Assembly (NCBI GenBank): GCA_002344895.1 | Contig: DDUR01000061.1 | Location: 125,569 to 189,568 of the forward strand | Direction of reading: 5' to 3' | Length of the DNA: 64,000 nucleotides | Source: Ignavibacteria bacterium UBA2333 | GTDB taxonomy: Bacteria > Bacteroidota > Ignavibacteria > Kapaibacteriales > Kapaibacteriaceae | Shown: positions 1 to 64,000 of the stretch, one piece after another | Numbering within the stretch: the stretch's first letter is position 1 | How the letters are laid out: each line of letters begins with the position of its first letter | Translations under genes and position numbers: made by a program | The notes under the pieces: generated by a model | Told to the model about the DNA's origin: nothing | Seen by the model: the letters and a program-made list of their open reading frames with translations, nothing else | Database searches by the model: none

Positions 1-155
1 CTTCAGTTTGGCCTTTCAACCGGAGCTGGACTTGGTGCTACCGTTCAGATCAGTCGCCTTTTCCGTTTGCAGACATCGATTATCGCCAACTGGTATACCG
101 TTGATGGCGGGAACACGCCGTATGGTATTCAGATTGGACTTTCGTCGGGTGGCCG

Positions 156-1463
156 ATGAGAGCGCAGATTGGACTGGGCACACTGCGTTTACTGTCGACC
201 ACAAGCCCTGGCGATATCGTTAATGAAGCTCGTCGCCTGGGCATCGGCTGTATTGATATCCCGGCATCAGTGGACGATATCGACCGCGATGGCACCATTC
301 TTACGGCGTTAGCTACCGAGCCCGATGCCCCTCTTCCGTCGTGGCTCATTCTCCGTTACGATCCTCGAAATCCAGCACGACCGAGTCTTCTTCGTTCGGC
401 CACTGGAGTGTCGTGTCGAATTACAGCACTTGTCGACCGTCCAGAACGACGGTATGTCCAGTATCGCACGGAGGGCCTTGATCATACGGCTGCAATGATC
501 GCACTTCGAGAGTATCTCATCGAAGCATTCTCCGCACTTCATCACGATGTGGCCGATGGCCATCTGACGGATTACGGAATTCTGAGTGAAACACTGTCGA
601 TGCCTCACGACATGGAAGGCGCGATATCGTTAGTGGATGTGCTCGACATTGTGCGAACCACGGTTGGAACAACGGAATCGTTCACGACGGTTCAGATGCC
701 AATGAACGTACTTGAGCATGGTGCCGTTACGTCGCATGTCTATGATGGACGCTCCGTACTGCAGCTCTGCGAAGAGCATGGCATTCACGTTGTTGTTCAT
801 CGCGCCCTTGATGCAATTGTTGATCAGTCGCTTATTCGACTTGTTTCATGGCCAATACCCGACCACCTTGTTCATGCCGATGATGTTGCAGCGCGCATCC
901 ATGCCCTAGAGATTACGGAACACGATGTGGCAAACATGGTCATCGCATCCCTCAGTGCAGAAGCATCTGTTCGCGAAGCCATACTTGAAACGTTCCGCAT
1001 CGCCGGGTCGTTATGTACGGCCTGGAACGGCTTTGACGGACTCCCCCATTGGCGTGACGTGCGGAAACAGCATCTTGATCCTCGATTTGAGGCGATGACG
1101 CGTGTTGCCGTGCGGATGCGTGAGGATGGGGCTGATACGACCTTGTTTGCAAAGTTTCTTGATGACATTGAGGACGTTCTTGACGACATTGACGTCCTCT
1201 ATGCCCTCGACGAAAACGCCAGCCTTGAAGAACTACGCATCTCGATTGCCGATGAGCTTGGTTTGCCGATGGACACACCTCTTCAGCACATTGCACTTCA
1301 TGCCGTTCGTTGTACGCATGGTGTTCACACGGTCCTGGTAGGAGCACGTTCATCAGAGCAGCTACACGATGTGCTCACGACGTCCGACCTTCCCATAACC
1401 CCCATCCACGAATCTACGTGGCATCGTATTCACGCTCATCTTGCGCGACTCAGTACAGAGTAA
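156..1463 (+). CDS. Aldo/keto-reductase-like oxidoreductase. It is diverged, and the N-terminal boundary is uncertain and may start upstream of the window.
   Basis: The C-terminal segment ...VHTVLVGARSSEQLHDVL... resembles the conserved AKR C-terminus (IPG-x-S-x-E-x-L-x-x-N), and the N-terminus has an 'IGLGTLRL' segment. The stop codon lies 5 nt before the rpe start. Confidence 0.4.
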   Translation: MRAQIGLGTLRLLSTTSPGDIVNEARRLGIGCIDIPASVDDIDRDGTILTALATEPDAPLPSWLILRYDPRNPARPSLLRSATGVSCRITALVDRPERRYVQYRTEGLDHTAAMIALREYLIEAFSALHHDVADGHLTDYGILSETLSMPHDMEGAISLVDVLDIVRTTVGTTESFTTVQMPMNVLEHGAVTSHVYDGRSVLQLCEEHGIHVVVHRALDAIVDQSLIRLVSWPIPDHLVHADDVAARIHALEITEHDVANMVIASLSAEASVREAILETFRIAGSLCTAWNGFDGLPHWRDVRKQHLDPRFEAMTRVAVRMREDGADTTLFAKFLDDIEDVLDDIDVLYALDENASLEELRISIADELGLPMDTPLQHIALHAVRCTHGVHTVLVGARSSEQLHDVLTTSDLPITPIHESTWHRIHAHLARLSTE

Positions 1464-1468
1464 CAACT

Positions 1469-2143
1469 ATGCACAACATTCGCCTGGCTCCATCACTCCT
1501 CAGTGCAGATTTCAGCCATCTCGCTCAAGCCGTGGCTGCGTGCGAAGCCGGTGGAGCAGACCAGCTCCACATAGATGTCATGGACGGCCACTTCGTACCA
1601 CCAATCACCTTCGGTATTGTTGTTATGGAAGCTTTGCGGAACATCACAACGCTTCCACTCGACGTCCATCTTATGGTTACCAATCCAGATCATCAGGTGG
1701 AACTGTTTGCCGATGCAGGTGCCTCGTGGATTAGTGTCCATGCAGAAACAACGCCTCACCTTCATCGTACACTATCACGAATTCGTGCACGTGGCTGCTC
1801 ACCTGGGATAGTCCTCAATCCCGCAACACCATTAGAGCTTGCAATGGAAGGGGCAGAGGGGGCTGACTTTATACTCTTGATGAGTGTAAATCCGGGATAT
1901 GGCGGCCAGGCATTTATCCCGTCATTCTTCCGCAGATGTGAACGCCTACGGTCGTGGTTAGATTCAAATGGACTTCAACATGTTCGAATCGAGGTTGATG
2001 GCGGTGTAAAGATTGACAACGTTGTAGACGTCGTTCGTGCTGGTGCTGATACTATCGTCAGTGGAAGTGGCCTGATGCACGGAGATATTGCAGCCAACAT
2101 ACAAGACATGCGCACATCAATCACACGTGCAGTGTCATCGTGA
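1469..2143 (+). CDS. rpe: Ribulose-phosphate 3-epimerase.
   Basis: The N-terminus MHNIRLAPSLLSADFSHL...HIDVMDGHFVPPITFG is the canonical Rpe signature. The ATG at 1469 follows the upstream stop. Confidence 0.9.
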   Translation: MHNIRLAPSLLSADFSHLAQAVAACEAGGADQLHIDVMDGHFVPPITFGIVVMEALRNITTLPLDVHLMVTNPDHQVELFADAGASWISVHAETTPHLHRTLSRIRARGCSPGIVLNPATPLELAMEGAEGADFILLMSVNPGYGGQAFIPSFFRRCERLRSWLDSNGLQHVRIEVDGGVKIDNVVDVVRAGADTIVSGSGLMHGDIAANIQDMRTSITRAVSS

Positions 2144-4264
2144 TTTTACTATCGGCATCACTGTTTGACAGAAATCTGTCGTAACAACATGTAGAAAGTA
2201 TACACCAGCAGGCAAGAGCTCTGTATCAACAATAGTCGATTCCTCACGTTGGTACAGTTTACATGAAATGATCCGTCCGGTCACGTCAAGCACTGTTACC
2301 TCAGCATGGCTCGGTACAACGATGGAACGGCCTCCATCAGTGCTATATACATAGCATAGTTGAACGGGACGCAGTTCTGTTGAGCCGTTAGTCGGCGGAT
2401 GGCCTGTTGTTGTTGAAAGTCTTGGTTTTGAGATGATGTCTGTCGACTTATACACGATGTAGATGGAATCTTGATCAACCCCAATCCCAACAATTGGCAC
2501 ATGTTTCCAGGCCTCATCAGTAGAATACAACTCCGATGTTGCCTCACCACGATACACCTTTAGCTGGATTGAAGGAGGGTATCTGTAGTCCCTCGCAGAG
2601 GATACGAGAGCTTTACCATCAAAGTGCGCTTGCGGTTGAACGACGTGTGACTGGAGTGTTTCAAGTGTGACCTGCCGATACACATCGTCATCACGTTGGA
2701 GAACCAGGAGTTTGGGACCCTCATGTTTTGCTGCCGCTGCTACAACCAGCACTTTTGACTGCGACATGTCGAATGCCATCGTCGTCGCCTGTGCTAACAT
2801 CGGAATGTGTCGGAATGCACCATGTGAGTACGAGTACCAACGCTGACCATACCCAACGACGTTGCAGTGGACAAGAAATCCGAGTGGATGTAGATAGTTG
2901 ATATCGAGCGGGACACCCGGGACGTCCTGAACTTCATTCCACGATACTCCGTCGTTCGTAGACACCATCAACCTTCCTAGCAAGGCCATCGCCATATCCA
3001 AGGTAGCATACATTGTTTCTGCCGATGGCGGCTTCAAGACGGTTCTCATTCCTGTCGAATCAATCAGCATGTGTTCGTTGGCAAGTTTTCTTACAACAAC
3101 GTCATGTGATTCGATAGCATAGGTTGCCTGGCTCGGCGTATTCTCAACAATACTCCACCAACGCAACCGCCCTGAATGGCGAGAGACAATAACGATTTGG
3201 GAGTAGTCAGCGTGCGGAATGAACGGCGGCCTACACTCCATCACGGCAATCTCGTTCCCGTCATATAACCGACGATAGTCGAGTATGCTATCGTATTCAC
3301 CAGAAACAGACTGATTCAGAATCCTATACTTCTTTATTGTGCTGTGGTAGTGGATACGAACGATACCTGCATGACTACCAAAACCCATCTGAATATTCGT
3401 AGGTGTAGGTGATGCAAACACGAGCGGAAGGTCAGAATCAAGCGGCGAATTCGGGTAGAACTCAGTTTGACATGTTCCTCGCGTGATATTAACCAAACAT
3501 GGTTTACGTATACCGTTGATCACCAGCGACGTCATAAACTCATCAGGCGACAATCTGAGGACGGAAACATCATCAGCAACACTTGAATCCGGCAATCCAA
3601 AGTACCATTGTAATTGGCCAAATCTCTCTTCGGAAACAGCAACCACACAACACGCAGAAGAAGTTACGATAACGGCAATTGTATCGTCGAGATACACGGA
3701 GCGAATAGAATCGAGCACGGGTATTGATTCACTTCGTACACCTCCTGACGTGCTCCTGACGAGCCTGCGCGTTGATGTAATCCAGGTTGTGGACGTTGGT
3801 GCGTATCGAACCTTTACAGCATCTGGAATTCGTTCATGCCGCACGAAGGATCCATCATAGTTCAATGTGATAATCGAGTCGCCCACGTACATAACAACCT
3901 TTTGGTTCTGCGTGTCAATATCTCGTACGGACGGGATATGCATCTTCCACCGCAGAACGGATTCCGTGAGTGATATACAAAACACGCTATCGTCCTTGGT
4001 GATGACGGCACCCGTTTCGGGAGCCATACTTATTCCACGACAGATATTCTTTGGATATGATGCCGGTCTCCATGACCATGTCCTTTCACCGGCAGAATAT
4101 CTCCATACATTTCCGTCTACATCTATTGCTACGTCACGTGCAGCCGGACCATCAAACATGGCGGCAATACGCGATGTCCATGGTGCCCGAAATCTCGTTT
4201 GCGCATCAACGACTGATGATACGAAGAGGAGACTAACCAGCAATGTGATGATACATCGCATCAC
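2135..4264 (-). CDS. Secreted BNR/Asp-box-repeat beta-propeller protein with a T9SS C-terminal sorting domain.
   Basis: There is an N-terminal signal peptide (MMRCIITLLVSLLFVSSVVDAQ). The Asp-box 'STNDGVSWNE' follows the S-x-D-x-G-x-T-W pattern. The C-terminus ...LLPAGVYFLHVVTTD...VMPIVKSR resembles a Por secretion tail. Confidence 0.6.
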   Translation of the reverse strand: MMRCIITLLVSLLFVSSVVDAQTRFRAPWTSRIAAMFDGPAARDVAIDVDGNVWRYSAGERTWSWRPASYPKNICRGISMAPETGAVITKDDSVFCISLTESVLRWKMHIPSVRDIDTQNQKVVMYVGDSIITLNYDGSFVRHERIPDAVKVRYAPTSTTWITSTRRLVRSTSGGVRSESIPVLDSIRSVYLDDTIAVIVTSSACCVVAVSEERFGQLQWYFGLPDSSVADDVSVLRLSPDEFMTSLVINGIRKPCLVNITRGTCQTEFYPNSPLDSDLPLVFASPTPTNIQMGFGSHAGIVRIHYHSTIKKYRILNQSVSGEYDSILDYRRLYDGNEIAVMECRPPFIPHADYSQIVIVSRHSGRLRWWSIVENTPSQATYAIESHDVVVRKLANEHMLIDSTGMRTVLKPPSAETMYATLDMAMALLGRLMVSTNDGVSWNEVQDVPGVPLDINYLHPLGFLVHCNVVGYGQRWYSYSHGAFRHIPMLAQATTMAFDMSQSKVLVVAAAAKHEGPKLLVLQRDDDVYRQVTLETLQSHVVQPQAHFDGKALVSSARDYRYPPSIQLKVYRGEATSELYSTDEAWKHVPIVGIGVDQDSIYIVYKSTDIISKPRLSTTTGHPPTNGSTELRPVQLCYVYSTDGGRSIVVPSHAEVTVLDVTGRIISCKLYQREESTIVDTELLPAGVYFLHVVTTDFCQTVMPIVKSR

Positions 4265-4267
4265 ACC

Positions 4268-6472
4268 TCATGGACTCATAAAGACAGAGGATTGGCGTTC
4301 TCCTTGGGCTGACATAAAACTTACAGCATACAGGCCCCTGCGCAGCGGCGAACTGAACGTAATCCGCGTTACGTTGCCATAGCGTTGCATCGTAAACATG
4401 ACACTCTGACCAACATAGTCGACCAAATGCACGTCAGTTACATCCGCAAAGATTTCAAGTGACTGTGAATCTTCCGTGAGTCGTATCACTTCGCTTCGCT
4501 CTGGCGATGTTTCGTATTGTGTTGACGAAACATTGCGGAGGTCATATGTGAACTCCGTTCCATCATCGAAGGTAATCACAATGACCAATGGATGGGGTTT
4601 ACTGGCATATGCCACTCTCGCTCGCTCCATCACTGGCAAACCGATGACGTCATACGAAGATGAACCGTCGATGTCATACGTTGCAACTCGCATTCGTGTC
4701 GGATTTACAGCCCGATCTACATCAAAAATGATGGTCTCATTGGGGCGGCGCAAAACGTCAACGTGAACCTTAAACAGTGGATCAGAGACTACTTTTTCGG
4801 CCTCAAACCGATTGCGTAGAGCACCGAGTGAATCTCGTTCGATAAACGAATAGAATCCATGGGTCACGCCAGTCGGTACTGACCAGTCGATAACAAGACA
4901 TCGTTCGCCCTGTCGAAGGTCGGTATAGAACCCAACGGGCGACATGGCACCATGTACAGGGACAAATTCTCCTTGAGGGCGTTTGATGTACCAGGTAGAT
5001 GTTCCGGGCTTACCATCAACAAGTGTTTTAACGGCCCACATTGAATCGGTAATAAAGAATCCCCCAATAGTATTACCAATGGAGACTGCGAGGGTATCCC
5101 ACGTGGTCCCATAGTTTGTGGAGACAATCGCTGGTTTGTAGAGTGAATACAGCTTGTTGTTGAACCTGCGGAAGTGTTCACATCGAGGGTCATCCGAGAA
5201 CAGTGAGGTAACTACGCCACGGAGGTCAATCGCCAGCGTTTGTGACGATGATGTAAGAATTGCCTGTTCATCGGTGATTGCCAGAATTCGTCCACCATCT
5301 GCAAACTGGGTTGGAACAACAGTCCAGGATTCGAGGCTATCAACATTGGAATGTCGGAGTAATGCCGAAGTTGACTGTGATTCCCATGGTTGATACGGAG
5401 GCGGACATTTGAGGAGTGACACAAGCCGGCCATCCTCGCGTTCCACTCGATCAAGTACCGTAACATTTGATTTGGGCAATGACTGATAGTTCAAAACCCA
5501 TGATTCTTCAATCGTGTTATATCCAAGTCGTCGTATCGACGCATCATTTCCAACAATGAAGATGTATCCCCACGATAACATGACATATCGTGGTGTTACG
5601 GCGCGCGGAATTCTGAGATCACCCCGCAACCATGTGTTCTGACGATATCTGCGATCATTGTCAATGATCAGGGGATACTTCGTATTGTCATAGACCAACG
5701 TTCCGACGGCCGTTCCAGAGTCAGAAACAAACATCTCATCTTGTTCAATACTCACTCCAGTTGGTAGGTAGATTATCTGAATTGTGTCTACTTCATCATT
5801 CATGATACGAATCGTGCCCATCTCTAGGTTTGACGCGAAGGCAACGATGTTGCCACGGATGCCACCTGAGAGGACGGGTACTTCCATCGTAACCGACGTT
5901 GTTTCCATCGACTCTCCCTGAACGACATTCAGTGTACCATCGCGCAGCAAAACGATCGTTCCCTTTGGTCCGTACGAAGCTGCAACGACACTGACACTCC
6001 AAGACGTCGTTTCTACGGCTAACGTCGTGGGATGAACAACCTTTACTTGTTCCGTCGAATAGCAGACATAGCGGCCATAGTTATAGGTGAGTCGATTGGT
6101 GCCTTGAACATCTATCTCCCACTGAATCGACCGCTCAGGCCATCGATAAGCTCTAAGTTTACCGTTACTGCGCAGTACAACAAGGGTGTTCGCCGTGGGC
6201 CATTCTGCGTCGATGACGTCGGTTGGGAAATCAGACGCCCTCCAATACCACGTTTGATCACCAATTAGGTATAACCAATGATTACCTTTCTGGTCGATGG
6301 CTATGTGCCGATTATCATACGATGCAGTGGCAGTTATCGTTGACACCCACGGTGGAGTCAATTGTCGACTTGTGATCTTGGCCTGACTCCATTGCGAGTC
6401 GGCATGAGAAACGAGTACGAACAAGGTCGCTACGATAAACAATGCTAATCTGATACCTCGTCTCATCTCCAT
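4268..6472 (-). CDS. Paralogous secreted BNR/Asp-box-repeat protein with a T9SS C-terminal domain.
   Basis: It has a signal peptide (MEMRRGIRLALFIVATLFVLVSHADSQ) and the Asp-box 'STNYGTTWD'. The C-terminus is ...RRGLYAVSFMSAQGERQSSVFMSP. Several blocks are shared with the neighbour (NHWLYLIGDQTWYWRASDFP against NVWRYSAGERTWSWRPASYP, and LLKCPPPYQP against VMECRPPFIP). Confidence 0.6.
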   Translation of the reverse strand: MEMRRGIRLALFIVATLFVLVSHADSQWSQAKITSRQLTPPWVSTITATASYDNRHIAIDQKGNHWLYLIGDQTWYWRASDFPTDVIDAEWPTANTLVVLRSNGKLRAYRWPERSIQWEIDVQGTNRLTYNYGRYVCYSTEQVKVVHPTTLAVETTSWSVSVVAASYGPKGTIVLLRDGTLNVVQGESMETTSVTMEVPVLSGGIRGNIVAFASNLEMGTIRIMNDEVDTIQIIYLPTGVSIEQDEMFVSDSGTAVGTLVYDNTKYPLIIDNDRRYRQNTWLRGDLRIPRAVTPRYVMLSWGYIFIVGNDASIRRLGYNTIEESWVLNYQSLPKSNVTVLDRVEREDGRLVSLLKCPPPYQPWESQSTSALLRHSNVDSLESWTVVPTQFADGGRILAITDEQAILTSSSQTLAIDLRGVVTSLFSDDPRCEHFRRFNNKLYSLYKPAIVSTNYGTTWDTLAVSIGNTIGGFFITDSMWAVKTLVDGKPGTSTWYIKRPQGEFVPVHGAMSPVGFYTDLRQGERCLVIDWSVPTGVTHGFYSFIERDSLGALRNRFEAEKVVSDPLFKVHVDVLRRPNETIIFDVDRAVNPTRMRVATYDIDGSSSYDVIGLPVMERARVAYASKPHPLVIVITFDDGTEFTYDLRNVSSTQYETSPERSEVIRLTEDSQSLEIFADVTDVHLVDYVGQSVMFTMQRYGNVTRITFSSPLRRGLYAVSFMSAQGERQSSVFMSP

Positions 6473-6532
6473 CCCTCATGTGTTGCGCATAGTGCTTCGT
6501 AATGACCGTATCTCCACCAAAAGGTAACAGTC

Positions 6533-7807
6533 TCAAGGAACGACGTTGGCCACAAACCGACCAAGATAGGCTATCAATTCGCGTTCCGCTTGTTCCGCCG
6601 GCATCCACTCAAATTCAAAGACCATCCCGCCATCTTCACCATCGCCTGTTACGACATGTCGGAATGGGGCAAAAGGGGCATCTTGTAGGACTACTCTACA
6701 GATATGTGCACGGATTCCGTAGTCATCAATGTCAACTGAGTAGAGATACTCCGGAGTGCCAAAATCTATTCCGGTTTCCTCCAACACTTCTCTCCGTGCT
6801 GCCGTCACAATGTCCTCAGTGAGTCCCACCGTCCCCTTCGGAATCTGTGGAGAAACTTCGGGAGCATCGGGACGGCGGAATACCAATATTTGTGGTTTGC
6901 CCTCCGAATGACGAACAATGTAGACAAGCGCTTTGGAAACAAGCACAGGAACGGCCAGGCCAACTGTTTGCTGAAGTGATCGGCGATATTCATCAGGCAG
7001 ACCATCGGCGCACGCCAGAAACATTGCAGCTACGTGATGACGGTATACATCGGAAGCAACAATAGGCAGTGCTTGAAGATGTCCCTGTATTGTTTCAACA
7101 TCTCCACGAACCACCGGTCCCGTGACGGGTATACTCTCTCCAGTCTCGAGTGCACGAATGGCGTTTTCGACAGCCGTCCGGAGTATTGTTGGAATGAGGT
7201 CAATCGGCGATAACGTAACCGACGTAAGGAGTTCCGATGCAAGGACGACGGCATTCTGCACGACATTTGACGCTTCTACCGCAGCAGCGTGATAGACTCG
7301 CTTCTGGTGAGCATCTCCATCTCGTAATAGTACAGGACGGCCGTTGAGCGCACGAACAAAGTTTATGAATTCCTGCTGATGTTCCTTAGCACACTCAATT
7401 CCCCACGAAACATTGCGGAGATCTTCAGCTCCTGCGCCACGACGGATTGTCTGGAATGGATGCACTGATGCCGTAACATATCCATCCTTCTCAAGTGGGG
7501 CTAGTACGGCTCGCGTTTGAGCACCAGAGACGTGAACAACGTAGGCAACCGAAGAAGGTTGTGATGGTAGAATCTGCCGTAAACGTCCAACCATCTCAGC
7601 GATGGCCGCATCCGGTACAGCAAGAAGTATCAAGTCCGCCTCAAGATGTTCTAGATCCGTGTGACGCCGAACCTTTGTCTGATATCCGTTGAGTTGCGCC
7701 GCAGCAGCAATGGCCGAGCCTGCGCGGCCGGAACCAATGACGGTCACGGACTGGATCACGATCGGGGTTCCAGCACATAGCCGGCTGCTCCATCCTTCAC
7801 AGACCAA
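6533..7807 (-). CDS. Fusion protein with an N-terminal Rossmann-fold NAD(P)-binding domain (DUF2520 / pyrroline-5-carboxylate-reductase-like) and a C-terminal NUDIX hydrolase. The start codon is uncertain because the ORF overlaps the cysS 3' end.
   Basis: A GxGxxG motif (VTVIGSGRAGSAIAAAA) sits near the N-terminus. A Nudix box (GTVGLTEDIVTAARREVLEETGI, i.e. Gx5Ex7REVxEExG) sits in the C-terminal third. Confidence 0.55.
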   Translation of the reverse strand: MVCEGWSSRLCAGTPIVIQSVTVIGSGRAGSAIAAAAQLNGYQTKVRRHTDLEHLEADLILLAVPDAAIAEMVGRLRQILPSQPSSVAYVVHVSGAQTRAVLAPLEKDGYVTASVHPFQTIRRGAGAEDLRNVSWGIECAKEHQQEFINFVRALNGRPVLLRDGDAHQKRVYHAAAVEASNVVQNAVVLASELLTSVTLSPIDLIPTILRTAVENAIRALETGESIPVTGPVVRGDVETIQGHLQALPIVASDVYRHHVAAMFLACADGLPDEYRRSLQQTVGLAVPVLVSKALVYIVRHSEGKPQILVFRRPDAPEVSPQIPKGTVGLTEDIVTAARREVLEETGIDFGTPEYLYSVDIDDYGIRAHICRVVLQDAPFAPFRHVVTGDGEDGGMVFEFEWMPAEQAERELIAYLGRFVANVVP

Positions 7808-9255
7808 CCTTCGGCAGCAAGTACATCACGCAAACGATCTGATTCAGCCCAATTTTTTGCCGAACGAGCCGCCCAGCGTTCATCCGCCAGTTGTTGAATT
7901 CGTGCTGGAATCGAATGTGTCGGCCGAGCATCAAAACTCCATACGGCAACAACATCATTCACTCGAGACAGGTCTGCTAGGGCTGCATTTCGTTCCGAGT
8001 CCGACATCGTATTCATCACCACATCAACTGACGATACGTAACCATACAGTTCCGACATTGCCGTCGGCGTGTGGAGATCGTCAGCAAATCGTTCAAACAC
8101 GGAGGCGATTGATGGCACATCGGAGTGATACTGCTTTTCACCATCACGACTGGCGCCGTGTTCAATCAGTTTCCAGATCGTCTCCTGAATACGTCGTCGG
8201 CCCTTAGCCATTGCGGATACATTTTCAAAGGTAAAATTGTATACACTCCGATAATGTGCCGACATCATGGCGTAACGGATGTCAAGAGGGTCCAGGCCAC
8301 GTTGTACAAGATCACTCAGCACAAAAAAGTTGCCAAGTGATTTTGACATTTTCCGACCTTCAACCTCAAGAAACTCGTTATGAAACCAGAACATAGCCTG
8401 ATCATGACTATGATATCCAGCCGTGCACTGGGCGAGTTCATCTTCATGGTGAGGAAACCGCAGGTCAACGCCACCCGTATGGATGTCGAATGGTAGGCCT
8501 AGCAGGACTTTCGACATGGCAGAACATTCTATATGCCATCCTGGTCTTCCGGGTACGTTTTGTCCATCGACCTCAAAGTCCCAATAGGGTTCCTGCCCCT
8601 TTCGCCCCTTCCACAAGACGAAGTCACTGACGGATTCTCGATCATACTCATCGGCATCAATCCGTACACCTTCCCGGAAGTGTTCTTCGTCGATCTGAAA
8701 GATTCTCCCGTACGTTGCACGTCGGCCATCAGGCAGCTCTAGATTTCGATATGCCGACGTCGAGAAATACACCGAGCCATCAGATACATATCCAACACCG
8801 TGCCTAACGATGTCAAGGATAAGTTCCTGCATGTCCTTGATGTAGTCTGTTGCACGAGGCATTGCAAAGAAGTGATCTTGACGTATTCCGACTGCTTGGA
8901 TATCAGCTTTGAACAATCGTTCGAAATACATTGTAAACGTCCGAAGGTCTACAAGTGCATCGCCCGTTTGTGGCCCCATATCTTCCTTCCATCGAACGGA
9001 CCCGCGTGCCGAACCATCAATTGTTTTATCATCAATGTCCGTTACATTCATCACCCAGCGAACGTCATAACCTCCAATGGTACGCAGCGTGCGTTGTAAC
9101 GTATCGGCAGCAATAAACGCTCTCAGGTTTCCGATATGAGCAGTGTCATAAACTGTTGGACCACAAGAGTACATTCGCACAATTCCGTCGTGGACGGGTG
9201 AGAATGTTTCAACGCTCTTTGTCAGGCTGTTATACAGTCGAATCGGCAGTGTCAT
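7756..9255 (-). CDS. cysS: Cysteinyl-tRNA synthetase.
   Basis: The HIGH motif (HIGN) is near the N-terminus in ...CGPTVYDTAHIGNLRAF.... The KMSKS motif is present as KMSKSLGNFF. The length is about 500 aa. Confidence 0.9.
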   Translation of the reverse strand: MTLPIRLYNSLTKSVETFSPVHDGIVRMYSCGPTVYDTAHIGNLRAFIAADTLQRTLRTIGGYDVRWVMNVTDIDDKTIDGSARGSVRWKEDMGPQTGDALVDLRTFTMYFERLFKADIQAVGIRQDHFFAMPRATDYIKDMQELILDIVRHGVGYVSDGSVYFSTSAYRNLELPDGRRATYGRIFQIDEEHFREGVRIDADEYDRESVSDFVLWKGRKGQEPYWDFEVDGQNVPGRPGWHIECSAMSKVLLGLPFDIHTGGVDLRFPHHEDELAQCTAGYHSHDQAMFWFHNEFLEVEGRKMSKSLGNFFVLSDLVQRGLDPLDIRYAMMSAHYRSVYNFTFENVSAMAKGRRRIQETIWKLIEHGASRDGEKQYHSDVPSIASVFERFADDLHTPTAMSELYGYVSSVDVVMNTMSDSERNAALADLSRVNDVVAVWSFDARPTHSIPARIQQLADERWAARSAKNWAESDRLRDVLAAEGWSVKDGAAGYVLEPRS

Positions 9256-9273
9256 GGTGCGAATGTACGAACC

Positions 9274-10527
9274 CTATGCCACCATTTCTCCACGCACATA
9301 CACTCCCAGGACATGGTTCACACCAAAGTGATAGACGATATCGGCATACGTAGGAACATCATATAGCACCATGTCTGCCTCTTTGCCAACATCAATGCTG
9401 CCTACACGATCGTGAACACGCAGGGCGGCTGCACCGTGAAGTGTTGCGGCAACAATGGCCTCCTCTATCGACATTCCGAGGGTCATACATGCAAGGGAGA
9501 GAACGTTTTGCATGTTTTCAGAAAGGCATGATCCTGGATTACAATCTGTTGCCAGGGCCACAATGGCTCCACGATCAATCATCATACGTGCATTCGGCGG
9601 TGGCAGACGCAGGGTATATGCTGTACCTGGCAGAAGTGTACAAACGACTCCTGCGTCACGAAGAGCGTCAACATCTGCCTCGGTCGTATACTCAAGATGA
9701 TCTGCACTCACACAACCAAGCCGAGCGGCCATATTCGACGCTCCGATGGCGGCAATTTCATCGGCATGCACCTTGAGGCCAAGTCCATATCCAGATGCGG
9801 CCTGGAGGATGATTTCTGACTGCTCAACGGAAAAGAAACCTTTATCCGTGAAGACGTCACAAAATGACAGTACGTCGATATCCGCAACGGCCGGCAACAT
9901 ATCGTCAACAATATGTCGAACGTAGTCATCGGGAGAAGATCGGAACTCCGGGGGCACGTCGTGCGCCGCCATAAAGGTTGAAACGAGGCGGATATCAACT
10001 TCTCGAGCCACCTCTACCGCAGCATTGAGCAGCTTTACTTCGCTTTCAAGGTTTAAACCATATCCCGACTTAACCTCAATAAACGTTGTACCGTGTTCGA
10101 GAGCACGCTGTGCATGTTGTGTTGCAACGTGAACGATTTCGTCGGCCGAGGCCTCTCGCACGGCGCGCATCGTGGTGAGGATTCCTCCGCCCTCTGCAGC
10201 TATTGTGGTATACGGCACCCCGGAGAGCCTGCGTGCAAACTCGTGGGCGCGTGACCCAGCATAGACGATATGCGTGTGAGAGTCCACAAATCCCGGAAGA
10301 ACTGTCAACCCACTGCAGTCGTCGAGTTGAAGTTCTTCTGGTGCAATACCAAGACTCGAACAAGCATCAGCGAATTCAGTCATCGGACCACGCCAGCGGA
10401 TTACGTCATCAAAAATGACAGCTCCGTCGCGAATCTCACCAAGGTCACGCATTGATGACCCCGTCTTTGCGCGTTTCCCATCACTCGCAACTGTTACAAG
10501 GCTTGAAATATTGATCAGTGCTTTCAA
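9274..10527 (-). CDS. hutI: Imidazolonepropionase (amidohydrolase superfamily).
   Basis: The sequence DSHTHIVYAGSRAHEFARRLSGVPYTTIAAEGGGILTTMRAVREAS matches the HutI metal-binding and signature region. The length is 417 aa. Confidence 0.8.
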   Translation of the reverse strand: MKALINISSLVTVASDGKRAKTGSSMRDLGEIRDGAVIFDDVIRWRGPMTEFADACSSLGIAPEELQLDDCSGLTVLPGFVDSHTHIVYAGSRAHEFARRLSGVPYTTIAAEGGGILTTMRAVREASADEIVHVATQHAQRALEHGTTFIEVKSGYGLNLESEVKLLNAAVEVAREVDIRLVSTFMAAHDVPPEFRSSPDDYVRHIVDDMLPAVADIDVLSFCDVFTDKGFFSVEQSEIILQAASGYGLGLKVHADEIAAIGASNMAARLGCVSADHLEYTTEADVDALRDAGVVCTLLPGTAYTLRLPPPNARMMIDRGAIVALATDCNPGSCLSENMQNVLSLACMTLGMSIEEAIVAATLHGAAALRVHDRVGSIDVGKEADMVLYDVPTYADIVYHFGVNHVLGVYVRGEMVA

Positions 10528-10820
10528 CGATGTTCCCTTCGAGTACGAGCCTTTTGTAGTTGTCGTTCGATAATCAGATCGGCCAGCAGATCAGGCACGT
10601 CAGGAGGAATGGCTGTCGTAAAGATCTCATTCACACGCTGTTCCTGGACATCAATACGATACAGCGCAGCCATTAACCGCTCAGGATTTGACGTCAGGAG
10701 TTGAATGATTCTGTTCACAAGTGCGGCTCGAACGGCCTCGAGTGATTCAACTTCGTCAAGATCAAAGGTCAGAGAAATTTTCTCTGCAGCACTTCGCGCT
10801 AGTTCATCGTCAGATGACAT
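10524..10820 (-). CDS. Hypothetical small acidic protein of 98 aa.
   Basis: The ORF sits between hutI and the guanylyltransferase gene with 4-nt overlaps on both sides. I recognise no motif. Confidence 0.3.
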   Translation of the reverse strand: MSSDDELARSAAEKISLTFDLDEVESLEAVRAALVNRIIQLLTSNPERLMAALYRIDVQEQRVNEIFTTAIPPDVPDLLADLIIERQLQKARTRREHR

Positions 10821-11937
10821 CTTCTCGTCCGGATTCTCGTAGCAGAGTCACAAGCTTCTTCACGTCCTGTGCACGATCCTTGCTGCAGATCATCGTTGCG
10901 TCCTGTGTTGACACAACAACAACATTCTCCATACCTAGTGTGGTAACAACATGGCCATCATCTCGTGTATTGACGATAATGGACGACGACGTGTCAATGG
11001 TATACACATCACCTTGTATGACGTTCATTGACTCATCCTGTTCACGCAGGCGATCCATTGCATCCCACGAACCCACATCGTCCCACGGAAACGTGGCCGG
11101 AACAACAACAACATTTTCTGCTTGTTCCATCACGCCATAGTCGATGCTGACGTCCGGTAACGACTCAAACGTCGATCGTACGGATTCCGTTATACCTTGA
11201 GATGTTGCAGCAGTGTGAAAATTCCCGGCAAGGATGGCGTCGCGCATCGTGTGATGGGCCGTACCAACGACTGGCAGCGACTTCATCATTGCCGCGTTGA
11301 GTGACTCGGTTGACCAGAAGAACATGCCGGAGTTCCAGAGATATCTACCACTCACGACGTAGTCAAGAGCAACGTCACGCTCGGGTTTTTCGCGGAAGGA
11401 CATAACCTTCATCGGACGCCCCGCCTCAAGAGCGCTGTGTGCGGCGACTTCGATATATCCATAACCTGTTTCTGGTCGTGTAGGCCGGATACCCAACGTT
11501 ACAAGTACGGCGTCATGCTCTGCCGCTGCTAATGCAGTGGTAACATTCTCCCGAAATGCGTCAACATCTCCGATAAAGTGGTCAGCCGTGAGGACGGCCA
11601 TGGTAGCCCCGTTTGCGCCTTTCCCGAACTCGCGTGCATCAATAACAGCGGCAGCAAGGGCAAGACAGGGTGCTGTATTTCGCTTGGCAGGTTCTGCGAT
11701 CACGTTTGCTGGAGGTAGAGCCGGTACACCGGCAATAATGGCCTCTCGCAATACTTCGGACGTGATAACGAGAATTCTTTCTGCTGGTACAAGTGGTGCG
11801 ATACGCTGAATTGCTTCGTCGAGCATCGTCAGTGAAGGCGATGTTAAACGTAACAACTGTTTTGGATGCTGTTTTCTGCTCCATGGCCAAAAACGCTCAC
11901 CGGATCCTCCAGCCATGATGACAACGTACGGCGTCAT
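10810..11937 (-). CDS. Mannose-1-phosphate guanylyltransferase (GDP-mannose pyrophosphorylase).
   Basis: The N-terminal nucleotidyltransferase motif MAGGSGERFWPWSR...PKQLL is present. The length is about 375 aa. Confidence 0.8.
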   Translation of the reverse strand: MTPYVVIMAGGSGERFWPWSRKQHPKQLLRLTSPSLTMLDEAIQRIAPLVPAERILVITSEVLREAIIAGVPALPPANVIAEPAKRNTAPCLALAAAVIDAREFGKGANGATMAVLTADHFIGDVDAFRENVTTALAAAEHDAVLVTLGIRPTRPETGYGYIEVAAHSALEAGRPMKVMSFREKPERDVALDYVVSGRYLWNSGMFFWSTESLNAAMMKSLPVVGTAHHTMRDAILAGNFHTAATSQGITESVRSTFESLPDVSIDYGVMEQAENVVVVPATFPWDDVGSWDAMDRLREQDESMNVIQGDVYTIDTSSSIIVNTRDDGHVVTTLGMENVVVVSTQDATMICSKDRAQDVKKLVTLLRESGREDVI

Positions 11938-12911
11938 TGAAGGACCTCAAGAATCTGAACAGCATTTGTAGCAGCACCCTTACGGAGATTATCAGCAACA
12001 ACCCATAACAACATACCTCGTTCTACCGAAGGATCACGACGCAGTCGACCTACATAGACAGGATCTGTGGATGCTGCCTGCACGGGTGTCGGATAGACGT
12101 CGTGTGATGGATCATCAAGTACGACGATGCCTGGTGACGACGTCAAGAGTGATCGGACGTCGGAGATCGTAAAGTCGCGAATCGTTTCCACGGCAACACT
12201 CTCGGAGTGCGCTCCCAACACTGGCACACGTACGCATGTAACCACGATCGGAAGTGAATCGAGGTGAAGGATTCGGCGCGTTTCTCGCATCATCTTGACC
12301 TCTTCTTCCGACCATTCAGAAGATTCAGGGAAGGAGTGGAAGACTGTATTGTAGGCTAGCGGATGTGAAGAAATCCGCGATTCTGCAACACGTCCGGCAA
12401 GCTCTGCTTGCAGATGATCAACACCTTTCTGGCCAGCTCCGCTCACACTTTGATACGTACTCACAACAACGCGACGAAGACCGTATTCATCGTGTAACGG
12501 TTTGAGAGCCACAACAAGTTGAATTGTTGAGCAATTGGGATTTGCGATAATGCCCTTGGGTCGATTGTGAACATCTGCGGCATTCACCTCCGGAACCACA
12601 AGGGGTACATCCGGATCCATTCTCCAAGCGCTCGAGTTGTCAATGACCACACAGCCACGCGATGCAGCTATTGGTGCCCAGTGTTTACTTGCGACTCCTC
12701 CGGCGCTGAACAATGCCACGTCAACACCGTCAAAGGCTTGCTCAGTGATCTCGGCAACAGTCACATTGTCACCTTTCCATGGGACAACGGAACCGGCAGA
12801 CCTTGCTGAGGCAAGCATGCGGATTTCAGAAACGGGAACCTGTCGTTCCTCAAGGACTCGTGCCATTGTGCGGCCAACAAGGCCGGTGGCACCAACGATA
12901 GCGACAACCAT
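11934..12911 (-). CDS. asd: Aspartate-semialdehyde dehydrogenase.
   Basis: The sequences MVVAIVGATGLVGRTM... and ...NCSTIQLVVALKPL... are present, with the active-site Cys in the NCSTI context. I placed the start at the internal Met that precedes the Rossmann motif. Confidence 0.85.
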   Translation of the reverse strand: MVVAIVGATGLVGRTMARVLEERQVPVSEIRMLASARSAGSVVPWKGDNVTVAEITEQAFDGVDVALFSAGGVASKHWAPIAASRGCVVIDNSSAWRMDPDVPLVVPEVNAADVHNRPKGIIANPNCSTIQLVVALKPLHDEYGLRRVVVSTYQSVSGAGQKGVDHLQAELAGRVAESRISSHPLAYNTVFHSFPESSEWSEEEVKMMRETRRILHLDSLPIVVTCVRVPVLGAHSESVAVETIRDFTISDVRSLLTSSPGIVVLDDPSHDVYPTPVQAASTDPVYVGRLRRDPSVERGMLLWVVADNLRKGAATNAVQILEVLQ

Positions 12912-12939
12912 TCTGCGAAGATCGGAATTCTCCCGGCCA

Positions 12940-13677
12940 ATGAACCTATTTTCGCAGATGTTCCGCTCCACACATCAGATCTGCATCGTCTTCTTGATTA
13001 TCGTTCTGAACGGCATTCCGCTGCAGGCACAATCATGTGAAGACCTCCCCTGGGATCCTGCCCTCGTGCGATCATGGAATGGTGTAGGAGGTCCGGCCTT
13101 GCTCACGACATCAAAGGTGGCATCTGATGCTTTGTTGCCGCTTGCCATAGGTGTGCCGGTAACGCTAACGGTCTTGGGTCACATCGAAGGTATTGGCACA
13201 CAAGCGGAGCGTCGCAAACTCAGCGAAACAGGACTCCAGAGTTTTGTCACCATGGGTATTACCTACGGCTCAGTTGTTGTGCTCAAACACGTGTTTGATC
13301 GCGAGAGACCGTATCAGGCCTATCCCAACTGTATCAAGAACTACCGCTCCGATGCTGATGGCTCCTTCCCCTCCGGACATTCGGCGGGATCAGCCGCTTT
13401 GGCAACAACACTCTCACTACGTTATCCAACGTGGTACGTTATTGGCCCATCCGTGGCCTATGCTTTGTACACGGGATTCAGTCGGATCCACCTCGGAATG
13501 CACCACCTGACAGACGTTGTAGCTGGATATGCACTCGGATCAGGCATTGCTGTGGTTGTCCACGTCTTGTCGGAAGAACTCTTCGACTTGGCTGACCCAC
13601 TCTTACCGTCGGACACACAACCAGGAGCGATGATCGTTCCGCAGACGAACGTGTTCTCAATCTCCATTCCCTTCTAG
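12940..13677 (+). CDS. PAP2-family phosphatase (phosphatidic-acid-phosphatase type 2 / undecaprenyl-diphosphatase-like), membrane-bound.
   Basis: Three PAP2 motifs are present: KHVFDRERP, PSGHS and SRIHLGMHHLTDV. The start at Met 'MNLFSQMF' was chosen because the longer ORF overlaps asd on the opposite strand. Confidence 0.75.
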   Translation: MNLFSQMFRSTHQICIVFLIIVLNGIPLQAQSCEDLPWDPALVRSWNGVGGPALLTTSKVASDALLPLAIGVPVTLTVLGHIEGIGTQAERRKLSETGLQSFVTMGITYGSVVVLKHVFDRERPYQAYPNCIKNYRSDADGSFPSGHSAGSAALATTLSLRYPTWYVIGPSVAYALYTGFSRIHLGMHHLTDVVAGYALGSGIAVVVHVLSEELFDLADPLLPSDTQPGAMIVPQTNVFSISIPF

Positions 13678-13679
13678 GC

Positions 13680-14465
13680 ATGAAGCTCGCCGTTGTCCAG
13701 TACAGTCCGATACGCGGTGATGTAACGCATAACATCGCTGCGATTGTTGACCACATTCGCGCGACAGATGCAAACGTTATCGTGTTCCCCGAATTGGCCA
13801 CAAGTGGATACTTCTTCTACGACACGGCATCTGCGCGGCCATTTGCACGCCATGCCGAAGAGCTCGAGGAAATCATCGCAGCAGCTAAAACAGCACGACG
13901 AACCGTTGTCTGCGGATTTCTGGAAGGGGGCAAACGGGGCCCGCTCTATAACTCCGCACTCATTGCTTTGTCGGACGGAGCAACAATGGTCTATCGGAAA
14001 ACACATCGTTTTTATCGTGAAGTTGATGTGTTTGCTCCAGGAGATACCGGATTCTTTGTGATTGACCTGCCCGACGTGGATTGTCGTCTTGGCACAATGA
14101 TCTGTTATGACTGGAGATTCCCGGAGAGCGCTCGCACGCTGGCACTTAAAGGTGCTGACGTTATCGCCTGTCCTTCCAACCTTGTGACACACATCTGGCG
14201 CACGGCAATGCCTGTACGAGCTCTTGAAAACAAGGTATGGCTTGCCGTAGCCAACCGAAGTGGAGAAGAAACAGTTTCGAATGAAACGGTTCGGTTTAAT
14301 GGCGATAGTGTTATCTATACGCCAGCTGGGGCCGTGGCTGCATCGTGTGGACCAACTCAGGATGAAACGATCATTGTTGATATTGATCCCCTGGCAACAC
14401 GAGACAAACATTTTAACACTTACAACGACATTTTCGCCGACCGGCGACCGGACATGTACGCATGA
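13680..14465 (+). CDS. Carbon-nitrogen hydrolase family protein (nitrilase superfamily).
   Basis: The Glu-Lys-Cys triad contexts are present: FPELATSGY, YRKTHRF and MICYDWRFPE. Confidence 0.8.
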   Translation: MKLAVVQYSPIRGDVTHNIAAIVDHIRATDANVIVFPELATSGYFFYDTASARPFARHAEELEEIIAAAKTARRTVVCGFLEGGKRGPLYNSALIALSDGATMVYRKTHRFYREVDVFAPGDTGFFVIDLPDVDCRLGTMICYDWRFPESARTLALKGADVIACPSNLVTHIWRTAMPVRALENKVWLAVANRSGEETVSNETVRFNGDSVIYTPAGAVAASCGPTQDETIIVDIDPLATRDKHFNTYNDIFADRRPDMYA

Positions 14466-15829
14466 CATTTAGCACCATCAATCGCATCCACTTTGTTGGT
14501 ATCGGTGGTATCGGCATGAGCGGAATTGCCGAAATCCTCATCACACAAGGATTTTTAATCTCAGGATCTGATCTGCATCGCAGTGACGTCACCGACTACC
14601 TTGAGCAACGTGGAGCTCGTATTACGATTGGCCACGACGCAGCGCATATAGAGGATGCAGAACTTGTTGTGTACTCCAGTGCAGTTCGGGTAGACGACAA
14701 TGTTGAGACGAAGGCTGCAAAAGAACGTGGCATTCCTCTTATCAGACGTGCTGAAATGTTAAGTGAGGTATCCCGGCTTAAATACACACTTGCTATTGCG
14801 GGGACCCATGGGAAAACGACAACGACGTCTATGTGCGGCCTTGTGCTGATGAAGGCGGGACTCGATCCAACGGTGATCGTTGGCGGGCGTCTTAAGGGAC
14901 TCGGCGGTACAAATGCGCGCCTCGGAACGGGTGAGTGGATTGTCCTTGAAGCTGATGAATATGACCGATCATTCTTGCAGCTCCTTCCAACGATTGCCGT
15001 CATAACAAACGTTGAGGCCGATCACCTGGACATCTACACGGACCTTGACGACATACGCGGAGCGTTTTGCGAGTTCGCTGACAAGGTACCGTTCTACGGA
15101 GTGACGGCCATTTGTCTGGATGACGCAGGAGTACGTAGTATTCTGCCGAATCTGTTCAAGCGGACCTCAACATTTGGATTGTCGCCTCAGTGTGGGACAC
15201 GGGCCATCAACGTACGGAATCACGAACGATCCACGACATTTACCCTCGTCCACCACGATCAGGAACTGGGTGACATCACGTTAAATGTCCCGGGTGACCA
15301 TAACATTCGCAACGCTCTCGCAGCATGTTGTGTGGCACTCCAGCTCAACATTCCATTTTCAGCAATCAAGGATGGCCTTGAGGAGTTTACAGGTGTTGAT
15401 CGTCGCTTTGAGATACGCGGAGAGTCTGATGGAATCCTCTTTGTCGATGACTACGCCCATCATCCTACGGAAGTGCGTGCTACACTCGCTGCGGCACGAA
15501 AAGGGTGGGATCGGCGAATCGTAGCTGTTTTTCAGCCCCATACCTTTACGCGCACACGAGACTTTGTCGAAGAATTCGCCACCTCATTTGATGATGCCGA
15601 TATCGTGATAATTACCGACGTCTATGCGGCTCGCGAAAAGCCAATCGAGGGGGTAACCGGTGAGATTGTCGCTGAAGCAGCACGACGGGCCGGTCACCGT
15701 AATGTGCACTATGCAGCAGATCTTCACGTCGCAACGTCGTCCGTCCGCCAACTTAGCCGTCCTGGCGACGTCGTAATCACCCTTGGTGCTGGTGACGTAT
15801 GGAAGGTAGGGCGCGCTTTCGTGGACTGA
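14462..15829 (+). CDS. murC: UDP-N-acetylmuramate--L-alanine ligase.
   Basis: The sequences IHFVGIGGIGMSGIAEIL and GTHGKTTTTSM (Mur ligase P-loop) are present. The length is 455 aa. Confidence 0.9.
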   Translation: MTFSTINRIHFVGIGGIGMSGIAEILITQGFLISGSDLHRSDVTDYLEQRGARITIGHDAAHIEDAELVVYSSAVRVDDNVETKAAKERGIPLIRRAEMLSEVSRLKYTLAIAGTHGKTTTTSMCGLVLMKAGLDPTVIVGGRLKGLGGTNARLGTGEWIVLEADEYDRSFLQLLPTIAVITNVEADHLDIYTDLDDIRGAFCEFADKVPFYGVTAICLDDAGVRSILPNLFKRTSTFGLSPQCGTRAINVRNHERSTTFTLVHHDQELGDITLNVPGDHNIRNALAACCVALQLNIPFSAIKDGLEEFTGVDRRFEIRGESDGILFVDDYAHHPTEVRATLAAARKGWDRRIVAVFQPHTFTRTRDFVEEFATSFDDADIVIITDVYAAREKPIEGVTGEIVAEAARRAGHRNVHYAADLHVATSSVRQLSRPGDVVITLGAGDVWKVGRAFVD

Positions 15830-15920
15830 CACAGGCCTCTACTGCCTATTTTTGTCGTTCGTCGCGTCAGAGTGACGCATTCATCCCGTCCGTCCAACCA
15901 TGTCATGACCTTTTGGAGCC

Positions 15921-18080
15921 ATGATGCAGATGTTCCGTGCGATCGGTCTTCTACTCCTTTGTTCAATCACTCTTGCCAGTCCAGCACACGCCCAGAAGGG
16001 TAAGGCTAAGCCCAAGGCACCATCAAAAGCTACGTCTACGGCCTCGGCTGGTACGACTTCAGCCGGTGGATACTATAACGGGACTGTACTTGCCACCGTC
16101 GGGGGCGAAAAAGTGCTCTACGAAGATGTTGAGCGTGCATTTCAGAAGAACCTATCGCGGCGAGATACTCCTTTTTCGAAGGTCCCTCGCGATACAGCAC
16201 TTGAGTTTCTTCAGTTGTACACGAATTACCGACTGAAGGTAGCGAGTGCGCGTGAACGCGGTGTCGACAAAGATCCTGCCGTTGCACAAGACATTGCAAA
16301 CAACCGCAAACTGCTGTCGGAGACATTCTTTTTCGACAAGGCCGTTGCCGACGCACGTGTAGCTGAGCTTACACGTCGCCGTACACGCGAAATGAGGGTA
16401 GCCATCATTCTCTGTGCAGTAACACCAAAAGGTGCGTCACAGTGGGATTCCGTTGCCAGCCTCAACAAGGCTATGGCCGTTGTTCAGCTTTTAAACAGTG
16501 GTACAGACTTCGAGAAACTCGCTCGCGATTCATCCGATGACAAAGAGACAGGTGCTAATGGCGGTGTACTGCCATGGTTATCAGGTGGCACCATCATCAA
16601 GGTTGTCGAAGACGAAGCCTATGAAGTTCCCATCGGATCATATTCAAAGAAGCCAGTTCATTCACGCTTCGGCTACTTCATTGTAAAAGTCCTTGATTCG
16701 CAACCTCGGCAGGTTGTGAAGTTCCGTCATATTCTTCTTACGCCTTCAGATACGCGCGACAGTGTCGCCACAATCGCCCTGGCTGACTCGCTGATCTCGA
16801 TTCTGCGTATGCCTCCAGCGAAACAGGCTTCGGCCTTGTCGGCACGAGGCATATCTATGAAGGAGGATGCATTTACGGAACTGGCAAAGGCCTACTCCGA
16901 TGACAAAGCGTCTGCACCAAAGGGAGGATTTCTCGGATCTGCCTATTCGCGTTCCGGAGGCTTGGAGTCTGGTGGAACACGACTCGTTCCTGCGTTCGAA
17001 GACGCAGTCTTTTTGCTGAAGGATGGCCAGGTTTCTAACAAGGTTCGCACGATCTACGGCTGGCACATCATCATCCGCGACAGCACACGACTTTCCGATG
17101 AGCAGATGGAACGTGACAATGCACGTCGTACGTATCGCCGACTCTATTATGAAGAGGACAAACGACGTATCCTGGATTCTCTTCGTAAGGCCTACGGATA
17201 TGGCTGGAATACGGCCACGTATGCGCAATTCCGGTCAAACGTTGACTCAACCAAGACCACACAAGACACAACATGGCTGGCAACTGTGCCTGCCGACATG
17301 ATGTCGAAGGTTCTCTATACAACACCTTCAGGGTCGTACACAGTAGCAATGTTTACGGACTCGCTCCGACGCCGTCTCGACATGCGTGGATACACACTTA
17401 ACACGGCAGGACTGGAACGCGCAGTCAACAAGATGACGGACAACGCTGTCATTGAACAGGCAACGGTCGGGCTGGAACGTAGATATCCTGAGTTTGATGC
17501 GCTGATGCGTGAGTTTAACGATGGAATCCTTCTGTTTAAGGTTGAAGAGCAGGAAGTGTGGAGCAAACTCAAGTTTGACACGACTGACGCTCGTGCCTAT
17601 CACGACACAACCAAGAGTCGATGGCTTACCGAAACAGGTTACATGATTTCCGAGATCTACTGTATCACTGACAAGGAAGCGAACGACGTCCGCAGTCAAC
17701 TCAATAGTGGTGCTGACTTTGCAACACTTGCAGCAGCACGTACACAACGCGAAGGTTTGCGCGAGAAACAAGGCAAGCTTGGCACGCTGTATCCAAAAAC
17801 GTCGAAGCTTGCCCAAATAGCCGCAGATTCTCAGGCCGTAGCAGGCAAGATTCTTGGCCCCGTTCCCTATGAGCGCGGTTTCTCGGTGTTACGTGTTGAC
17901 GGCATTGAACCACCACGTGTAAAGACCTTTGAAGAAGCACTTCCAGACCTTGCTCCTGCCTACCAGGATGCACTGCAGAAAAGGCTTACAGAAACATGGC
18001 TGTCCGACGTACGCAAACGATTCCCTGTAACGATTGACGCATCGGCGATCGACAGGATCTACGGAAAGGCAAAGCGTTAA
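15921..18080 (+). CDS. Periplasmic peptidyl-prolyl cis-trans isomerase of the SurA/PpiD family (parvulin domains).
   Basis: There is a signal peptide (MMQMFRAIGLLLLCSITLASPAHAQ) and a Lys/Pro-rich linker. Parvulin signatures are present (FRHILLTPSD; ...GWHIIIRD...). Confidence 0.7.
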   Translation: MMQMFRAIGLLLLCSITLASPAHAQKGKAKPKAPSKATSTASAGTTSAGGYYNGTVLATVGGEKVLYEDVERAFQKNLSRRDTPFSKVPRDTALEFLQLYTNYRLKVASARERGVDKDPAVAQDIANNRKLLSETFFFDKAVADARVAELTRRRTREMRVAIILCAVTPKGASQWDSVASLNKAMAVVQLLNSGTDFEKLARDSSDDKETGANGGVLPWLSGGTIIKVVEDEAYEVPIGSYSKKPVHSRFGYFIVKVLDSQPRQVVKFRHILLTPSDTRDSVATIALADSLISILRMPPAKQASALSARGISMKEDAFTELAKAYSDDKASAPKGGFLGSAYSRSGGLESGGTRLVPAFEDAVFLLKDGQVSNKVRTIYGWHIIIRDSTRLSDEQMERDNARRTYRRLYYEEDKRRILDSLRKAYGYGWNTATYAQFRSNVDSTKTTQDTTWLATVPADMMSKVLYTTPSGSYTVAMFTDSLRRRLDMRGYTLNTAGLERAVNKMTDNAVIEQATVGLERRYPEFDALMREFNDGILLFKVEEQEVWSKLKFDTTDARAYHDTTKSRWLTETGYMISEIYCITDKEANDVRSQLNSGADFATLAAARTQREGLREKQGKLGTLYPKTSKLAQIAADSQAVAGKILGPVPYERGFSVLRVDGIEPPRVKTFEEALPDLAPAYQDALQKRLTETWLSDVRKRFPVTIDASAIDRIYGKAKR

Positions 18081-19378
18081 TGAAATGTCCGTCACGTCGC
18101 CCCTTTCGCGCCTTAACCCTCATCACACTCTTTGTGGGAGTGATGGGTGCGGCTCACGGTCAACCTGCGTTGGAACGTATCGTTGCCGTTGTCGGCAAAG
18201 AAATCGTCACGCAGTCCGACGTTGACGGTCAGATCGAGGTACTCCTTCAGCGAGACAAGTCGATACGGCGTGACGATCCTGCCGTACGGCAGGCCGTTCT
18301 CGACCAGCTCATAAACGAGCGTCTCATCATGACAAAGGCTCAGGAAGATTCGGTAGAGCCGAGCGAAGAAATGGTGACTGAGCGAATGGAGCAGCAGCTT
18401 GCATACTTCATTCAAATGTATGGTTCGGAGAAGCGCTTTGAAGATGTCTATGGCATGAGTATCGCTCGTATCCGTCGCGAATTCCGCGACGAGATTCGTA
18501 AGCAGCTCATGGTAAAGATGATGTTAGATCGGAAGTTCTCAGATGTAAAGGCGACACGCGGTGATGTTGAGAATTTCTTTAACCGCTTTCGCGACTCGTT
18601 GCCGACCATACCGCCACGTGTGGACCTGTACCACATTGTAAAGTATGTGAAGGCTTCTGATGAGCAACGACGAGAAGCGCTCGAACTTGCAGGGAAGATT
18701 CGTGACTCGATCGTTGCTGGTGCTCCGTTTGCCGACTTTGCACGGCGGTACTCCGGCGATCCCGGATCTGCCGCCAATGGTGGCGATCTTGGATTCGTTG
18801 AACGCGGAAAGTTTGTAACGGCTTTTGAGAATGCAGCCTTTGCTCTCGAACCGGGAGAGATATCACTGCCGATCGAAACACCGTTTGGATATCATGTTAT
18901 TCAACTTATTGGGAAGACAACGTCTGCAATCAATTGCCGGCACATTCTGTTAAAGGTGGGCCAGTCAGATGCTGATAAGGAAGCAGCGCAGGCAGCCTTA
19001 AAGGATATCAAAAAGCGCGTTGAAGGCGGAGAAGATTTTGAGAAGCTTGCGCGCGACCTGTCCGACGAACGTGAGTCTGCTGGTTTTGGCGGCGCAATGG
19101 GACAGATTGAGTTTGATCGTATGCCAGATGAACTGCGTTCAACGTTGATGAACATTCCAGACAAAGGTGTCAGCGATCCCCTACCCTACGTCGCAGACCC
19201 TACAAAGCCAGGATATCACGTTCTCTACAAGAAGGGTATACTTCCTGAACACAAGGCCACCCTCGAGTCTGATTACAAACTGCTCGAAACCATGGCGACA
19301 CGTGAGAAGCGTTCACGCCTTGAGCTCGACTTTGTAGAGGAACTGCGGAAGACGGTCTATTGGGAAGTTCGTAAGTAG
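18080..19378 (+). CDS. surA: Periplasmic chaperone/PPIase SurA.
   Basis: There is a signal peptide, followed by the SurA N-domain 'RIVAVVGKEIVTQSDVDGQIEVLLQ'. Parvulin signatures are present (CRHILLKVGQ; FGYHVIQL). Confidence 0.8.
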   Translation: MKCPSRRPFRALTLITLFVGVMGAAHGQPALERIVAVVGKEIVTQSDVDGQIEVLLQRDKSIRRDDPAVRQAVLDQLINERLIMTKAQEDSVEPSEEMVTERMEQQLAYFIQMYGSEKRFEDVYGMSIARIRREFRDEIRKQLMVKMMLDRKFSDVKATRGDVENFFNRFRDSLPTIPPRVDLYHIVKYVKASDEQRREALELAGKIRDSIVAGAPFADFARRYSGDPGSAANGGDLGFVERGKFVTAFENAAFALEPGEISLPIETPFGYHVIQLIGKTTSAINCRHILLKVGQSDADKEAAQAALKDIKKRVEGGEDFEKLARDLSDERESAGFGGAMGQIEFDRMPDELRSTLMNIPDKGVSDPLPYVADPTKPGYHVLYKKGILPEHKATLESDYKLLETMATREKRSRLELDFVEELRKTVYWEVRK

Positions 19379-19441
19379 GTCTGGAGCCGAGTCGTTGTAT
19401 ATCGTGCATTCGTACGATGTTCGTCAAGTCCGAGGACACGA

Positions 19442-21406
19442 TCACCAGCTTTGCGAGATGGTTGCCCGGAAGATTGTCTCGCGATACGTGCCGCCATACA
19501 CTGCAGGCACTACGCGTTCATCAAAGATATTACGTTCAGCACGTATGTCGATGTTCGCATACTCACCAAGGGCAGCTGTTACTCCGATATGATATCCTGA
19601 ACGAGCACCATAGGTATCATCCAGTGCAAGCATGAGTCCGGCATTACATGATAGTTCATCAAACACGGAGTAAGAACCTCCTATGTCAACGGTTACAATT
19701 CCATTATCCGGCTGGCCAGCGGCCGACTGAACGATGTAACCCAATCCAGCCGTTACGGACAACGGGAAGACGAAGGATAGCGACTGTTGAACGTTCACGG
19801 ACGTTACGCCATAGTCTGAAGCACCCCGAAGTGTTGAGCTGTTCTGTTGGCCATAGGTAAGTGTTGTTCCTGCACCCATTGATCCTATCCGATAATTGTA
19901 TCCGGTGGTGACATTTAACACCGTCGTACGATTGTCGAACCGCAGTAGAGTATCCGTGGCATCATTAATCTGTGCATACGGCGCGTACGACACTCTTAAA
20001 AAAGGCCAGCGTCGGATATTGAGGCCGAGTGTTCCACCGAGTGACGTGATGGTTGTTGTGCTACGTTTCCATGGTATGAGGTTGTCGAGGTCACGTCGGT
20101 AAAACAACCCAACACTCATTTGTCGTTTCCAAAAGGATTGATCTGCACGAACATCATACCGAAGGATGTCTGTTCGCAGGTTGGGTACGGCAAGAGCACG
20201 ATATCCCGGGCCAATACGCCGAATACTTGCGGTAAATCGTGTGCCTGTTTCTCGAATGTTGACAGCTGTTTGTGCGGTGGCAGCCCAGTCGAAGTATGAC
20301 GACGCTGACGAGTCCGAGAGGCCAAGGAGGAATCCTGGAACGTCGTCATCAGAGAGTGTTGGAGCAGTTCTATCAGCAACCGTGAGAGATACTGCTGCTT
20401 CTGCCTGCATCGACCACACACCTTCAATCGGCTCAACACGAAGATCGAGTCCGGTTAACATGTTCTTCTGAGGTGTAAGTGCCGTATTCGAATCAGTCAG
20501 TGCAACACTAACTGGATCGTCCTCAACAAACATTCCGGTGAGAAAGACGTGTGATCCATCACGTCTGCCGACACCTAGTCGAGCCGCATATAGGTGACGT
20601 CCGTAGGCGGAATTGTCAGCCGACGTAAACAGTCCACTGTCAACGCGCACGGAGTCGAACCGCAACAGCGGGCGTTGCATTGTACCACCGGTAACGTGGA
20701 CATAGAACCAACCTGGATTCCATTCGAGCATAGCTCCCTGGATTCGTGCGCCACTCAGTGTGATGGGTGTAAAGGTTGGGAAGACTGTGCCAACGCCAAC
20801 GGTTGGCAATGAAGCCATCACGCGTTCAACGTCTGACATAAACCCCATTGATGACAGAACATCTGTGTAGTCCGATATGTCGCCTTTTGCAACATCACGC
20901 ATTTGTTGGAGCTTTCGATATTCCTCGAGTTCCTTTAATCTTTCCGGATCTACTCGTTGCAGACTATCACGCACCTCATCATACGAATCGAGCAGCTGTC
21001 CGGCCTCCGTACGTGCATAGTCGTTCAGTGCAGCATAAGCACGCTGTGTCACGATACGTCGAACAGCGTCGGGATCCAACGTCAACGAAAAGGCATTGAT
21101 GTTCTGCCGCACATCTCGTTGTTCACTACTCACAAGAACACTTGCTGTGAGAGGAATTCCGTAAAAGAGCAGGCTCGGATTCAGCTCTGCCCTCCACAGA
21201 TCTGGAGGTTTTTCCTGGAACGATCCTTGTCGTGATGCCGACTGTCCGAGTAATCGATAACTCCCCGTGACAATGACAGGTGCTTCGCCACTCCGAGAGC
21301 CAAACACAACAAACGGATTGCGCACAGGACCATTCTGATCCTGTGCCGAGGCCACAGACAGTGCTGCCACGAGAACGAGGGCGAACCCACCAAGTTTTGT
21401 CAACAT
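19442..21406 (-). CDS. Putative outer-membrane beta-barrel protein of unknown family.
   Basis: There is a signal peptide (MLTKLGGFALVLVAALSVASAQ). The C-terminal half shows alternating amphipathic beta-strands and ends in an aromatic residue (...ISQSW). The gene lies 13 nt downstream of the RCC1 gene on the same strand. Confidence 0.5.
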   Translation of the reverse strand: MLTKLGGFALVLVAALSVASAQDQNGPVRNPFVVFGSRSGEAPVIVTGSYRLLGQSASRQGSFQEKPPDLWRAELNPSLLFYGIPLTASVLVSSEQRDVRQNINAFSLTLDPDAVRRIVTQRAYAALNDYARTEAGQLLDSYDEVRDSLQRVDPERLKELEEYRKLQQMRDVAKGDISDYTDVLSSMGFMSDVERVMASLPTVGVGTVFPTFTPITLSGARIQGAMLEWNPGWFYVHVTGGTMQRPLLRFDSVRVDSGLFTSADNSAYGRHLYAARLGVGRRDGSHVFLTGMFVEDDPVSVALTDSNTALTPQKNMLTGLDLRVEPIEGVWSMQAEAAVSLTVADRTAPTLSDDDVPGFLLGLSDSSASSYFDWAATAQTAVNIRETGTRFTASIRRIGPGYRALAVPNLRTDILRYDVRADQSFWKRQMSVGLFYRRDLDNLIPWKRSTTTITSLGGTLGLNIRRWPFLRVSYAPYAQINDATDTLLRFDNRTTVLNVTTGYNYRIGSMGAGTTLTYGQQNSSTLRGASDYGVTSVNVQQSLSFVFPLSVTAGLGYIVQSAAGQPDNGIVTVDIGGSYSVFDELSCNAGLMLALDDTYGARSGYHIGVTAALGEYANIDIRAERNIFDERVVPAVYGGTYRETIFRATISQSW

Positions 21407-21419
21407 TGTGCTGACGGTT

Positions 21420-24323
21420 TTACGGTGTTGCCAATCGCTCAACGCGAATTGGTCCTAGAGGTGGGTCAAGTGGCACAGCGGTAAGATTCGTAATCGGCCC
21501 TTCTCCTAGCTGACCGTATTCGTGTGTTCCCCATGACCATAGTCCACCGTCAGCACGAACGGCCATGGCAAACGTACTTCCTGCGGAAAGGCCAACAACG
21601 GCATCGAGACGTGAGATCTTGACGGGTGTAAAACGGCCCACACGCGATCCGTCACCAAGTTGACCAAGGACGTTATTTCCCCATGCCCAGACGGTTCCTG
21701 TTGAATCGAGAGCCAAGGAGAACGTACCACCAGCGGAGATGGCCTTAATCTTGGGCAACCCTTGCACAACCATCGGCTGATGTCGGTCCTTCGTTGTGCC
21801 ATCTCCAAGCTGACCACTTGCATTTCCGCCCCACGTCCACACTCGCCCATCCTTTCCAAGTGCCATCGTGTGATGATCACCAGCACTCACAGCAATGACG
21901 TCGTACCGAGTAGTTGAAGGGCCCCCAACGGGAGCAAGAACGGGCCACCAGATGGCAGCGGCGGTATCGTCATCAAATCCACATTGGCCATGGTCATTGT
22001 TACCCCATGTGTACACGTTACCTGTCAGTGATAACGCAACGGAGTGTGAATGACCTGCAGCAACCTGACGGATCCCCTTTAACATCCCATGTTTCAGTGG
22101 CTTTGGAATGTGGAGGATTCGTTTGATCTGCGATGCCGTTGCTGGTGTTGAAAGTTCAAAGTTGATGATGGTACCACATTCCCAGGTGCGGTTGTACCCC
22201 CACACATACACGTCACCCTTTTTCGAGAGTGCTAGAGAGTGCCGGCTTCCAGCAGCCACCTGAACTATGTCGGCAAGGCCTAACGACACCGGCTCTGACT
22301 TTTGCTCGCGGCTATCCGTACCAAGTTGCCAGTAGTCGTTATACCCCCACGCCAGGACGTCTCCGGACTGCGTGACCGCTAGCGAATGGTCCATTCCCGA
22401 CGCAAGAGACTGAACGTTTGTTGCTTTGGCAATTTTTGACGGGACCGGTACAACGGCTCCATACGGTTTGGCAACGGATTTACGCAGATTGTCGCCCCAC
22501 CCCCACACAATATTTGGACGCGGCAACATCGCAAGGGAAAGTTGCGATTGTTTTTTCATGATTTCGGGTGACACGTCAACAAGTTGATATTCCGGTCCGT
22601 CTGGTTCATCTTCACTTGATGTTGCGCCCGTGAACCCAGATGTATATTTCTGCATACCTGCGGCTGACGCAAACTTTGACTTAAGCTGCGTTGACGTGCC
22701 GTCGATAACGTTTACCTCATCCAGGATTCCCGAATTCCCCTTCAGTGTTGTAATGTCCTTCGTCAGCTGCTCACGAATCTTGACTGGCAGTTTCTCCGGT
22801 GGCGTTGCGACAAGAGCGTGATTCTCGCCCGCGTCAAGCACCAGCACAGGAAGTTTGACGGTGTCATCCTTCTCTGCATCATGGAAGGTAAAATAGTCGA
22901 CATTGATATGTGCGGATTGTGACGAGTCTCTGATGAGGATGTAGGCGGCACGGTTAAGGTACTTTACAACGTCCCAATCGACGGGTACAAGCCTATCAGA
23001 TGTGCCCCTGCGTTCATCAGCATCGGTAGAGTACAGAACAAGAAACTCTTTTGAGCTTCCAGCCAGTTTGCGTGTGCGCATGGAACCGACCGTGTCCTTG
23101 GCAAGGCGCTCTACAAGAAGCTCAACGTTGGCCATGGGGGAAACTGAGCCACCTACAAGGAAACTCACGACGCTGTGCTTAATCTGAAACTCTTGTGAGA
23201 GCATACTACCCATCGCTGCGTCACCGTCAGCAGCCCCGAGTGACGTGACCCAGTATTTGGCATGATGTCCAAGTGTGCCTAATACGGCGTGTGATTCTTT
23301 TACAGGATCATCAACAAACGATGTCCCGTCAACCGTCCAACACGACAACGTACCTAACTCAAAATCCCAGTTTTCGCCTGGACACGGTATGTCTGCAGCG
23401 AGGTCATCTGTTGCAATAACCGGTGTGCCCCTTCCGCCCCCTCCCGACGTTGTATCTCGTCCGGTGTCATCACGTCCGTCACCGTCATCATCATCACCAC
23501 CATTATCAGCAGATGACGGCATATAGGTAAACGACCATATCTCAGATTCACCGAGTGGGATTCGTGCGCGTGCGCCGTCTTCAAACGCAGCAATTTTCCA
23601 CGCATACCGTTGCTGTGGTTGGAATCTGCGTGCCGAAACGGGATACTGAAGTGTTACGCGTGGCAGACGCTGCTGTTCAAACCATGCAGGATTTCTGGCG
23701 ATGGCGTCGGCAGGCGTCTGTTTTCCGAAAATCTCCACAACGCGAATGTCGTATGAGATACGTTGACCCGGCCCAGGAGGCATACTCGGCATCCATGAGA
23801 ACACGGGTAATAGCTCGGCCACATCTGACTCGTCAGGCGGAGTAATAAGAATCGGGATTGTTAACCTATTTATGATCACAAACTTACAGTCGCGTCCAAG
23901 CACCTGATCATTCTCTGCGAGGATTACCTCGCAGCAGATCGTGTAGTCGCCTGTAGGGACACTTCCCGTTTGTAATAGTGCGTCGCGATATCGAGGATTG
24001 GATTCATCAACGGTCACAGGCTGGACATCATTTCCGGTAACACGTGTACGTCCGGGCTGCAGCGTAAACACCTTCGTACGCGCGTCTGCGATGATACCAT
24101 CAGGTATTGACGTTTCTTCTGCGGTACCATGGAGATAGACCTCCAGGGGACGTCCAGACTGATTGTCGAGATCAATTTTCCAGAGATCACCAATTCGTAA
24201 TTGATTTGGTGGTGGCTGGGTTAATCGAATGGTAACGCGCTCCTGGCTCCGTGACGATTGAATCGTCAAGAGTAGGAATAGGACGGCTATCAGTGCGCCC
24301 CCGCGACTGTGTCTTCTCCTCAT
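21420..24323 (-). CDS. Secreted protein with a C-terminal RCC1 (regulator of chromosome condensation / ATS1-like) repeat beta-propeller.
   Basis: At least six repeats match the RCC1 pattern, including AGSRHSLALSKKGDVYVWGYN..., AGHSHSVALSLTGNVYTWGNNDHGQCG, AGDHHTMALGKDGRVWTWGGNASGQLGDG, AGGTFSLALDSTGTVWAWGNNVLGQLGDG and AGSTFAMAVRADGGLWSWGTHEYGQLGEG. There is an N-terminal signal peptide (MRRRHSRGGALIAVLFLLLTIQSSRSQ) and an Asp/Gly-rich linker. Confidence 0.75.
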   Translation of the reverse strand: MRRRHSRGGALIAVLFLLLTIQSSRSQERVTIRLTQPPPNQLRIGDLWKIDLDNQSGRPLEVYLHGTAEETSIPDGIIADARTKVFTLQPGRTRVTGNDVQPVTVDESNPRYRDALLQTGSVPTGDYTICCEVILAENDQVLGRDCKFVIINRLTIPILITPPDESDVAELLPVFSWMPSMPPGPGQRISYDIRVVEIFGKQTPADAIARNPAWFEQQRLPRVTLQYPVSARRFQPQQRYAWKIAAFEDGARARIPLGESEIWSFTYMPSSADNGGDDDDGDGRDDTGRDTTSGGGGRGTPVIATDDLAADIPCPGENWDFELGTLSCWTVDGTSFVDDPVKESHAVLGTLGHHAKYWVTSLGAADGDAAMGSMLSQEFQIKHSVVSFLVGGSVSPMANVELLVERLAKDTVGSMRTRKLAGSSKEFLVLYSTDADERRGTSDRLVPVDWDVVKYLNRAAYILIRDSSQSAHINVDYFTFHDAEKDDTVKLPVLVLDAGENHALVATPPEKLPVKIREQLTKDITTLKGNSGILDEVNVIDGTSTQLKSKFASAAGMQKYTSGFTGATSSEDEPDGPEYQLVDVSPEIMKKQSQLSLAMLPRPNIVWGWGDNLRKSVAKPYGAVVPVPSKIAKATNVQSLASGMDHSLAVTQSGDVLAWGYNDYWQLGTDSREQKSEPVSLGLADIVQVAAGSRHSLALSKKGDVYVWGYNRTWECGTIINFELSTPATASQIKRILHIPKPLKHGMLKGIRQVAAGHSHSVALSLTGNVYTWGNNDHGQCGFDDDTAAAIWWPVLAPVGGPSTTRYDVIAVSAGDHHTMALGKDGRVWTWGGNASGQLGDGTTKDRHQPMVVQGLPKIKAISAGGTFSLALDSTGTVWAWGNNVLGQLGDGSRVGRFTPVKISRLDAVVGLSAGSTFAMAVRADGGLWSWGTHEYGQLGEGPITNLTAVPLDPPLGPIRVERLATP

Positions 24324-24621
24324 GTTCGGCCTCTCGAACGCCGTGAACCTTGTTTTGAACCGTTCCGAACATACCACGGAAATCGTTCCGTGCAACATCA
24401 CGGAACATCATCAGACAATGTTTGGCCTTGTTTGGCTCACATCTGGCAACAACGCTGTCGATGTGATGAACTGTCCGATATGCCGTAGTTCAGTTTGGCG
24501 CACCCGACGATCTCACGAAGGAAAATGTTCCCTCCACATGGAACAGAAATCATTCTGAGTTGTACGAGTCGATTCGTGGCGTATGTTCGCCACAGGTTCA
24601 TGTAACAGGGAGGAGTTGGCG
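24324..24621. promoter_or_regulatory. Divergent intergenic/promoter region between the RCC1 operon and the giant-gene operon, containing operator-like inverted repeats.
   Basis: A perfect 7-bp inverted repeat with a 4-bp spacer, CACGGAA-ATCG-TTCCGTG, lies at 24375–24392. A palindrome GAAC-C-GTTC lies at 24357–24365, and further GGAAC/GTTCC half-sites follow. GGAGG lies 9 nt upstream of the ATG at 24622. Confidence 0.4.
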
Positions 24622-27600
24622 ATGAAGAGGATCGCCCTCAACGTTGGCGCAATTTCGCGGCGACGCATACCTCGCATTTCGGCTGATGCACGCTCTGCGG
24701 TTGTTGCATTGGTTGGTGCCGAGAGTGTCGTCCTGAGCAGACGGCGCGCCCTAGGCGTGGCCGGTGCGCTTGGTATTCTTGCAGCTCCTGCGGCTCGTGC
24801 CGTAGAGAGTGCACTTTCAGATTCCTATCGAATTGTACGCCGTGGACAGCGTATCGCCATCGTCGTTGCCGACGTTGAGCGGTGGGTTCTCGACCCGTCC
24901 ATGTTCGACGGTAGTCCCGAGACGTTCTATTCGGAGTCCGACGATGGTATTCGCCTGGAACTCCGCCATGCACGATATCCCGGCACATCGATCTCGGCCG
25001 ATATTGTTGCCGAGATTTCACGCGGCACAACACCCGTCGTGCGATTTACGGGTCCGCTATTTGCTGCCCCTTCGTCCGCACCGTTACTTGCATGGCTGCT
25101 CGAACGTGAGAGATACGAAACAACGTGCGCCGTTCGTGCACTGAAGGGATTGCAGTTTGCGGCAGTACTACCCAACGCATCAACGATACGATTTCGGCCT
25201 ACGTGGTCCTTTACCGTCGATGGTCGTGCTGACGTTACGATTGACTCGTTACAGCTACCGTGTGACCGACTTGATGTCCAACTGTTAAAGGCACAACGGT
25301 CGCGTCCATCGTCTCTACTTTCCGGCTCTGCATCGTCTGGTACGTTCCTTCGTGCTGTTCGCGGTACATCTGCGTGGAACATTCCCCTTCAGTTTTCTGT
25401 GAGCCCATCGGCAGAACTTGAGGTTGATGCCGATGCGTTTGACACGTGTTCACTTGAAGTACGCAGTGATGGTCGATTTGCAGGTTTGCTGGAAGGGGGC
25501 CGAGAAGGGGCAAGTAGATTCCAACTCATTCATCATGATGGCCATGTTGGATTCCGCGACGTTCGATATGCATGGACATCGGCAAATGGTGATCGTCATG
25601 AGGCCTTTGTTGCACGATATGCGTCAACACCATCGTGGATTCGCGCACATGGTATTGCCTTTGAGATAAGTGATCGCGAAGGTTTACCTGCATGTGAACT
25701 TGTACGACGTAATGGAGTTGTAGAGCGGTTTGTTGTTGCTCCGGCACTGAACCGCTATCACATCTCGGTTGCAAACGCAGCAACGGAACCAACGGCGGTT
25801 CCCGCCGCATCACAACTTGCCTTCCTGTGTTCGGCTGTTGCACCATCTGCGCTACCAAAGCCACACTTCGCTATGACAGCCGTTCGGCTGGAACCGGCAC
25901 AACAGTTTTCGCAGCAAACACAGATTGATGTCTTCAAAAAGGATACAAAACCGAATATTAAGGTTGGCAAACAATCTGGACGGTGGAGCAAAAAGCCAAT
26001 TGTGTTTGCGACAAATCCGCGCGTTACTGTTATCCGTCCTGAAGACCTGCTCGTCCTGACGTTTGAGTTCCAGAACATTACACTCAACAAGGCTGCGGGC
26101 ACGTTTGCGGCGAGTGGAACAAACTCACGATTAATCGTCCACTTCCAGCCACAGCACATTGCTGAGCGAGCGTTCTTCTATGTTACGGACGACGACACGC
26201 CGAAGGATAAGGTAAATGCCTCTGAAGCACCGGCCAGTGCGCCGAAGAATCAGTCAGGGAACGAGCCTCGTCTTGACCCACCGATTGAGGCCATCATGGC
26301 TCATTCGTCGCGACTTGTCTTTTCCCTTCCGAACGGACACTCCGGTAAGTTTTCTATTGAGGGATTACTCGACTGGTCAAAGCTGAAAATGGTTGTCTCG
26401 CCATCAGCCAAACCGCCTGATGCCGAGTTTGTATTGAGTGTGCTGGCAAAGTCTGCCGTCTCAAAGTTTGGTGGCATTACTGCACCTAAGGATCCCAAGC
26501 CGGGTGGATCGTTCCTCGCCAAAAAGGGCAAAACATCTCAGACAAAGACGTATGCTCTCAGTGGTGGAATAGCGTCGAAGGTAAAATCTTCCACGAAGGC
26601 AGTTGTTGAATCGAATGCCGACATTGCCACCACGATCTCGCCTCAGTTACAGGCAGAGTTAGCAGCAGCTATACTTGAAAAACCGCCGATTCGTGAACCG
26701 AAAGATGACGAAACGGCAATCGAGTATCCGTATCGGCTGTTTATGTCGCCGAACAAGTATGCGGCCTGGGCACACAGCACAAAGGCAAAAATTGACGACG
26801 AACGGCGCGCCGAACTTTGGCATACACGACTCGGCGTACTGCATGCCAGCGGCGAAGTCAACGAAAATGCTGCCTACTTCCGGACGATGCGGGCAATATG
26901 GACGCCCGACATGAAGATTGCCTACAACGTAACGTCGGCAGCTCGTGAGCGTCCGTTCCGTACATCGATTAACAGACGTGACCGGCGCGAACTTGTTCAG
27001 CTCATGAGTGACTATTCACTCAAGGACACGGAAGTAAAGCCGGTTGATGTAAAACGGTTTATGATGACATCACTCGGCGCTTGGGCAGACATGACAGGTG
27101 TCTGGGATCCAAAGGACGGCGAGCTTGACGTAGAACAATGGATTCAGCGCGGTACTCAGGGACGTGATCACTTTGTGCGTATCTGTTACAAAGGTTATCT
27201 CTTCCCGTTTGGACATCGTGCGACACTTGTGAAGGAAACGGAGCGCAAGTTCCGACGGACACCTCGTGGTGACATGGCTGCCTACCTCATGCAGCGTATG
27301 TACATCATCCTGCGTCAACCCGTACGTGACTATCCTGCAGCTGGACTTGCTGGTATGCAGTTCCAGGGTCGGGAGTTCCCCTTCCGTCGAATCACAATTA
27401 CAACGAAGATCACGCCAAATCTTTACGATCCTGGGCTTACGGCCTTGGATGTAGCGAACATGGGGCCAAACTCATTCTGGCCTCAGTTTGACGCAAACGG
27501 TCCGGTTGACGTGAAGTGGTCGTGTATTGGCACTGATTGGGATAATAACGAAGTACACTTCAGTGCACCTCTGGCCTTTATCGCCAACACGGCCGCTATT

Positions 27601-29727
27601 GGAGACAAGTGCCAATCGTGGATTAACAACACGTATAAAAACGAAACAGCACGGCGTACGCTGGAAATGGGCGGTCAACAAATCGCTTATGCAGCATCCG
27701 TCAAACTTGGCGACACGTCACTCCCGACAGGCAAGTTCACACTCCACGGTTACTACGCTCCTGAAGCCGAACAGTACACACCGCGCTTTTTCCCTCGTAT
27801 GGAGAAGTCGAAGGTTCGTATTGAGAAGGTTGCAGAGTTAACGGGCAACAGTGGTGAACGCGATGTTGAGTTCTTTACGAACTACCTCAAACATGCCTTC
27901 GAAAAGGGCCAGTCGTTCTCGAAGGGTGTTGTACCTGCTGCAGATCAGGTAAAAAATCCATCGCAGATCTTCGTTCGTCTTGTTGACAAGCTTGGATTGG
28001 ACTTTGGATCTCAAAGCGACAAGGCAGGCGGTCTTGCCGCACCAAGTCTTGACATCAGTGGCCTGTCCAGACTTATGGGACCGATCGCCGGTGATCTTAA
28101 GACGGACATTGAAAAAACTGCAGCGGCTATCGGAAACTTCGATCCGATGCAGTACTTCGAAAGTCTGTTAAGTGCAAAGATCCTGGGTGATATCACCTTA
28201 AAGGATGTACTCGACTTTGTGATGGACGTCCTGAACAACCTTGACAAGATGCCGTCACTCGACAAGAAGGACGACTTCGGTGTAAAGGATGCCATCAGTA
28301 AGGCCATGCCGAAAAACGAGCTCCTTCAGGCTCTCACGGACAAGATAGCGGAGACGGACCTCGTGAAGTCGGCGGCCGAAGAGCTCAACGCCGTTGCTGG
28401 TGAGCTCGACAAGGACGTAAAGGACGCACGCGACGCCCTGCTCGCAGAAATTGCAGATCTCAAGTCGGAAATCAACGAAGCCAAGAACAAGATCCAGTCG
28501 GACGTTGAAGAAGTAAAGAAGGCCATTGAAGACCGCGTTAACGAATGGAAAAAACGACTCGAGGACAAGGCAAACGAACTCAAGAGTGAGATTGAGAAGG
28601 CCATTAAGCCGCTTGTTGATGCTGGCAACGAAGCCTACAAGAAATACGAGCAAGCACAACAGGCGCTGAATGCGCTTAAAAAGGGCCTTAACCTTTCGTA
28701 TGAATGGCAAACCGAGATCAAGTCGTCACCAGGCAACATTCTTGTTCCTCTATATCCAGGGGCAACAACAAAGGAAAAGAAAGCGATACTCTATCTCAAA
28801 GCGTCGTTCACGAAAAAACTCGACCTTGAGCCGCCTGAGATCTTGATCTATGGATCACTCTCGAACTTTGTTATCAACTTGATTGGTGATGGAGCTGCCC
28901 AGTTCCTCATCATCAAGTTTAATCGACTTGCTGTATCCGCCAAGATTGGCCAGAAGCCGGATGTTGACCCCGACATTGAGGCCGTAGAGTTTGCTGGGCC
29001 ACTGGCCTTTGTCAACAAGCTCAAGGACCTCATCCCAACCGGCGGTTCAGCTGGAGGTGTTGGATTCTCCTTTGACCTCAACGTCAACTCAGCCGGCATC
29101 ACGGCCTCACTGACCATCGGCCTCCCGAACGTCACGGTAGGTGTGTTCTCGCTCATGAACATGTCCTTCCTCATGAGCTTGACGATTCCGTTTGATGGCC
29201 GGAGTTTTTCGTCATACTTCGCCTTCTGTACACGCGAGAATCCATTCCGGCTCACCATCATGATGTTTGGTGGTGGTGGATTCTTTGGCATCGAGATTCA
29301 ACCGTCGGGCGTGCGTATGCTCGAGGCGGCGTTTGAGTTTGGCGGCAACTTCGCCTTTGATTGTGGTGTTGCCTCTGGTGGCGCAAGTGTTATGGCTGGC
29401 GTCTACTACAAACTCGAGCGCAAAGAAATCGATGGCAAGGAAGTTGAACAGTCGGAACTCACCGGATACTTCCGTCTGACCGGCAACCTCAGCATCCTCG
29501 GCATCATTCGCGTTAGCCTACTTTTTGAACTCAAGCTCACATGGCTCAGCACCGGTAAGGTCTTCGGTACTGCCACGATTGAAGTGGAAATCGAGATCCT
29601 CTTCATCAGCTTCTCCGTCGGTGTTACCGTTGAGCGTCAGCTGAAGGGTTCTGACGGAGATCCAACCTTCCACGACATGTTGCCTCAGGCATCAATGTGG
29701 GACACATACTGCAACGCCTTCGCATAA
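24622..29727 (+). CDS. Giant uncharacterised protein of about 1700 aa with a twin-arginine-like N-terminal signal, a central coiled coil and a Gly-rich C-terminal module. I recognise no catalytic motif.
   Basis: It is one uninterrupted ORF. I placed the start at Met-Lys-Arg with GGAGG 9 nt upstream; an alternative ATG lies at 24583. The Tat-like motif is LSRRRALGVAGALGILAAPAARA|VES. The coiled coil is KDAISKAMPKNELLQALTDKIAETDL...EIEKAIKPLVDAGNEAYKKYEQAQQALNALKKG. The C-terminus is ...FGGGGFFGIEIQP...FEFGGNFAFDCGVASGGASVMAGVYYK...TATIEVEIEILFISFSVGVTV. Confidence 0.6.
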   Translation: MKRIALNVGAISRRRIPRISADARSAVVALVGAESVVLSRRRALGVAGALGILAAPAARAVESALSDSYRIVRRGQRIAIVVADVERWVLDPSMFDGSPETFYSESDDGIRLELRHARYPGTSISADIVAEISRGTTPVVRFTGPLFAAPSSAPLLAWLLERERYETTCAVRALKGLQFAAVLPNASTIRFRPTWSFTVDGRADVTIDSLQLPCDRLDVQLLKAQRSRPSSLLSGSASSGTFLRAVRGTSAWNIPLQFSVSPSAELEVDADAFDTCSLEVRSDGRFAGLLEGGREGASRFQLIHHDGHVGFRDVRYAWTSANGDRHEAFVARYASTPSWIRAHGIAFEISDREGLPACELVRRNGVVERFVVAPALNRYHISVANAATEPTAVPAASQLAFLCSAVAPSALPKPHFAMTAVRLEPAQQFSQQTQIDVFKKDTKPNIKVGKQSGRWSKKPIVFATNPRVTVIRPEDLLVLTFEFQNITLNKAAGTFAASGTNSRLIVHFQPQHIAERAFFYVTDDDTPKDKVNASEAPASAPKNQSGNEPRLDPPIEAIMAHSSRLVFSLPNGHSGKFSIEGLLDWSKLKMVVSPSAKPPDAEFVLSVLAKSAVSKFGGITAPKDPKPGGSFLAKKGKTSQTKTYALSGGIASKVKSSTKAVVESNADIATTISPQLQAELAAAILEKPPIREPKDDETAIEYPYRLFMSPNKYAAWAHSTKAKIDDERRAELWHTRLGVLHASGEVNENAAYFRTMRAIWTPDMKIAYNVTSAARERPFRTSINRRDRRELVQLMSDYSLKDTEVKPVDVKRFMMTSLGAWADMTGVWDPKDGELDVEQWIQRGTQGRDHFVRICYKGYLFPFGHRATLVKETERKFRRTPRGDMAAYLMQRMYIILRQPVRDYPAAGLAGMQFQGREFPFRRITITTKITPNLYDPGLTALDVANMGPNSFWPQFDANGPVDVKWSCIGTDWDNNEVHFSAPLAFIANTAAIGDKCQSWINNTYKNETARRTLEMGGQQIAYAASVKLGDTSLPTGKFTLHGYYAPEAEQYTPRFFPRMEKSKVRIEKVAELTGNSGERDVEFFTNYLKHAFEKGQSFSKGVVPAADQVKNPSQIFVRLVDKLGLDFGSQSDKAGGLAAPSLDISGLSRLMGPIAGDLKTDIEKTAAAIGNFDPMQYFESLLSAKILGDITLKDVLDFVMDVLNNLDKMPSLDKKDDFGVKDAISKAMPKNELLQALTDKIAETDLVKSAAEELNAVAGELDKDVKDARDALLAEIADLKSEINEAKNKIQSDVEEVKKAIEDRVNEWKKRLEDKANELKSEIEKAIKPLVDAGNEAYKKYEQAQQALNALKKGLNLSYEWQTEIKSSPGNILVPLYPGATTKEKKAILYLKASFTKKLDLEPPEILIYGSLSNFVINLIGDGAAQFLIIKFNRLAVSAKIGQKPDVDPDIEAVEFAGPLAFVNKLKDLIPTGGSAGGVGFSFDLNVNSAGITASLTIGLPNVTVGVFSLMNMSFLMSLTIPFDGRSFSSYFAFCTRENPFRLTIMMFGGGGFFGIEIQPSGVRMLEAAFEFGGNFAFDCGVASGGASVMAGVYYKLERKEIDGKEVEQSELTGYFRLTGNLSILGIIRVSLLFELKLTWLSTGKVFGTATIEVEIEILFISFSVGVTVERQLKGSDGDPTFHDMLPQASMWDTYCNAFA

Positions 29728-29742
29728 GGTCGGGACAATACC

Positions 29743-32700
29743 ATGGCGACTCAGGAACTACAATGGATGGCGCTTCCCTACGATGTGGAGAAGCGGGACG
29801 GCGCAACGATGTTACGTGTGGCCGTAATGTGTCTTCCAAAACTCCAGGACACTACAACAGCCGATAATACCCTTGCAGAGTATCCGGACTTTACGGACTG
29901 GCCACTCACGCTGCAGGGTATACTTATTGGTCTGAACATCGGTGGAACAAACATCCCACCGACGGACCTCACACCTGTTGATGACGCACCGGACTCGGAG
30001 ACATGGAAGGCCATCTTCCGCCCGACAACTCTCGTGCGCCCGTTTGAGTACAAGCCGTTTACAGATTTTCGGATTTTTTCCTATCCGGTTGGACTTGTAC
30101 AAAAGACAACGGCAGACCTGCTGACGTCCCTTGCAAAGTCCTATGTGAATGTTGAACCGCTTGTACCTCCAATGGGCAACAATGTTGGAGGTATCAACAA
30201 CGACAAACTTTCCTCCGTCGGCGCACAGGATCCTGCCCTTCAACAGCTTTCGCAGATTCTGTTACCCTACATCGAAACAGAGAAAGATGAGATTCAGCTC
30301 AGGTCGTTAAAGCAGCGCTGGGAAACCGAAGGCCGAAACGCAACACTCATGATGATGCGCCAGGAGACGGCTCCAAAACAACAGCGTGATGTGCGGAAGG
30401 GGCCCGTAGAGGTTCCGAGTAATCCTGAGACAATGCTTGAACGACCTGTTTCTCTGGCAACACCCGTTGGCCAGTTACAAATGGTTGAGATCTATCACAC
30501 ACCAAGGAACTATGCTGTTGACGGTGTTGTGAATGGTAAAAAATTACCGCGTGTACAGCGCGTAAAACCGTCACGTCCAAAGTTCGACTTCCATCAGGTT
30601 GTGAGCGTCATGCGTGATTATCCCGTGATGCTTCGCCGTCTTGGCCTTGTTCGTCACTTTGAGTTTAAGATGCCCGATGGCATGTCGGCAAACGGAAAAA
30701 TCCGCGTCAATGTAACGTTCCCTTCACCAAAGGTTGGAACAAAGAACGTTGTACCGTGGACAGCATATCGACTTACAACGTCCGGTGATGCTGCCTACTG
30801 GCAGTTCCTGCCACGTCCTGATAGTGATTCGGAGATTGTTGGGCCGGTACTGTGCCTTAACGACACGACGAATTACGACGTTGTTCAGATTGATGTTGAT
30901 ACTTCAGCAATGAAGACACTCAACTTCACACGCGCTGTTGTTGGTCGACTTAAAAAGACAATGAATACGCGGGATCAGAAGGCCGATGCTTCTCCACCTG
31001 CCGTTCGCGGTACCGGACTACAACTTATTCGCGTTAATCGCGGGTTAAAGCTGGCAAAGTCCCTCATCCGAAATGCAAAAAATTATAACCGTCTTGTTGC
31101 GAATGAAGAGGTAACACTCTACGCAGATGATGTGCTGCGCGGTTATCGAATCGACGTCTTTGATGCGAAGGATAATGCGTGGCGCTCCCTCATGCGTCGG
31201 AATCTTACGTTAAAGTTTCCGGAGGCCGCAACACCAGCTCTTCGTAACACCGGCGTCACCGTCAACGACGAAGAGGGAGTGCTATCGTTTGCAGCCACAC
31301 GACCTGTTTCTCCCGACCCCAATGCCATGCGCAGTCTGTATGCACATGAAACCATTGCTCAGTGGGAGAATTGGTCACTCGTTGCTCCGCGTATCGGCTC
31401 GTTTATTGGTGCCGAAGACGAGCTTCAACCAGATCAACCAACACAGTCATCACCGAACGACTTTGAGTATCGTGTTGACTCTACAGCGTCGATTGTTGCA
31501 AAGTCGCTGCCACGTCTACGATATGGAAGGAAGTACAGACTACGTGCTCGTATCGTTGATGTAGCTGGTAATGGCCCTGCACTCGACGAACTCAATCCGC
31601 TCGACTTCACATGTGCAACGGAACTCATAACGTATCTGCGGTGGGATCCAATTGTATCGCCAACAATCGCTCTCAGGAATCACCCGATCGAAGGTGAATC
31701 TCTCGAGCGTATGGTGATTCGCACGTTTAATGAATCCGACGACGAAACCGTTTTGCCCCCTATCGAAGCCCCTTCCCTTCGTCATGTCTTCCCACCAATG
31801 GCAAGTGTGGAAACGTGTGAGCGTCATTCCTTGTTCGACGATGAGGTTTCTGGCTCGATGAAGTCGGACATGTACGACATCATCGTAAAAAAGACAGGCA
31901 AGACTGGACAACCCGCAGACGTACCCACACAGTGGTATGAGCGTTCTGCAAGTGGTGGACTTGTTCCACTTGGAGCCATCAACACAACTCCTCCCGTTGC
32001 AAAACAGCAGAATGCGATTCGATATCCCATTGCACAGGTAGACAAGGCCGTAAGCCCATACCTGCCTGATCCAATGTCGAGGGCCGTAACGTTCCAGAGT
32101 GTACCGGGCATGAATGCCAACGAGTTGCTGGAAATCTCGATGAGTGGTGTTTCAACTGCTGCCATCACATCGGCCACAGGTGTCGTAACAGTTGCGTTTG
32201 ATGGACTTGCCAATTGGCCAGACGTTGAGAGTATTCTTCTCAAGCTCGATGAAGGAACAGAGAAACCGTCATGGGATGCGGGAACAAAGACGCTGACCAT
32301 CCGCCTGCCAAAGGGCGAACAGGCATGGATTCGATTCTCATCATCATTGGGAACTGATCAGACAGAGGCCGACACACGTTCGGCACTTCATGGTCACATG
32401 TCAACGCTCAACAAGGCAAACGTTACCGGTGGAGCACTCAAAGCTGCCGTACGCGGACTTTCCTGGCTCATCACACCTGGCCGCACACTACACCTCGTCC
32501 ACGCAACACAAAAGCCTCTCAAGAAGCCAAAGGTGGTGAAAGGGGCTGTAAAGGGGCGATGGTTTGATTCAACCAATGCGCGCATTCATCTTACAGAGTT
32601 GTACTGTGATGCACGGTCAACACAGAAGGTAGACATCTCGGCACATTGGGAAATGGACACCGACGATGTTTCGAAACCGGCACCGGAAAAGCTTCAGCAG

Positions 32701-34029
32701 AAAGCACACGTTGGTGATCGTCATGCCGAGAATCGGACAGACGATACAATCGACTTTGACAAAACGCAGGAGTTTGGCGATACGAAGTATCGTCGGATTG
32801 AATACTTACCAACAGCAACTACTCGATTCCGCGAGTTTTTGCCTTTGATACGCAAAAACACCAACGACAAGATTACACGGCTCGGACAAGGGATCACACT
32901 CGATATCCTTTCATCAAAACGACCGGATGGTGTTGATCTGCTCTACGTCGTTCCGTCCTTCCGTTGGGTTGAAGAAAGCAAAACATTTGCCAATGGCCTC
33001 GTAAAAAGCACCCGTAAGGGTGGTGGCCTTCGTGTCTACATGAACAGGCCTTGGTACTCATCTGGTAACGGCGAACTTCTCGGCGTGATTCTCTACTCGT
33101 CAAAAAAATTCTCAACGGGACAGAATGCACCACCAGCCGACAATGGAGTGGGTGGTGGTTCGGGTAACATCACGTTTCAAAAGGGCATAAAGGACTTCTC
33201 GAAATCGAAGGTTGCTACGAATATCGACCTGGCGTTAAACAACCGACTGGATATTCCTGAGCAGCTTCAGCCCTACGTTACGCAGTGGGGCCTGGATCCG
33301 ATCTGGCTTTCTGCACCTACTCCGGCAGATGCTGCTCCTCGTATCCAGAACTTCCGTGTGCCCGACATTGTCCTTGACAGTGTAAGCATTGAAGAGGTGC
33401 CCGCTTCCCAACGATTTAGCGTCATAGGTTACGAACCAAAGTTTGACGCAGAACGTAAACTTTGGTATTGTGACATTGAGGTTGATCCGGCTGAGAGTTA
33501 TTGGCCGTTTCTTCGCCTTGCTCTTTGCAGGCTACAGCCGAAGTCGGTTGCTGACTCACAAACAGGGCGTGACGTCTACGTTTCGCGCATTGTCCAGTCT
33601 GAGTTCTGTCAGCTCGCTCCAGATCGTGAGGCTACGGCCCGTGTTGACGATGGTGACGCTACGGTCACCGTACAGGTGGTCGGCCATACGTATCGTATGA
33701 ACACGGCAGGACATCAGGGCTCCGATATCGAAGTCACCATTGAGCGCCGTAAACCATCAGCAGGTGGTGAAGATCTTGGTTGGGAACCTGTCGTAACACA
33801 ACGTATTGACCGACTCCACGGAGCAAACATGTGGGGTGGTACGATTCCGGTTCAGGGCGGAGTAAATTCTGCTCAACATCGTGTTGTCATCAAGGAATAC
33901 GAACAGTTCTTTGTTGATCCAGAGAAGAATCGTGATTCAAACCTTGGTGACCCCGTTACTGGTGAAGGCGCTATGACGTTCTCACTCGACAAGCGTATTG
34001 TTTACGCTGACATCTTACCACTCTTCTAG
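29743..34029 (+). CDS. Giant uncharacterised protein of 1428 aa with no recognisable domain or signal peptide, coupled to the upstream giant gene.
   Basis: It is one uninterrupted ORF starting 13 nt after the upstream stop. I see no Walker A, HExxH, GxSxG, YD/Rhs or T9SS CTD motifs. Coding-like codon periodicity is maintained throughout. Confidence 0.6.
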   Translation: MATQELQWMALPYDVEKRDGATMLRVAVMCLPKLQDTTTADNTLAEYPDFTDWPLTLQGILIGLNIGGTNIPPTDLTPVDDAPDSETWKAIFRPTTLVRPFEYKPFTDFRIFSYPVGLVQKTTADLLTSLAKSYVNVEPLVPPMGNNVGGINNDKLSSVGAQDPALQQLSQILLPYIETEKDEIQLRSLKQRWETEGRNATLMMMRQETAPKQQRDVRKGPVEVPSNPETMLERPVSLATPVGQLQMVEIYHTPRNYAVDGVVNGKKLPRVQRVKPSRPKFDFHQVVSVMRDYPVMLRRLGLVRHFEFKMPDGMSANGKIRVNVTFPSPKVGTKNVVPWTAYRLTTSGDAAYWQFLPRPDSDSEIVGPVLCLNDTTNYDVVQIDVDTSAMKTLNFTRAVVGRLKKTMNTRDQKADASPPAVRGTGLQLIRVNRGLKLAKSLIRNAKNYNRLVANEEVTLYADDVLRGYRIDVFDAKDNAWRSLMRRNLTLKFPEAATPALRNTGVTVNDEEGVLSFAATRPVSPDPNAMRSLYAHETIAQWENWSLVAPRIGSFIGAEDELQPDQPTQSSPNDFEYRVDSTASIVAKSLPRLRYGRKYRLRARIVDVAGNGPALDELNPLDFTCATELITYLRWDPIVSPTIALRNHPIEGESLERMVIRTFNESDDETVLPPIEAPSLRHVFPPMASVETCERHSLFDDEVSGSMKSDMYDIIVKKTGKTGQPADVPTQWYERSASGGLVPLGAINTTPPVAKQQNAIRYPIAQVDKAVSPYLPDPMSRAVTFQSVPGMNANELLEISMSGVSTAAITSATGVVTVAFDGLANWPDVESILLKLDEGTEKPSWDAGTKTLTIRLPKGEQAWIRFSSSLGTDQTEADTRSALHGHMSTLNKANVTGGALKAAVRGLSWLITPGRTLHLVHATQKPLKKPKVVKGAVKGRWFDSTNARIHLTELYCDARSTQKVDISAHWEMDTDDVSKPAPEKLQQKAHVGDRHAENRTDDTIDFDKTQEFGDTKYRRIEYLPTATTRFREFLPLIRKNTNDKITRLGQGITLDILSSKRPDGVDLLYVVPSFRWVEESKTFANGLVKSTRKGGGLRVYMNRPWYSSGNGELLGVILYSSKKFSTGQNAPPADNGVGGGSGNITFQKGIKDFSKSKVATNIDLALNNRLDIPEQLQPYVTQWGLDPIWLSAPTPADAAPRIQNFRVPDIVLDSVSIEEVPASQRFSVIGYEPKFDAERKLWYCDIEVDPAESYWPFLRLALCRLQPKSVADSQTGRDVYVSRIVQSEFCQLAPDREATARVDDGDATVTVQVVGHTYRMNTAGHQGSDIEVTIERRKPSAGGEDLGWEPVVTQRIDRLHGANMWGGTIPVQGGVNSAQHRVVIKEYEQFFVDPEKNRDSNLGDPVTGEGAMTFSLDKRIVYADILPLF

Positions 34030-34054
34030 ATCTACAACAACTGCACACCCGATC

Positions 34055-35053
34055 ATGAAGATCTTATCACGCATTATCGTCGGTCTCGTCGTCGTGATCG
34101 CAGTCGCGGGAATCATTGGCATCTTCCTACCTCGCGACATCGTTGTTGTGCGCGAGCGAACCATACCGTATCCGATATCCGACGTACATCAAGCACTTCA
34201 GGACCCACGATTCTTTAACGTGTGGTCGCCCTGGATGGAAATGGATACGGCTATGAAGATCTCCTACTTCGGGACGATTGGAGAAGGTGCTGGATATACG
34301 TGGGAGAGCACGGAGGGTAGTCTTGGCACGGGGACATGGAAGATTGAAAAAGTAGAACCACTCAAAACCGTCAAGGTGAGCCTTACAAGTGAGTCCATGG
34401 GTGCAAGTATGGCCACCTTTACTGTCCGCCGCGAAGACAGGGGCACACATGTTTCGTGGAAACTTGAAAGCGACATGGGCTGGCTTCCCTGGTGGCGTTG
34501 GATGGGACTCCTTATGGATTCATGGGTTGGAGCTGATTTTGAGAAGGGACTCGCCAAACTTGAGGTATCAATGAAGGATCGCCCACAACCACGCACGGAG
34601 AACTTCCGTCTCATCAACCTTCCACCAACTCACATCTTGTCGATTCGCCACACTGTTGACGTCCAGACACTTGGTGCCACATTTGCTCGCGACTACACAG
34701 ACATCGCCGCCGCTATCCAGTCGCAAAACGGCACCATGGCAGGAATTCCTGGAGCAATTTATCACACATGGTCGGCCACAACAACGGATGTTGAGCCCTA
34801 CATCCCCGTGACGGCGGCCTTGCCATCAACGGGACGAGTTGTGGCGTCATTACGACCAGCCATGAAGGCAGTCGTTGTTGACTACTACGGTCCCTACGAA
34901 GGAAGTGAAAAGGCCCACGAATTGATGGACGGTTACCTACGTCAAAACGGCCATACCGTTGTAGGTGCTCCCTGGGAAGAGTACGTTACAGACCCGACTG
35001 TGGAAAAAGATCCTATGAAGGTTCTGACACGGATCTACTATCCCGTGAAGTAA
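34055..35053 (+). CDS. Fusion protein of an SRPBCC (START/Bet-v1-like polyketide-cyclase fold) domain and a GyrI-like small-molecule-binding domain, with an N-terminal transmembrane anchor.
   Basis: The hydrophobic N-terminus is MKILSRIIVGLVVVIAVAGIIGIF. The following region (…WSPWMEMDTAMKISY…GTWKIEKVEP…) is SRPBCC-like. The C-terminal half (…YIPVTAALP…KAVVVDYYGPYE…) resembles a GyrI-like effector domain. I chose Met 34055 because it follows the upstream stop. Confidence 0.5.
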   Translation: MKILSRIIVGLVVVIAVAGIIGIFLPRDIVVVRERTIPYPISDVHQALQDPRFFNVWSPWMEMDTAMKISYFGTIGEGAGYTWESTEGSLGTGTWKIEKVEPLKTVKVSLTSESMGASMATFTVRREDRGTHVSWKLESDMGWLPWWRWMGLLMDSWVGADFEKGLAKLEVSMKDRPQPRTENFRLINLPPTHILSIRHTVDVQTLGATFARDYTDIAAAIQSQNGTMAGIPGAIYHTWSATTTDVEPYIPVTAALPSTGRVVASLRPAMKAVVVDYYGPYEGSEKAHELMDGYLRQNGHTVVGAPWEEYVTDPTVEKDPMKVLTRIYYPVK

Positions 35054-35061
35054 ATTCGGAG

Positions 35062-35595
35062 ATGCAGAGTCCGTTCTCCTCTCGTACGACCCAATTCTTT
35101 CTCTTTCTGTTTATCCTCGGCGGTTCGATCTGGTTCGGCTCAGCCGTTGCCAGAACGATCGTTGGCTACGACCTGTTTATCCCAGGTACGCTGACGATGA
35201 AGGACCAGGCTGAGGCCGTTCGAATCCAGACGATACGTCTCCACACCCTCCTGGCATCCTGGACGGACATCTCCTTTGCGCTCTTTGGTCTGAGTGGTAT
35301 TGCCCTCATTGTTCGGTTACGACATCTCTTCCGTGAGCGCGGCTGGATGCTGATGTGTTCCCTTCTTTTTCTGTTGATGTTACCGGCAGGTGGCTGGACA
35401 GCGTGGGAGGATTATCACGCCTACACCCTCTTTGATCGTGTAACGGGCGTGGCATTGGCACCTGCCGAAGAGATCATCGACGTATTTTTGCGACGTCAGC
35501 AAAACGTCGCCTTCGGCGTGCTGAGCGGACTGACCGGACTTTCTGCTGTCAGCCTTATTCTCATCGGCGCCTTTCGCCCCCTCCATCGCTCATGA
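35062..35595 (+). CDS. Hypothetical integral membrane protein with about 4 TM helices.
   Basis: Four hydrophobic stretches are present (FFLFLFILGGSIWFGSAV; ISFALFGLSGIALIV; MLMCSLLFLLMLPAGGW; FGVLSGLTGLSAVSLILIGAF). Confidence 0.5.
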   Translation: MQSPFSSRTTQFFLFLFILGGSIWFGSAVARTIVGYDLFIPGTLTMKDQAEAVRIQTIRLHTLLASWTDISFALFGLSGIALIVRLRHLFRERGWMLMCSLLFLLMLPAGGWTAWEDYHAYTLFDRVTGVALAPAEEIIDVFLRRQQNVAFGVLSGLTGLSAVSLILIGAFRPLHRS

Positions 35596-35906
35596 AGGCA
35601 GATAAACTCCTCGAAGAACTCACGGAAGTAGCACGCACACTGGGATATGCAGTACGTCGGGAAACCGGTACGTTTCGCGGCGGTGCCTGCTTACTCCACG
35701 AACAACGGCTCATCATCATTAACCGGTCCATGCCACCTGAGGCAGCGGCCGTTATTCTTGCCCGGGGTCTTTGTCGTCTGGAACTTGGTGATACGTTTCT
35801 CAAGCCCGCTGTTCGAGAGATCATCGAACGTGAACGTGGATGGGTAGAGAACCATCCTGATGTTACCATTGAGCCTGTAGCTCCTGCCAAACAGGACGCA
35901 GCATGA
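35592..35906 (+). CDS. Hypothetical protein of 104 aa.
   Basis: The ORF overlaps the upstream and downstream genes by 4 nt each. I recognise no motif. Confidence 0.35.
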   Translation: MKADKLLEELTEVARTLGYAVRRETGTFRGGACLLHEQRLIIINRSMPPEAAAVILARGLCRLELGDTFLKPAVREIIERERGWVENHPDVTIEPVAPAKQDAA

Positions 35907-36796
35907 GTCGTTGCGCAACCGTCGCCCTCATTGGCAGGCCCAATGCCGGGAAAAGTACACTCTCCAATGCCATACTTGGTGCTCACCTCAGCATTGTCAC
36001 TCCGAAGCCCCAGACAACAAGAAAACGTGTTCTCGGAATCTTCACGGATGACGATACACAGCTCATTTTTGTTGACACTCCCGGCATTCTGAAGCCTCGG
36101 TATAAACTCCAGCATGCCATGCTGGGATACGTCCATGAATCCGTTGACGAGTCCGACATTCTCTGCGTCGTTGTGGACGTGGTAAAGGCTGCAGAGCGCG
36201 GAACGATTGACGATCCACTCATTGACACTCTGCTTGCGAAACGCCAGGGCACACCAACCATTCTGGTCCTCAACAAAATGGATGCGCTTCGCGACAAACA
36301 GCAGGCACTTGTCCTGATTGAACAGGCGCGACTTTCTGGACGCTATACCAAGGCCATTGCGATTTCGGCCTCAGAGAAAAAGTACGTTGACGATCTCGTG
36401 AGCATGCTGAAGGAATATGCTCCCGAAGGGCCGTTCGTGTACGATGCCGACGAACTCAGCACATTACCCCAACGATTCTTTGTTGCTGAACTTATCCGTG
36501 AAGCCGTGTTTACACTCTTCAGGGAAGAAGTACCCTATGCAACCGATGTGACCATAGTTGAGTTTGAAGAACGCAGCGAAGGCAAATGGTACATCGCCGC
36601 CGACATCATCGTGGAACGAGACACGCAGAAGGCCATTTTGATAGGGGCAAAAGGGGCAGCTCTCAAAACAATCGGTGAACGTGCTCGTGCTGCCATTGAA
36701 GAGCATCTGGAGCACCCTGTTTACCTGGAACTCTACGTCAAAGTGCGATCCGACTGGCGTAATGACCGTTCGCAGCTTGCCGGCCTCGGTTATTGA
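35903..36796 (+). CDS. era: GTPase Era.
   Basis: The G1 motif GRPNAGKST and G3 motif DTPG are present, and the KH-domain C-terminus ends in ...LGY. The length is 297 aa. Confidence 0.9.
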   Translation: MSRCATVALIGRPNAGKSTLSNAILGAHLSIVTPKPQTTRKRVLGIFTDDDTQLIFVDTPGILKPRYKLQHAMLGYVHESVDESDILCVVVDVVKAAERGTIDDPLIDTLLAKRQGTPTILVLNKMDALRDKQQALVLIEQARLSGRYTKAIAISASEKKYVDDLVSMLKEYAPEGPFVYDADELSTLPQRFFVAELIREAVFTLFREEVPYATDVTIVEFEERSEGKWYIAADIIVERDTQKAILIGAKGAALKTIGERARAAIEEHLEHPVYLELYVKVRSDWRNDRSQLAGLGY

Positions 36797-36839
36797 TTCC
36801 GACAATCCCTACGCCCGCCGCTCGTTAACTTTGCTCTCA

Positions 36840-37595
36840 ATGCTTCAACGCCAGGTTCTCCTCATTCTCGTAGCCGTCGCCGCGATCGGCTTGTTTTCCT
36901 CGTGTGCATCCACCGATACGTCCACGAACCAACGTACGGTTGACGATGTATTCCGCGAGGCGAAGGATGCATTTGATGACGACGATCTTCTGACGGCTCA
37001 GGGATTGTTTGACGTCATCAAACTTCAGTATCCAGCAAGTGCTTTTGCCGATGACGCACAGTACTACCTCGCAGAGATAAACTTCCGTCGTGGAGAGTTT
37101 ATCCTCGCGGCCTTTAACTATGCCCTTGTTCGTAGGTCGTATCCACAAAGCGAGTTTGCACGCGAAGCACTCTACAAGAGCGCGTTGAGTTATCATCAAC
37201 TTGCACTGCCACCAGACCGAGATCAGGACTACACAAAGAAGGCCATTGTTGCCTTTAGTGAGTTCAGCACGTTCTATCCAGCTGACTCATTAGCACTTCA
37301 GTCTGCCGAAAAGATTCGCGAATTACGTGACCGACTCGCGGAAAAATACTGGGACGTTGCTCAGCAGTATAAAATCATCGGTTCGTCAAAATCACGTCTT
37401 ATCTACCTTGACGCCATCATCGGTGAGTACCCTGAGTCAAAGTGGTACGAAGAAGCGCTCGTTGAAAAAGCTGAAATCCTCCTCAAACAACAAAAGAACG
37501 ATGAGCTGAGAGCCGTCATTGCCTTGTATCGACGTACAGTTCGAACGGGTGATTTTACAGAACGGCTTGCAGCAATTGAACGAGATATCAAATGA
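36840..37595 (+). CDS. bamD: Outer-membrane protein assembly factor BamD-like lipoprotein with TPR repeats.
   Basis: The lipoprotein signal has a Cys lipobox (LVAVAAIGLFSSC|ASTD). TPR-like repeats are present (DDAQYYLAEINFRRGEF...; SEFAREALYKSALSY...). The length is typical for BamD/YfiO. Confidence 0.65.
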   Translation: MLQRQVLLILVAVAAIGLFSSCASTDTSTNQRTVDDVFREAKDAFDDDDLLTAQGLFDVIKLQYPASAFADDAQYYLAEINFRRGEFILAAFNYALVRRSYPQSEFAREALYKSALSYHQLALPPDRDQDYTKKAIVAFSEFSTFYPADSLALQSAEKIRELRDRLAEKYWDVAQQYKIIGSSKSRLIYLDAIIGEYPESKWYEEALVEKAEILLKQQKNDELRAVIALYRRTVRTGDFTERLAAIERDIK

Positions 37596-38071
37596 AGACT
37601 CCCTCGGCCACAGAAGTCGTCATGACGGAACTTGTACTTCCGAACGACACGAACTACCTCGGCAACCTTCTCGGTGGTCGGCTGATGCACTGGATAGACA
37701 TTGCTGCCGCTCTTGCTGCAATGCGCCATTCGGGCAAGGTATGTGTCACGGCATCCGTCGACGAGATTTCGTTTAATGAGCCCATCAAACTCGGACACGT
37801 CGTGCACATCCGAGCCATGCTGACGCGGTCGTTTCGCACGTCGATGGAAGTCTTCGTTGAAGTACACCGTGAGGACCCACTTAACGGCACAACCACGCTG
37901 ACCTCACAGGCATTTCTCACCTTTGTGGCAATTGATCAGTACGGTAAACCACTTCCTGCTCCTCCACTAGATCCGGTAACAGACGAGGAGAAACACCGGT
38001 TTGAGGAAGCAGCCATTCGTCGTGAAGCTCGTCTGAAGTATCGAGAGACAATCAGAGCGCGGCGCGGATGA
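37592..38071 (+). CDS. Acyl-CoA thioesterase (hotdog fold, YciA-like).
   Basis: The sequence ...VMTELVLPNDTNYLGNLLGGRLMHWIDIAAALAA...CVTASVD... matches the hotdog thioesterase core. Confidence 0.65.
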   Translation: MKTPSATEVVMTELVLPNDTNYLGNLLGGRLMHWIDIAAALAAMRHSGKVCVTASVDEISFNEPIKLGHVVHIRAMLTRSFRTSMEVFVEVHREDPLNGTTTLTSQAFLTFVAIDQYGKPLPAPPLDPVTDEEKHRFEEAAIRREARLKYRETIRARRG

Positions 38072-39357
38072 GAGTCATCGTTCTCATCGCAGTCGTTGCT
38101 CTTGCAGCGGCGACGGGATATGCAGATGAGACAACCGTAGTCCGAATGGTGCGGACGTACGGGGGGACCGATGAACGTATGCCTCCAGTCGTCATGATTT
38201 CGAACCGGTCCACACAAACCACATCGACAATCGGCGCTGAATTCGTAACTGTTGAGTTTGACGTTCAAAGCACAACGATTCCGAATATCTATGCACGGAT
38301 TGTCCATTGTGACGCATTCTGGAATGACGACGACAATGGTTTCGTATCTGACATTACGATGCGAACGTCTCTCGCTGACTGGACACTGGCCCCACAACGG
38401 TCTCGATTCTTCTCGTATCGCGGGAAGATGCGTTTCCCGAACGAGCAGGTGAATGTGCGATTCAGCGGGAATTGGAAGGTTCGTATTTACGATATGGATG
38501 GCGACCGATTGTTGACGGAGACACGGTTCTTTGCCGTAGATGAGTCGGCGTCGATGCGTATGAACTTCATGACAGACTTTTACGAACCGCGTTATCGTGT
38601 AAGTACAACAGCTCTAACACTTGAAGCTCTTGTATCGGCTGATCCATCACGTTTACTTGATGGCATGTTGCACACCGTCGTTATCTACCGCAACAGTCGC
38701 TGGAACGAACCATTTACGATCACGACGAAGGCAGCCGACGTCGCTAATCCACCATCAAGCTCAACATCCGTTGGCGGCGTGTTGTACGGAGGGAAGGTTT
38801 TCAGAATCTCGCGAATACCAGCAGAAAACGAGTACCGAATACTTGACCTCTCGAATACAGCCAGATTCCCATCAACCGGACAGCCAATTCGACTTCCCTT
38901 AAGTGACCTGCGCCGAAATGGCAACTTTTTTCAGAGGGCGAATGATGGCGTCATGGTCACGTCGATGATATCCTCCTCTGACGACGAATACGTTCCTATT
39001 GAATTCCTTCTCGACCCAACACCCGGCGGCCCTTCAGCAGAAGATGTCTTTGTTGTTGGATCGTTTAACTCCTGGAAACCAGACCGATCATGGCAAATGT
39101 CGTGGTCTGACGAACTGCGCCTGTACCGTCTTCGACAGTGGGTTCGCCGAGGGTCACATGACTATCTCTATGGGACAGGACGTGTGAATGCAGATAGTGG
39201 CGACATCGTAAACTTGTCGTTTGAGGAGTTTGAAGGAAACACAGCGTCGGCGGGACACGGCTTCCTGGCCTTGGCCTACTATCGTGTGCTGGATTACGGC
39301 GGTTACGACGGAATTGTGGCTGTGACAACGTCAAACATTTACACGGGTTATCGGTGA
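38068..39357 (+). CDS. Hypothetical secreted protein of 429 aa.
   Basis: There is a signal peptide ([19 protein letters not shown]). I recognise no motif. Confidence 0.4.
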
Positions 39358-40388
39358 AGCAGCGCAAAAACGAGTCAACGACTGGAGCGAAGGTTGATGA
39401 CGACCTTGACGCTTCGTTGCGGCCAGTTTCGTTTGACGATTTTACAGGCCAGCCCAAGATTGTTGAAAATCTTAAGGTCTTTATCGCTGCTGCCAGAGGC
39501 CGCGGTGAAGCTCTCGATCACGTCCTGTTAACAGGTCCTCCAGGTCTTGGAAAAACGACACTGAGTCACATCATCGCACGATCGATGAATGCTGACATCA
39601 AGATCACGTCAGGACCCGTTCTCGAAAAGCCAGGAGACCTCGCCGGTCTACTTACGAGCCTTGACGAGGGTGATGTACTCTTCATTGATGAAATCCATCG
39701 ATTGTCTCCCGTTGTTGAAGAGTATCTCTACTCTGCAATGGAGGACTATCGACTTGACATTATGATCGACAGCGGTCCAGCCGCGCGATCCGTACAGCTT
39801 GCCCTTCCGCGGTTTACGCTGATTGGCGCAACAACTCGTCAGGGATTACTCACAGCTCCATTGCGTACACGATTTGGTATTTCCAATCGACTCGACTACT
39901 ACGATGCTGCTGATCTCGAGCGCGTCATTCTTCGCAGCGCTGCGTTATTACAGGCAGAGATTGATCGTGATGGCGCACGAGAGATTGCTGGCAGATCTCG
40001 CGGTACACCACGTATTGCGAATAGGCTGTTACGACGTACACGCGACTTTGCCGACGTGAAGGGAACAGGTATCATCACTCGCGCTATTGCGCGAATGGCA
40101 CTGGAAGCGCTTGATGTTGATGACTTCGGTCTCGATGAAATGGACAAGCGCATTCTCAGTGCACTCATCGAAAAATTTAATGGCGGACCGGTTGGCCTCG
40201 GTACGCTTGCTGTAGCCGTAGGCGAAGATGCCGGAACACTTGAAGAAGTGTACGAACCCTTCCTGATTCAACAAGGATTCCTTCAACGCACACCACGCGG
40301 ACGCACGGCAACGCCACTTGCCTATCGTCATCTTGGTATTCGCCTTGACTCGTCGGGCCTACCACTGTTTCCTCCGGAGCAACCGTAA
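39354..40388 (+). CDS. ruvB: Holliday junction branch-migration ATPase RuvB.
   Basis: The Walker A motif [13 protein letters not shown] and Walker B motif [10 protein letters not shown] are present. The length is 344 aa. Confidence 0.9.
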
Positions 40389-41254
40389 TGCGTTCCTTCC
40401 TCCTTGCTCTCTTTGTTACCTGTTCGACTTCCTCTGCTGCAGTTTGGTCATCGGCGGTTCGAGACACAATCCATCGTGACAGTGTTGAGTTTCTCGGCAG
40501 TACAGGCCGAAAGACCATTGTCGTTGATCCCTTCATTGGCATGCCTACACGGCTTGTGTTAGCAACCAACGACGTACTTCAATCTATGGCTTGGTGGGCT
40601 CGCCTCGGGTTTACTCCCGTAGCACGTCCGGGTGATAAAGCTGACTCATGTATTTCATTAACTGACGGACAAATTGTCCTGTCACTCGTCAAGATCTCAC
40701 AACCCACACCGGTCCTCATGTTCCGGACACCAAAAATGTTGGGTCTCAAGGATACGCTTGAGTACTTGGGTATGACGGTGAATGTTGATGTTAAGGGACC
40801 AACCTTTGGCGAGATTCGGTTTCGTTCACCTGCAGACGTCTTTCTCGCGATTCGTAGCGAGGCAGATGAGCCCCTTTTGCCCCCTACCGGAAAAGAAAAC
40901 ATCGTCTGCGGTAAACTCACGGAGCTGAGTATCGGTACATCTTTTGCACTCGGCCGCGAACGAAAATTCTGGGAAACCATGGGTTGGCAATTCAAGCGCG
41001 GCGGTAGTGAACCGTACAACTATGCTCTGATGAGTGACGGTGTTGTAACGATCGGCATTCATGAAGAGCGGGATATCCCAACACTATCGCTGACATATTT
41101 CGCAACAGACATGGAAGATCGGATTGTCCGGCTTCGCAAGTCTGGAATCGACATTTTTGAAGAACTTCCGAGCGAAGAAGGCCGTGTGGCGAACTGCATC
41201 GTGCAGTCGCCAGAAGGTATGAGAATACAACTCTTCGAAGGCATGCAGGACTAG
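40388..41254 (+). CDS. Secreted hypothetical protein, possibly glyoxalase/VOC-fold. This is a weak call.
   Basis: There is a signal peptide ([21 protein letters not shown]). Two internal segments have a beta-alpha-beta-beta-beta-like pattern, but the resemblance is by eye only. Confidence 0.3.
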
Positions 41255-41273
41255 TTCGCTACTTTTGCGGACT

Positions 41274-42740
41274 ATGAGTAAGGAAATCACCCCTCGGTCC
41301 GAAGATTATTCGCAATGGTACATCGACCTTGTCCGCAAAGCGGGCTTGGCTGACTACTCAGCCGTGAAGGGCTGTATGGTCATCAAGCCGTACGGATTTG
41401 GCATCTGGGAGAACATGCGTGACACGCTTGACCGCATGTTTAAGGAAACAGGCCATGTTAATGCCTACTTCCCTCTGTTTATCCCGAAGAGTTTTCTTTC
41501 GAAGGAAGCCGCACACATCGAAGGCTTTGCGAAGGAATGTGCCGTTGTAACGCATTACCGCTTAAAAAACGCCGACGATGGAAGTGGCGTCGTTGTCGAT
41601 CCGGATGCTAAGCTCGAAGAAGAGCTCATCGTTCGTCCAACGTCAGAAACCATCATCTGGAACACCTATCGTGACTGGATCCAGTCATATCGTGATCTTC
41701 CTCTGTTGATCAATCAGTGGGCAAACGTTGTGCGATGGGAAATGCGCACACGTCTGTTCCTGCGAACGGCTGAATTCCTTTGGCAAGAAGGTCACACGGC
41801 ACACGCAACCCGCGAAGAAGCAATTGAAGAAACACGTCGTATGCTTGACGTGTACGCAACGTTTGCCGAGGATTACATGGCCTTGCCTGTGATCAAGGGC
41901 GTAAAGACGGCAAATGAACGCTTTGCTGGTGCTGTAGACACCTACTGCATTGAAGCACTGATGCAGGATGGTAAGGCTTTACAGGCGGGAACATCTCACT
42001 TCCTTGGCCAGAACTTTGCTAAAGCTTTCGACGTGACGTTCAGCACGAAGGAGAATACGCTCGAATATGTTTGGGCTACATCATGGGGTGTTTCAACTCG
42101 CCTTATGGGTGCCCTCGTTATGGCTCATTCGGATGATGATGGACTGATCGTTCCACCTCGACTTGCAACAACGCAGGTTGTCATCGTTCCGATCCCCAAA
42201 CCATCAGAAGAACTCACAACTGTTGCCAATACGATAGCAGCAGAACTCCGTTCAAAGGGTATTCGAGTAAAAATTGACACGGATGACCAGAATCGCGCTG
42301 GCTACAAGTTTGCTGAGTACGAAAAGCTGGGCATACCTGTTCGTATTGGTTTGGGTGCGCGCGATCTCGCCAATGGAGTTGTTGAAGTCGCACGTCGTGA
42401 CACAAAGGAAAAGTCGAGTATCGCTCTCGAAGGTCTTGGTGATGCTATTGCCGCCCTGCTGGATAACATTCACCAGACGATGTATCAGCGTGCCCTGACG
42501 TATCGAGATGAACACACAACGCGCGTAGACACGTGGGACGACTTCATGTCCGTTCTTGATGGTAAAGGCGGATTTGTCTCCGCTCACTGGGACGGCACAT
42601 CGGAAACCGAAGATCGTATCAAGGATCTGTCGAAGGCAACAATTCGCTGTATTCCACTTGATAATCCAACGGAGGATGGTCGGTGTATCCTAACAGGTAA
42701 TCCGTCCACGCAACGCGTCTTATTTGCGCGCGCGTACTAA
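41274..42740 (+). CDS. proS: Prolyl-tRNA synthetase of the eukaryote/archaeal-like type with no editing insertion.
   Basis: The N-terminus [46 protein letters not shown] matches this type. Class II motifs are present. The length is about 489 aa, as expected. Confidence 0.9.
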
Positions 42741-43590
42741 CGCGAACATTCCGATGCTTGAGCTTCCGAACTGCGACATTTGGCTTGGCGAGATTGACAC
42801 CGTCAACTCTCGTATCGTTCATATTCGGAACGTCACCGACCGGCCCGGCTACGACAATCAACCCGTCTTTATCGACGACGGTAAACACATGCTCTTCACG
42901 AGTGATCGGACGGGCACAACGGACATCTACAGTTACGCTGTTGGGACTGGTACAACAACACGAGTAACGGCTACAGATGAGTCGGAGTTCTCTCCGCAGC
43001 CGATGACTGATGGCCGCAGCTTTTCCGTTGTTCGTGTTGACAACCCAACGGCCTCAGGTGACGCATATACAGCCTCACAGCACATTTGGCGATACGGCGA
43101 CGACGGCAAGGCAGTCCGACCAGTGACCACAACCAGTCGGGTTGGTTATCACGCGTGGATTGGACCTGGTCATCTTGCCCTGTTCCTGATCCCTGAGGAT
43201 AGCACGCAGCCCTTCGAGCTTGTTGTAGAGAATCTTGCCATGCGTCAACGTCAATCCATGGCAAAACATATCGGCAGGTCCATTCACCGGGCACCAGATG
43301 GCAGCCTGACGTGGGTAGACAAGGCAGATTCAACCGAGTGGTGGGTGACAATTCGGTCGATTCGAGAGGCGCAGCCGACACGACTTGTCACAACACCAAC
43401 AGGCCACGAAGACGTTGCCTGGGCACCCGATGGAACGTTATTTATGGCCGCTGATCAAGGGTTTGTGCGGTGGACACCCCGTGGCGAGCGACAAAGTTTC
43501 CCCTTGGCCGACGGTCCTAGCGGCAGGATCACGCGTCTGGCCCTCTCACCTGATGGCAAAACAATCGCCTTTGTTGTGACCGCTGAATAG
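42724..43590 (+). CDS. WD40-like PD40 (TolB-type) beta-propeller repeat protein.
   Basis: The sequences ...[28 protein letters not shown]... and ...IAFVV... follow the PD40 pattern. The start may instead be the internal Met at 42754. Confidence 0.55.
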
Positions 43591-43670
43591 TCTTTTCCTC
43601 CTCCGCCGAAGGCCTCTTCGTTATCTTTGTTGTCCGGCCGTTGTCTCGGCCAATCTCACGAAGAGCCCAC

Positions 43671-45473
43671 ATGGAAAAGTTCAGAAACTTCTGTATCATC
43701 GCCCACATTGACCACGGTAAGTCTACACTTGCCGATCGCCTTCTCGAAAAGACGGGGCGCGTCACACAACGGGAGATGGTAACCAACCAAATTCTCGACG
43801 ACAATCCTCTCGAACAGGAACGCGGTATTACGATTAAACTCCATGCTATTCAGATGGAGTATGCCGCGAAGAACGGATCTCGGTACACACTCAATCTGAT
43901 TGACACGCCGGGCCACGTTGACTTTTCCTATGAGGTGTCACGATCTCTTCATGCATGTGAAGGCGCACTCCTCGTGGTGGATGCGACGCAGGGAGTTGAG
44001 GCACAGACGATCTCGAATCTCTACATGGCCATTGAACAGGGTCTCGAGATCATTCCTGTTATCAACAAGATCGACCTCCCGAGCGCTGTCACAACGATTG
44101 AGAATGTGAAGCGTCAGGTCATCGACCTACTCGGTTGTAAGGAGGAAGAACTCATTCTCGCATCTGCCAAGGCAGGTATTGGGATTGAGGACATTCTCGA
44201 GGCAGTTGTTGACCGTATTCCTCCGCCGAAGGGAGATCCCAATGCTCCACTCCGAGCTCTTATCTATGATTCCATCTTCGATCCGTACCGTGGCGTCGTC
44301 GTAAACGTGCGCGTTTTTGATGGCACGATGAAGGAAAAGGACAAGATCCTCTTTATGGCAACGGGCCAGACATATGAGCTCGACGAAGTTGGTATCCTCT
44401 ACATGAAGCGCCATCGTACGGGCGTGATATCAGCCGGTGATGTGGGATACTTTACGGCTGCAATACGTCGGCTTCAGGATACAAAGGTTGGCGACACGGT
44501 CACAATAGCCTCAAATCCATGCGCCGCCGCCATTGAAGGGTTCCGCGAAGTAAAACCAATGGTGTTTAGCGGTATCTATCCTGCGGATAGTGACGACTTC
44601 GAAGATCTTCGTGAAGCTCTCGGAAAACTCACCCTTAACGATGCCGCTATCTCATTCGAACCAGAATCGTCCAGTGCCCTGGGATTTGGTTTCCGTTGCG
44701 GTTTCCTCGGCCTGCTCCACATGGAGATTGTCCAGGAGCGGCTTGAGCGTGAGTTTAATCAGACAATTGTTACAACGGTACCCAACGTACGTTACCGCGT
44801 CCTGCGGACAAACGGTGAAGTGTTGTGGGTCGACAATCCGGCCCAGTTACCGAGTCCAGGTGTTATCACAGAGATTCAAGAGCCCTTTATCAAGGCTCAA
44901 ATCATCGCTCCAACCGAATATGTTGGTACGATTATGAAGCTCTGTATTGAGCGTCGTGGCACGATGCTGGGAACAACATATCTCTCGGCTGACCGTGTTG
45001 ATATGTCCTTCGATTTGCCTTTAGCAGAAGTCGTGTTTGATTTCTACGACAAGCTCAAGAGTAACACTCGCGGATATGCCTCGCTTGACTACGAATATTC
45101 GGATTACAAGGCAGGAGATCTCGTTCGACTGGATATTCTTCTGAACGGTGAACAAGTTGATGCTCTGTCGAGTATCGTCCACCGTCAGAAAGCACATGAA
45201 TGGGGTAAAAAACTTACGAGTAAACTCAAGGAGCTTATTCCACGACAGATGTTCGAAGTGGCAATTCAGGCCGCCATCGGCTCAAAGATTGTTGCTCGTG
45301 ACTCGATCAGTGCCATGCGGAAAAACGTTCTGGCCAAGTGTTACGGTGGAGACATCTCACGGAAACGGAAACTCATTGAGAAGCAGAAAGAGGGTAAAAA
45401 GCGAATGAAGCAGGTAGGTCGAGTGGAGATTCCGCAAGAAGCCTTCCTCGCTGTGCTCTCTCTCGATAACTGA
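43671..45473 (+). CDS. lepA: Elongation factor 4.
   Basis: The sequence [26 protein letters not shown]... matches LepA, and the length is about 600 aa. Confidence 0.9.
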
Positions 45474-45508
45474 CAAAGTCATTCTTTCGCCCATTACCAC
45501 GTCGAACA

Positions 45509-46492
45509 ATGTCGCTCACAGATCACATATACGCTCGCATTCCTGGCTCCGTTGGCAGCTTTCTCCGTCATCGACGTGAAAAGATCAAGAATCGTAAGCC
45601 ACCTGAGACGTTTGTCGAACACATTGTTTCGTGGATTCGGACGATCGTATGGGCATTGTCCGTTGTGACCATCGTAAACGGTCTAGCTCTCGCATCGTTT
45701 ACTGTACCTACAGGCTCAATGGAGGACACGGTCCTTCCCGGTGAGTTTCTCTTCGTGAATAAACTCGTCTATGGTCCATCTACACCACAGATCATCCCGT
45801 TTGTAAACGTTGCACTTCCCTACTACAAAACGCCGCCAATCTTTCCACCGGAACAGGGCGACGTTATTGTCTTCATTTTTCCTGGAAATCGCGACGAAGT
45901 AAAACCTCTAAACTTTGAATACTACCTGAAACGCTGCGTGGCAGTTTCAGGCGACGTCCTCGAGATTCGCAATCGCAAGGTTCTTGTGAATGGTGTTGAG
46001 TATGCTCTGCCGGAAGGTGGAAAGTATCAAAGTGACACCTGGACGCCCGAAAAACGCACATTATATGAGGTTAATGACACGTATCGGACATTTCCTGTTG
46101 GTAGAGGATATACGCGCGACAATTACGGCCCTATCCGTATTCCTAAGGAAGGTGACGTTATCAAACTCGAATCTGATTCTGCCTGGCGTGAATGGGCCGT
46201 GTTTATTGCTCGTGAAGGGCACATCGTAAATGCTGTGACACGGACAATTGACGGTAGTCCTGCCACAACCTATACGGTTGAACGCGACTATGTCTTTGGC
46301 ATGGGAGACAATCGAGATAATTCTGAAGACTCCCGCTATTGGGGATTTATCCCGGAAGAAGACGTTGTTGGCACGCCGATGATCGTCTATTGGTCATGGG
46401 AAAAGGATGACGCCGTACGTGGAGTTGAGTACGGATTCTTCGACAAGATCAAACGTATTCGGTGGTCTCGCCTCGGTACGATCATTCGATAA
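45509..46492 (+). CDS. lepB: Signal peptidase I, copy 1.
   Basis: A TM anchor is present. The Ser box is SMEDTVLPGE, the Lys box is YLKRCVAVSGDVLEI, and the sequence GDNRDNSEDSRYWGFIPEEDVVG is present. Confidence 0.85.
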   Translation: MSLTDHIYARIPGSVGSFLRHRREKIKNRKPPETFVEHIVSWIRTIVWALSVVTIVNGLALASFTVPTGSMEDTVLPGEFLFVNKLVYGPSTPQIIPFVNVALPYYKTPPIFPPEQGDVIVFIFPGNRDEVKPLNFEYYLKRCVAVSGDVLEIRNRKVLVNGVEYALPEGGKYQSDTWTPEKRTLYEVNDTYRTFPVGRGYTRDNYGPIRIPKEGDVIKLESDSAWREWAVFIAREGHIVNAVTRTIDGSPATTYTVERDYVFGMGDNRDNSEDSRYWGFIPEEDVVGTPMIVYWSWEKDDAVRGVEYGFFDKIKRIRWSRLGTIIR

Positions 46493-46498
46493 ATAACC

Positions 46499-47218
46499 AT
46501 GCGTCGTCGTATCGGTGCCGCAGCTCTTGTTGTCACCCTCGTTCTCGCCGTCATCTTTGTCAGGCCTTACACCGTTCCAACGGACTCCATGTCACCTACG
46601 CTTTCACCCGGTGATGTGATTCTTGCGCTTCGCTCTGGTCCAGGCGCATCCTTTCGATGGTTTACAGTGAATCGTGGTGACGTGGTTGTGTTTCCGAATC
46701 CCGGCAAACGTGATGAGCTACACGGCGGAGATGGCGAGGCATACAGTAAACGATGTATTGCCGTCGCCGGTGATACGGTGGTGATTCGGAATTCAACGAT
46801 CTTCATCAATGGCAGTCCATTGCCATATAAACGTCCTCCCCACGATACAACTACTGTTCATAACATATGGGAATCATTTCCGCGGCATCAACAGTGGGAT
46901 AAGGGGCAATGGGGCCCCTATCGTGTTCCAGCCGCTGGAGACACCCTGATACTCGATGAAGATGGCTGGAAACGTTGGGCTGTCATCGTCGCTCGTGATG
47001 GATTCGATGTTGACGAGGAAACACGCACGGTTGATGGACGCGAGGTAACGCAGCATGTACTTCAACACGACTTCATTTTCGTTGTCGGTGATAATACTCT
47101 GAACTCCGTTGACAGCCGCGTGTGGGGTCCAATACGCGAAGATGCCGTTGAGGCCCTTCCTCTTTTCGTTTTATTCTCGACTGATTCATCTCGTCGACTT
47201 CTTCAATGGATTCGATAG
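46499..47218 (+). CDS. lepB: Signal peptidase I, copy 2.
   Basis: A TM anchor is present. The Ser box is SMSPTLSPGD, the Lys box is YSKRCIAVAGDTVVI, and the sequence GDNTLNSVDSRVWGPI is present. Confidence 0.85.
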   Translation: MRRRIGAAALVVTLVLAVIFVRPYTVPTDSMSPTLSPGDVILALRSGPGASFRWFTVNRGDVVVFPNPGKRDELHGGDGEAYSKRCIAVAGDTVVIRNSTIFINGSPLPYKRPPHDTTTVHNIWESFPRHQQWDKGQWGPYRVPAAGDTLILDEDGWKRWAVIVARDGFDVDEETRTVDGREVTQHVLQHDFIFVVGDNTLNSVDSRVWGPIREDAVEALPLFVLFSTDSSRRLLQWIR

Positions 47219-47832
47219 CGTTCGTGAAGCACACGCATGATCTGGCATCAATCACGCCGCGAGATATCCTCGTGACGTCTGCTGCCGCTATCACCGTCGC
47301 CATTCTCCTGAAGGTGTTTGTGCTCGGCGCATTTATGATTCCATCTCATTCGATGGAAAACACGCTGTTACCTGGTGACTACATCATCGTCAACAAACTC
47401 GCGTCGTGGATGGCAACAATTGAGCGAGGTGACGTTATTGTGTTTACCCTTCCCGATAGTATGGATGCTGCCGGTGCATCTGGAACGCCATTTATCAAAC
47501 GTGTGATTGGACTCGGCGGAGATACCGTACGGCTCGCATCAACGGGAATTTTTGTGAATGGTTGGCGTGTGCCCGATCCGCCACGTTCCGCGTCGGCATA
47601 TGCATTATCACACGATCCGCTGTCGAAAACGGTCACAGTCGTCGTACCAGACGGATACTATTACGTCCTTGGCGACAATCGTTCGAACTCCTGGGACAGT
47701 CGATATTGGGGATGTTTACCCGGTGATTGTCTTGAAGGCCTTCCTCTGGTTGTGTACTACAGCTACGGAACAACGGCTACAGATTCCATCCCTCACATCC
47801 GCTGGGACCGCATGATGGAGCGTATACGATGA
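47206..47832 (+). CDS. lepB: Signal peptidase I, copy 3.
   Basis: A TM anchor is present. The Ser box is SMENTLLPGD, the Lys box is FIKRVIGLGGDTVRL, and the sequence GDNRSNSWDSRYWGCLP is present. Confidence 0.85.
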   Translation: MDSIAFVKHTHDLASITPRDILVTSAAAITVAILLKVFVLGAFMIPSHSMENTLLPGDYIIVNKLASWMATIERGDVIVFTLPDSMDAAGASGTPFIKRVIGLGGDTVRLASTGIFVNGWRVPDPPRSASAYALSHDPLSKTVTVVVPDGYYYVLGDNRSNSWDSRYWGCLPGDCLEGLPLVVYYSYGTTATDSIPHIRWDRMMERIR

Positions 47833-48977
47833 CGGGATTCTACATCCACGTACCGTTCTGCGACAAGAAGTGCTCGTATTGTGACTTCTACAGTATCGAG
47901 TCCGTTGGACTCATTGAACGATATGTCGATACCGTCATCCGCGAGATCGAACGTCGGGCAGACACCGTGCCAGGACCGATAACATCGGTGTTTTTTGGTG
48001 GTGGGACACCTTCGCTCCTTTCGCCCCTTCAACTTCAACGCATCATCGACACGATTCTCCGGGAGACACGGATTACCTCGGATGCAGAATGGACAATGGA
48101 ATGTAATCCTGGTACGGTCTCACTATCGTCACTTACGGCCTACCGCTCCTCTGGTATCAATCGCCTTAGTTTCGGAGTTCAATCAATTCATGCAGACGAA
48201 CTGACGTTTCTTGATCGCATCCATACTGCGGATCAAGCTTTTGAAGCTGTCGATCTGGCACGTCGTGCTGGATTCGACAATGTCAACGTTGACGTGATGT
48301 TTGCCCTACCGAATCAGTCAGCAGAAAAGTTATCGGCAACACTAGATCAAATCCTTCGCCTTGAGCCCGATCATGTAAGTGCGTACTCTCTTATTTATGA
48401 ACCCGGTACACCTCTCTATGCTCGAATGAAGAAGGGTCTTGTTGTCCCGGAATCCGAAGAGCATGATGCCGAACTCTATGCTCTCGTTATCGAACGTCTT
48501 GTGTCGGCTGGTTACGAACAATATGAAGTAAGCAACTTCTCGCGTAATGGAGCTACGTGCCGACACAACCTAACCTATTGGCATGGCCTCCCATATGTGT
48601 CGGTAGGCCCAAGCGCTCACGGGTTTGTTGGTGACGTTCGGTACTGGAATCTTCGATCTCTTACGGCATGGACGGAAGCTGTTGACAAAGGTGAACTTCC
48701 TGAGGCGAATCGCGAAAGACTCACACAGTTTGACAAGATTGTCGAGTTAGCCTTCCTTACTCTGCGAGCCGATGGAGTACCACTCTCAAAATTTCATCGC
48801 GACTATGGAATCGATGTCGTTGCAGCACTCGGTCCGCAACTTGGATACTGGCTTGACGCCGAGTTTGTCACACTGAATGCACAAACACTTCGACTCACCT
48901 CAAAGGGCTACGCTGTTTGTGATGAGCTTACCGTGAAGCTCGTTGGCGCAATCGAATCGGCCCTACTCGCCTCGTAA
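47829..48977 (+). CDS. hemW: Radical-SAM heme chaperone HemW (HemN-like, oxygen-independent coproporphyrinogen-III-oxidase family).
   Basis: The sequence YIHVPFCDKKCSYCDF carries the CxxxCxxC radical-SAM motif. The length is about 380 aa. Confidence 0.85.
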   Translation: MTGFYIHVPFCDKKCSYCDFYSIESVGLIERYVDTVIREIERRADTVPGPITSVFFGGGTPSLLSPLQLQRIIDTILRETRITSDAEWTMECNPGTVSLSSLTAYRSSGINRLSFGVQSIHADELTFLDRIHTADQAFEAVDLARRAGFDNVNVDVMFALPNQSAEKLSATLDQILRLEPDHVSAYSLIYEPGTPLYARMKKGLVVPESEEHDAELYALVIERLVSAGYEQYEVSNFSRNGATCRHNLTYWHGLPYVSVGPSAHGFVGDVRYWNLRSLTAWTEAVDKGELPEANRERLTQFDKIVELAFLTLRADGVPLSKFHRDYGIDVVAALGPQLGYWLDAEFVTLNAQTLRLTSKGYAVCDELTVKLVGAIESALLAS

Positions 48978-50165
48978 TGCCTCTGAGATAACAGACCGAG
49001 ATGCTCTGCGTGCTGGATATACTGCGGCACCAATGGCCAAGAGTAGACCAACCGTTGAAATCGCGACAACGTCAAAAACATGGACATCCATGGGGAGCGA
49101 AGAGATAATGTAGCCCTGTGATTGGTCAAAGGATATCCAACCAAAATGTTGTTGGCCCAGTGCAAGGGCTGTACCGATTATCATTCCAAGACCAGTTCCA
49201 GCAACACCGATAAAGAGTCCTTGCCAGAGATATATCGTACGAATATTCTCAGCTGTGAGACCTAACGTACGAAGGACAGCAATGTCCTTTCGTTTTTCAA
49301 CGACAGTCAAGGTTAACGACACGAGAATATTAAACGCTGCTACAACAACAATGAGCGCTAGGACGATAAAGGTGCCAATACGTTCGAGCTTCATTGTGTC
49401 GGTAAGACCGCGGTGCAAATCTTCCCACGTTACAACGCGCTGCTGTGGGAAGGCACTCTGGAGTTGCGCTGCAATGGTAGCTGCGTCCTGTCGATTGGAT
49501 ACGGTGACATCAATGACAGATCTTTGGAAACCGCGACCGAGTTCAACAATCGTTAACGAGTCAGTATACACTTGTGTATAGTCAATCTCCCTCGAGGCAT
49601 TGGACTGGAAAACTCCGCGAACGATTGCTGGTCGGCCTGTAGGGACGATCATCGTACGAAGTGCACGTTCAATCATTGCCGGCGACAATAACCGGACCGT
49701 GTCACCAACGTAGAGGCCCATTGTTTCTGCAATACCTGCGGCGACAACTACAGATGGCATCCCATCATGAGGCCGTGTCATAGGAGTACCGATAATCGTC
49801 TTGTCCTGCAGACCATGCATTCCATGTTCATACGATGCCGAAACGCCCCATCCTTCTGCAACCTGTGCAGAACCATGATGCTCAACGATCAGTCGTGATG
49901 AGACGAGTGGCACGGCGGTGATGACTGATGGCACAACCCTGCGTACTGCTTCAACGTCGGTACTACCTTCAATTCGGACATGAGGTCCGAATCCCGTCAT
50001 AAGATCTGCAGCAAGGTTCCTGAAACCATTAAACAACGACATGACCACAATCAGTGCGGCCGTGCCGATGATTATACCGACCGTGCTCGACACCGTGATT
50101 ATGGTAATAAAACCAAGTCTACGGGGTCGAACTGTTCGTAATGCTATGCGGAACGGTACGTTCAT
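48963..50165 (-). CDS. Permease of the FtsX/LolC/LolE family (lipoprotein-releasing ABC transporter permease-like).
   Basis: An N-terminal TM helix is followed by a large periplasmic domain and three C-terminal TM helices. The length is 400 aa. Confidence 0.7.
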   Translation of the reverse strand: MNVPFRIALRTVRPRRLGFITIITVSSTVGIIIGTAALIVVMSLFNGFRNLAADLMTGFGPHVRIEGSTDVEAVRRVVPSVITAVPLVSSRLIVEHHGSAQVAEGWGVSASYEHGMHGLQDKTIIGTPMTRPHDGMPSVVVAAGIAETMGLYVGDTVRLLSPAMIERALRTMIVPTGRPAIVRGVFQSNASREIDYTQVYTDSLTIVELGRGFQRSVIDVTVSNRQDAATIAAQLQSAFPQQRVVTWEDLHRGLTDTMKLERIGTFIVLALIVVVAAFNILVSLTLTVVEKRKDIAVLRTLGLTAENIRTIYLWQGLFIGVAGTGLGMIIGTALALGQQHFGWISFDQSQGYIISSLPMDVHVFDVVAISTVGLLLAIGAAVYPARRASRSVISEALRGE

Positions 50166-52285
50166 CGACCCTTTCGTGCGGCCATCAGGATCTTCTGCAC
50201 GCGGATACCATCTTCCTTGACGGGTACACGTTGATACGAACCGTCTGTTTGCAGAATCCGCGCCTTCACCGAATCGTCGAGATACGACTGTAACGACTCG
50301 CGAAGGCGTTTCCCTATGCGCTGATCAAGAATCGGGAACAACAATTCTACGCGCCGCTCCATGTTACGCGTCATCCAGTCTGCAGACGAGATGAAGGTCT
50401 CGGCCTCTCCGCCGTTTCGGAACCAGAAAATGCGAGAATGTTCGAGGAATCTGTCGAGGATACTGCGAACGGTAATGGTCTCACTCACGCCGGGGACACC
50501 AGGGCGCAGACAACAAACGCCCCGTACAATCAGATCAATCTTCACACCTGCTGCCGAAGCAGCGTAGAGTTCACGGATGATAATCGGGTCAATGAGTGCA
50601 TTCATCTTTGCAATGATATGCCCCTTTCGCCCCTTAGACTGATGATCGGCTTCTCGCCTGATAAGTTCGATAAATCGGTCGCGGAGGTTTACAGGAGCAA
50701 CACCAATCCGCTGCCAATTACGATAGCGTGAATACCCAGTTAGAAGATTAAACAAGTGTACAAAATCACGCTCAAACTCCTGGCGTCCTGTGAAAATGCC
50801 AATGTCCGTATAGATCCGTGATGTTGTCAGGTTGTAGTTGCCCGTGCTTACATGGGCATACGTAAGAACATTCCGACCTTCTTTTCGGATGACGAGACAA
50901 ACCTTACAATGTGTCTTTAGGCCCATAACGCCGTACACGACGTGAACACCAGATTGTTCGAGCTCACGAGCCCATTGGATGTTGTTCTCTTCATCAAAGC
51001 GGGCCTTCAGTTCAACAAAGGCCGTCACATTCTTTCCATTTATGGCAGCTCGTTTTAGTGCCTGGATTACTGGCGATTTACCGCCTGCTCGATAGAGTGT
51101 AATCTTCATGGCGAGCACATGCGGGTCATCTGCTCCCTGTTCGATAAACTTCACAACTGAATTTGTAAAAGAATCGAATGGGTGATGGACCATGATATCC
51201 TGCTCACGAAGGATATCAAAGATGTTTGTTCCGTCCTGAGCAAACTCAGGTAACACTCTCGACGTAAACGGAGGATCCTTGAGCTTGCGTTTGTCGAGCG
51301 ACATGAGCGTCAGAAAGTCCTGCAAGTTGAGCGGCATGTCTACGTGGTAGACATCCTGCTGATCAAGATCCAATGAGCGCAGTAGATAGGTAAGGAGCGA
51401 ACGGGGCATGTCTCGCTCCACTTCCAGGCGAACAGCATCGGTACCCCAACGACGTTGGCGGATTCCTTCGGCAACGGCTGTGATTAGGTCATTCGCCTCG
51501 TCTTCTGCAATCTCGACATCTGCGTCGCGCGTAACGCGGAAGATGTGACTCGACTGCAGACGAAGTCCGGGAAACAAAATCCCGGCATGAGCACGAATAA
51601 TATCCTCAAAAAGGATAAAATATGTTCCACCTGGCCGGCTCACACGGACAAGGCGCGGAAGCGCTGATGGCAGCTGAAGGACAGCTATACGTGTCTCATC
51701 CTCATCATCGGCGTTCGTATCAACGAGGGTAAAGGCAATTGTCAGAATTCTGTTGAGCAGCCGCGGGAAGGGGTGGCCGGGATCGAGAGCGAGCGGCGTA
51801 AGGACAGGCATGATGTTGTCAACAAAGTCCTGCTCAAACTCATGGCGCTCCTCTTCTGTGAGCTCGTCAAACGACAGAATAGATATTCCTTCCTTCCGCA
51901 GGGAGGGAATGATGTCTGTGTGATACAGGCTCGACTGCCAGGCATAGAGCGGAATCAACCGCTCCCGAATCAGCTTCATCTGCTCTGTAGGCGTCATACC
52001 GTCCGGCGAGAGTTCGGTGACACCGGAATAGATCTGCTCCATGAGGCCGGCAACGCGGATCATGAAGAACTCATCGAGATTAGTCGAGAAGATGCTGAGG
52101 AACTTCACACGTTCCAGAAGTGGATGTGAAGCATCAGCAGCCTCTTCGAGGACACGACGGTTAAACTCGAGCCAGGAAATCTCCCGATTTAAATAGAGGG
52201 TCTCATCATCGAGATCGACAACGGTCACCGGGTGGTCGGCAACGCCATTTGTCGTAAGTGCTTTTGCTGTCTTCTTGCGGGCCAT
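50162..52285 (-). CDS. ppk: Polyphosphate kinase 1.
   Basis: The sequence ...YLNREISWLEFNRRVLEEA... matches PPK1, and the length is about 700 aa. I placed the start at the Met of MARKKTAK. Confidence 0.9.
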   Translation of the reverse strand: MARKKTAKALTTNGVADHPVTVVDLDDETLYLNREISWLEFNRRVLEEAADASHPLLERVKFLSIFSTNLDEFFMIRVAGLMEQIYSGVTELSPDGMTPTEQMKLIRERLIPLYAWQSSLYHTDIIPSLRKEGISILSFDELTEEERHEFEQDFVDNIMPVLTPLALDPGHPFPRLLNRILTIAFTLVDTNADDEDETRIAVLQLPSALPRLVRVSRPGGTYFILFEDIIRAHAGILFPGLRLQSSHIFRVTRDADVEIAEDEANDLITAVAEGIRQRRWGTDAVRLEVERDMPRSLLTYLLRSLDLDQQDVYHVDMPLNLQDFLTLMSLDKRKLKDPPFTSRVLPEFAQDGTNIFDILREQDIMVHHPFDSFTNSVVKFIEQGADDPHVLAMKITLYRAGGKSPVIQALKRAAINGKNVTAFVELKARFDEENNIQWARELEQSGVHVVYGVMGLKTHCKVCLVIRKEGRNVLTYAHVSTGNYNLTTSRIYTDIGIFTGRQEFERDFVHLFNLLTGYSRYRNWQRIGVAPVNLRDRFIELIRREADHQSKGRKGHIIAKMNALIDPIIIRELYAASAAGVKIDLIVRGVCCLRPGVPGVSETITVRSILDRFLEHSRIFWFRNGGEAETFISSADWMTRNMERRVELLFPILDQRIGKRLRESLQSYLDDSVKARILQTDGSYQRVPVKEDGIRVQKILMAARKGR

Positions 52286-52369
52286 GAAGGGTGAAAACCG
52301 TGGGTAGTTCCAATGCGCGGGAATCACGGCAAATCTAGCCCTTTGGGCGTGGACGGCTATGTAAACATT

Positions 52370-53989
52370 TTACTCACCAACGTAGACGACGGCCGTTTCT
52401 CGGATCACGCTTGTCGATGTCGCGTCGATTGCTTCCACAATGGCTACATACCGTCCACTCGCAACACGCAGTCCCCCATCGTCGGTACAATCCCATGCGA
52501 CCGTGGCCTCGGCACCGGACCATTCGGAATTCACGAGGGTGCGAATAGGACGTCCTGCAAGGTCGACAATCTTCAGGCCAACAATGCACCGTTGCAGAGG
52601 CACGGACCATGTTATCTGACATGGAAACCGCACATCGTACGGAGAGCCACTGCACGGAGTTGGCGAAACGGACAACTGGCCATCCATGGGAGGTGATTGT
52701 GCCGTCCCGGTTCCGGGTGTACCTCCACGAAAGTCGGCCGACGTTTTCCATGATCGAGGATCGGTACCGAGCCATGTTGGTCCTTGTCGCTCAAGAGATA
52801 CATTACGGCTGCGTTCCAGAAGTGCGTCGTGATACCTCGTATCGTAGATGGCAACGTCAACCACATATCCCGAAGGTGTTCTAAGAGTAATGGTGTCAGA
52901 ACTATTTGGTAAGGACAGGCGAGGTGATGTTAGTGACCACCGGACCCTATCGGATGGTGAGAGTAAGGTGAGTAGTGATGAATCAGCAGCGACGACACCG
53001 TATCCATTTGGTGGAAGAACAAGAGCTCGAATTGTCGTAGATCGTACCGTCCATGATGAAACGTCGACGAACTCAGATGTTGTATTCAGAATCTCGACAT
53101 AGTCTGGTCGATCTTCGTCCGTATCGAACATAATCTCGGAGATCACAATCGTACCAGGAGGTGGTGGTAGGATCTGCTGTTGGCGTATGGTGTCATTCGC
53201 CGTTCGATCATCACCCTCATTCAAACACGCTTCGACGGTAACGTTTGTTGGTGTTGTAATGGCAAGTGCTGATGCCACTTCGTCGATCGACACAGTTGTT
53301 CGGAAAAGACGCTGAGCAACATCGGCGACGGTTGCAAGCGACGGAACATCAACAACACGGCTGTATGTTCTGGAAGAAGAGCGAACCTCAAGGGTCAGCT
53401 TGCGCGGAGGAGAACGCTGCATTCCATGCTGGAGTACATCAACCGATAACGATCGATCGGCAGGTAGTATCTGAGCAACACGAACATCGTGTTGCAACAG
53501 CACAACGCTATTGAGGTAGCCGCACGTAGCACTATCTGCAGAAAGTGACGTTTGCCACAGACCACTATCGGTCCTTTCAAACGACCTGCCACGTCCAGAC
53601 GACGGAATACTGTACTCAACAGAGTCGATACCGGTGGTGTCTCCTGACGAAGACAGACGATACAGTCGCACGGCATCGGTAGTATTGTTCAGCGAAGGAA
53701 TACGCGCTTCAAGCAGAACAGCTGATGAGGGAATCGGTCGCGACTCTCGAAGAGCAAGTGTATCACGTGTTATCACCACAAAGGTTGACTCGGGTAACGA
53801 CTGCGTGATCTCGAAGGACGTACAGGTACGATTATCACATACCACGTATACACCAGCTGACACCGGACGCGTTGTTACCAACTCCACCCATTCCGGTTCA
53901 CCGGCTGCTGGTGTCGCGTAAATCTCGCTGATAAGAAGGGCAGGTAAGGCGCAAAGGGGGCTCATACTGTCGTTGTGGATGTACGGCAT
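52370..53989 (-). CDS. Secreted protein with two lamin-tail (LTD) domains and a T9SS C-terminal sorting domain.
   Basis: Two LTD signatures are present (ISEIYATPAAGEPEWVELV and VISEIMFDTDEDRPDYVEILN). The C-terminus LKIVDLAGRPIRTLV...WDCTDDGGLRVASGRYVAIVEA...VVYVGE matches the Por secretion tail pattern. The longer ORF, running to 54106, crosses the upstream repeat array and is probably not translated there. Confidence 0.55.
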   Translation of the reverse strand: MPYIHNDSMSPLCALPALLISEIYATPAAGEPEWVELVTTRPVSAGVYVVCDNRTCTSFEITQSLPESTFVVITRDTLALRESRPIPSSAVLLEARIPSLNNTTDAVRLYRLSSSGDTTGIDSVEYSIPSSGRGRSFERTDSGLWQTSLSADSATCGYLNSVVLLQHDVRVAQILPADRSLSVDVLQHGMQRSPPRKLTLEVRSSSRTYSRVVDVPSLATVADVAQRLFRTTVSIDEVASALAITTPTNVTVEACLNEGDDRTANDTIRQQQILPPPPGTIVISEIMFDTDEDRPDYVEILNTTSEFVDVSSWTVRSTTIRALVLPPNGYGVVAADSSLLTLLSPSDRVRWSLTSPRLSLPNSSDTITLRTPSGYVVDVAIYDTRYHDALLERSRNVSLERQGPTWLGTDPRSWKTSADFRGGTPGTGTAQSPPMDGQLSVSPTPCSGSPYDVRFPCQITWSVPLQRCIVGLKIVDLAGRPIRTLVNSEWSGAEATVAWDCTDDGGLRVASGRYVAIVEAIDATSTSVIRETAVVYVGE

Positions 53990-54002
53990 CACAATGTGAC
54001 AG

Positions 54003-54077
54003 TCCGGGGCAATTCTCCGGGAGAAATCTCCGGGAGAAATCTCCGGGACAATTCTCCCGGAGAATTCTCCGGGAGAA
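54003..54077. repeat. Tandem array of about 5 copies of a 13–14-bp palindromic unit (TCTCC-N-GGAGA half-sites, e.g. CTCCGGGAGAAAT).
   Basis: This is a direct read of AATTCTCCGGGAGAAATCTCCGGGAGAAATCTCCGGGACAATTCTCCCGGAGAATTCTCCGGGAGAAGG. All six frames are open across the array. Confidence 0.8.
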
Positions 54078-54113
54078 GGTGCCGGGGACCTTTTGGCCCC
54101 CGGCACCTTTTGA
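54078..54113. terminator. A strong GC-rich hairpin followed by a T-run, likely an intrinsic terminator (possibly bidirectional) downstream of the GAF gene.
   Basis: The stem is GGTGCCGGGGACC...GGCCCCCGGCACC, 10 bp perfect and extendable to about 13 bp, with a TTTT loop. It is followed by TTTTGA. Confidence 0.55.
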
Positions 54114-54114
54114 C

Positions 54115-54591
54115 TCAGGAGATTCGCCGAGCGATTTTTTCAAACAACGAACGCTCTAGATCAGAAAACCGAGCGCGTAGAGGACTGTCAACATCCAGCA
54201 CACCACGCACACGTCCGTCAGTGATCAGTGGCACAACAATCTCACTCTGTGATGCTGCATCACAAGCGATGTGACCAGGAAAGAGATCGACGTTGTCAAC
54301 GACGATAGTGCGTGCTTCGGCGGCGGCTGTGCCACACACGCCTCGTCCCACCTCAATGCGGATACAGGCCGGTAGTCCGAAGAATGGACCGAGGACGAGT
54401 GTGTTTTCCTTAAGAAGATAGAAGCCAACCCAATTGATGTCGTCTACCGTATGGTGCAAGACACTGGCAATGTTAGCCATGTTCGCAATGAGGTCAGTCT
54501 CATCACCTATTATCGTATCGATGGTTTGATATACAAGATCATACCATTCGCCAGTGTCCGACACACTGTCACGCGGTGGAAGTGTGAACAT
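54115..54591 (-). CDS. GAF-domain protein, like free methionine-(R)-sulfoxide reductase (fRMsr/MsrC).
   Basis: The sequence ...NWVGFYLL...GPFFGLPACIRIEVGRGVCGTAA... is the GAF/fRMsr signature and includes the conserved Cys. The length is 158 aa. Confidence 0.7.
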   Translation of the reverse strand: MFTLPPRDSVSDTGEWYDLVYQTIDTIIGDETDLIANMANIASVLHHTVDDINWVGFYLLKENTLVLGPFFGLPACIRIEVGRGVCGTAAAEARTIVVDNVDLFPGHIACDAASQSEIVVPLITDGRVRGVLDVDSPLRARFSDLERSLFEKIARRIS

Positions 54592-55832
54592 CAGGCGAGC
54601 TTTTTGAAGACGACGATGGCATTATGTCCACCAAATCCGAACGTGTTACTCATGGCAACGGAAATGTCTGCCGTTACGGCCACACCCGCAGCAATAGGTA
54701 CATCGGCCGGCATGTTTTCATCTCGCTCAACAAGATTGATCGTCGGAGGTACAATTCCATCACGCATGGCGAGAATGGTTGCAATACTCTCAACAGCACC
54801 GGCAGCACCGAGCAGGTGACCTGTCATCGACTTGGTTGATGTGACAATGGTCTTCATTCCATCACCGAAGACGTTACGAATGGCCGTAATCTCCGACTCG
54901 TCACCCTTCGGCGTACTCGTTGCATGCGCATTCACATGTTGCACATCAGATGCTTTTAGTCCGGCACGTTCAATCGCCAGGCGCATTCCCTTCGCAGCAC
55001 CCAGTCCCTCCGGATGCGTAGCCGTCATGTGGAAGGCATCTGATGTTTGCGCATGGCCAACAACTTCGCAGAGGATAGTAGCGCCACGCCGAAGAGCATG
55101 TTCGTACTCTTCAACGATTACGGCGCCAGCTCCTTCGCCGATAACAAATCCGTCACGATCCTTATCAAACGGACGAGATGCTCGCTGAGGATCGTCATTC
55201 CGGGTAGAAAGAGCTTTACTCGAGCTAAATCCACCAACGGCACTTTCGGTAATTGCCGCCTCACTTCCACCAGCCACAACGACGTCTGCATATCCCAACA
55301 TCACGTAGATGGCCGCTTCAATGATTGCCGTTGTTGATGTAGCACAGGCAGATACTGGAGCAAAGGTTGGCCCGCGGAATCCATATGTGATACTGATCAG
55401 TCCACTCGGCATGTCGACAATCATCTTCGGCACGAGGAACGGGCTAAACCGTGGAGTACCGTCACCACGAGCATAGTCGGCAATCTGTGCATGGAGTGTA
55501 GAGATGCCACCATTACCACTACCCCAAATGACTCCAACACGATCCTTGTCAATTGTGTCTATGGCGAGCCCCGAATTCCGAATTGCTTCGTCTGCTGCTA
55601 CCAGTGCAAACTGTGTAAATCGGTCCGTATTCTGCACAAGTTTACGATCAAGATGTGCAGATGGATCAAAACCCTTGACCTCGCAGGCAAACTGTACACG
55701 GAATCGAGAAGCATCAAAGAGTGTAATCGGTGCTGCTCCACTTGTTCCAGCTATCATTGCCTGCCAGGTGGATTCGACAGTGTTGCCAAGTGGTGTGATG
55801 GCTCCAAGGCCAGTAATGACGACTCGTTTCAT
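54591..55832 (-). CDS. fabF: 3-oxoacyl-ACP synthase II.
   Basis: The N-terminus is MKRVVITGLGAITPLGNTVESTW. The Cys-His-His KAS active-site contexts are present, and the length is 413 aa. Confidence 0.9.
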   Translation of the reverse strand: MKRVVITGLGAITPLGNTVESTWQAMIAGTSGAAPITLFDASRFRVQFACEVKGFDPSAHLDRKLVQNTDRFTQFALVAADEAIRNSGLAIDTIDKDRVGVIWGSGNGGISTLHAQIADYARGDGTPRFSPFLVPKMIVDMPSGLISITYGFRGPTFAPVSACATSTTAIIEAAIYVMLGYADVVVAGGSEAAITESAVGGFSSSKALSTRNDDPQRASRPFDKDRDGFVIGEGAGAVIVEEYEHALRRGATILCEVVGHAQTSDAFHMTATHPEGLGAAKGMRLAIERAGLKASDVQHVNAHATSTPKGDESEITAIRNVFGDGMKTIVTSTKSMTGHLLGAAGAVESIATILAMRDGIVPPTINLVERDENMPADVPIAAGVAVTADISVAMSNTFGFGGHNAIVVFKKLA

Positions 55833-55913
55833 GGAGAGGGGGGATAGGTGCAGTTGTGCGAAGACGGCTGCGAAAATCGTTCTTTTTTGGGAAACGAGGC
55901 CGTCACTGCTTTG

Positions 55914-63914
<8,001 letters not shown>

Positions 63915-64000
63915 AAGTTCTGCAGGTTGTAGACGAAGTTTACACTGAGGACATTTCTCATCTGAAGAGCTGGACCCGTTGTACCGTCATCGCGAACAAC

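Follow-up and report, generated by a model that had tools for sequence, protein, structure and literature searches.

The secreted RCC1-repeat protein and the outer-membrane protein (OMP) encoded next to each other on the minus strand of the window, i.e., the stretch of 64,000 nucleotides of Ignavibacteria bacterium UBA2333 that was analysed, appear to be the two halves of a split protein. The OMP belongs to an unannotated family of large barrels, delineated here as about 3100 clusters at 50% identity. As judged from sequence comparison, the part of the RCC1 protein that is linked to this barrel in a conserved way is not the RCC1 propeller but an N-terminal double beta-sandwich module of about 250 residues (Nmod), the propeller being a lineage-specific C-terminal add-on. 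To our knowledge, few barrels have 24 or more strands, and all those characterised (LptD, ushers, MtrB, SprA) are machines handling another macromolecule. For the family described here, a clue to the barrel partner is built in, as one and the same beta-sandwich module occurs either in the barrel polypeptide itself or in a neighbouring gene, which makes Nmod and barrel a directly testable protein–protein interaction in poorly studied bacteria of the FCB group. The widespread module of two giant genes with a Tat-type signal adds to the genomic dark matter and is physically coupled, by gene neighbourhood, to the barrel system in some lineages.

The gene pair and the conserved module

The features of the locus are listed in Table 1. 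The original prediction that the RCC1 and OMP genes lie 13 bp apart on the minus strand agrees with the open reading frames: the RCC1 stop codon (TAA) occupies 21422-21420, the OMP start codon begins at 21406, and the gap between them is exactly 13 bp. No terminator-like site was found in this gap, which is replaced by an overlap of 4 bp at homologous loci. An operon-like pair is supported. The head-to-head arrangement with the giant pair was confirmed as well, since the RCC1 gene and the gene of giant A start at positions 24323 and 24622, pointing away from each other.

Table 1. Coordinates of the features in the window.
Feature	Position	Strand	Description
OMP gene	19442..21406	-	654 aa, start ATG (MLTKLGG...)
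RCC1-OMP spacer	21407..21419	-	13 bp, RCC1 stop to OMP start
RCC1 protein gene	21420..24323	-	967 aa, secreted
RCC1-like propeller	21423..22523	-	seven-bladed beta-propeller, aa ~601-967
Middle domain	22764..23333	-	aa ~331-520; jelly-roll-like by sequence pattern only
Nmod	23508..24245	-	aa ~27-272 of RCC1 protein; two beta-sandwich domains
Divergent intergenic region	24324..24621	.	298 bp, between RCC1-OMP pair and giant pair
Giant A (gA)	24622..29727	+	1701 aa
Giant B (gB)	29743..34029	+	1428 aa, no signal peptide

The RCC1 protein starts with ATG (MRRRHSRGG...) and is built, in this order, of a Sec-type signal peptide (ALIAVLFLLLTIQSSRSQ), Nmod, an acidic/glycine linker, the jelly-roll-like middle domain, a second linker and the propeller. 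The OMP has a signal peptide as well (residues 1-22, ending in LSVASA before QD). The RCC1 domain, at about residues 600-967, matches the Pfam families WD40_RLD (E 2.6e-109; 366 bits against a cut-off of 150), RCC1 (E 5e-68; 226 bits over six stretches) and RCC1_2 (178 bits), with repeats above the gathering thresholds of the RCC1-like domains (PF00415 / PF25390). Its relatives in the PDB are HERC2, UVR8 and RCC1 (E 1e-30 to 5e-51; HERC2 RLD, E 4.6e-51). Like these proteins, the C-terminal 370 residues form a canonical seven-bladed RCC1 propeller. Unlike them, the domain is bacterial, Sec-exported and appended to a predicted outer-membrane docking module, and nothing points to a GEF function. 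The N-terminal 574 residues of the protein have no sequence relatives in the PDB. The middle domain matches no family, and it is kept in the partner proteins of Kapabacteria, both with and without RCC1. The RCC1 protein gave no match to the C-terminal Por_Secre_tail sorting domain of T9SS cargo. Another protein of the window (55914-60839) does carry this domain.

Nmod, which contains the conserved motifs QPPPN and DLWK, was present alongside the barrel, fused or unfused, in nearly every locus checked. Among the 146 best family representatives, 65 carry Nmod ahead of the barrel in the same polypeptide, either as both domains (D1+D2) or as D1 alone, and 81 are unfused; single polypeptides of Nmod and barrel are P0059-P0063, P0083, P0084 and L033. 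In the D1-only fusions, D1 abuts the segment preceding the barrel, with almost no linker. An Nmod gene lies in the cluster of almost every unfused barrel locus that was read. Wherever the sequence reaches far enough upstream, which is so in 26 loci (L001-L004, L008-L029), it immediately precedes the barrel. It also accompanies the unfused barrel of a WOR-3 genome (L031); one barrel (P0064) has no Nmod nearby. Since Nmod is fused to the barrel in so many representatives, the pair in the window, with Nmod in the gene 13 bp upstream, can be read as the split version of one protein.

The partner proteins are constant in Nmod and variable in their C-terminus, which consists of RCC1, of other propeller-like repeats, of the jelly-roll only, or of nothing. 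Other propeller-like repeats replace RCC1 in L031, L034 and L043, and the RCC1 propeller is absent from L003, L005 and L024-L027. In the distant locus L041, a fusion of Nmod and RCC1 recurs. The proposed partnership of OMP and RCC1 protein is thus borne out by the natural fusions and by the lack of a match of the OMP to a known family, but it is Nmod, and not the propeller, that is the conserved partner element. Two loci with a fused barrel (L006, L033) encode additional Nmod-bearing proteins. Furthermore, large proteins with a signal peptide and an Nmod-like N-terminal domain of their own occur beside family members in L003 (1373 aa), L006 (1287 aa) and L007 (895 aa).

Fold and identity of the barrel

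The OMP was modelled by AlphaFold as a 26-strand beta-barrel with a mean pLDDT of 82, and DSSP assigned 26 strands both in this model and in that of an Nmod-barrel fusion (P0083). Long connections between strands alternate with short ones, the pattern of canonical OMPs, and the C-terminal residues are ...ISQSW. As the odd-to-even connections are long and the even-to-odd ones short in the model, the N-terminus of the barrel is predicted to be periplasmic. Strands 4 and 5 are joined by a periplasmic turn that contains an insert of about 90 residues with four helices (residues 112-198). In the model of the fusion, Nmod and barrel are connected by a disordered 40-residue linker (pLDDT ~31).

Searches of Pfam, NCBIfam, PHROGs and PADLOC with the OMP, the RCC1 protein, gA and gB returned only RCC1 and coiled-coil noise, and a PDB sequence search found no relatives of the OMP. 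In an exhaustive profile search, seeded by the OMP of the window, 3132 clusters at 50% identity were collected, all from Ignavibacteriota/Kapabacteria-like and WOR-3 MAGs. The family has no Pfam or NCBIfam model, and no description of it was found in the literature searched.

It could be argued that a housekeeping barrel, such as LptD, BamA/TamA or a general porin, happens to lie beside an unrelated secreted RCC1 protein here. The OMP has 26 strands like LptD and adjoins surA homologues, as lptD adjoins surA in E. coli, and BamD is encoded 15 kb off. However, 26 strands are common to MtrB and do not diagnose LptD by themselves; none of the family members tested matched the LptD/OstA models, and the structural scores are weak. 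The POTRA domains and the 16-strand Bac_surface_Ag barrel of Omp85/BamA/TamA/TpsB are lacking. The housekeeping identity is therefore extremely improbable and effectively refuted: the original prediction had named LptD and BamA as identities that would make the position of the OMP coincidental, and no match to these or to any other known OMP family was obtained.

The best Foldseek match for both models was MtrB (PDB 6r2q; TM 0.44, range 0.43-0.47). MtrB is likewise a 26-strand barrel and surrounds a separately encoded partner, MtrA, which is inserted from the periplasmic side. The agreement is one of fold class alone, as the identity is ~10%, there is no MtrB_PioB Pfam match, and the partner is not a multihaem protein with a CxxCH-rich domain but an all-beta module with a propeller. 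The ushers FimD and PapC are among the best structural matches too, but with a TM of only 0.3-0.4. They are set apart by their strand count, by the helical insert of the OMP, and by the absence of an Usher Pfam match and of PapD-like chaperone or pilin genes in the window. LptD/LptE resembles the family, besides the surA neighbour, in its 26-strand barrel, in the beta-rich periplasmic domain that precedes this barrel in cis, and in having its lumen plugged by another protein, but the partner described here is not a lipoprotein and the LptD/OstA sequence match is missing. Finally, type V secretion resembles the family in that the soluble module can either precede the barrel in one polypeptide or be encoded by an adjacent gene, and in that the upstream protein is large with a variable C-terminal part. 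It differs in having 12 or 16 strands instead of 26, and POTRA, TPS, autotransporter and beta-helix passenger signatures were not detected.

The giant pair and its neighbourhood

Giant A carries a Tat-type signal at residues ~39-60 (SRRRALGVAGALGILAAPAARA), preceded by a conserved leader of ~35 residues, and further contains a coiled-coil segment (~1220-1360) and a Gly-rich hydrophobic C-terminal domain. In an iterative HMM search, the latter showed no homology to the C-terminus of the 1373-aa protein of L003. Every full-length homologue of gA keeps the twin-arginine motif (window, SRRRALG; near-consensus forms, TRREFIG in L045 and GRRQFLK in L104), followed in each by ...AAPxAxA. Although the Pfam TAT_signal match is sub-threshold (17 bits against 22.7), gA has the marks of a Tat substrate, i.e., the S/T-R-R-x-F-L-K motif, a moderately hydrophobic h-region and an AxA cleavage site, and is predicted to be exported. 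gB is found directly 3′ of gA in 72 of 79 related loci. Neither protein belongs to a known family or has sequence relatives in the PDB, and the two genes appear to constitute a widespread, unannotated module. Outside Kapabacteria, the pair has no conserved neighbours, with at most seven loci having any family in common. In one locus (L005), gB is followed by a 664-aa gene of which 55 residues are readable.

It had been suggested that the giant pair and the RCC1-OMP pair form one functional unit of at least four genes. The giants adjoin Nmod and OMP in Kapabacteria. Elsewhere they do so in no fewer than four other arrangements (L034, L041, L043, L106; probably also L005), which differ in gene order, orientation and genomic context. 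This supports a functional link in those lineages. In addition, propeller-bearing Nmod partners are commoner where giants are present, with RCC1 (window type, L041) or other repeats (L034, L043). On the other hand, the metagenome scan showed that 64 of the 79 giant loci have neither Nmod nor OMP, which makes the four-gene unit lineage-specific. Most members of the barrel family also lack giants, and barrel and Nmod occur without them in L003, L006, L024-L027, L031, L033 and L035. The link to the giants is thus facultative. The four-gene neighbourhood was indeed retained in relatives, but in Kapabacteria the shared gene order runs from SurA over Era to BamD and so includes the housekeeping neighbours as well.

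A docked-partner model and its alternatives

The analysis shows how the genes are arranged and which domains they encode, a modelled 26-strand barrel, fused and split forms of one architecture, the patterns of synteny and a Tat motif. On this basis we tentatively favour the following model, which as a whole we hold at slightly less than an even chance. The usual layout of the family would be a 26-strand barrel with one or two Nmod beta-sandwich domains at its periplasmic N-terminus. In Kapabacteria, Nmod is instead carried by the upstream gene, where it would have been extended by the jelly-roll-like domain and the RCC1 propeller. Once exported by Sec, the RCC1 protein may dock through its Nmod in trans at the periplasmic mouth or in the lumen of the barrel, by analogy with LptE, MtrA or the usher plug in other barrels of 24-26 strands; that the two proteins form one complex is, by itself, very probable. 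The propeller would then be held on the periplasmic side of the outer membrane as a protein-binding adaptor. Its likeliest ligand in Kapabacteria may be the Tat-exported gA, with the signal-less gB carried along, and the gA/gB complex would thereby be tethered to the outer membrane.

The split-protein part of this model is based on the fusions, the upstream adjacency, and the constant Nmod with its variable C-terminus. Docking is suggested by the periplasmic N-terminus in the model, by the almost linkerless D1-only fusions, and by the best structural analogues (MtrB, FimD/PapC), which are large barrels housing a partner or plug. A simple 1:1 plug does not explain the extra Nmod proteins in L006 and L033. 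Further points against the model are the disordered linker of the modelled fusion, the barrel P0064 with no Nmod in its vicinity, and the housekeeping genes within the Kapabacteria synteny. The link to the giants relies on five gene orders (window type, L005, L034, L041, L043), the renewed fusion of RCC1 to Nmod in L041, and the Tat motif of gA. Since most giant pairs lack Nmod and OMP and most barrels lack giants, a contact between propeller and giants is weakly grounded.

Alternatively, the barrel could be a dedicated translocon or anchor for export or surface display, autotransporter-like when fused and two-partner-like when split. In that case, Nmod would serve for recognition or as the leading part of the passenger, and a binding module made up of the jelly-roll and the RCC1 propeller would come to lie on the cell surface. 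The other large secreted proteins starting with Nmod in related loci would be further cargo. We consider this unlikely, although several observations fit it. Nmod precedes the barrel in the classical autotransporter order, both fused and split forms being known, and the Nmod-like N-termini of the large proteins in L003, L006 and L007 resemble a shared targeting tag. Moreover, ushers show that a lumen of 24-26 strands lets folded Ig-like domains through. However, the RCC1 propeller, once folded, exceeds Ig-like pilins in width, the D1-only fusions have next to no linker with which to span the lumen, type V signatures are missing, and neither a chaperone nor an energy source dedicated to an export route was found. 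The N-terminal domains of LptD, ushers, TonB-dependent transporters and BamA are periplasmic or lumenal. Surface display or a dedicated export route, as originally proposed for the pair, is thus possible but not favoured, the modelled topology placing the attachment of Nmod on the periplasmic side.

The barrel-Nmod complex could also be independent of the giants, as a gated channel or a structural element of the envelope. Their adjacency in Kapabacteria would then be inherited synteny, and the propeller would bind another periplasmic or envelope ligand. The many giant pairs and barrels that occur without each other speak for this reading, as does the extended Kapabacteria block. The adjacency of the modules in four or five gene orders and orientations and in different contexts argues against it, together with the frequency of propeller-bearing partners near giants, and we regard it as improbable. 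Still more doubtful is a combination of export and giants, in which Nmod and barrel would be a new outer-membrane export or anchoring system of the Ignavibacteriota/Kapabacteria/WOR-3 group with cis (autotransporter-like) and trans (two-partner-like) forms, Nmod a transferable targeting tag, and RCC1, in Kapabacteria, the adaptor coupling a Tat-exported gA/gB complex of ~340 kDa to this system. If true, folded Tat cargo would be handed to an outer-membrane machine.

The gene pair and its barrel

The ORF list and the sequence itself, read directly, bear out the original prediction that the genes for the RCC1 protein and its outer-membrane barrel partner (OMP) are neighbors on the minus strand, divergent from the genes for giant A and giant B. 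Exactly 13 bp, without a terminator-like hairpin, separate the TAA stop of the RCC1 gene from the ATG of the OMP gene, and 298 bp separate the RCC1-gene start from giant A. The RCC1 protein begins with MRRRHSRGGALIAVLFLLLTIQSSRSQ, a Sec-type signal without a lipobox, and the OMP with MLTKLGGFALVLVAALSVASA|QD. Residues ~600-967 of the RCC1 protein form an RCC1-like propeller (Pfam WD40_RLD, E 2.6e-109), the nearest solved relative of which is the HERC2 RLD (E 4.6e-51); this domain is in itself ordinary. No Pfam, NCBIfam, PHROG, PADLOC or PDB sequence family was matched by the first 600 residues of the protein, by the whole OMP or by the giants, coiled-coil noise at giant A residues 1220-1360 being the sole exception.

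Features of the window and of two homologous loci (L003, L007)
Feature	Coordinates	Strand	Remarks
Tandem SurA/PpiC-type periplasmic chaperone genes, 719 + 432 aa	15921-19378	+	Converge on OMP-gene 3' end
OMP, 654 aa	19442-21406	-	ORF listing, direct sequence reading
RCC1 protein, 967 aa	21420-24323	-	ORF listing, direct sequence reading
Giant A, 1701 aa	24622-29727	+	Divergent from RCC1 gene
Giant A residues 1-60	24622-24801	+	Leader and twin-arginine motif
Giant B, 1428 aa	29743-34029	+	Begins 15 bp past giant A
351-aa protein, SRPBCC (Polyketide_cyc2) + GyrI-like domains	33998-35053	+	Overlaps giant B end by 32 nt
Era GTPase, BamD/YfiO lipoprotein, protein with T9SS plug first domain	35903-39357	+	Rich in envelope-biogenesis genes
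578-aa protein with lamin tail domain (LTD)	52370-54106	-	
1641-aa secreted protein	55914-60839	-	Reprolysin-type metallopeptidase, CARDB, two LamG, T9SS C-terminal sorting domain
L003, three secreted proteins	11942-20012		After OMP
L007, 895-aa protein	10001-12688		Several tandem copies of Nmod sub-domains

The AlphaFold2 model of the OMP (34-sequence alignment, mean pLDDT 82) has 26 beta strands, joined odd-to-even by 8-26 and even-to-odd by 2-6 residues, which is the canonical alternation of extracellular loops and periplasmic turns; the C-terminal residue is aromatic. Only between strands 4 and 5 is the turn not short: it holds a four-helix insert of 91 residues, which by its position in a turn of the model would lie on the periplasmic side. 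The top Foldseek match of the OMP and of one fused homologue is MtrB, likewise of 26 strands, at TM 0.43-0.47, with ushers, SlpA and SprA ranking below. A confident assignment to LptD or BamA, which would have counted against the original prediction, was not obtained: neither is among the best 50 Foldseek matches of the OMP, and a housekeeping barrel of this kind is essentially excluded.

Fused and split forms of the barrel

The barrel corresponds to one half of a single protein, and the N-terminus of the RCC1 protein to the other. In locus L006, a single 822-aa protein aligns with its N-terminal part to RCC1-protein residues 12-267 and with the remainder to OMP residues 45-654. In L003 (OMP identity 49%), the upstream gene product is just 468 aa long, aligns to RCC1-protein residues 30-476 and lacks the RCC1 domain. 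The shared element is Nmod, the first ~250 residues with two beta-sandwich domains (D1 and D2), and seven natural Nmod-barrel fusions turned up already in the first sets of homologues. When 1.84 billion cluster representatives were searched exhaustively with a profile, the barrel family came to 3132 members at E<=1e-3, including 668 at E<=1e-30, and Nmod is fused N-terminal to the barrel in 65 of the 146 best representatives. Both beta-sandwich domains are present in ~35 of these fusions and D1 only in ~27, where hardly any linker separates it from the pre-barrel segment. The AlphaFold model of one fusion, P0083, places the beta-sandwich domains at 21-140 and 147-251, followed by a disordered linker and a 26-strand barrel; its strand 4-5 helical insert is short, that of split forms long. 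Pfam families were matched by none of 53 diverse family members, and all source annotations read 'hypothetical protein'. Hosts are Kapabacteria, Chlorobiota, Ignavibacteria, WOR-3 and similar MAGs.

Among 34 inspected loci (L001-L034), barrels that are not fused nearly always share their cluster with an Nmod gene, which in most cases lies immediately upstream and overlaps the barrel gene by 4 bp; the orphan barrel P0064 is one exception. Toward the C-terminus, Nmod proteins vary. This part consists of a jelly-roll (aa ~331-520 of the RCC1 protein, so called from its sequence pattern) plus RCC1 in ~20 Kapabacteria species arranged as in the window, of RCC1 without jelly-roll in L041, of other propeller-like repeats in L031 (a WOR-3 genome), L034 and L043, and of the jelly-roll by itself in L003 and L024-L027, and is missing in L005 and L106. 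Nmod is therefore the part of the partner that is conserved, and the RCC1 propeller an add-on that can be exchanged.

Some large secreted neighbors also start with an Nmod-like domain (1373 aa in L003, 1287 aa in L006, 895 aa in L007). The L007 protein is followed by proteins of 1977 and >2665 aa without family match, and no barrel was detected inside that locus. In L003, L026 and L027, which have the barrel and no giants, the OMP is followed by three unannotated secreted proteins, namely the 1373-aa protein, which has a Gly-rich C-terminus, one of 797 aa with fn3-like repeats and one of 519 aa; these may be alternative partners or cargo. The tandem SurA/PpiC layout is kept in Kapabacteria, including the giant-free loci L024 and L025.

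The giant pair

Giants A and B are a widespread, unannotated two-gene module. A metagenome scan gave 455 giant A relatives, and giant B directly follows giant A in 72 of 79 fetched loci. The pair stands alone, without Nmod or barrel, in 64 of these loci; Nmod or barrel is also present in only 8, and no other conserved neighbor was found among the 79. Giant A comes in two forms, one of ~1700 aa with a Tat-type signal and a 'short' one of ~1200 aa (44 of the fetched metagenomic loci), which lacks the first ~460 residues and the signal. All full-length homologues share the N-terminus RLNLxALR...[S/T]RRx[A/F]LGxAG...AAPxAxA, a predicted twin-arginine signal, which comes close to the consensus in distant homologues (TRREFIG, GRRQFLK); the Pfam TAT_signal match is below threshold. 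The motif is preceded by a conserved leader of ~35 residues (M-x-R-x-R-L-N-L-x-A-L-R...P-R), a feature that Tat signals do not usually have and that homologues at 30% identity still retain. Giant B never has a signal peptide. The SRPBCC/GyrI-like protein lies downstream of giant B in some Kapabacteria loci, at variable distance.

Gene orders joining giants (gA, gB), Nmod and barrel
Locus	Order
Window type	gB<-gA<- ->Nmod-RCC1->OMP
L034	OMP->gA->gB->Nmod-propeller
L041	gA->gB->Nmod-RCC1->OMP
L043	Nmod->OMP->gA->gB->Nmod-propeller
L005	Nmod->gA->gB->(putative 664 aa)
L106	Nmod->gA->gB

Proposed docking at the outer membrane and its alternatives

Sequence, predicted structure and gene neighborhood together best support a reading in which the RCC1 protein and the barrel would form one outer-membrane complex via Nmod, although as a whole this docking model stays tentative, a little short of an even chance. 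Nmod would sit at the periplasmic mouth or in the lumen of the barrel, the simplest placement because the barrel N-terminus is periplasmic and D1-only fusions are almost linker-free; the strand 4-5 insert could be part of the docking site. No characterised barrel with at least 22 strands is known to have an empty lumen; the space is occupied in cis or in trans. Such occupants are the plugs of TonB-dependent transporters, ushers and SprA, as well as LptE and MtrA. A large barrel with an occupying partner is an already known kind. New are the unannotated 26-strand family, sizeable in metagenomes, its cis/trans relationship with the double beta-sandwich module, and its coupling, in certain lineages, to a giant pair that is widespread, likewise unannotated and predicted to carry a Tat signal. 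The propeller would serve as an adaptor kept at the outer membrane, and its most plausible ligand in this lineage would be giant A, predicted to be exported by Tat, perhaps with the signal-less giant B along; confidence in such a contact is much lower than in docking.

The main rival, that the barrel serves export or surface display as originally suggested, has the autotransporter-like domain order in its favor, as well as the recurrence of Nmod at the N-terminus of several large neighbors, like a tag they have in common, but we consider it rather unlikely. Less probable still is that the complex exists without a tie to the giants. The proposed four-gene unit stands as far as adjacency is kept in several gene orders; given the shuffling, this genuinely speaks for a functional link in the lineages concerned, but not for one in the many giant pairs that stand alone. 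The neighborhood is also conserved in Kapabacteria, as anticipated; this is weaker evidence, since synteny there extends over the entire block from MurC and SurA to Era and BamD.

The sorting domain of the 1641-aa secreted protein implies that a T9SS is present in the organism; the RCC1 protein does not use it.

Follow-up and report, generated by a model that had tools for sequence, protein, structure and literature searches.

A predicted twin-arginine signal peptide with an extended, conserved n-region on the giant protein A of a Kapaibacteria gene pair

Two very large adjacent genes, here called A and B, lie in the window (the whole 64,000-nucleotide stretch of DNA that was analysed), and an export signal is apparent on only one of their products. 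This raises the question of whether a protein as large as A could be exported through the twin-arginine (Tat) pathway, and what would then become of B. An initial annotation of the locus had described an S-R-R-x-A-L motif, a hydrophobic segment, and an AxA site at the N-terminus of A, and all three are found in frame and are backed by conservation. The reading that we favor, with a probability of about 0.7, is that residues 1-60 of A are a functional Tat signal peptide of atypical architecture, distinguished by an extended conserved n-region. Protein A would then fold in the cytoplasm, TatC would recognize its RR, and the 181 kDa mature protein would cross the inner membrane folded, to be cut free by signal peptidase I. 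Protein B (159 kDa), produced from the same tightly packed bicistron, would either ride bound to A as a hitchhiker or stay in the cytoplasm. What is new here is the combination, as predicted from sequence, of a giant passenger with a Tat-type leader whose n-region is both extended and conserved.

Reading frame and architecture of the leader

Protein A comprises 1701 amino acids when read from the ATG at 24622, within the 24583..29727 open reading frame, and the NCBI annotation gives the same 1701-aa form. Four observations together identify this ATG as the correct start: the spacing of its GGAGG (Table 1), the sharing of Met1, which is aligned in 38 of 46 long-form homologues, the conservation of the leader that follows, and the variability of the stop-free stretches 5ʹ of the start, which differ between loci in length and sequence, without conservation. 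The RR had been placed roughly 40 residues in from the GGAGG-supported ATG, and it does occupy residues 40 and 41 (24739-24744), after a Ser39 codon at 24736. The suggestion in the initial annotation that the true start might be an internal GTG or TTG was rejected, as orthologues share the same Met about 38 residues upstream of the RR, none of them starting downstream of it, and the leader between is conserved. A start at an internal GTG or TTG just before the RR, or at ATG 24583, either of which would alter the 38-residue leader from the one given here, has next to no chance of being right. An in-frame TTG does occur at 24709, and some gene callers choose ATG 24583 (P0001, 1714 aa), but only ATG 24622 has GGAGG at the correct spacing, and the orthologues all align from Met1 with leader positions conserved (L6 in 45/46, L11 in 40/46, and R12 in 38/46).

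The stretch that begins at L38, passes through the motif and the hydrophobic segment, and ends with the V-E-S after the predicted cleavage site corresponds to nucleotides 24733-24810 and is in frame with the 24583..29727 open reading frame. Ahead of the motif, the n-region is 38 residues long with a net charge of about +7; behind it, the uncharged run covers 16 residues (A43-A58). Cleavage at the predicted site would leave a mature protein of 180.7 kDa.

Table 1. Features of the A-B locus, with positions numbered from the first nucleotide of the window
Feature	Coordinates	Strand	Remarks
Shine-Dalgarno sequence of gene A, GGAGG	24609..24613	+	8 nt 5ʹ of ATG 24622; read off the sequence
Predicted 60-residue Tat-type signal peptide of A, Met1-Ala60	24622..24801	+	predicted signal peptidase I site A58-R59-A60 / V61
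Conserved n-region "N-box," A residues 3-18, RIALNVGAISRRRIPR	24628..24675	+	family consensus RLNLxALRxxxLPR, from column counts over 46 homologues
Twin-arginine motif S39-R40-R41-R42-A43-L44	24736..24753	+	fits TatP regex RR.[FGAVML][LITMVF]
h-region A43-A55 (ALGVAGALGILAA)	24748..24786	+	13 residues, 62% Gly/Ala/Ser/Thr
c-region P56-A-A-R59-A60	24787..24801	+	helix-breaking Pro; basic residue at -2
N-terminal all-beta domain of mature A, residues 61-464	24802..26013	+	restricted to "long-form" members of the family
Conserved family core of A, residues 465-1215	26014..28266	+	motifs VIRPEDLL, HFQPQHIAE, ETAIEYPYRL, ELWHTRLGV, YKGYLFPFGHRATL
Long antiparallel helical hairpin of A, residues ~1231-1353	28312..28680	+	source of weak "apolipoprotein" and coiled-coil matches
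C-terminal Gly-rich all-beta domain of A, residues ~1356-1701, and stop codon	28687..29727	+	AF2 strands of 12-20 residues
Gene B, 1428 aa, 158.8 kDa	29743..34029	+	no signal peptide; 15 nt 3ʹ of A
Divergent RCC1-repeat beta-propeller protein, Sec-type signal (MRRRHSRGGALIAVLFLLLTIQSS)	21420..24323	-	co-conserved with A-B in L001, L003
~654-aa protein, no family match, Sec signal (MLTKLGGFALVLVAALSVASA, then QDQ)	19442..21406	-	co-conserved in L001, L003

To gauge rarity, we used a composite pattern made up, in this order, of [ST]RRx[FGAVML][LITMVF], an uncharged run of 13 residues or more, and a small-x-small site. Across all 141 segments that are free of stops and 100 aa or longer, in the six frames of the whole window, this matched exactly once, at A; shuffling of residues gave an expectation of 0.36 matches over all positions. 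Conservation is a stronger argument than the rarity of the pattern against the RR of A having arisen by chance.

Conservation of the leader and spread of signals in the family

The initial proposal would have fallen had orthologues lacked the RR. R40 and R41 are invariant in 12 of 12 close orthologues from Kapaibacteria and Ignavibacteria (11/11 plus the one at locus L003), with the RR kept at all Kapaibacteria/Ignavibacteria loci that have a complete 5ʹ end, and they are equally invariant in 46/46 long-form homologues of 17-44% identity (about 25%). Over the first 501 residues, no more than eight columns are invariant in the 46 homologues, and these two positions are among them. Around them, position 39 is Ser or Thr in 46/46, position 44 is Leu, Phe, or Ile in 45/46 (Leu in 36), and position 45 is Gly in 31 and Lys in 7. 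The TatP regex RR.[FGAVML][LITMVF], the default form of which covers 97% of the TatP training set (PMC1182353), fits A (SRRRAL), 11/11 orthologues, and the L003 protein.

Conservation also extends into the n-region, for which the consensus across the family is M..xRLNLxALR...PR; in addition to the columns given above, N7 is kept in 30 of the 46 homologues, L8 in 33, P17 in 22, and R18 in 20. An n-region conserved in this way implies that it does more than set a distance. The RR lies at a median residue of 39 in the long forms (range 5-58, n = 49), whereas the TATFIND rule expects it within the first 35 residues, and E. coli Tat leaders have it at residues 3-25; we know of no E. coli Tat leader with its RR as far in as that of A. 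Long n-regions do occur in [NiFe] hydrogenase small-subunit leaders (HyaA, 45 residues) and in PaoA (RR at about residue 25), and some of these are bound by dedicated chaperones. A resembles them in the unusual length of its n-region before the RR and differs in the position of the RR at 40-41, in the family-specific box RLNLxALR...PR, and in that no chaperone gene is evident in the A-B cluster. In the AF2 model, residues 1-30 have pLDDT values of 73-86, a hint that the n-region may dock as a structural element on the N-domain of mature A, something unusual for a cleaved leader. The conserved box could represent a new type of cis-acting element for Tat leaders.

At the other end of the leader, AAP is invariant in the close orthologues, and a small-x-small site (Ala or Ser at -3 and -1) falls at the same column in 11 of 12, lying no more than four residues away in the twelfth; Arg is at -2 in 6 of 12. 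In the distant homologues, P56 is present in 34/46 and a basic residue at position 59 (Arg or Lys) in 26/46, with the -3 and -1 positions only loosely small across the 46, including Leu at -3 in 11. In common with generic Tat signals (TIGR01409, PF10518, and TatP), A has S/T-R-R-x-hydrophobic-hydrophobic, followed by an h-region of low hydrophobicity, a c-region that is basic, and AxA. Its clade departs from them in having Ala for Phe at +2 and Gly for Lys at +4, and A itself in having a sequence below HMM detection and a passenger above about 150 kDa (PMC6708511).

In keeping with that departure, neither TIGR01409 nor PF10518 matched the N-terminus of A even at E ≤ 10. Among the N-termini of close orthologues, the Tat HMMs were the top matches, with TIGR01409 found in 3/11 (E 0.005) and PF10518 in 2/11. 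TIGR01409 (Tat signal) was also the commonest curated match on family N-termini (28 of 70, best E 2.9e-4), followed by other Tat leaders, namely, formate_TAT (13 of 70), EfeB, WcaM, PaoA, and hydrogenase small subunit. On the biological scale, the h-region of A was Tat-like and less hydrophobic than the two neighboring Sec signals, scoring +0.07 kcal/residue against +0.12 for E. coli Tat leaders and -0.36 and -0.16 for those Sec signals; the Hessa-scale values and the E. coli leader sequences used are approximate. Kyte-Doolittle values gave no separation (2.15 for A against 2.19 for the neighboring Sec signals). On the same biological scale, the best 11 consecutive residues of the uncharged run came to about 0 kcal/residue, a borderline value for spanning a membrane stably.

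The wider family is very large. A profile of the A core retrieved 3,659 representative proteins (clusters at 50% identity) at E ≤ 1e-3 and 1,882 at E ≤ 1e-30, from Kapaibacteria, Acidobacteriota, Nitrospirota, Chloroflexota, Actinomycetota, and Bacillota; a homologue search with the full-length alignment added almost none, probably because coiled-coil words filled the candidate list. In Acidobacteriota, Aminicenantes, and Proteobacteria, short forms that have no N-domain carry canonical RRxFL leaders joined straight to the core, with unrelated n-regions, such as LTRRRFLYFAG (Aminicenantes and Acidobacteria) and MRRRQLLKLFG (a proteobacterial MAG), and further representatives have ITRRSFVIG, FSRRDFLKL, and ITRREFFKL. 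Independent architectures, as far as their sequences can tell, converge on Tat leaders; of 149 representatives, about 1 had a leader that was clearly of the Sec type. Signals are present in diderm phyla and in none of the monoderm Actinomycetota and Bacillota relatives (Cellulomonas, Arthrobacter, and Paenibacillus). The majority of the family lacks a signal altogether, which means that cytoplasmic folding of the protein is possible, and the spread of signals would fit a cytoplasmically folding module that was later given an export signal for folded proteins.

Export route of protein A and alternative readings

We infer Tat dependence and cleavage of the leader from these patterns, and three other readings were weighed against them. 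The initial annotation had offered an N-terminal membrane anchor as an alternative. Rieske iron-sulfur proteins retain uncleaved Tat signal anchors (PMC1182353), and A resembles them in having an RR followed by a helix able to remain as an N-in anchor; here, the RR and h-region would still be seen by Tat, and the helix would hold A at the inner membrane, on its periplasmic side. Such an arrangement would suit the family-wide variability of -3 and -1, the AF2 model, in which residues 40-66 form one continuous helix, and the replacement of RR leaders by plainly hydrophobic N-terminal helices in the short members P0076, P0083, P0147, and P0185; the conserved n-region would stay attached and could keep a cytoplasmic function. 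Unlike in Rieske proteins, however, the signal-peptidase site is conserved in the close orthologues of A, with A/S-x-A/S at one column after the invariant AAP in the window and in 11 of 12, and the hydrophobic stretch is short, its 16 uncharged residues being rich in Gly and Ala and marginal for a span. The Rieske-type combination of no peptidase site with a membrane-spanning stretch was therefore not found in A and is variable across the family. Taken together, the conserved AxA and the short stretch weaken the anchor proposal, the variable -3/-1 positions still speak for it, and we consider it unlikely.

Export of another kind would be provided by a Sec/SRP-dependent signal that merely contains arginines, with A threaded unfolded through SecYEG and B cytoplasmic, a reading that we judge improbable. 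Several RR-containing leaders of B. subtilis are Sec-dependent, and the TatP regex alone yields 4-7% false positives on Sec proteins (PMC1182353). The h-region of A equals the neighboring Sec signals on the Kyte-Doolittle scale, its own sequence does not reach the Tat HMMs, and threading is easier to picture than folded export for a cargo of 181 kDa. Yet Sec signals need no RR, and the RR is invariant over the 46 sequences while flanking columns vary; a basic c-region residue, a feature described as a "Sec-avoidance" signal, recurs in over half of them; relatives have leaders with the full S/T-R-R-x-F-L-K consensus; and cytoplasmic folding is possible, given the many signal-less relatives. It is more improbable still that there is no export signal, the N-box, RR, and helix being structural parts (for example, a membrane- or partner-binding helix) of an A that stays with B in the cytoplasm. 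The confidence of the model over residues 1-30, as if they were packed on the N-domain, would agree with this, as would the long forms P0169, P0174, and P0206, which have an N-box-like start and a basic linker in place of the h-region, and the many family members and all B proteins that are signal-less. The tripartite layout nevertheless agrees with that of signal peptides at each column, from the charged n-region and RR through 13 uncharged Gly/Ala-rich residues to Pro and small-x-small, most of the HMM matches are to curated Tat leaders, the helix itself is of low confidence in AF2 (pLDDT 52-59), short forms place canonical Tat leaders on the core behind unrelated n-regions, and the co-conserved neighbors are predicted envelope proteins.

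Protein B, neighboring genes, and the size of the cargo

Gene B follows A at 57 of 60 loci, with a median gap of 14 nt. B has no N-terminal hydrophobic segment, and a signal was absent from 42 B homologues and from the B genes downstream of A at the loci examined. The initial annotation had pointed out that A has a signal and B has none, and this asymmetry is both real and general. It had also called the asymmetry notable for a coupled pair, which now looks less odd, as one signal per pair is the Tat hitchhiker arrangement. Known hitchhiker pairs include, in E. coli, hydrogenase-2 HybO/HybC, the DMSO reductase DmsA/DmsB, and the aldehyde oxidoreductase PaoABC (Rodrigue et al. 1999, cited in PMC6708511; PMC4273604). 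As in these, A and B are adjacent genes with an RR leader on one partner and never a signal on the other, so the hitchhiker pattern of one signal per adjacent gene pair is present. The known pairs are redox enzymes that contain cofactors and total 100-140 kDa, whereas A and B would sum to 339 kDa and have no recognizable cofactor domain. No A-B fusion was found among the family members checked; two candidates, P0213 (2,999 aa) and a 3,227-aa open reading frame at locus L060, proved to be expanded A proteins with no B part.

A more speculative extension of the Tat reading, which we think rather doubtful, is that a ~340 kDa A-B complex would be assembled in the cytoplasm and exported whole on the single leader of A. 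The N-box would dock in cis on the folded N-domain as a folding or assembly checkpoint, replacing the dedicated chaperones of redox substrates, and export in diderm phyla would be a repeated later addition to a module that is cytoplasmic in monoderms. If true, this cargo would be over double the upper size quoted for Tat cargo, ~150 kDa (PMC6708511), which mature A exceeds by itself. A with its neighbor B would be a natural test case for both the size limit and hitchhiking. We found no relevant literature account of a giant Tat substrate or of the A/B family.

As for the machinery, neither tatA nor tatC was found in the window by regex or in the 10 kb flanks on each side by Pfam annotation; in a survey of Chlorobia/Ignavibacteria genomes, both were present in 11 of 11 (PMC3827258). 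A NarG homologue at locus L003 was set aside as a pointer to Tat use, as it is of the cytoplasmic type, without a leader. The co-conserved neighbors of A-B are, from their sequences, predicted Sec-exported envelope proteins, and the ~654-aa product, which ends in ...SQSW, is possibly an outer-membrane beta-barrel.

Neither A nor B contains a recognizable cofactor-binding or known domain. The conserved core of A had no match in Pfam, NCBIfam, PADLOC, or PDB-sequence searches, Foldseek against the PDB returned nothing at E ≤ 1e-3, and fold searches gave no convincing match. With A and B, these sequence searches yielded nothing beyond coiled-coil noise that stems from the helical hairpin (apolipoprotein, ZorA, SMC, and LeoA), which was rejected as a product of composition. 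In the AF2 model, the core has pLDDT values mostly above 85 for residues ~691-1100 and lower ones toward 1215, and the C-terminal domain bears only a weak modeled likeness to outer-membrane barrel walls and lipid-transfer folds. For this very large two-gene family, which has no Pfam model or fold match, the leader offers a first handle on localization, and function is approachable in the cultured Cellulomonas, Arthrobacter, and Paenibacillus strains that carry family members.

Leader and start codon of gene A

Read from ATG 24622, the giant uncharacterised protein A begins MKRIALNVGAISRRRIPRISADARSAVVALVGAESVVL-SRRRAL-GVAGALGILAA-PAARA|VES, with Ser39 to Ser63 at 24736-24810 and the codons for R40 and R41 at 24739-24744. 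The initial annotation had accurately described an S-R-R-x-A-L consensus, an h-region, and an AxA site in this segment, and counting from ATG 24622 bears out its placement of the RR some 40 residues past the GGAGG-supported ATG. We regard this N-terminus as a functional Tat-type targeting signal, either cleaved or acting as an anchor, with a probability of roughly 0.7. Every comparative test run supported the proposed combination of a Tat-type signal, a predicted extracytoplasmic A, and a signal-less B, the large protein encoded next downstream. The novelty would lie in a Tat leader whose n-region is both long and conserved, and in its giant passenger, a member of a large family that is uncharacterised.

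Features of the window discussed in the text
Feature	Position	Strand	Remarks
709-aa and 734-aa adjacent pair	2135-6472	-	large envelope-type genes
RCC1-repeat protein gene and ~654-aa protein gene	19442-24323	-	divergent, upstream of A
Shine-Dalgarno GGAGG	24609-24613	+	8 nt before ATG 24622
Gene A	24622..29727	+	product 1701 aa from ATG 24622
A core	26014-28266		residues 465-1215
Gene B	29743..34029	+	1428 aa, start 15 nt past A stop
Lamin-tail-domain protein	52370-54106	-	large envelope-type gene
Reprolysin-like metalloprotease	55914-60839	-	large envelope-type gene; 1641 aa, Laminin_G_3 domains

The first ATG of the A reading frame lies at 24583, and a Shine-Dalgarno sequence is found at ATG 24622 only. 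Because the 13-residue extension from ATG 24583 lacks both conservation and a Shine-Dalgarno sequence, this upstream ATG is probably a mis-called start; stop-free extensions 5′ of the A start vary in length and sequence from locus to locus. Several gene callers nevertheless begin A there (24583-24621; 1714 aa; homologue P0001 and cluster members). The opposite alternative in the initial annotation, an internal GTG or TTG start, was ruled out, since the 38-residue leader is conserved among homologues, orthologues share the start Met, and the 1701-aa form is also that of the NCBI annotation (HCN05208.1).

A search of 5.8 billion proteins for close homologues yielded eleven, with identities of 51-58%; ten are full length. 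It also returned one distant partial sequence. All 11 have an equivalent start Met and, at residues 31-41, [ST]RRx[AV][LI]; behind this come an AAP that never varies and a small-x-small site. The orthologue at locus L003 has the same leader features. In the alignment of orthologue N-termini, the RR is kept, starts do not fall downstream of it, and conservation begins at the leader. The TatP default regular expression (PMC1182353) matches the A of the window and every orthologue. Relative to the predicted cleavage site, position -2 is basic in 6 of 12 close orthologues and 26 of 46 distant homologues. Among 46 long-form homologues, i.e., those with the N-terminal beta domain of A, the leader consensus is M..xRLNLxALRxxxLPR (L6 in 45, N7 in 30, L8 in 33, L11 in 40, R12 in 38, P17 in 22, and R18 in 20). 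In the window's own A, the n-region at 24622-24720 (residues 1-33) also holds a second SRRR, at residues 12-15, with no hydrophobic stretch behind it.

The probable twin-arginine signal across the A family

A composite pattern was defined as [ST]RRx[FGAVML][LITMVF] with a run of 13 or more uncharged residues behind it and a small-x-small site after that. Over the window's six frames, with their 141 stop-free segments no shorter than 100 aa, this pattern matched once, at 24736, and residue shuffles gave 0.36 matches expected over all positions. What argues decisively against chance for the RR pattern is the comparison of homologous sequences. In an alignment of the first 501 residues of 46 long forms, at 17-44% identity to the window, R40 and R41 are two of eight invariant columns.

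A profile of the A core, run against 1.84 billion representative proteins, retrieved 3659 at E<=1e-3, of which 1882 had E<=1e-30. A and B are a very large two-gene family present in many phyla, with no PDB fold match; neither protein matched a Pfam, NCBIfam, PADLOC, or PDB-sequence family, coiled-coil noise apart. By their N-termini, the best 149 representatives form three groups. Nearly all long forms (about 1450-2150 aa, with a beta domain like that of A) carry [ST]RR, at a median RR position of 39, together with the N-box, the conserved n-region box at residues 3-18. Some short forms, which lack the beta domain, begin directly at the core with textbook Tat leaders and unrelated n-regions (ITRRSFVIG, LSRRQFLRL, FSRRDFLKL, ITRREFFKL, LSRRRFLFL, LTRRKFLSY), and other short forms are without any signal. 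As RR/Tat leaders recur across lineages and a clear Sec-type leader was found once (P0166) among these 149, the export signals of the family, where present, are almost always of the Tat type.

Across 70 family N-termini, the Tat signal model TIGR01409 was the commonest NCBIfam match (28/70, best E 2.9e-4), and the next were all Tat leaders: formate_TAT (13/70), EfeB, WcaM, MoCo_extend_TAT, PaoA, PLC, and NiFeSe hydrogenase small subunit. TIGR01409 matched three and PF10518 two of 11 close orthologues; the window's own A N-terminus matched neither. On the biological hydrophobicity scale, with approximate values, the best 11-residue windows of A-type h-regions averaged +0.07 kcal/residue, the mean for nine E. 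coli Tat leaders is +0.12 kcal/residue, and the Sec signals of the two genes adjoining A gave -0.36 and -0.16 kcal/residue. The Kyte-Doolittle scale did not separate A h-regions from these Tat and Sec groups.

Predicted structure and the A-B pair

AlphaFold2 models were built with family alignments for residues 1-501 and 502-1701 of A. The first (pLDDT 84, pTM 0.83) has an all-beta domain over residues 70-420 (pLDDT >90) and a low-confidence helix at 40-66 (pLDDT 52-59); in the second (pLDDT 78, core mostly above 85), two helices pair into a hairpin of about 120 residues, and the strands of the C-terminal beta domain are 12-20 residues long. Residues 1-30 were modeled unexpectedly well (pLDDT 73-86), which points to a docking of the N-box on the N-domain. 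This is the main observation at odds with a simple cleaved leader. Three long forms (P0169, P0174, and P0206) have an N-box-like start and no RR, and a basic linker stands where the h-region would be.

That B lacks a signal, as first noted, held throughout: its N-terminus has no hydrophobic segment, and a signal is absent from all 42 homologues, whose conserved domain starts at residue 1 (consensus xxIxWTALPNG..L.LSV..SPRL), and from the B proteins adjoining Tat-bearing A genes at loci L005 and L006. B starts -26 to +106 nt from the A stop in 57 of 60 loci with a locatable A C-terminus (median gap 14 nt; <=30 nt in 52 loci). No A-B fusion proteins were found as proof of interaction. A single signal per pair is the hallmark of substrates that cross by Tat as hitchhikers (Rodrigue et al. 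1999, as cited in PMC6708511; PaoABC, PMC4273604). The calculated masses are 180.7 kDa for mature A and 158.8 kDa for B. Tat cargo reaches about 150 kDa according to a recent review (PMC6708511); A alone would surpass this figure, and A plus B would be more than double it.

Genomic neighborhood and lineages

The window is chromosomal, from a bioreactor-sludge population, and includes housekeeping genes, namely those for LepA, Ppk, LigA, ProRS, Era, a T9SS plug protein, and PpiD/SurA-like rotamases. Neither tatA nor tatC was found within it or 10 kb to either side; both are present in 11 of 11 surveyed Chlorobia/Ignavibacteria genomes (PMC3827258). Upstream of A, the RCC1-repeat protein and the ~654-aa protein each have a Sec signal; the latter, which has no family match, ends in an aromatic C-terminus and is possibly an outer-membrane beta-barrel. 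Both genes are kept beside A-B at locus L001, in the same housekeeping context as the window, and at L003, in a different one. With A and B they make up a four-gene module, in which these two are clearly extracytoplasmic. The adjacent 709-aa and 734-aa proteins had no family match.

Scanning one genome per species gave 70 loci with A homologues. The 56-63% identical orthologues are from Kapaibacteria/Ignavibacteria MAGs, and wherever the 5′ end of such a locus is complete, RR lies at about residue 37-41. Orthologues at 58-62% identity also occur in MAGs labelled Hyphomicrobiales, Bradyrhizobiaceae, or Didemnitutus (L007, L012, L013, L015, and L021); their leader is that of the Kapaibacteria/Ignavibacteria orthologues, which suggests mis-binned contigs. 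Nitrospiraceae and Thermoanaerobaculia have long forms with N-box and RR, and short forms with canonical leaders come from Aminicenantes, Acidobacteriota, and one proteobacterial MAG (LTRRRFLYFAG; MRRRQLLKLFGLLPLLQA). A Cohaesibacter MAG encodes an expanded homologue of 3227 aa (L060:1687-11370) with a Tat-like leader (LTRRNFLIGPAAIATANSLL); if real, this would predict a Tat passenger larger still than A.

Signal-bearing forms were found in diderm lineages. Signal-less A occurs in cultured monoderms (Cellulomonas humilata, C. fimi, C. composti, Arthrobacter spp., Paenibacillus mendelii, P. aquistagni, P. alvei, and Neobacillus niacini). In P. aquistagni (L043:4633-5937), a subtilase (Peptidase_S8) gene lies directly 5′ of the signal-less A′B′ pair, and on the contig encoding homologue P0012 (genes at 1120-6990) an S8 peptidase gene and then an M14/VWA gene precede it. 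The S8 peptidase may be a functional partner of cytoplasmic A′B′ versions.

Follow-up and report, generated by a model that had tools for sequence, protein, structure and literature searches.

Three tandem type I signal peptidase genes between lepA and hemW in a Kapaibacteriaceae-like bacterium: probably an old long/short pair with an added, diverged middle copy

The window analysed here, a stretch of 64 kb of DNA from a Kapaibacteriaceae-like host (Bacteroidota/Chlorobiota group), contains a tightly packed gene cluster with the order lepA-lepB(a)-lepB(b)-lepB(c)-hemW, in which all genes are co-directional:

43671..45473, plus strand: lepA (translation elongation factor 4), first gene of the cluster
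45509..46492, plus strand: lepB copy 1, a-type, long signal peptidase I, 327 aa
46499..47218, plus strand: lepB copy 2, b-type, divergent paralogue of the a-type, 239 aa
47206..47832, plus strand: lepB copy 3, c-type, short signal peptidase I, 208 aa
47829..48977, plus strand: hemW (radical SAM heme chaperone), last gene of the cluster

The three consecutive lepB-like reading frames lie exactly where the initial annotation had placed them downstream of lepA. The 4-nt overlap with hemW that it had claimed is likewise there: the junction reads ATGA, with the ATG of hemW positioned over the stop codon of copy 3. The other junctions, read from the sequence, comprise spacers of 35 nt (lepA/copy 1) and 6 nt (copy 1/copy 2) as well as a 13-nt overlap between copies 2 and 3, which had previously gone unmentioned. 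From the spacing and overlaps only, we infer that the cluster may be co-transcribed. At its 3' end, hemW overlaps by 15 nt with a convergent FtsX-family gene (48963-50165, minus strand). The lepA reading frame opens with a TTG at 43641, and its 600-aa orthologues begin at the ATG at 43671. Both flanking genes are readily identified, with LepA reaching 972.6 bits against TIGR01393 (cutoff 533.9) and containing the Pfam domains GTP_EFTU and LepA_C, and HemW reaching 300 bits against TIGR00539 (cutoff 205.4). The LepA protein is 99.3% identical to that of the related locus L081. The GC content of the three lepB genes (0.47-0.53) matches that of their flanks, and no further S26 reading frames of at least 80 aa were found in the 64-kb window.

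All three products score well above the family thresholds, with 127, 104.3 and 141.2 bits for copies 1, 2 and 3 against PF10502 (Peptidase_S26; cutoff 22.9) and 113.1, 97.4 and 134.7 bits against the NCBIfam equivalog model TIGR02227 (sigpep_I_bact; cutoff 47). In phmmer searches against the PDB, each of them aligns to chains of E. coli LepB and S. aureus SpsB, so that their S26 identity is not due to chance; the matches include the E. coli LepB structures 1t7d/9nlo for copy 1, and both E. coli LepB and the SPase I of B. anthracis for copy 3. For copy 2, the sole copy modelled, an AF2 model was obtained with a pLDDT of 80.7 and a pTM of 0.80. The best 23 matches of this model in a Foldseek search of the PDB consist entirely of type I signal peptidases and SipA (probability 1.0, query-normalised TM-scores of 0.34-0.49), with E. 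coli LepB and S. aureus SpsB on top. Several other S26 classes were considered and rejected. The best score against the models for conjugative TraF-type peptidases (TIGR02771, NF010459, NF010412) is 56.1 bits, at a cutoff of 100.25, and the neighbours are lepA and hemW, with no transfer genes. The nickel-SOD maturation protease model (TIGR02754) yields 23.3 and 29.6 bits, below its cutoff of 63.25, and the archaeal-type model TIGR02228 just 24.4 bits for copy 3, at a cutoff of 51.85. In the enzymes of the ER, archaeal and SipW type, the general base is a His rather than a Lys residue.

Each copy contains one strongly hydrophobic N-terminal segment (best 19-residue Kyte-Doolittle means of 2.0-2.5) that stops just before the catalytic Ser residue, covering residues ~38-67 in copy 1, 1-28 in copy 2 and ~19-50 in copy 3. 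Basic residues are found N-terminal to this segment in copy 1 (RHRREKIKNRK) and copy 2 (MRRR), and by the positive-inside rule the catalytic domain is predicted to reside on the trans side of the membrane.

To compare the active-site motifs, 41 copies taken from 21 loci were aligned, with E. coli LepB as the numbering reference. The Ser boxes of copy 1 (GSMEDTV, Ser70), copy 2 (DSMSPTL, Ser30) and copy 3 (HSMENTL, within PSHSM) align with E. coli SGSMMPT (Ser90), and the Lys boxes, which read YLKRCVAVSGD, YSKRCIAVAGD and FIKRVIGLGGD, align through YLKRC, YSKRC and FIKRV with E. coli YIKRA (Lys145). Box E corresponds to GDNRDNSEDSRYWG in copy 1, GDNTLNSVDSRVWG in copy 2 and GDNRSNSWDSRYWG in copy 3, the one replacement among the three being the Thr residue of copy 2 at the position of Arg275. 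The equivalents of Ser90, Lys145, Gly272, Asp273, Asn274, Ser278, Asp280 and Arg282 are kept in all sequences (41/41). Thus, the motifs given by the initial annotation require small corrections: the catalytic Ser residue is present in all three copies, but copy 1 departs from the proposed SMxxTL with SMEDTV; similarly, all three retain the catalytic residues of box E, but copy 2 reads GDNT in place of the proposed GDNR. Its broader proposal of catalytic intactness agrees with the alignment, in which neither Ser nor Lys is lost in any copy. In this comparison of sequences from organisms known from metagenomes only, all three copies are apparently intact and may be regarded as putative active enzymes. 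The inactive, SPase-like class represented by SipA and SpsA was rejected, given the Ser and Lys residues in the three copies and their orthologues.

The three proteins differ considerably in architecture. Copy 1 has a basic N-terminal tail, one transmembrane segment and a large insert between boxes D and E, and its orthologues follow lepA in every Kapaibacteriaceae-like locus examined. Copy 3 is devoid of the a-type insert; its orthologues are numerous (190-215 aa, 43-56% identity), and some are assigned by NCBI to Kapabacteria. Copy 2 aligns with copy 1 over 251 aa at 34% identity, and the aligned stretch takes in the insert that is missing from copy 3. The shared insert, together with the fact that this identity exceeds the 31% reached with any non-orthologous protein, suggests that the b-type derives from an a-type enzyme. 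A search of 5.8 billion proteins returned just three close clusters for copy 2, after which identity dropped from 85% to 31%; this scarcity was the reason that a recent duplication was first considered. Compared with the a-type copies and the b copies of other lineages, copy 2 has a 17-aa deletion after box B. Across lineages, b copies are 36-39% identical, as against 61-64% for the a copies of the same lineages. Of the three, copy 2 also sits on the longest branch and scores lowest against the family model (97 bits).

The arrangement is shared by a range of relatives. The 327/239/208 triplet is also present in L081, L082 and L085, and comparable triplets are found in L089 (lepA-330-280-191-hemW), which carries a protein named 'Ca. 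Kapabacteria thiocyanatum' by NCBI, and in L091 (lepA-323-246-204-hemW). Doublets of an a and a c copy occur in L090 and L172-L175, with the same neighbouring genes (hemW, FtsX, ppk and LTD), and further out in L005, L007 and L009. These lepA-lepB(long)-lepB(short)-hemW loci, which belong to Kapaibacteriaceae and to Ignavibacteriota-like relatives, resemble the window in their neighbours, their a and c orthologues and their tight spacing, but they lack the b gene that the window, L081/L082/L085, L089 and L091 have between a and c. A separate triplet in L176 comprises a young, still very similar a/a' pair and arose independently of that in the window. Sampling influenced this picture: a LepA-anchored scan of the genome collection yielded 80 loci, few of them from the closest relatives, and the triplet lineages (LepA 87-89% identical) were absent from it; they were located through exact-protein look-ups of c-type homologues. 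The view suggested by this first scan, that the nearest relatives are single-copy, proved misleading. Among the matches listed for a metagenome scan that started from copy 3 and used box D and box E patterns, there were unrelated S26 genes of at most 41% identity and no Kapaibacteriaceae loci. Within the literature collection searched, no paper names both Kapabacteria and signal peptidase. The occurrence of the triplet in relatives such as L089 and L091, an outcome that the initial annotation had set beforehand as refuting its view, shows that the arrangement is not specific to this genome.

Trees were built by neighbour-joining on Kimura distances, and the branches of the b copies in them are very long. 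The S26 tree resolves into a c clade and an a clade, with the b copies placed alongside the latter. The b copies of the window genus group with that of L091 in 82% of bootstraps and all b copies together in 50%, although long-branch attraction may partly explain this grouping. The triplet lineages are monophyletic in a tree of LepA and HemW, with a modest support of 68%. It is also conceivable that two separate a-type duplications took place, one in the ancestry of the window genus and L091 and one in that of L089. A recent, genus-specific duplication of copy 1 was rejected, because a b copy grouped with the a copy of its own genome in 0 of 200 bootstraps and because L089 and L091 have b-type genes at the corresponding position. 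The phylogeny by which the duplications were to be dated points to an old a/c pair and an a-derived b copy, and away from a recent event within the genus. Nor does the single triplication assumed by the initial annotation hold: copies 1 and 3 represent an ancient long/short pair, and only copy 2 was added.

All three copies are under strong purifying selection. Computed against the sister lineages L081 and L082, at a dS of about 0.8-1.2, dN/dS amounts to 0.03-0.04 for a, 0.08-0.10 for b and 0.04-0.08 for c, next to 0.04-0.07 for hemW. Copy 2 is free of frameshifts and stop codons in three lineages, and its length is constant at 239 aa.

Our preferred account, to which we assign a probability of roughly 80%, is that the locus encodes three SPase I enzymes, an old a/c pair and an added, diverged b copy, which share the work with partly different preferences. 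The long a and short c genes would form an old pair, located between lepA and hemW in many relatives. A tandem duplication of a at or near the base of a Kapaibacterium subclade would then have given rise to the middle b copy, which would have diverged fast, losing its N-terminal cytoplasmic tail and, in the window genus, a 17-aa hairpin, before being kept under purifying selection. Each product would act as a single-span, membrane-anchored type I signal peptidase of the Ser/Lys-dyad type that removes Sec (and Tat) signal peptides at the outer face of the cytoplasmic membrane, with a and c serving as the general enzymes and b devoted to a more restricted or modified range of cleavage sites.

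The notion of partly different preferences draws on the substrate pocket, whose S1/S3 residue lists were taken from PMC2259416. The residues differ between the copies, which makes some division of labour plausible. At the corresponding E. coli columns, the a copies have Val86, Thr88, Val95, Tyr142 and Leu144 and the c copies His89, while copy 2 has Pro83, Ala142, Ser144 and Thr275; in the numbering of copy 2 itself, the residue at the Ile144 column is Ser83. In the b copies of the window genus, Ser or Cys replaces Ile144 of E. coli, accompanied by Ala at 142 and Asp or Asn at 89. An experimental study by Karla and colleagues in 2005 reportedly dealt with Ile144 and Ile86 of the E. coli enzyme. 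It is the combination of Ser/Cys at the Ile144 position and Ala142 that leads us to propose an altered set of cleavage sites for b; it is limited to the window genus, and since the b copies of L089 and L091 have Leu144, a shift in specificity would not be general to b copies. As judged from these residues, there are hints of an altered specificity of the middle copy in the window genus. Taking this idea further, copy 2 could have been neofunctionalised, its reshaped S1/S3 pocket accepting preproteins with non-canonical -1/-3 residues that would be beyond the reach of the two general enzymes, or its Pro residue sustaining secretion in the presence of natural SPase inhibitors, a suggestion that we put forward only tentatively. 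The initial annotation had set the proposed substrate specialisation beside a heavy load of T9SS and other secreted cargo, a conjectural link. The window encodes a plug-like T9SS protein and, in addition, two that carry a type A sorting domain, and among the doublet-bearing relatives T9SS cargo was seen near the locus in L177 only. T9SS cargo carries ordinary Sec signal peptides.

Other explanations for copy 2 need to be weighed against this account. It could be a redundant spare, functionally equivalent and kept for dosage or robustness with unchanged specificity, as might be expected from its intact catalytic and box E residues, its place in the same apparent operon and the existence of the a/a' pair in L176, whose members are still very similar. 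Moreover, the minor SPases of Listeria and Streptomyces are able to stand in partly for the major one (PMC4010754, PMC8724576). However, copy 2 is only 34% identical to copy 1, has neither the N-terminal tail nor the 17-aa segment and differs at pocket positions 83, 89, 142 and 144, and dosage alone does not predict the long retention of so diverged a gene at a dN/dS of 0.08-0.10; we consider this explanation possible but doubtful. The opposite assumption, that copy 2 is decaying or non-catalytic, a pseudo-enzyme or chaperone-like protein comparable to SipA of Streptococcus pyogenes or SpsA of S. aureus, would account for its long branch, its low family score and the poor conservation among b orthologues relative to the a copies, and SipA (4n31) is among the fold matches of its model. 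Yet, Ser, Lys and all catalytic box E residues are found in five of five b sequences, and the low dN/dS values, the uninterrupted reading frames and the constant length likewise argue against decay, making this very unlikely.

Copy 2 might, alternatively, be an inhibitor-insensitive back-up that resists arylomycin-like lipopeptides released by neighbours in sludge or biofilms, while the sensitive a and c enzymes do the routine work. In the window genus, it has a Pro residue seven residues before the catalytic Ser (RPY/FxVPTxSM), in the E. coli Pro83/84 column, which in all a and c copies is occupied by Ser, Ala, Thr, Val, Gly or Phe. We take this column to be the position linked to arylomycin resistance. 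However, Pro is common there across bacteria and by itself no evidence of selection by inhibitors, L089 and L091 show Thr and Ile instead in their b copies, and no resistance or biosynthesis genes were seen near the locus; with the whole idea hanging on one residue, we regard it as improbable. Extremely unlikely, finally, is a horizontal acquisition of copy 2 and its insertion between a and c. The abrupt fall in database identity from 85% to 31%, without intermediates, would fit a foreign origin, but apart from its orthologues copy 2 is best matched by a-type enzymes from within the same wider group, with its own neighbour scoring highest. In addition, copy 2 shares the clade-specific a-type insert, the GC content of the three genes matches that of the flanks, and L089 and L091 have related b copies at the equivalent position. 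We thus favour the descent of copy 2 from an a-type gene by tandem duplication.

SPase I paralogues arranged in tandem have been described before, in Listeria (sipXYZ) and Streptomyces (sipWXYZ). As a precedent, the former comes nearest to both the arrangement and the division of labour proposed here: the SipX-SipY-SipZ enzymes of Listeria monocytogenes are likewise three adjacent, catalytically competent SPase I paralogues, with competence in the window judged from sequence. In Listeria, SipZ is enough to sustain normal secretion, and the roles of the other two are partial or specialised (Bonnemain et al., 2004, via PMC4010754). Listeria is, however, a monoderm Firmicute whose enzymes are all short, whereas the diderm host of the window combines a long, a truncated-long and a short form between lepA and hemW. 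The sipW-sipX-sipY-sipZ genes of Streptomyces lividans also form a cluster of type I SPase genes, but they are four in number and belong to an actinomycete with a different genomic context. There, SipY is the principal enzyme, for which the minor ones are able to compensate (PMC8724576, citing Parro et al., 1999, for the cluster). E. coli LepB (MEROPS S26A; 1b12, 1kn9, 1t7d) shares the Ser/Lys dyad and the box B-E residues with the window copies, its gene is also located directly downstream of lepA, and its whole catalytic domain, including the large insert between boxes D and E, aligns with copy 1. By contrast, it is a single-copy enzyme with two transmembrane segments, compared with three copies with one predicted segment each, and its identity to them is about 20-30%; copy 3 lacks the large insert, and the pocket residues differ.

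Collectively, the locus is real but ordinary, shared by descent with Kapaibacterium-like relatives and representing a well-known kind of gene family expansion; in Kapaibacteriaceae and their relatives, tandem duplication has affected the long form on more than one occasion. It neither opens nor closes any long-standing question. It is routine for diderm Kapaibacteriaceae and their relatives to have lepA followed by a pair of SPase I genes that differ in structure, a fact that is of use, if of limited practical value, for annotation and secretome prediction in uncultured bacteria of sludge and bioreactors. If the cleavage specificity of the middle copy were indeed shifted, it would represent a natural counterpart of engineered E. 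coli pocket mutants and could account for signal peptides that are missed by standard predictors.

The lepA–hemW cluster was read from a six-frame ORF list of the window. Its five genes are co-directional and show an even GC content throughout (TIGR02227 cutoff, 47 bits):

43641–45473, plus strand: lepA; the ORF opens at TTG 43641, 600-aa orthologues start at ATG 43671; TIGR01393 973 bits
45509–46492, plus strand: copy 1 (a-type, long), type I signal peptidase (SPase I, S26), 327 aa; TIGR02227 113 bits, PF10502 127 bits
46499–47218, plus strand: copy 2 (b-type, middle), SPase I, 239 aa; TIGR02227 97 bits, PF10502 104 bits
47206–47832, plus strand: copy 3 (c-type, short), SPase I, 208 aa; TIGR02227 135 bits, PF10502 141 bits
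47829–48977, plus strand: hemW, 382 aa; TIGR00539 300 bits, cutoff 205

The initial annotation had placed three lepB-like genes of 327, 239 and 208 aa between lepA and hemW, and both the ORFs and the TIGR02227 and PF10502 scores agree with it. According to the junctions read from the sequence, 35 nt separate lepA from copy 1 and 6 nt separate copy 1 from copy 2, while copies 2 and 3 overlap by 13 nt and copy 3 runs into hemW through an ATGA junction, the 4-nt overlap noticed earlier. No further S26 ORF of at least 80 aa is present within the 64-kb window. At its 3' end, hemW overlaps a convergent gene of the FtsX/MacB_PCD family (48963–50165, minus strand) by 15 nt (48963–48977), leaving no space for an intergenic terminator; the two genes also overlap in this way in the related loci L081, L082, L085, L091, L172, L174 and L175.

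In phmmer searches of PDB sequences, each copy aligns with E. coli LepB as well as with SPase I chains of Gram-positive bacteria. We read the active-site columns from an alignment of E. coli LepB and 41 S26 copies taken from 21 loci; the LepB sequence used agrees with the PDB alignments and places Ser90 and Lys145 correctly. Ser90, Lys145, Gly272, Asp273, Asn274, Ser278, Asp280 and Arg282 are kept in 41/41 copies, including the three from the window. By sequence, the proposed Ser/Lys dyad is intact in all three, and the motifs described with it are right with two exceptions, SMEDTV in copy 1 and GDNT in place of GDNR in copy 2. Every window protein contains one strongly hydrophobic segment, which ends just before the catalytic Ser and is preceded by basic residues, and a single-span membrane anchor with a predicted N-in orientation is expected for all three. 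For copy 2, the most divergent of them, an AlphaFold2 model (mean pLDDT 80.7, pTM 0.80) gave best Foldseek PDB matches that are all type I signal peptidases, with a probability of 1.0. In comparisons with two sister lineages that have the same genes, L081 (JGI metagenome) and L082 (Logan assembly), at a dS of ~0.8–1.2, dN/dS was 0.006 for lepA, 0.03–0.04 for copy 1, 0.08–0.10 for copy 2, 0.04–0.08 for copy 3 and 0.04–0.07 for hemW; gene lengths are identical in the three lineages and every catalytic motif is conserved. Judged by these comparisons, none of the copies is decaying. The proteins show every sequence-level and fold-level hallmark of S26A membership, the fold having been modelled for copy 2, and they are almost certainly active enzymes.

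The nearest relatives in a LepA-anchored scan (one genome per species) are MAGs labelled Kapaibacterium, Ignavibacteriota or Bacteroidota; in NCBI taxonomy, Kapaibacterium belongs to the family Kapaibacteriaceae of the Bacteroidota. Proteins identical to copy 2 are present in ENA bioreactor-sludge assemblies. Among the LepA-anchored loci, no S26 gene follows lepA in Bacteroidia, Chitinophagia and similar groups, several Kapaibacterium-like loci have a single one, and L005, L006, L007, L009 and L010 have two, with hemW next in all but L006, where the contig ends. Homologues of copy 3 include many proteins of 190–215 aa with 43–56% identity, some of them NCBI-named Kapabacteria. Exact-protein look-ups of seven such homologues led to one neighbourhood in 7/7 cases, composed of lepA, S26 genes, hemW, a convergent FtsX-family gene, ppk and, in most, LTD-domain genes, with a doublet of a long and a short S26 gene in five of the seven (L090 and L172–L175). 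Triplets occur in L089 (330/280/191 aa), which carries a protein attributed by NCBI to 'Ca. Kapabacteria thiocyanatum', and in L091 (323/246/204 aa), so that the triplet is not peculiar to the window genome or genus. It had initially been noted as something to be regarded as unremarkable if relatives carried it too, and this is what L089 and L091 show. Within the Kapaibacterium-like group, as sampled by these loci, two S26 genes after lepA are the norm and three are recurrent. Two loci contain split genes, namely the S26 gene following lepA in L001 (4270–5211; ORFs of 122 and 170 aa) and lepA itself in L006 (8007–9809; 292 and 303 aa); these splits are probably assembly frameshifts in MAGs, with pseudogenes as another possibility.

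A pairwise alignment over 251 aa gives 34% identity between copies 1 and 2 and spans the large box D–box E insert, which copy 3 lacks. No non-orthologous protein in a search of 5.8 billion clusters comes as close to copy 2, identity in that search dropping from 85% directly to 31%. In neighbour-joining S26 trees (200 bootstrap replicates), the short c clade stands apart from the long a clade and the long-branched b copies fall on the a side. The window-genus b copies group with that of L091 at 82% and all b copies together at 50%, and no replicate joins a b copy to the a copy from the same genome (0%). In a LepA+HemW tree (961 columns), the four triplet loci group at 68%, nested in a 100%-supported clade that also includes doublet loci. 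Identity among orthologues from the same three lineages is 36–39% for b, compared with 61–64% for a and 51–58% for c. Given the length of the b branches and the moderate supports, two independent duplications of a are possible. Tandem duplication of a at the lepA locus is recurrent, occurring in L176 and, as an a-like second copy, in L010. L176 (3781–6753; LepA 69% identical to that of the window) has the order lepA-a-a'-c-methyltransferase-hemW, with two very similar a copies (300 and 297 aa) that form a sister pair with 100% bootstrap support and lie 317 nt apart, and a c-type copy of 278 aa. The simplest reading starts from an old a/c pair after lepA, in which a would have been duplicated once in tandem at the base of a Kapaibacterium subclade; the resulting b copy would then have diverged rapidly. 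On this sequence evidence, the arrangement is inherited within the subclade.

In E. coli LepB, the S1 pocket is formed by Ile86, Pro87, Ser88, Ser90, Met91, Leu95, Tyr143, Ile144 and Lys145 and the S3 pocket by Phe84, Gln85, Ile86, Pro87, Ile101, Val132, Asp142 and Ile144, with position 144 belonging to both (PMC2259416). At these columns, the 41-copy alignment reveals distinct, internally conserved signatures (E. coli numbering):

a-type: Ser83, Val86, Thr88, Val95, Leu101, Tyr142, Leu144
b-type, window genus: Pro83, Asp/Asn89, Ala142, Ser or Cys144, Thr275
c-type: Ala83, Ile86, Ser88, His89, Leu95, Ile101, Ile/Val144

All b copies lack the N-terminal cytoplasmic tail of the a-type, and those of the window genus also lack 17 residues after box B relative to a-type copies and the b copies of L089 and L091. 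Changes of Ile144 and Ile86 reportedly relax cleavage fidelity and specificity, as Karla et al. are said to have found in 2005. Because position 144 lines both pockets and in view of these mutant effects, the small polar residue in window-genus b can reasonably be read as hinting at a changed specificity. In L089 and L091, b retains Leu144, which makes Ser/Cys144 a genus-level trait rather than a property of all b copies. Proline at column 83 (UniProt 84) is a natural determinant of arylomycin resistance (PMC9360617); found in the window-genus b copy only, it offers a mere lead in that direction. His89 is invariant in Kapaibacteriaceae c copies (IPSHSME; window 47206–47832, L081, L082, L089–L091 and L172–L175), separating the catalytic Ser from the oxyanion-hole position (Ser/Thr88), at a column occupied by Gly in E. 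coli and a-type copies.

The three enzymes had also been linked to a heavy load of type IX secretion (T9SS) cargo, which crosses the inner membrane via ordinary Sec signal peptides. The window contains:

2135–4264, minus strand: 709-aa protein; sorting-domain match at threshold, 23.5 bits, cutoff 23
38068–39357, plus strand: T9SS plug-like protein; PF17116 39 bits, above cutoff; NF052315 80 bits, below cutoff 100
55914–60839, minus strand: 1641-aa reprolysin-like M12 metalloprotease; two Laminin_G_3 stretches; C-terminal type A sorting domain, TIGR04183 29.5 bits, cutoff 23

The metalloprotease, which has an orthologue in the same place in L081, is a likely T9SS cargo protein, and sorting-domain proteins also lie near the locus in the doublet-bearing relative L177. 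A T9SS is plausibly present in the source genome; 64 kb is too short to gauge a heavy load. Elsewhere in the window, a 993-aa protein (21420–24401, minus strand) matches an RCC1-like repeat propeller strongly (PF25390, 354 bits) and contains several RCC1 repeats. Two adjacent giant ORFs on the plus strand (24583–29727, 1714 aa; 29743–34029, 1428 aa) match no Pfam or NCBIfam family, their sole match being apolipoprotein-like at 25.9 bits, below the cutoff of 90.

Clusters of multiple type I SPase genes are textbook knowledge for monoderms. Three paralogues, SipX, SipY and SipZ, are encoded next to one another in Listeria monocytogenes, where one of the three is enough for normal secretion (PMC4010754), and the four-gene cluster of Streptomyces lividans includes one major enzyme (PMC8724576); by analogy, the locus has well-known parallels in these clusters. 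Gram-negative bacteria, in contrast, commonly have a single SPase I (PMC8724576), so that a diderm with three is somewhat less usual. What interest remains would lie with the middle copy, given its fast evolution and altered pocket residues, and this copy merits an annotation remark rather than a follow-up programme.

Follow-up and report, generated by a model that had tools for sequence, protein, structure and literature searches.

The repeat cluster described here occupies positions 54000-54135 of the window, that is, of the whole 64-kb stretch of DNA that was analysed, and all the genes that flank it are encoded on the minus strand. In gene order, a gene for a reprolysin/LamG protein is followed by a fabF-GAF pair, by the repeats and by a gene for a lamin-tail-domain (LTD) protein, after which comes ppk. 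The features of the locus, listed in that order, are the following.

60839-55914, minus strand: gene for a reprolysin/LamG protein with a secretion tail
55832-54591, minus strand: fabF
54115-54591, minus strand: GAF-domain gene (158 aa; Pfam GAF/GAF_2), the last of the fabF-GAF pair
54123-54135, no strand: 13-mer TTCGCCGAGCGAT, similar to the palindromic unit (PU) of the array (9/13 matches) and placed where a PU follows motif T elsewhere
54108-54121, plus strand: polar flank motif T, TTTTGACTCAGGAG, with 0 mismatches to the family consensus
54078-54107, no strand: hairpin module H, GGTGCCGGGGACC-TTTT-GGCCCCCGGCACC, whose GC-rich stem has 13 bp and whose loop has 4 nt
54013-54077, no strand: five tandem 13-bp palindromic units (Tandem Repeats Finder, shuffles and module map; see below)
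54000-54012, no strand: degenerate terminal PU, CAGTCCGGGGCAA on the plus strand and TTGCCCCGGACTG in gene orientation, in 13-bp register with the array
53995-54000, minus strand: GTCACA motif (gene orientation), beginning exactly 35 nt upstream of the LTD ATG
52370-53965, minus strand: LTD gene (531 aa; Pfam LTD), with a conserved ATG at 53965

Positions 54000-54077 contain six 13-bp palindromic units in head-to-tail order, of the form TTCTCC-S-GGAGAA, whose register on the plus strand is 54000-54012 (degenerate), 54013-54025, 54026-54038, 54039-54051, 54052-54064 and 54065-54077. Each unit of the array is a perfect 13-bp palindrome in which the central base, C or G, is free, and the centre bases of the five units at 54013-54077 are G, G, G, C and G on the plus strand. 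The degenerate unit overlaps the conserved GTCACA motif by its last base, and its counterpart in relatives is TTGTCCCGGCCTG or TTGTCCACGCCTG. Tandem Repeats Finder reported the array at 54003-54077 with a period of 13, 5.8 copies, 87% matches and a score of 108, all the remaining arrays of the window scoring <=39. The core TCTCCGGGAGA, allowing <=1 mismatch, occurred 11 times in the window on both strands as compared with an expectation of 0.8, and this count was reached in 0 of 100 shuffles; 10 of the 11 occurrences fell inside the array. A PU-like site at 48055-48067 was set aside as a chance match; it lies within a radical-SAM/HemN-like coding sequence and is conserved in relatives as coding sequence. 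The cluster at 54000-54135 is the sole one in the window, the density of the family being uneven.

Read in gene orientation, the spacer starts with the GAF stop codon TGA, followed by GTCAAAA and by the hairpin GGTGCCGGGGGCC-AAAA-GGTCCCCGGCACC; the units after the hairpin are TTCTCCCGGAGAA TTCTCCGGGAGAA TTGTCCCGGAGAT TTCTCCCGGAGAT TTCTCCCGGAGAA TTGCCCCGGACTG, and then comes TCACATTGTG. The stem of H has 13-nt arms; at one position they form an A.C mismatch on the plus strand, and on the minus strand this position is a G.U pair. Fold energies of H were -34.0 kcal/mol (minus strand) and -32.6 kcal/mol (plus strand), the sense-strand RNA of the array gave -47.1 kcal/mol (z = -5.4), and the array at 54013-54077 is able to fold as a single long hairpin or cruciform. 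An earlier note on this DNA had described a tandem palindrome array and a hairpin between the GAF/fabF genes and the LTD gene, and both the structure and its flanking genes were as stated there; folding of both strands, which it had proposed, gave z values of about -10 for the whole repeat region on each of them. Its count of five copies holds for the good units, to which the sixth, degenerate unit has to be added, and the whole element runs past the coordinates it had given, up to 54135.

The array structure was recovered in >10 independent assemblies and is therefore no artefact of assembly. Many short-read contigs break exactly within the hairpin or the arrays (Logan short-read contigs terminate within the hairpin), and GAF and GT9 genes are annotated as 'partial' in one MAG, as would be expected if palindromic reads had produced an assembly or chimera artefact; nevertheless, assemblies made independently from different samples (ENA, JGI and NCBI) contained the identical full structure, and the point and unit-number differences acted like alleles, which makes such an artefact hardly credible.

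As the earlier note had pointed out, the array contains no stop in any of the six frames, which inflates the neighbouring ORF calls. In an idealised array every frame encodes, with no stop, cyclic permutations of LRENSPGEFSGRI, or of LPENSPGEFSRRI on the other strand, the same 13-residue peptide being encoded on both strands, and the stop-free repeats extend the LTD ORF calls to 578 or 539 aa. In three relatives (loci L011-L013) an in-frame TAA precedes the LTD ATG by 18 nt, and the true LTD start is therefore the ATG at 53965. The array was accordingly rejected as a coding N-terminus of LTD: in addition to having this stop, the relatives do not conserve the upstream ATG, and an indel of 13 bp would be a frameshift. 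The spacing between the GTCACA motif and the LTD ATG is identical in the window, in L011-L013 and in two distant loci (L126 and L127), and this motif, which is outside the repeat family, is the only upstream sequence in common with the distant orthologues; it marks the edge of the ancestral spacer.

At the opposite end of the cluster, motif T contains a TGA on both strands, and the present GAF stop codon is borne by the element, being the TGA of the minus strand of this motif (54117-54115). The 13-mer at 54123-54135, which on account of its sequence and position is probably a degenerate PU, encodes the final residues of GAF (..ARRI). Alignment with three syntenic orthologues revealed that the GAF C-terminus, which reads ..EKIARRIS before the stop, is missing the conserved ..LLxxxCDW.. 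tail of 13-17 residues, and the 3' end of GAF appears to have been replaced by the repeat element.

The family is not restricted to this locus. A metagenome scan with two adjacent units as the query returned 36 loci, most of them in ERZ761609 (35-40x coverage) and in ERZ761607 and ERZ761602 (about 3x), with a GC content of 0.48-0.52 and with numerous arrays of this unit. The similarity of these loci to the window, as determined by BLAST, was confined to positions 54003-54123, and the H and T copies found elsewhere were 91-96% identical to the window copy. To give copy numbers for a defined sample, the window and 17 ERZ761609 loci, 198,483 bp in all, contained 148 PUs (<=1 mismatch) and 17 H copies (<=3 mismatches), and repeats were spread across at least 13 contigs of one assembly. 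Proteins adjacent to the arrays had exact matches in two MAGs, named 'Bacteroidetes bacterium' (DIS79_... proteins) and 'Chlorobiota bacterium' (HRK0... proteins); the fabF, GAF and LTD products of the window correspond to HRK03485-87, and LTD also to DIS79_05130. MAG binning, these exact proteins, coverage, GC content and repeat identity confirmed, as far as sequence comparison goes, that the other loci belong to the same uncultured Kapabacteria-like organism as the window, an assignment made from contigs and MAGs rather than from a closed genome. The unit, the hairpin and motif T thus recur together at dozens of unrelated sites of one organism, which supports the 'REP-like or cruciform-forming element' option of the earlier note.

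Other searches delimited the family. A looser pattern, TCTCCSGGAGA-N{2,28}-TCTCCSGGAGA, was discarded for use on the genome collection, since, among the matches listed, many phyla contributed hairpins and tandem repeats with no relation to the family. No match to the region or the hairpin came up in plasmid, phage and IMG/VR data, and a search of Rfam at a permissive threshold gave none at the gathering score (the best reached 31.9 bits versus 104), the permissive matches being only generic long hairpins such as miRNA precursors and leaders. A literature search on Kapabacteria repeats returned nothing relevant, and no transposase domain, in particular no RAYT (the Y1 transposase whose gene is flanked by two inverted REPs in the REP superfamilies), was detected in the 20 ORFs that adjoin H clusters (~260 kb of genome covered).

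The modules of the family are the 13-bp PU, a 30-bp GC hairpin (H), which is by itself a dispersed repeat, and the polar flank motif T. The consensus of H is GGTGCCGGGGRCC-WWWW-GGYCCCCGGCACC, usually with motif T on one side and then the units, in the order H - T - PU; a further G-rich motif recurs close to H, and H, T and the G-rich motif follow a fixed order. One H copy lies 219 bp from a gene for an HNH_2 protein. The commonest form of the PU is the doublet TTCTCCGGGAGAA-NTCTCCCGGAGAA (Pg-Pc), which is its own reverse complement and measures about 28 bp, with a 12-bp stem and a fold energy of -21.1 kcal/mol; the conserved doublet element can be written as A[T/C]-TCTCCGGGAGA-A[T/C/G]-TCTCCCGGAGA-[A/G]T. 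Doublets repeat with near-identical spacers at periods of 40-101 bp, and pure 13-bp arrays reach 13 units at locus L138 and are shorter at L137, L151 and in the window. A CRISPR array was ruled out as an explanation: the window array has no spacers, and the spacers of the other loci are near-identical within an array, which makes them long-period tandem repeats. Repeat arrays were found in tandem, convergent and divergent intergenic regions. No target-site duplication or conserved insertion context was found around the doublets beyond the palindrome itself (A.-...-.T). Moreover, the tags GTAG and CGTC were present in 0/17 H copies, GACG lay within 8 nt of 5/17 H copies at a position that was not fixed, and in 60 doublets GTAG was found near 3 and CGTC near 1.

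The order of the units within the arrays is far from symmetrical. At the 13-bp junctions, G>C was recorded 58 times, C>C 17 times, G>G 14 times and C>G only once, in the window; Pg-Pc alternation accounts for 58/93 junctions. This chirality goes beyond what hairpin stability alone would give and, together with the homodimer-site geometry of the unit, whose 13 bp form a perfect palindrome around a free base, and with a core, TCTCCSGGAGA, much more conserved than the 2-nt linkers, could point to PUs being genome-wide sites for a dimeric protein, whether nucleoid-associated, chromosome-organising, or a nuclease or methylase acting at the CCSGG-centred palindrome. The arrays would then be selected as protein-loading platforms, a role that is compatible with their origin as a repeat family, and BIMEs are known to bind proteins (PMC2817692). 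Nevertheless, we consider this explanation improbable, since no candidate protein was identified, packing at 13 bp sets successive dimers ~85 degrees apart on the helix with zero spacing, copy number differs freely between strains, and the sites are tolerated in coding linkers.

An alternative that concerns the hairpin is that H or the array is selected as a terminator, insulator or mRNA-stability element between fabF-GAF and LTD, H being a portable intrinsic terminator comparable to SPRITE of pneumococcus. In agreement with this proposal, the hairpins are very stable in a 64-kb window that has almost no strong hairpins elsewhere, the 17 H copies are all intergenic and most of them are located 8-65 bp past a stop codon, and on the strand of motif T the combination of H with the TTTT behind it makes a canonical terminator. 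The H-TTTT structure is also like SPRITE in being a repeated terminator-shaped stem-loop just downstream of genes, but it has no sequence relation to that element, it is combined with PU arrays, and it occurs in either orientation, about half of the gene-end H copies being misoriented for the nearest gene. At the GAF-LTD locus the TTTT after H exists on the plus strand only; an intrinsic terminator for fabF-GAF would have the stem, but the T-run is antisense and the sense strand continues as UUCUCCC, and a terminator consensus scan of 53500-54600 found 0. The PU array, moreover, is unnecessary for termination and variable in number. Selection for a function of this kind is, in our judgement, decidedly improbable.

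Copies of the family are also found within genes. Their coding status was judged by domain- and alignment-based checks, and a greedy ORF tally of coding versus non-coding repeats was dropped because spurious ORFs cross the stop-free arrays. An HTTM/VKGC ORF contains the HTTM domain (residues 21-275) and the VKGC lumenal domain (residues 364-507) in one frame with repeats in between; this repeat segment of ~60 residues is missing from every homologue aligned (60-63% identity) and is present in an independent JGI protein that is 99% identical. A GT9 glycosyltransferase carries three copies of LPENPPGELVARELSGRT, and the GT9 proteins from other assemblies are 100% identical to it apart from one 18-residue (54-bp) repeat. 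In a beta-helix protein the units are situated immediately ahead of the secretion tail, and a 638-residue ORF with no Pfam match contains an in-frame array. The periods of the intragenic arrays, 54, 57 and 51 bp, are all multiples of three, those of the intergenic arrays being unconstrained, and the predicted peptides of the intragenic arrays include ILRENSPGEF and LPENPPGELVAR. When 5.8 billion protein clusters were searched with the PU peptide, 1 match was obtained, and therefore the peptide is not a widespread protein motif, although matches this short are unable to reach significance.

In-frame insertion is thus a property of the family, as seen in the HTTM/VKGC and GT9 genes, and not of the window copy, which is non-coding. 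The Rickettsia RPEs are the classic in-frame palindromic elements within unrelated functional genes (PMC10969869; PMC3733652), and the present repeats are similar to them in that a palindromic repeat is inserted in frame and adds residues to the protein, where these apparently fall in loops or linkers (PMC10969869; PMC3733652). In contrast, RPEs are single insertions of ~100-150 bp (RPE-1) or are REP-sized (RPE-4/6), whereas the unit described here has 13 bp and is tandem within the gene at the periods given above, and the window copy is intergenic.

The history of the cluster was addressed by comparing the locus on 23 contigs, from many samples, that encode the GAF protein. The spacer was identical in L001 and L002, L003 had a change in the loop, L004 and L009 had a G->A change giving a perfect H stem, and L008 and L010 had exactly one 13-bp unit fewer. 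The number of good units was five in the window, L001-L003 and L011, four in L008 and L010, and one in L013, so that the length variation among strains that the earlier note had asked about does occur, with four or five good units within the species. Homologues of LTD form a tight group at 100, 92, 87 and 86% identity, followed by a gap to <=38%, where the homologues come from Kapabacteria/Ignavibacteria MAGs. Among the relatives of 86-92% identity, which are the sources of L011-L013, the one at 92% shares all six units, altered by point changes, and the 86% relative has the hairpin, then one unit and a degenerate unit. Four distant loci of ~9 kb each with the GAF-LTD(-ppk) order (L126-L129) contained no H and no PU, and the spacers of distant GAF-LTD loci measured 36-100 bp. 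Since these distant syntenic loci have neither hairpin nor unit, the repeat element is a recent acquisition of the clade of the window, and within the lineage of the window the PU array grew from one to five units. The family gains and loses whole repeat units.

These comparisons bear directly on a possible role of the cluster in cis-regulation of LTD, whether as an operator with several sites, as a 5' leader or as a promoter made phase-variable by changes in 13-bp units, the first two of which the earlier note had put forward. The array ends 35 nt ahead of the LTD start codon, its copy number is polymorphic within the species in steps of 13 bp, the LTD protein family has members with secretion-tail domains, and tandem palindromic sites upstream of a gene are reminiscent of multi-site operators and iterons. 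Operators, however, are retained along with the gene that they regulate and do not occur outside its regulon, whereas this array is missing at the orthologous loci L126-L129, amounts to one unit in L013 (the 86% relative), and consists of units that occur genome-wide, identical repeats being located beside and within unrelated genes. Regarding phase variation, the 13-bp polymorphism is present, but the array is upstream of the conserved LTD start and of the in-frame stop of the relatives; because all units are alike, their gain or loss leaves the sequence next to GTCACA and the ATG unchanged, and a scan of the locus for a sigma-70-like promoter consensus found none. An LTD-specific regulatory role is therefore very unlikely, and the cluster appears to have no LTD-specific function. 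Neither the operator nor the structured 5' leader suggested in the earlier note is supported by these data, and that note had itself specified that a repeat absent or variable with no functional correlate would count against its proposals, which is what was found as far as the locus-specific readings are concerned.

Taken together, these results indicate that the segment 54000-54135 is probably a cluster formed locally by a REP/BIME-type family of interspersed repeats that is lineage-specific and composed of several modules, and it is best read as REP-type repetitive DNA rather than as a switch dedicated to a neighbouring gene. According to PMC2817692 and PMC3733652, REP families consist of 20-40-bp palindromes in many copies, paired in opposite orientation, which cluster, are reiterated in tandem with their flanking DNA, can supply stop codons and are sometimes intragenic. 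The present family has a detailed likeness to REPs and BIMEs, which includes short GC-rich palindromes (28-30 bp, the stems having 12-13 bp and the loops 4 nt), many and mostly intergenic copies, units in opposite orientation, tandem dimers with flanks, a mosaic with other short motifs, copies that supply stops or are intragenic, and G.T pairs in the stems (PMC2817692; PMC3733652). Both H and the doublet are short GC-rich stem-loops with many dispersed copies, as in REPs, and the alternation of units with short motifs is that of BIMEs, a correspondence of architecture only, the sequences being unrelated to the enterobacterial Y/Z units.

There are also differences. The conserved GTAG (GT[AG]G) or CGTC tag of REPs at the stem end is lacking, the sequences are not similar to those of described REPs, both arms of the doublet are palindromes of 13 bp in their own right, which permits head-to-tail growth in steps of 13 bp up to the 13 units of L138, and the host is an uncultured Kapabacteria-like bacterium of the FCB group. 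Because no consistent GTAG or CGTC tag was detected, the family is best regarded as an undescribed REP/BIME/RPE-like family outside the GTAG/CGTC-tagged REP superfamilies. Another comparison is offered by the MIRUs of Supply et al. 1997, mycobacterial interspersed repetitive units that are reportedly 46-101 bp long and non-palindromic. They share with the present repeats the condition of dispersed tandem repeats in operon spacers that overlap stop or start codons and vary in copy number between strains, and they differ from them in that the present unit is palindromic, has only 13 bp and occurs together with a hairpin module.

A likely course of events at this locus can be proposed within this REP-type interpretation. 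The spacers of 36-100 bp in relatives suggest that GAF, LTD and ppk were ancestrally co-transcribed. An H-T module would have landed in the 3' end of GAF, within that ancestral transcription unit, replacing the last 13-17 or so codons of the gene, and the PUs would then have multiplied through slipped-strand or hairpin-mediated misalignment. As a consequence of these changes, two stem-loops of very high stability (-34 and -47 kcal/mol) would form in the GAF-LTD intercistronic RNA or DNA. The first of them has no U-tract behind it, and no terminator was called. In E. coli operons, REPs shield the upstream transcript against 3'-5' decay or attenuate read-through. By analogy, the likeliest local effect of the cluster would be 3'-end protection of the upstream transcript or a partial attenuation of read-through, a gene-specific switch being unlikely.

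The route by which the family spreads to new sites may involve a trans-acting transposase or nuclease, or recombination. A bolder and rather unlikely version of the REP-type interpretation is that the unit is the core of an undescribed self-amplifying palindromic DNA, frame-neutral and strand-symmetric, which would spread by a non-RAYT mechanism, as judged from the lack of both a GTAG/CGTC tag and a target-site duplication. A dedicated dimeric nuclease or DNA-binding protein for TCTCC-S-GGAGA would be one possibility in such a case. If this were true, frame neutrality would permit the repeat to colonise protein linkers as well as intergenic DNA, and the family would provide a tractable experimental case for the origin and multiplication of untagged REP-like repeats.

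The GAF-LTD locus itself is ordinary repetitive DNA, and it belongs to a family that is undescribed, recently active and of unusual sequence design. For annotation, the repeats explain why ORF calls are inflated, genes are labelled 'partial' and contigs break in the MAGs of this organism, and they serve as a caution that a conspicuous palindrome array upstream of a gene need not be an operator. The locus is also a case of a repeat element remodelling the 3' end of a gene. The growth from one to five units and the unit-number alleles, both intergenic and intragenic, reveal recent activity of the family in an uncultured Kapabacteria-like lineage of the FCB group, and the family bears on the origin and spread of REP-type repeats without a dedicated transposase and on how repeats generate length variation in protein linkers.

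The repeat cluster between the genes for the GAF-domain and lamin-tail-domain (LTD) proteins extends into the former. The GAF protein of the window clade (54115-54591, minus strand) lacks the C-terminal ..LLxxxCDW.. segment that is conserved in three syntenic orthologues; its final residues apparently stem from repeat DNA, and the stop codon of the gene is located within a repeat motif. On the LTD side, a short motif precedes the gene:

53995-54000, minus strand: GTCACA motif, its first base exactly 35 nt ahead of the LTD start codon

This distance of 35 nt is common to the window, to the relatives of 86-92% identity (L011-L013) and to two distantly related orthologous loci, L126 and L127; at another such locus, L129, GTCACA is present at a different distance from the start. 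For the LTD gene, GTCACA may serve as a promoter element or play a part in translation.

When the window (1-64000) was scanned for perfect stems of at least 9 bp with loops of 3-8 nt, only two matches (51193 and 53475) were obtained outside the repeat locus, neither of them GC-rich, and canonical intrinsic-terminator hairpins seem to be scarce in this genome. A single 13-mer resembling the palindromic unit was also considered:

48055-48067: TTCTCCGGGAGAC, within a radical-SAM/HemN-like gene

This site was judged to be a chance match; in the relatives L012 and L013 it is kept as coding sequence.

Copies of the 30-bp hairpin module were found beside several other features on metagenome contigs:

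L136:5120-5150, L141:185-210, L162:3865-3890 and L160:1780-1805 (approximate coordinates): third motif, TAGGGGG[C/T]AAAAGGGGC
L162:3537-3552: consensus parS-like palindrome TGTTCCACGTGAAACA, adjoining two copies of the hairpin module as well as mnmG/mnmE
L141:463-1389: HNH_2 endonuclease-domain protein, 219 bp from a hairpin/T-motif/doublet/hairpin cluster

The third motif recurs about 20 nt away from several hairpin copies, and in L141 and L136 it belongs to a composite repeat that is longer, about 190 bp, and is arranged as hairpin, T motif (the polar flank motif), 70 nt, doublet of units and 50 nt. The region around the parS-like site is probably origin-proximal DNA from the same organism. 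The HNH_2 gene, a single observation, was the sole nuclease-like gene seen near the repeats.

Tandem repeats were also observed within a predicted ORF:

L132:1856-2716, minus strand: 287 residues, opening with a short hydrophobic stretch, immediately after which come five ILRESPPGEFTSDF-type repeats

These repeats, which may be translated or may instead precede the real start codon, have a period of 42 bp, and four are present, versus five, at the same locus of another sample (L161).

Similar palindromes were detected in other samples and organisms:

L146:2564-2650, L153:73-159 and L140:1039-1112: arrays of related units with a 13-bp period (TTGTCCCGGAGAC, four copies; TTCTCCGGGACAA, two to three copies)
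L029, L033, L059, L071, L080, L086 and L087: AAACCTCTCCSGGAGAGGTTT in LacPavin_0419_WC70S_MAG_67_7

The tandem arrays, which may come from related lineages or may have arisen by convergence, are carried by other metagenome contigs, from sediment (GC 0.50-0.53) and human gut. In the unrelated Acidobacteria MAG LacPavin_0419_WC70S_MAG_67_7, a separate palindrome is dispersed over no fewer than seven loci; it shares the core TCTCCSGGAGA with the 13-bp unit of the window family and looks like an independent REP-like family.
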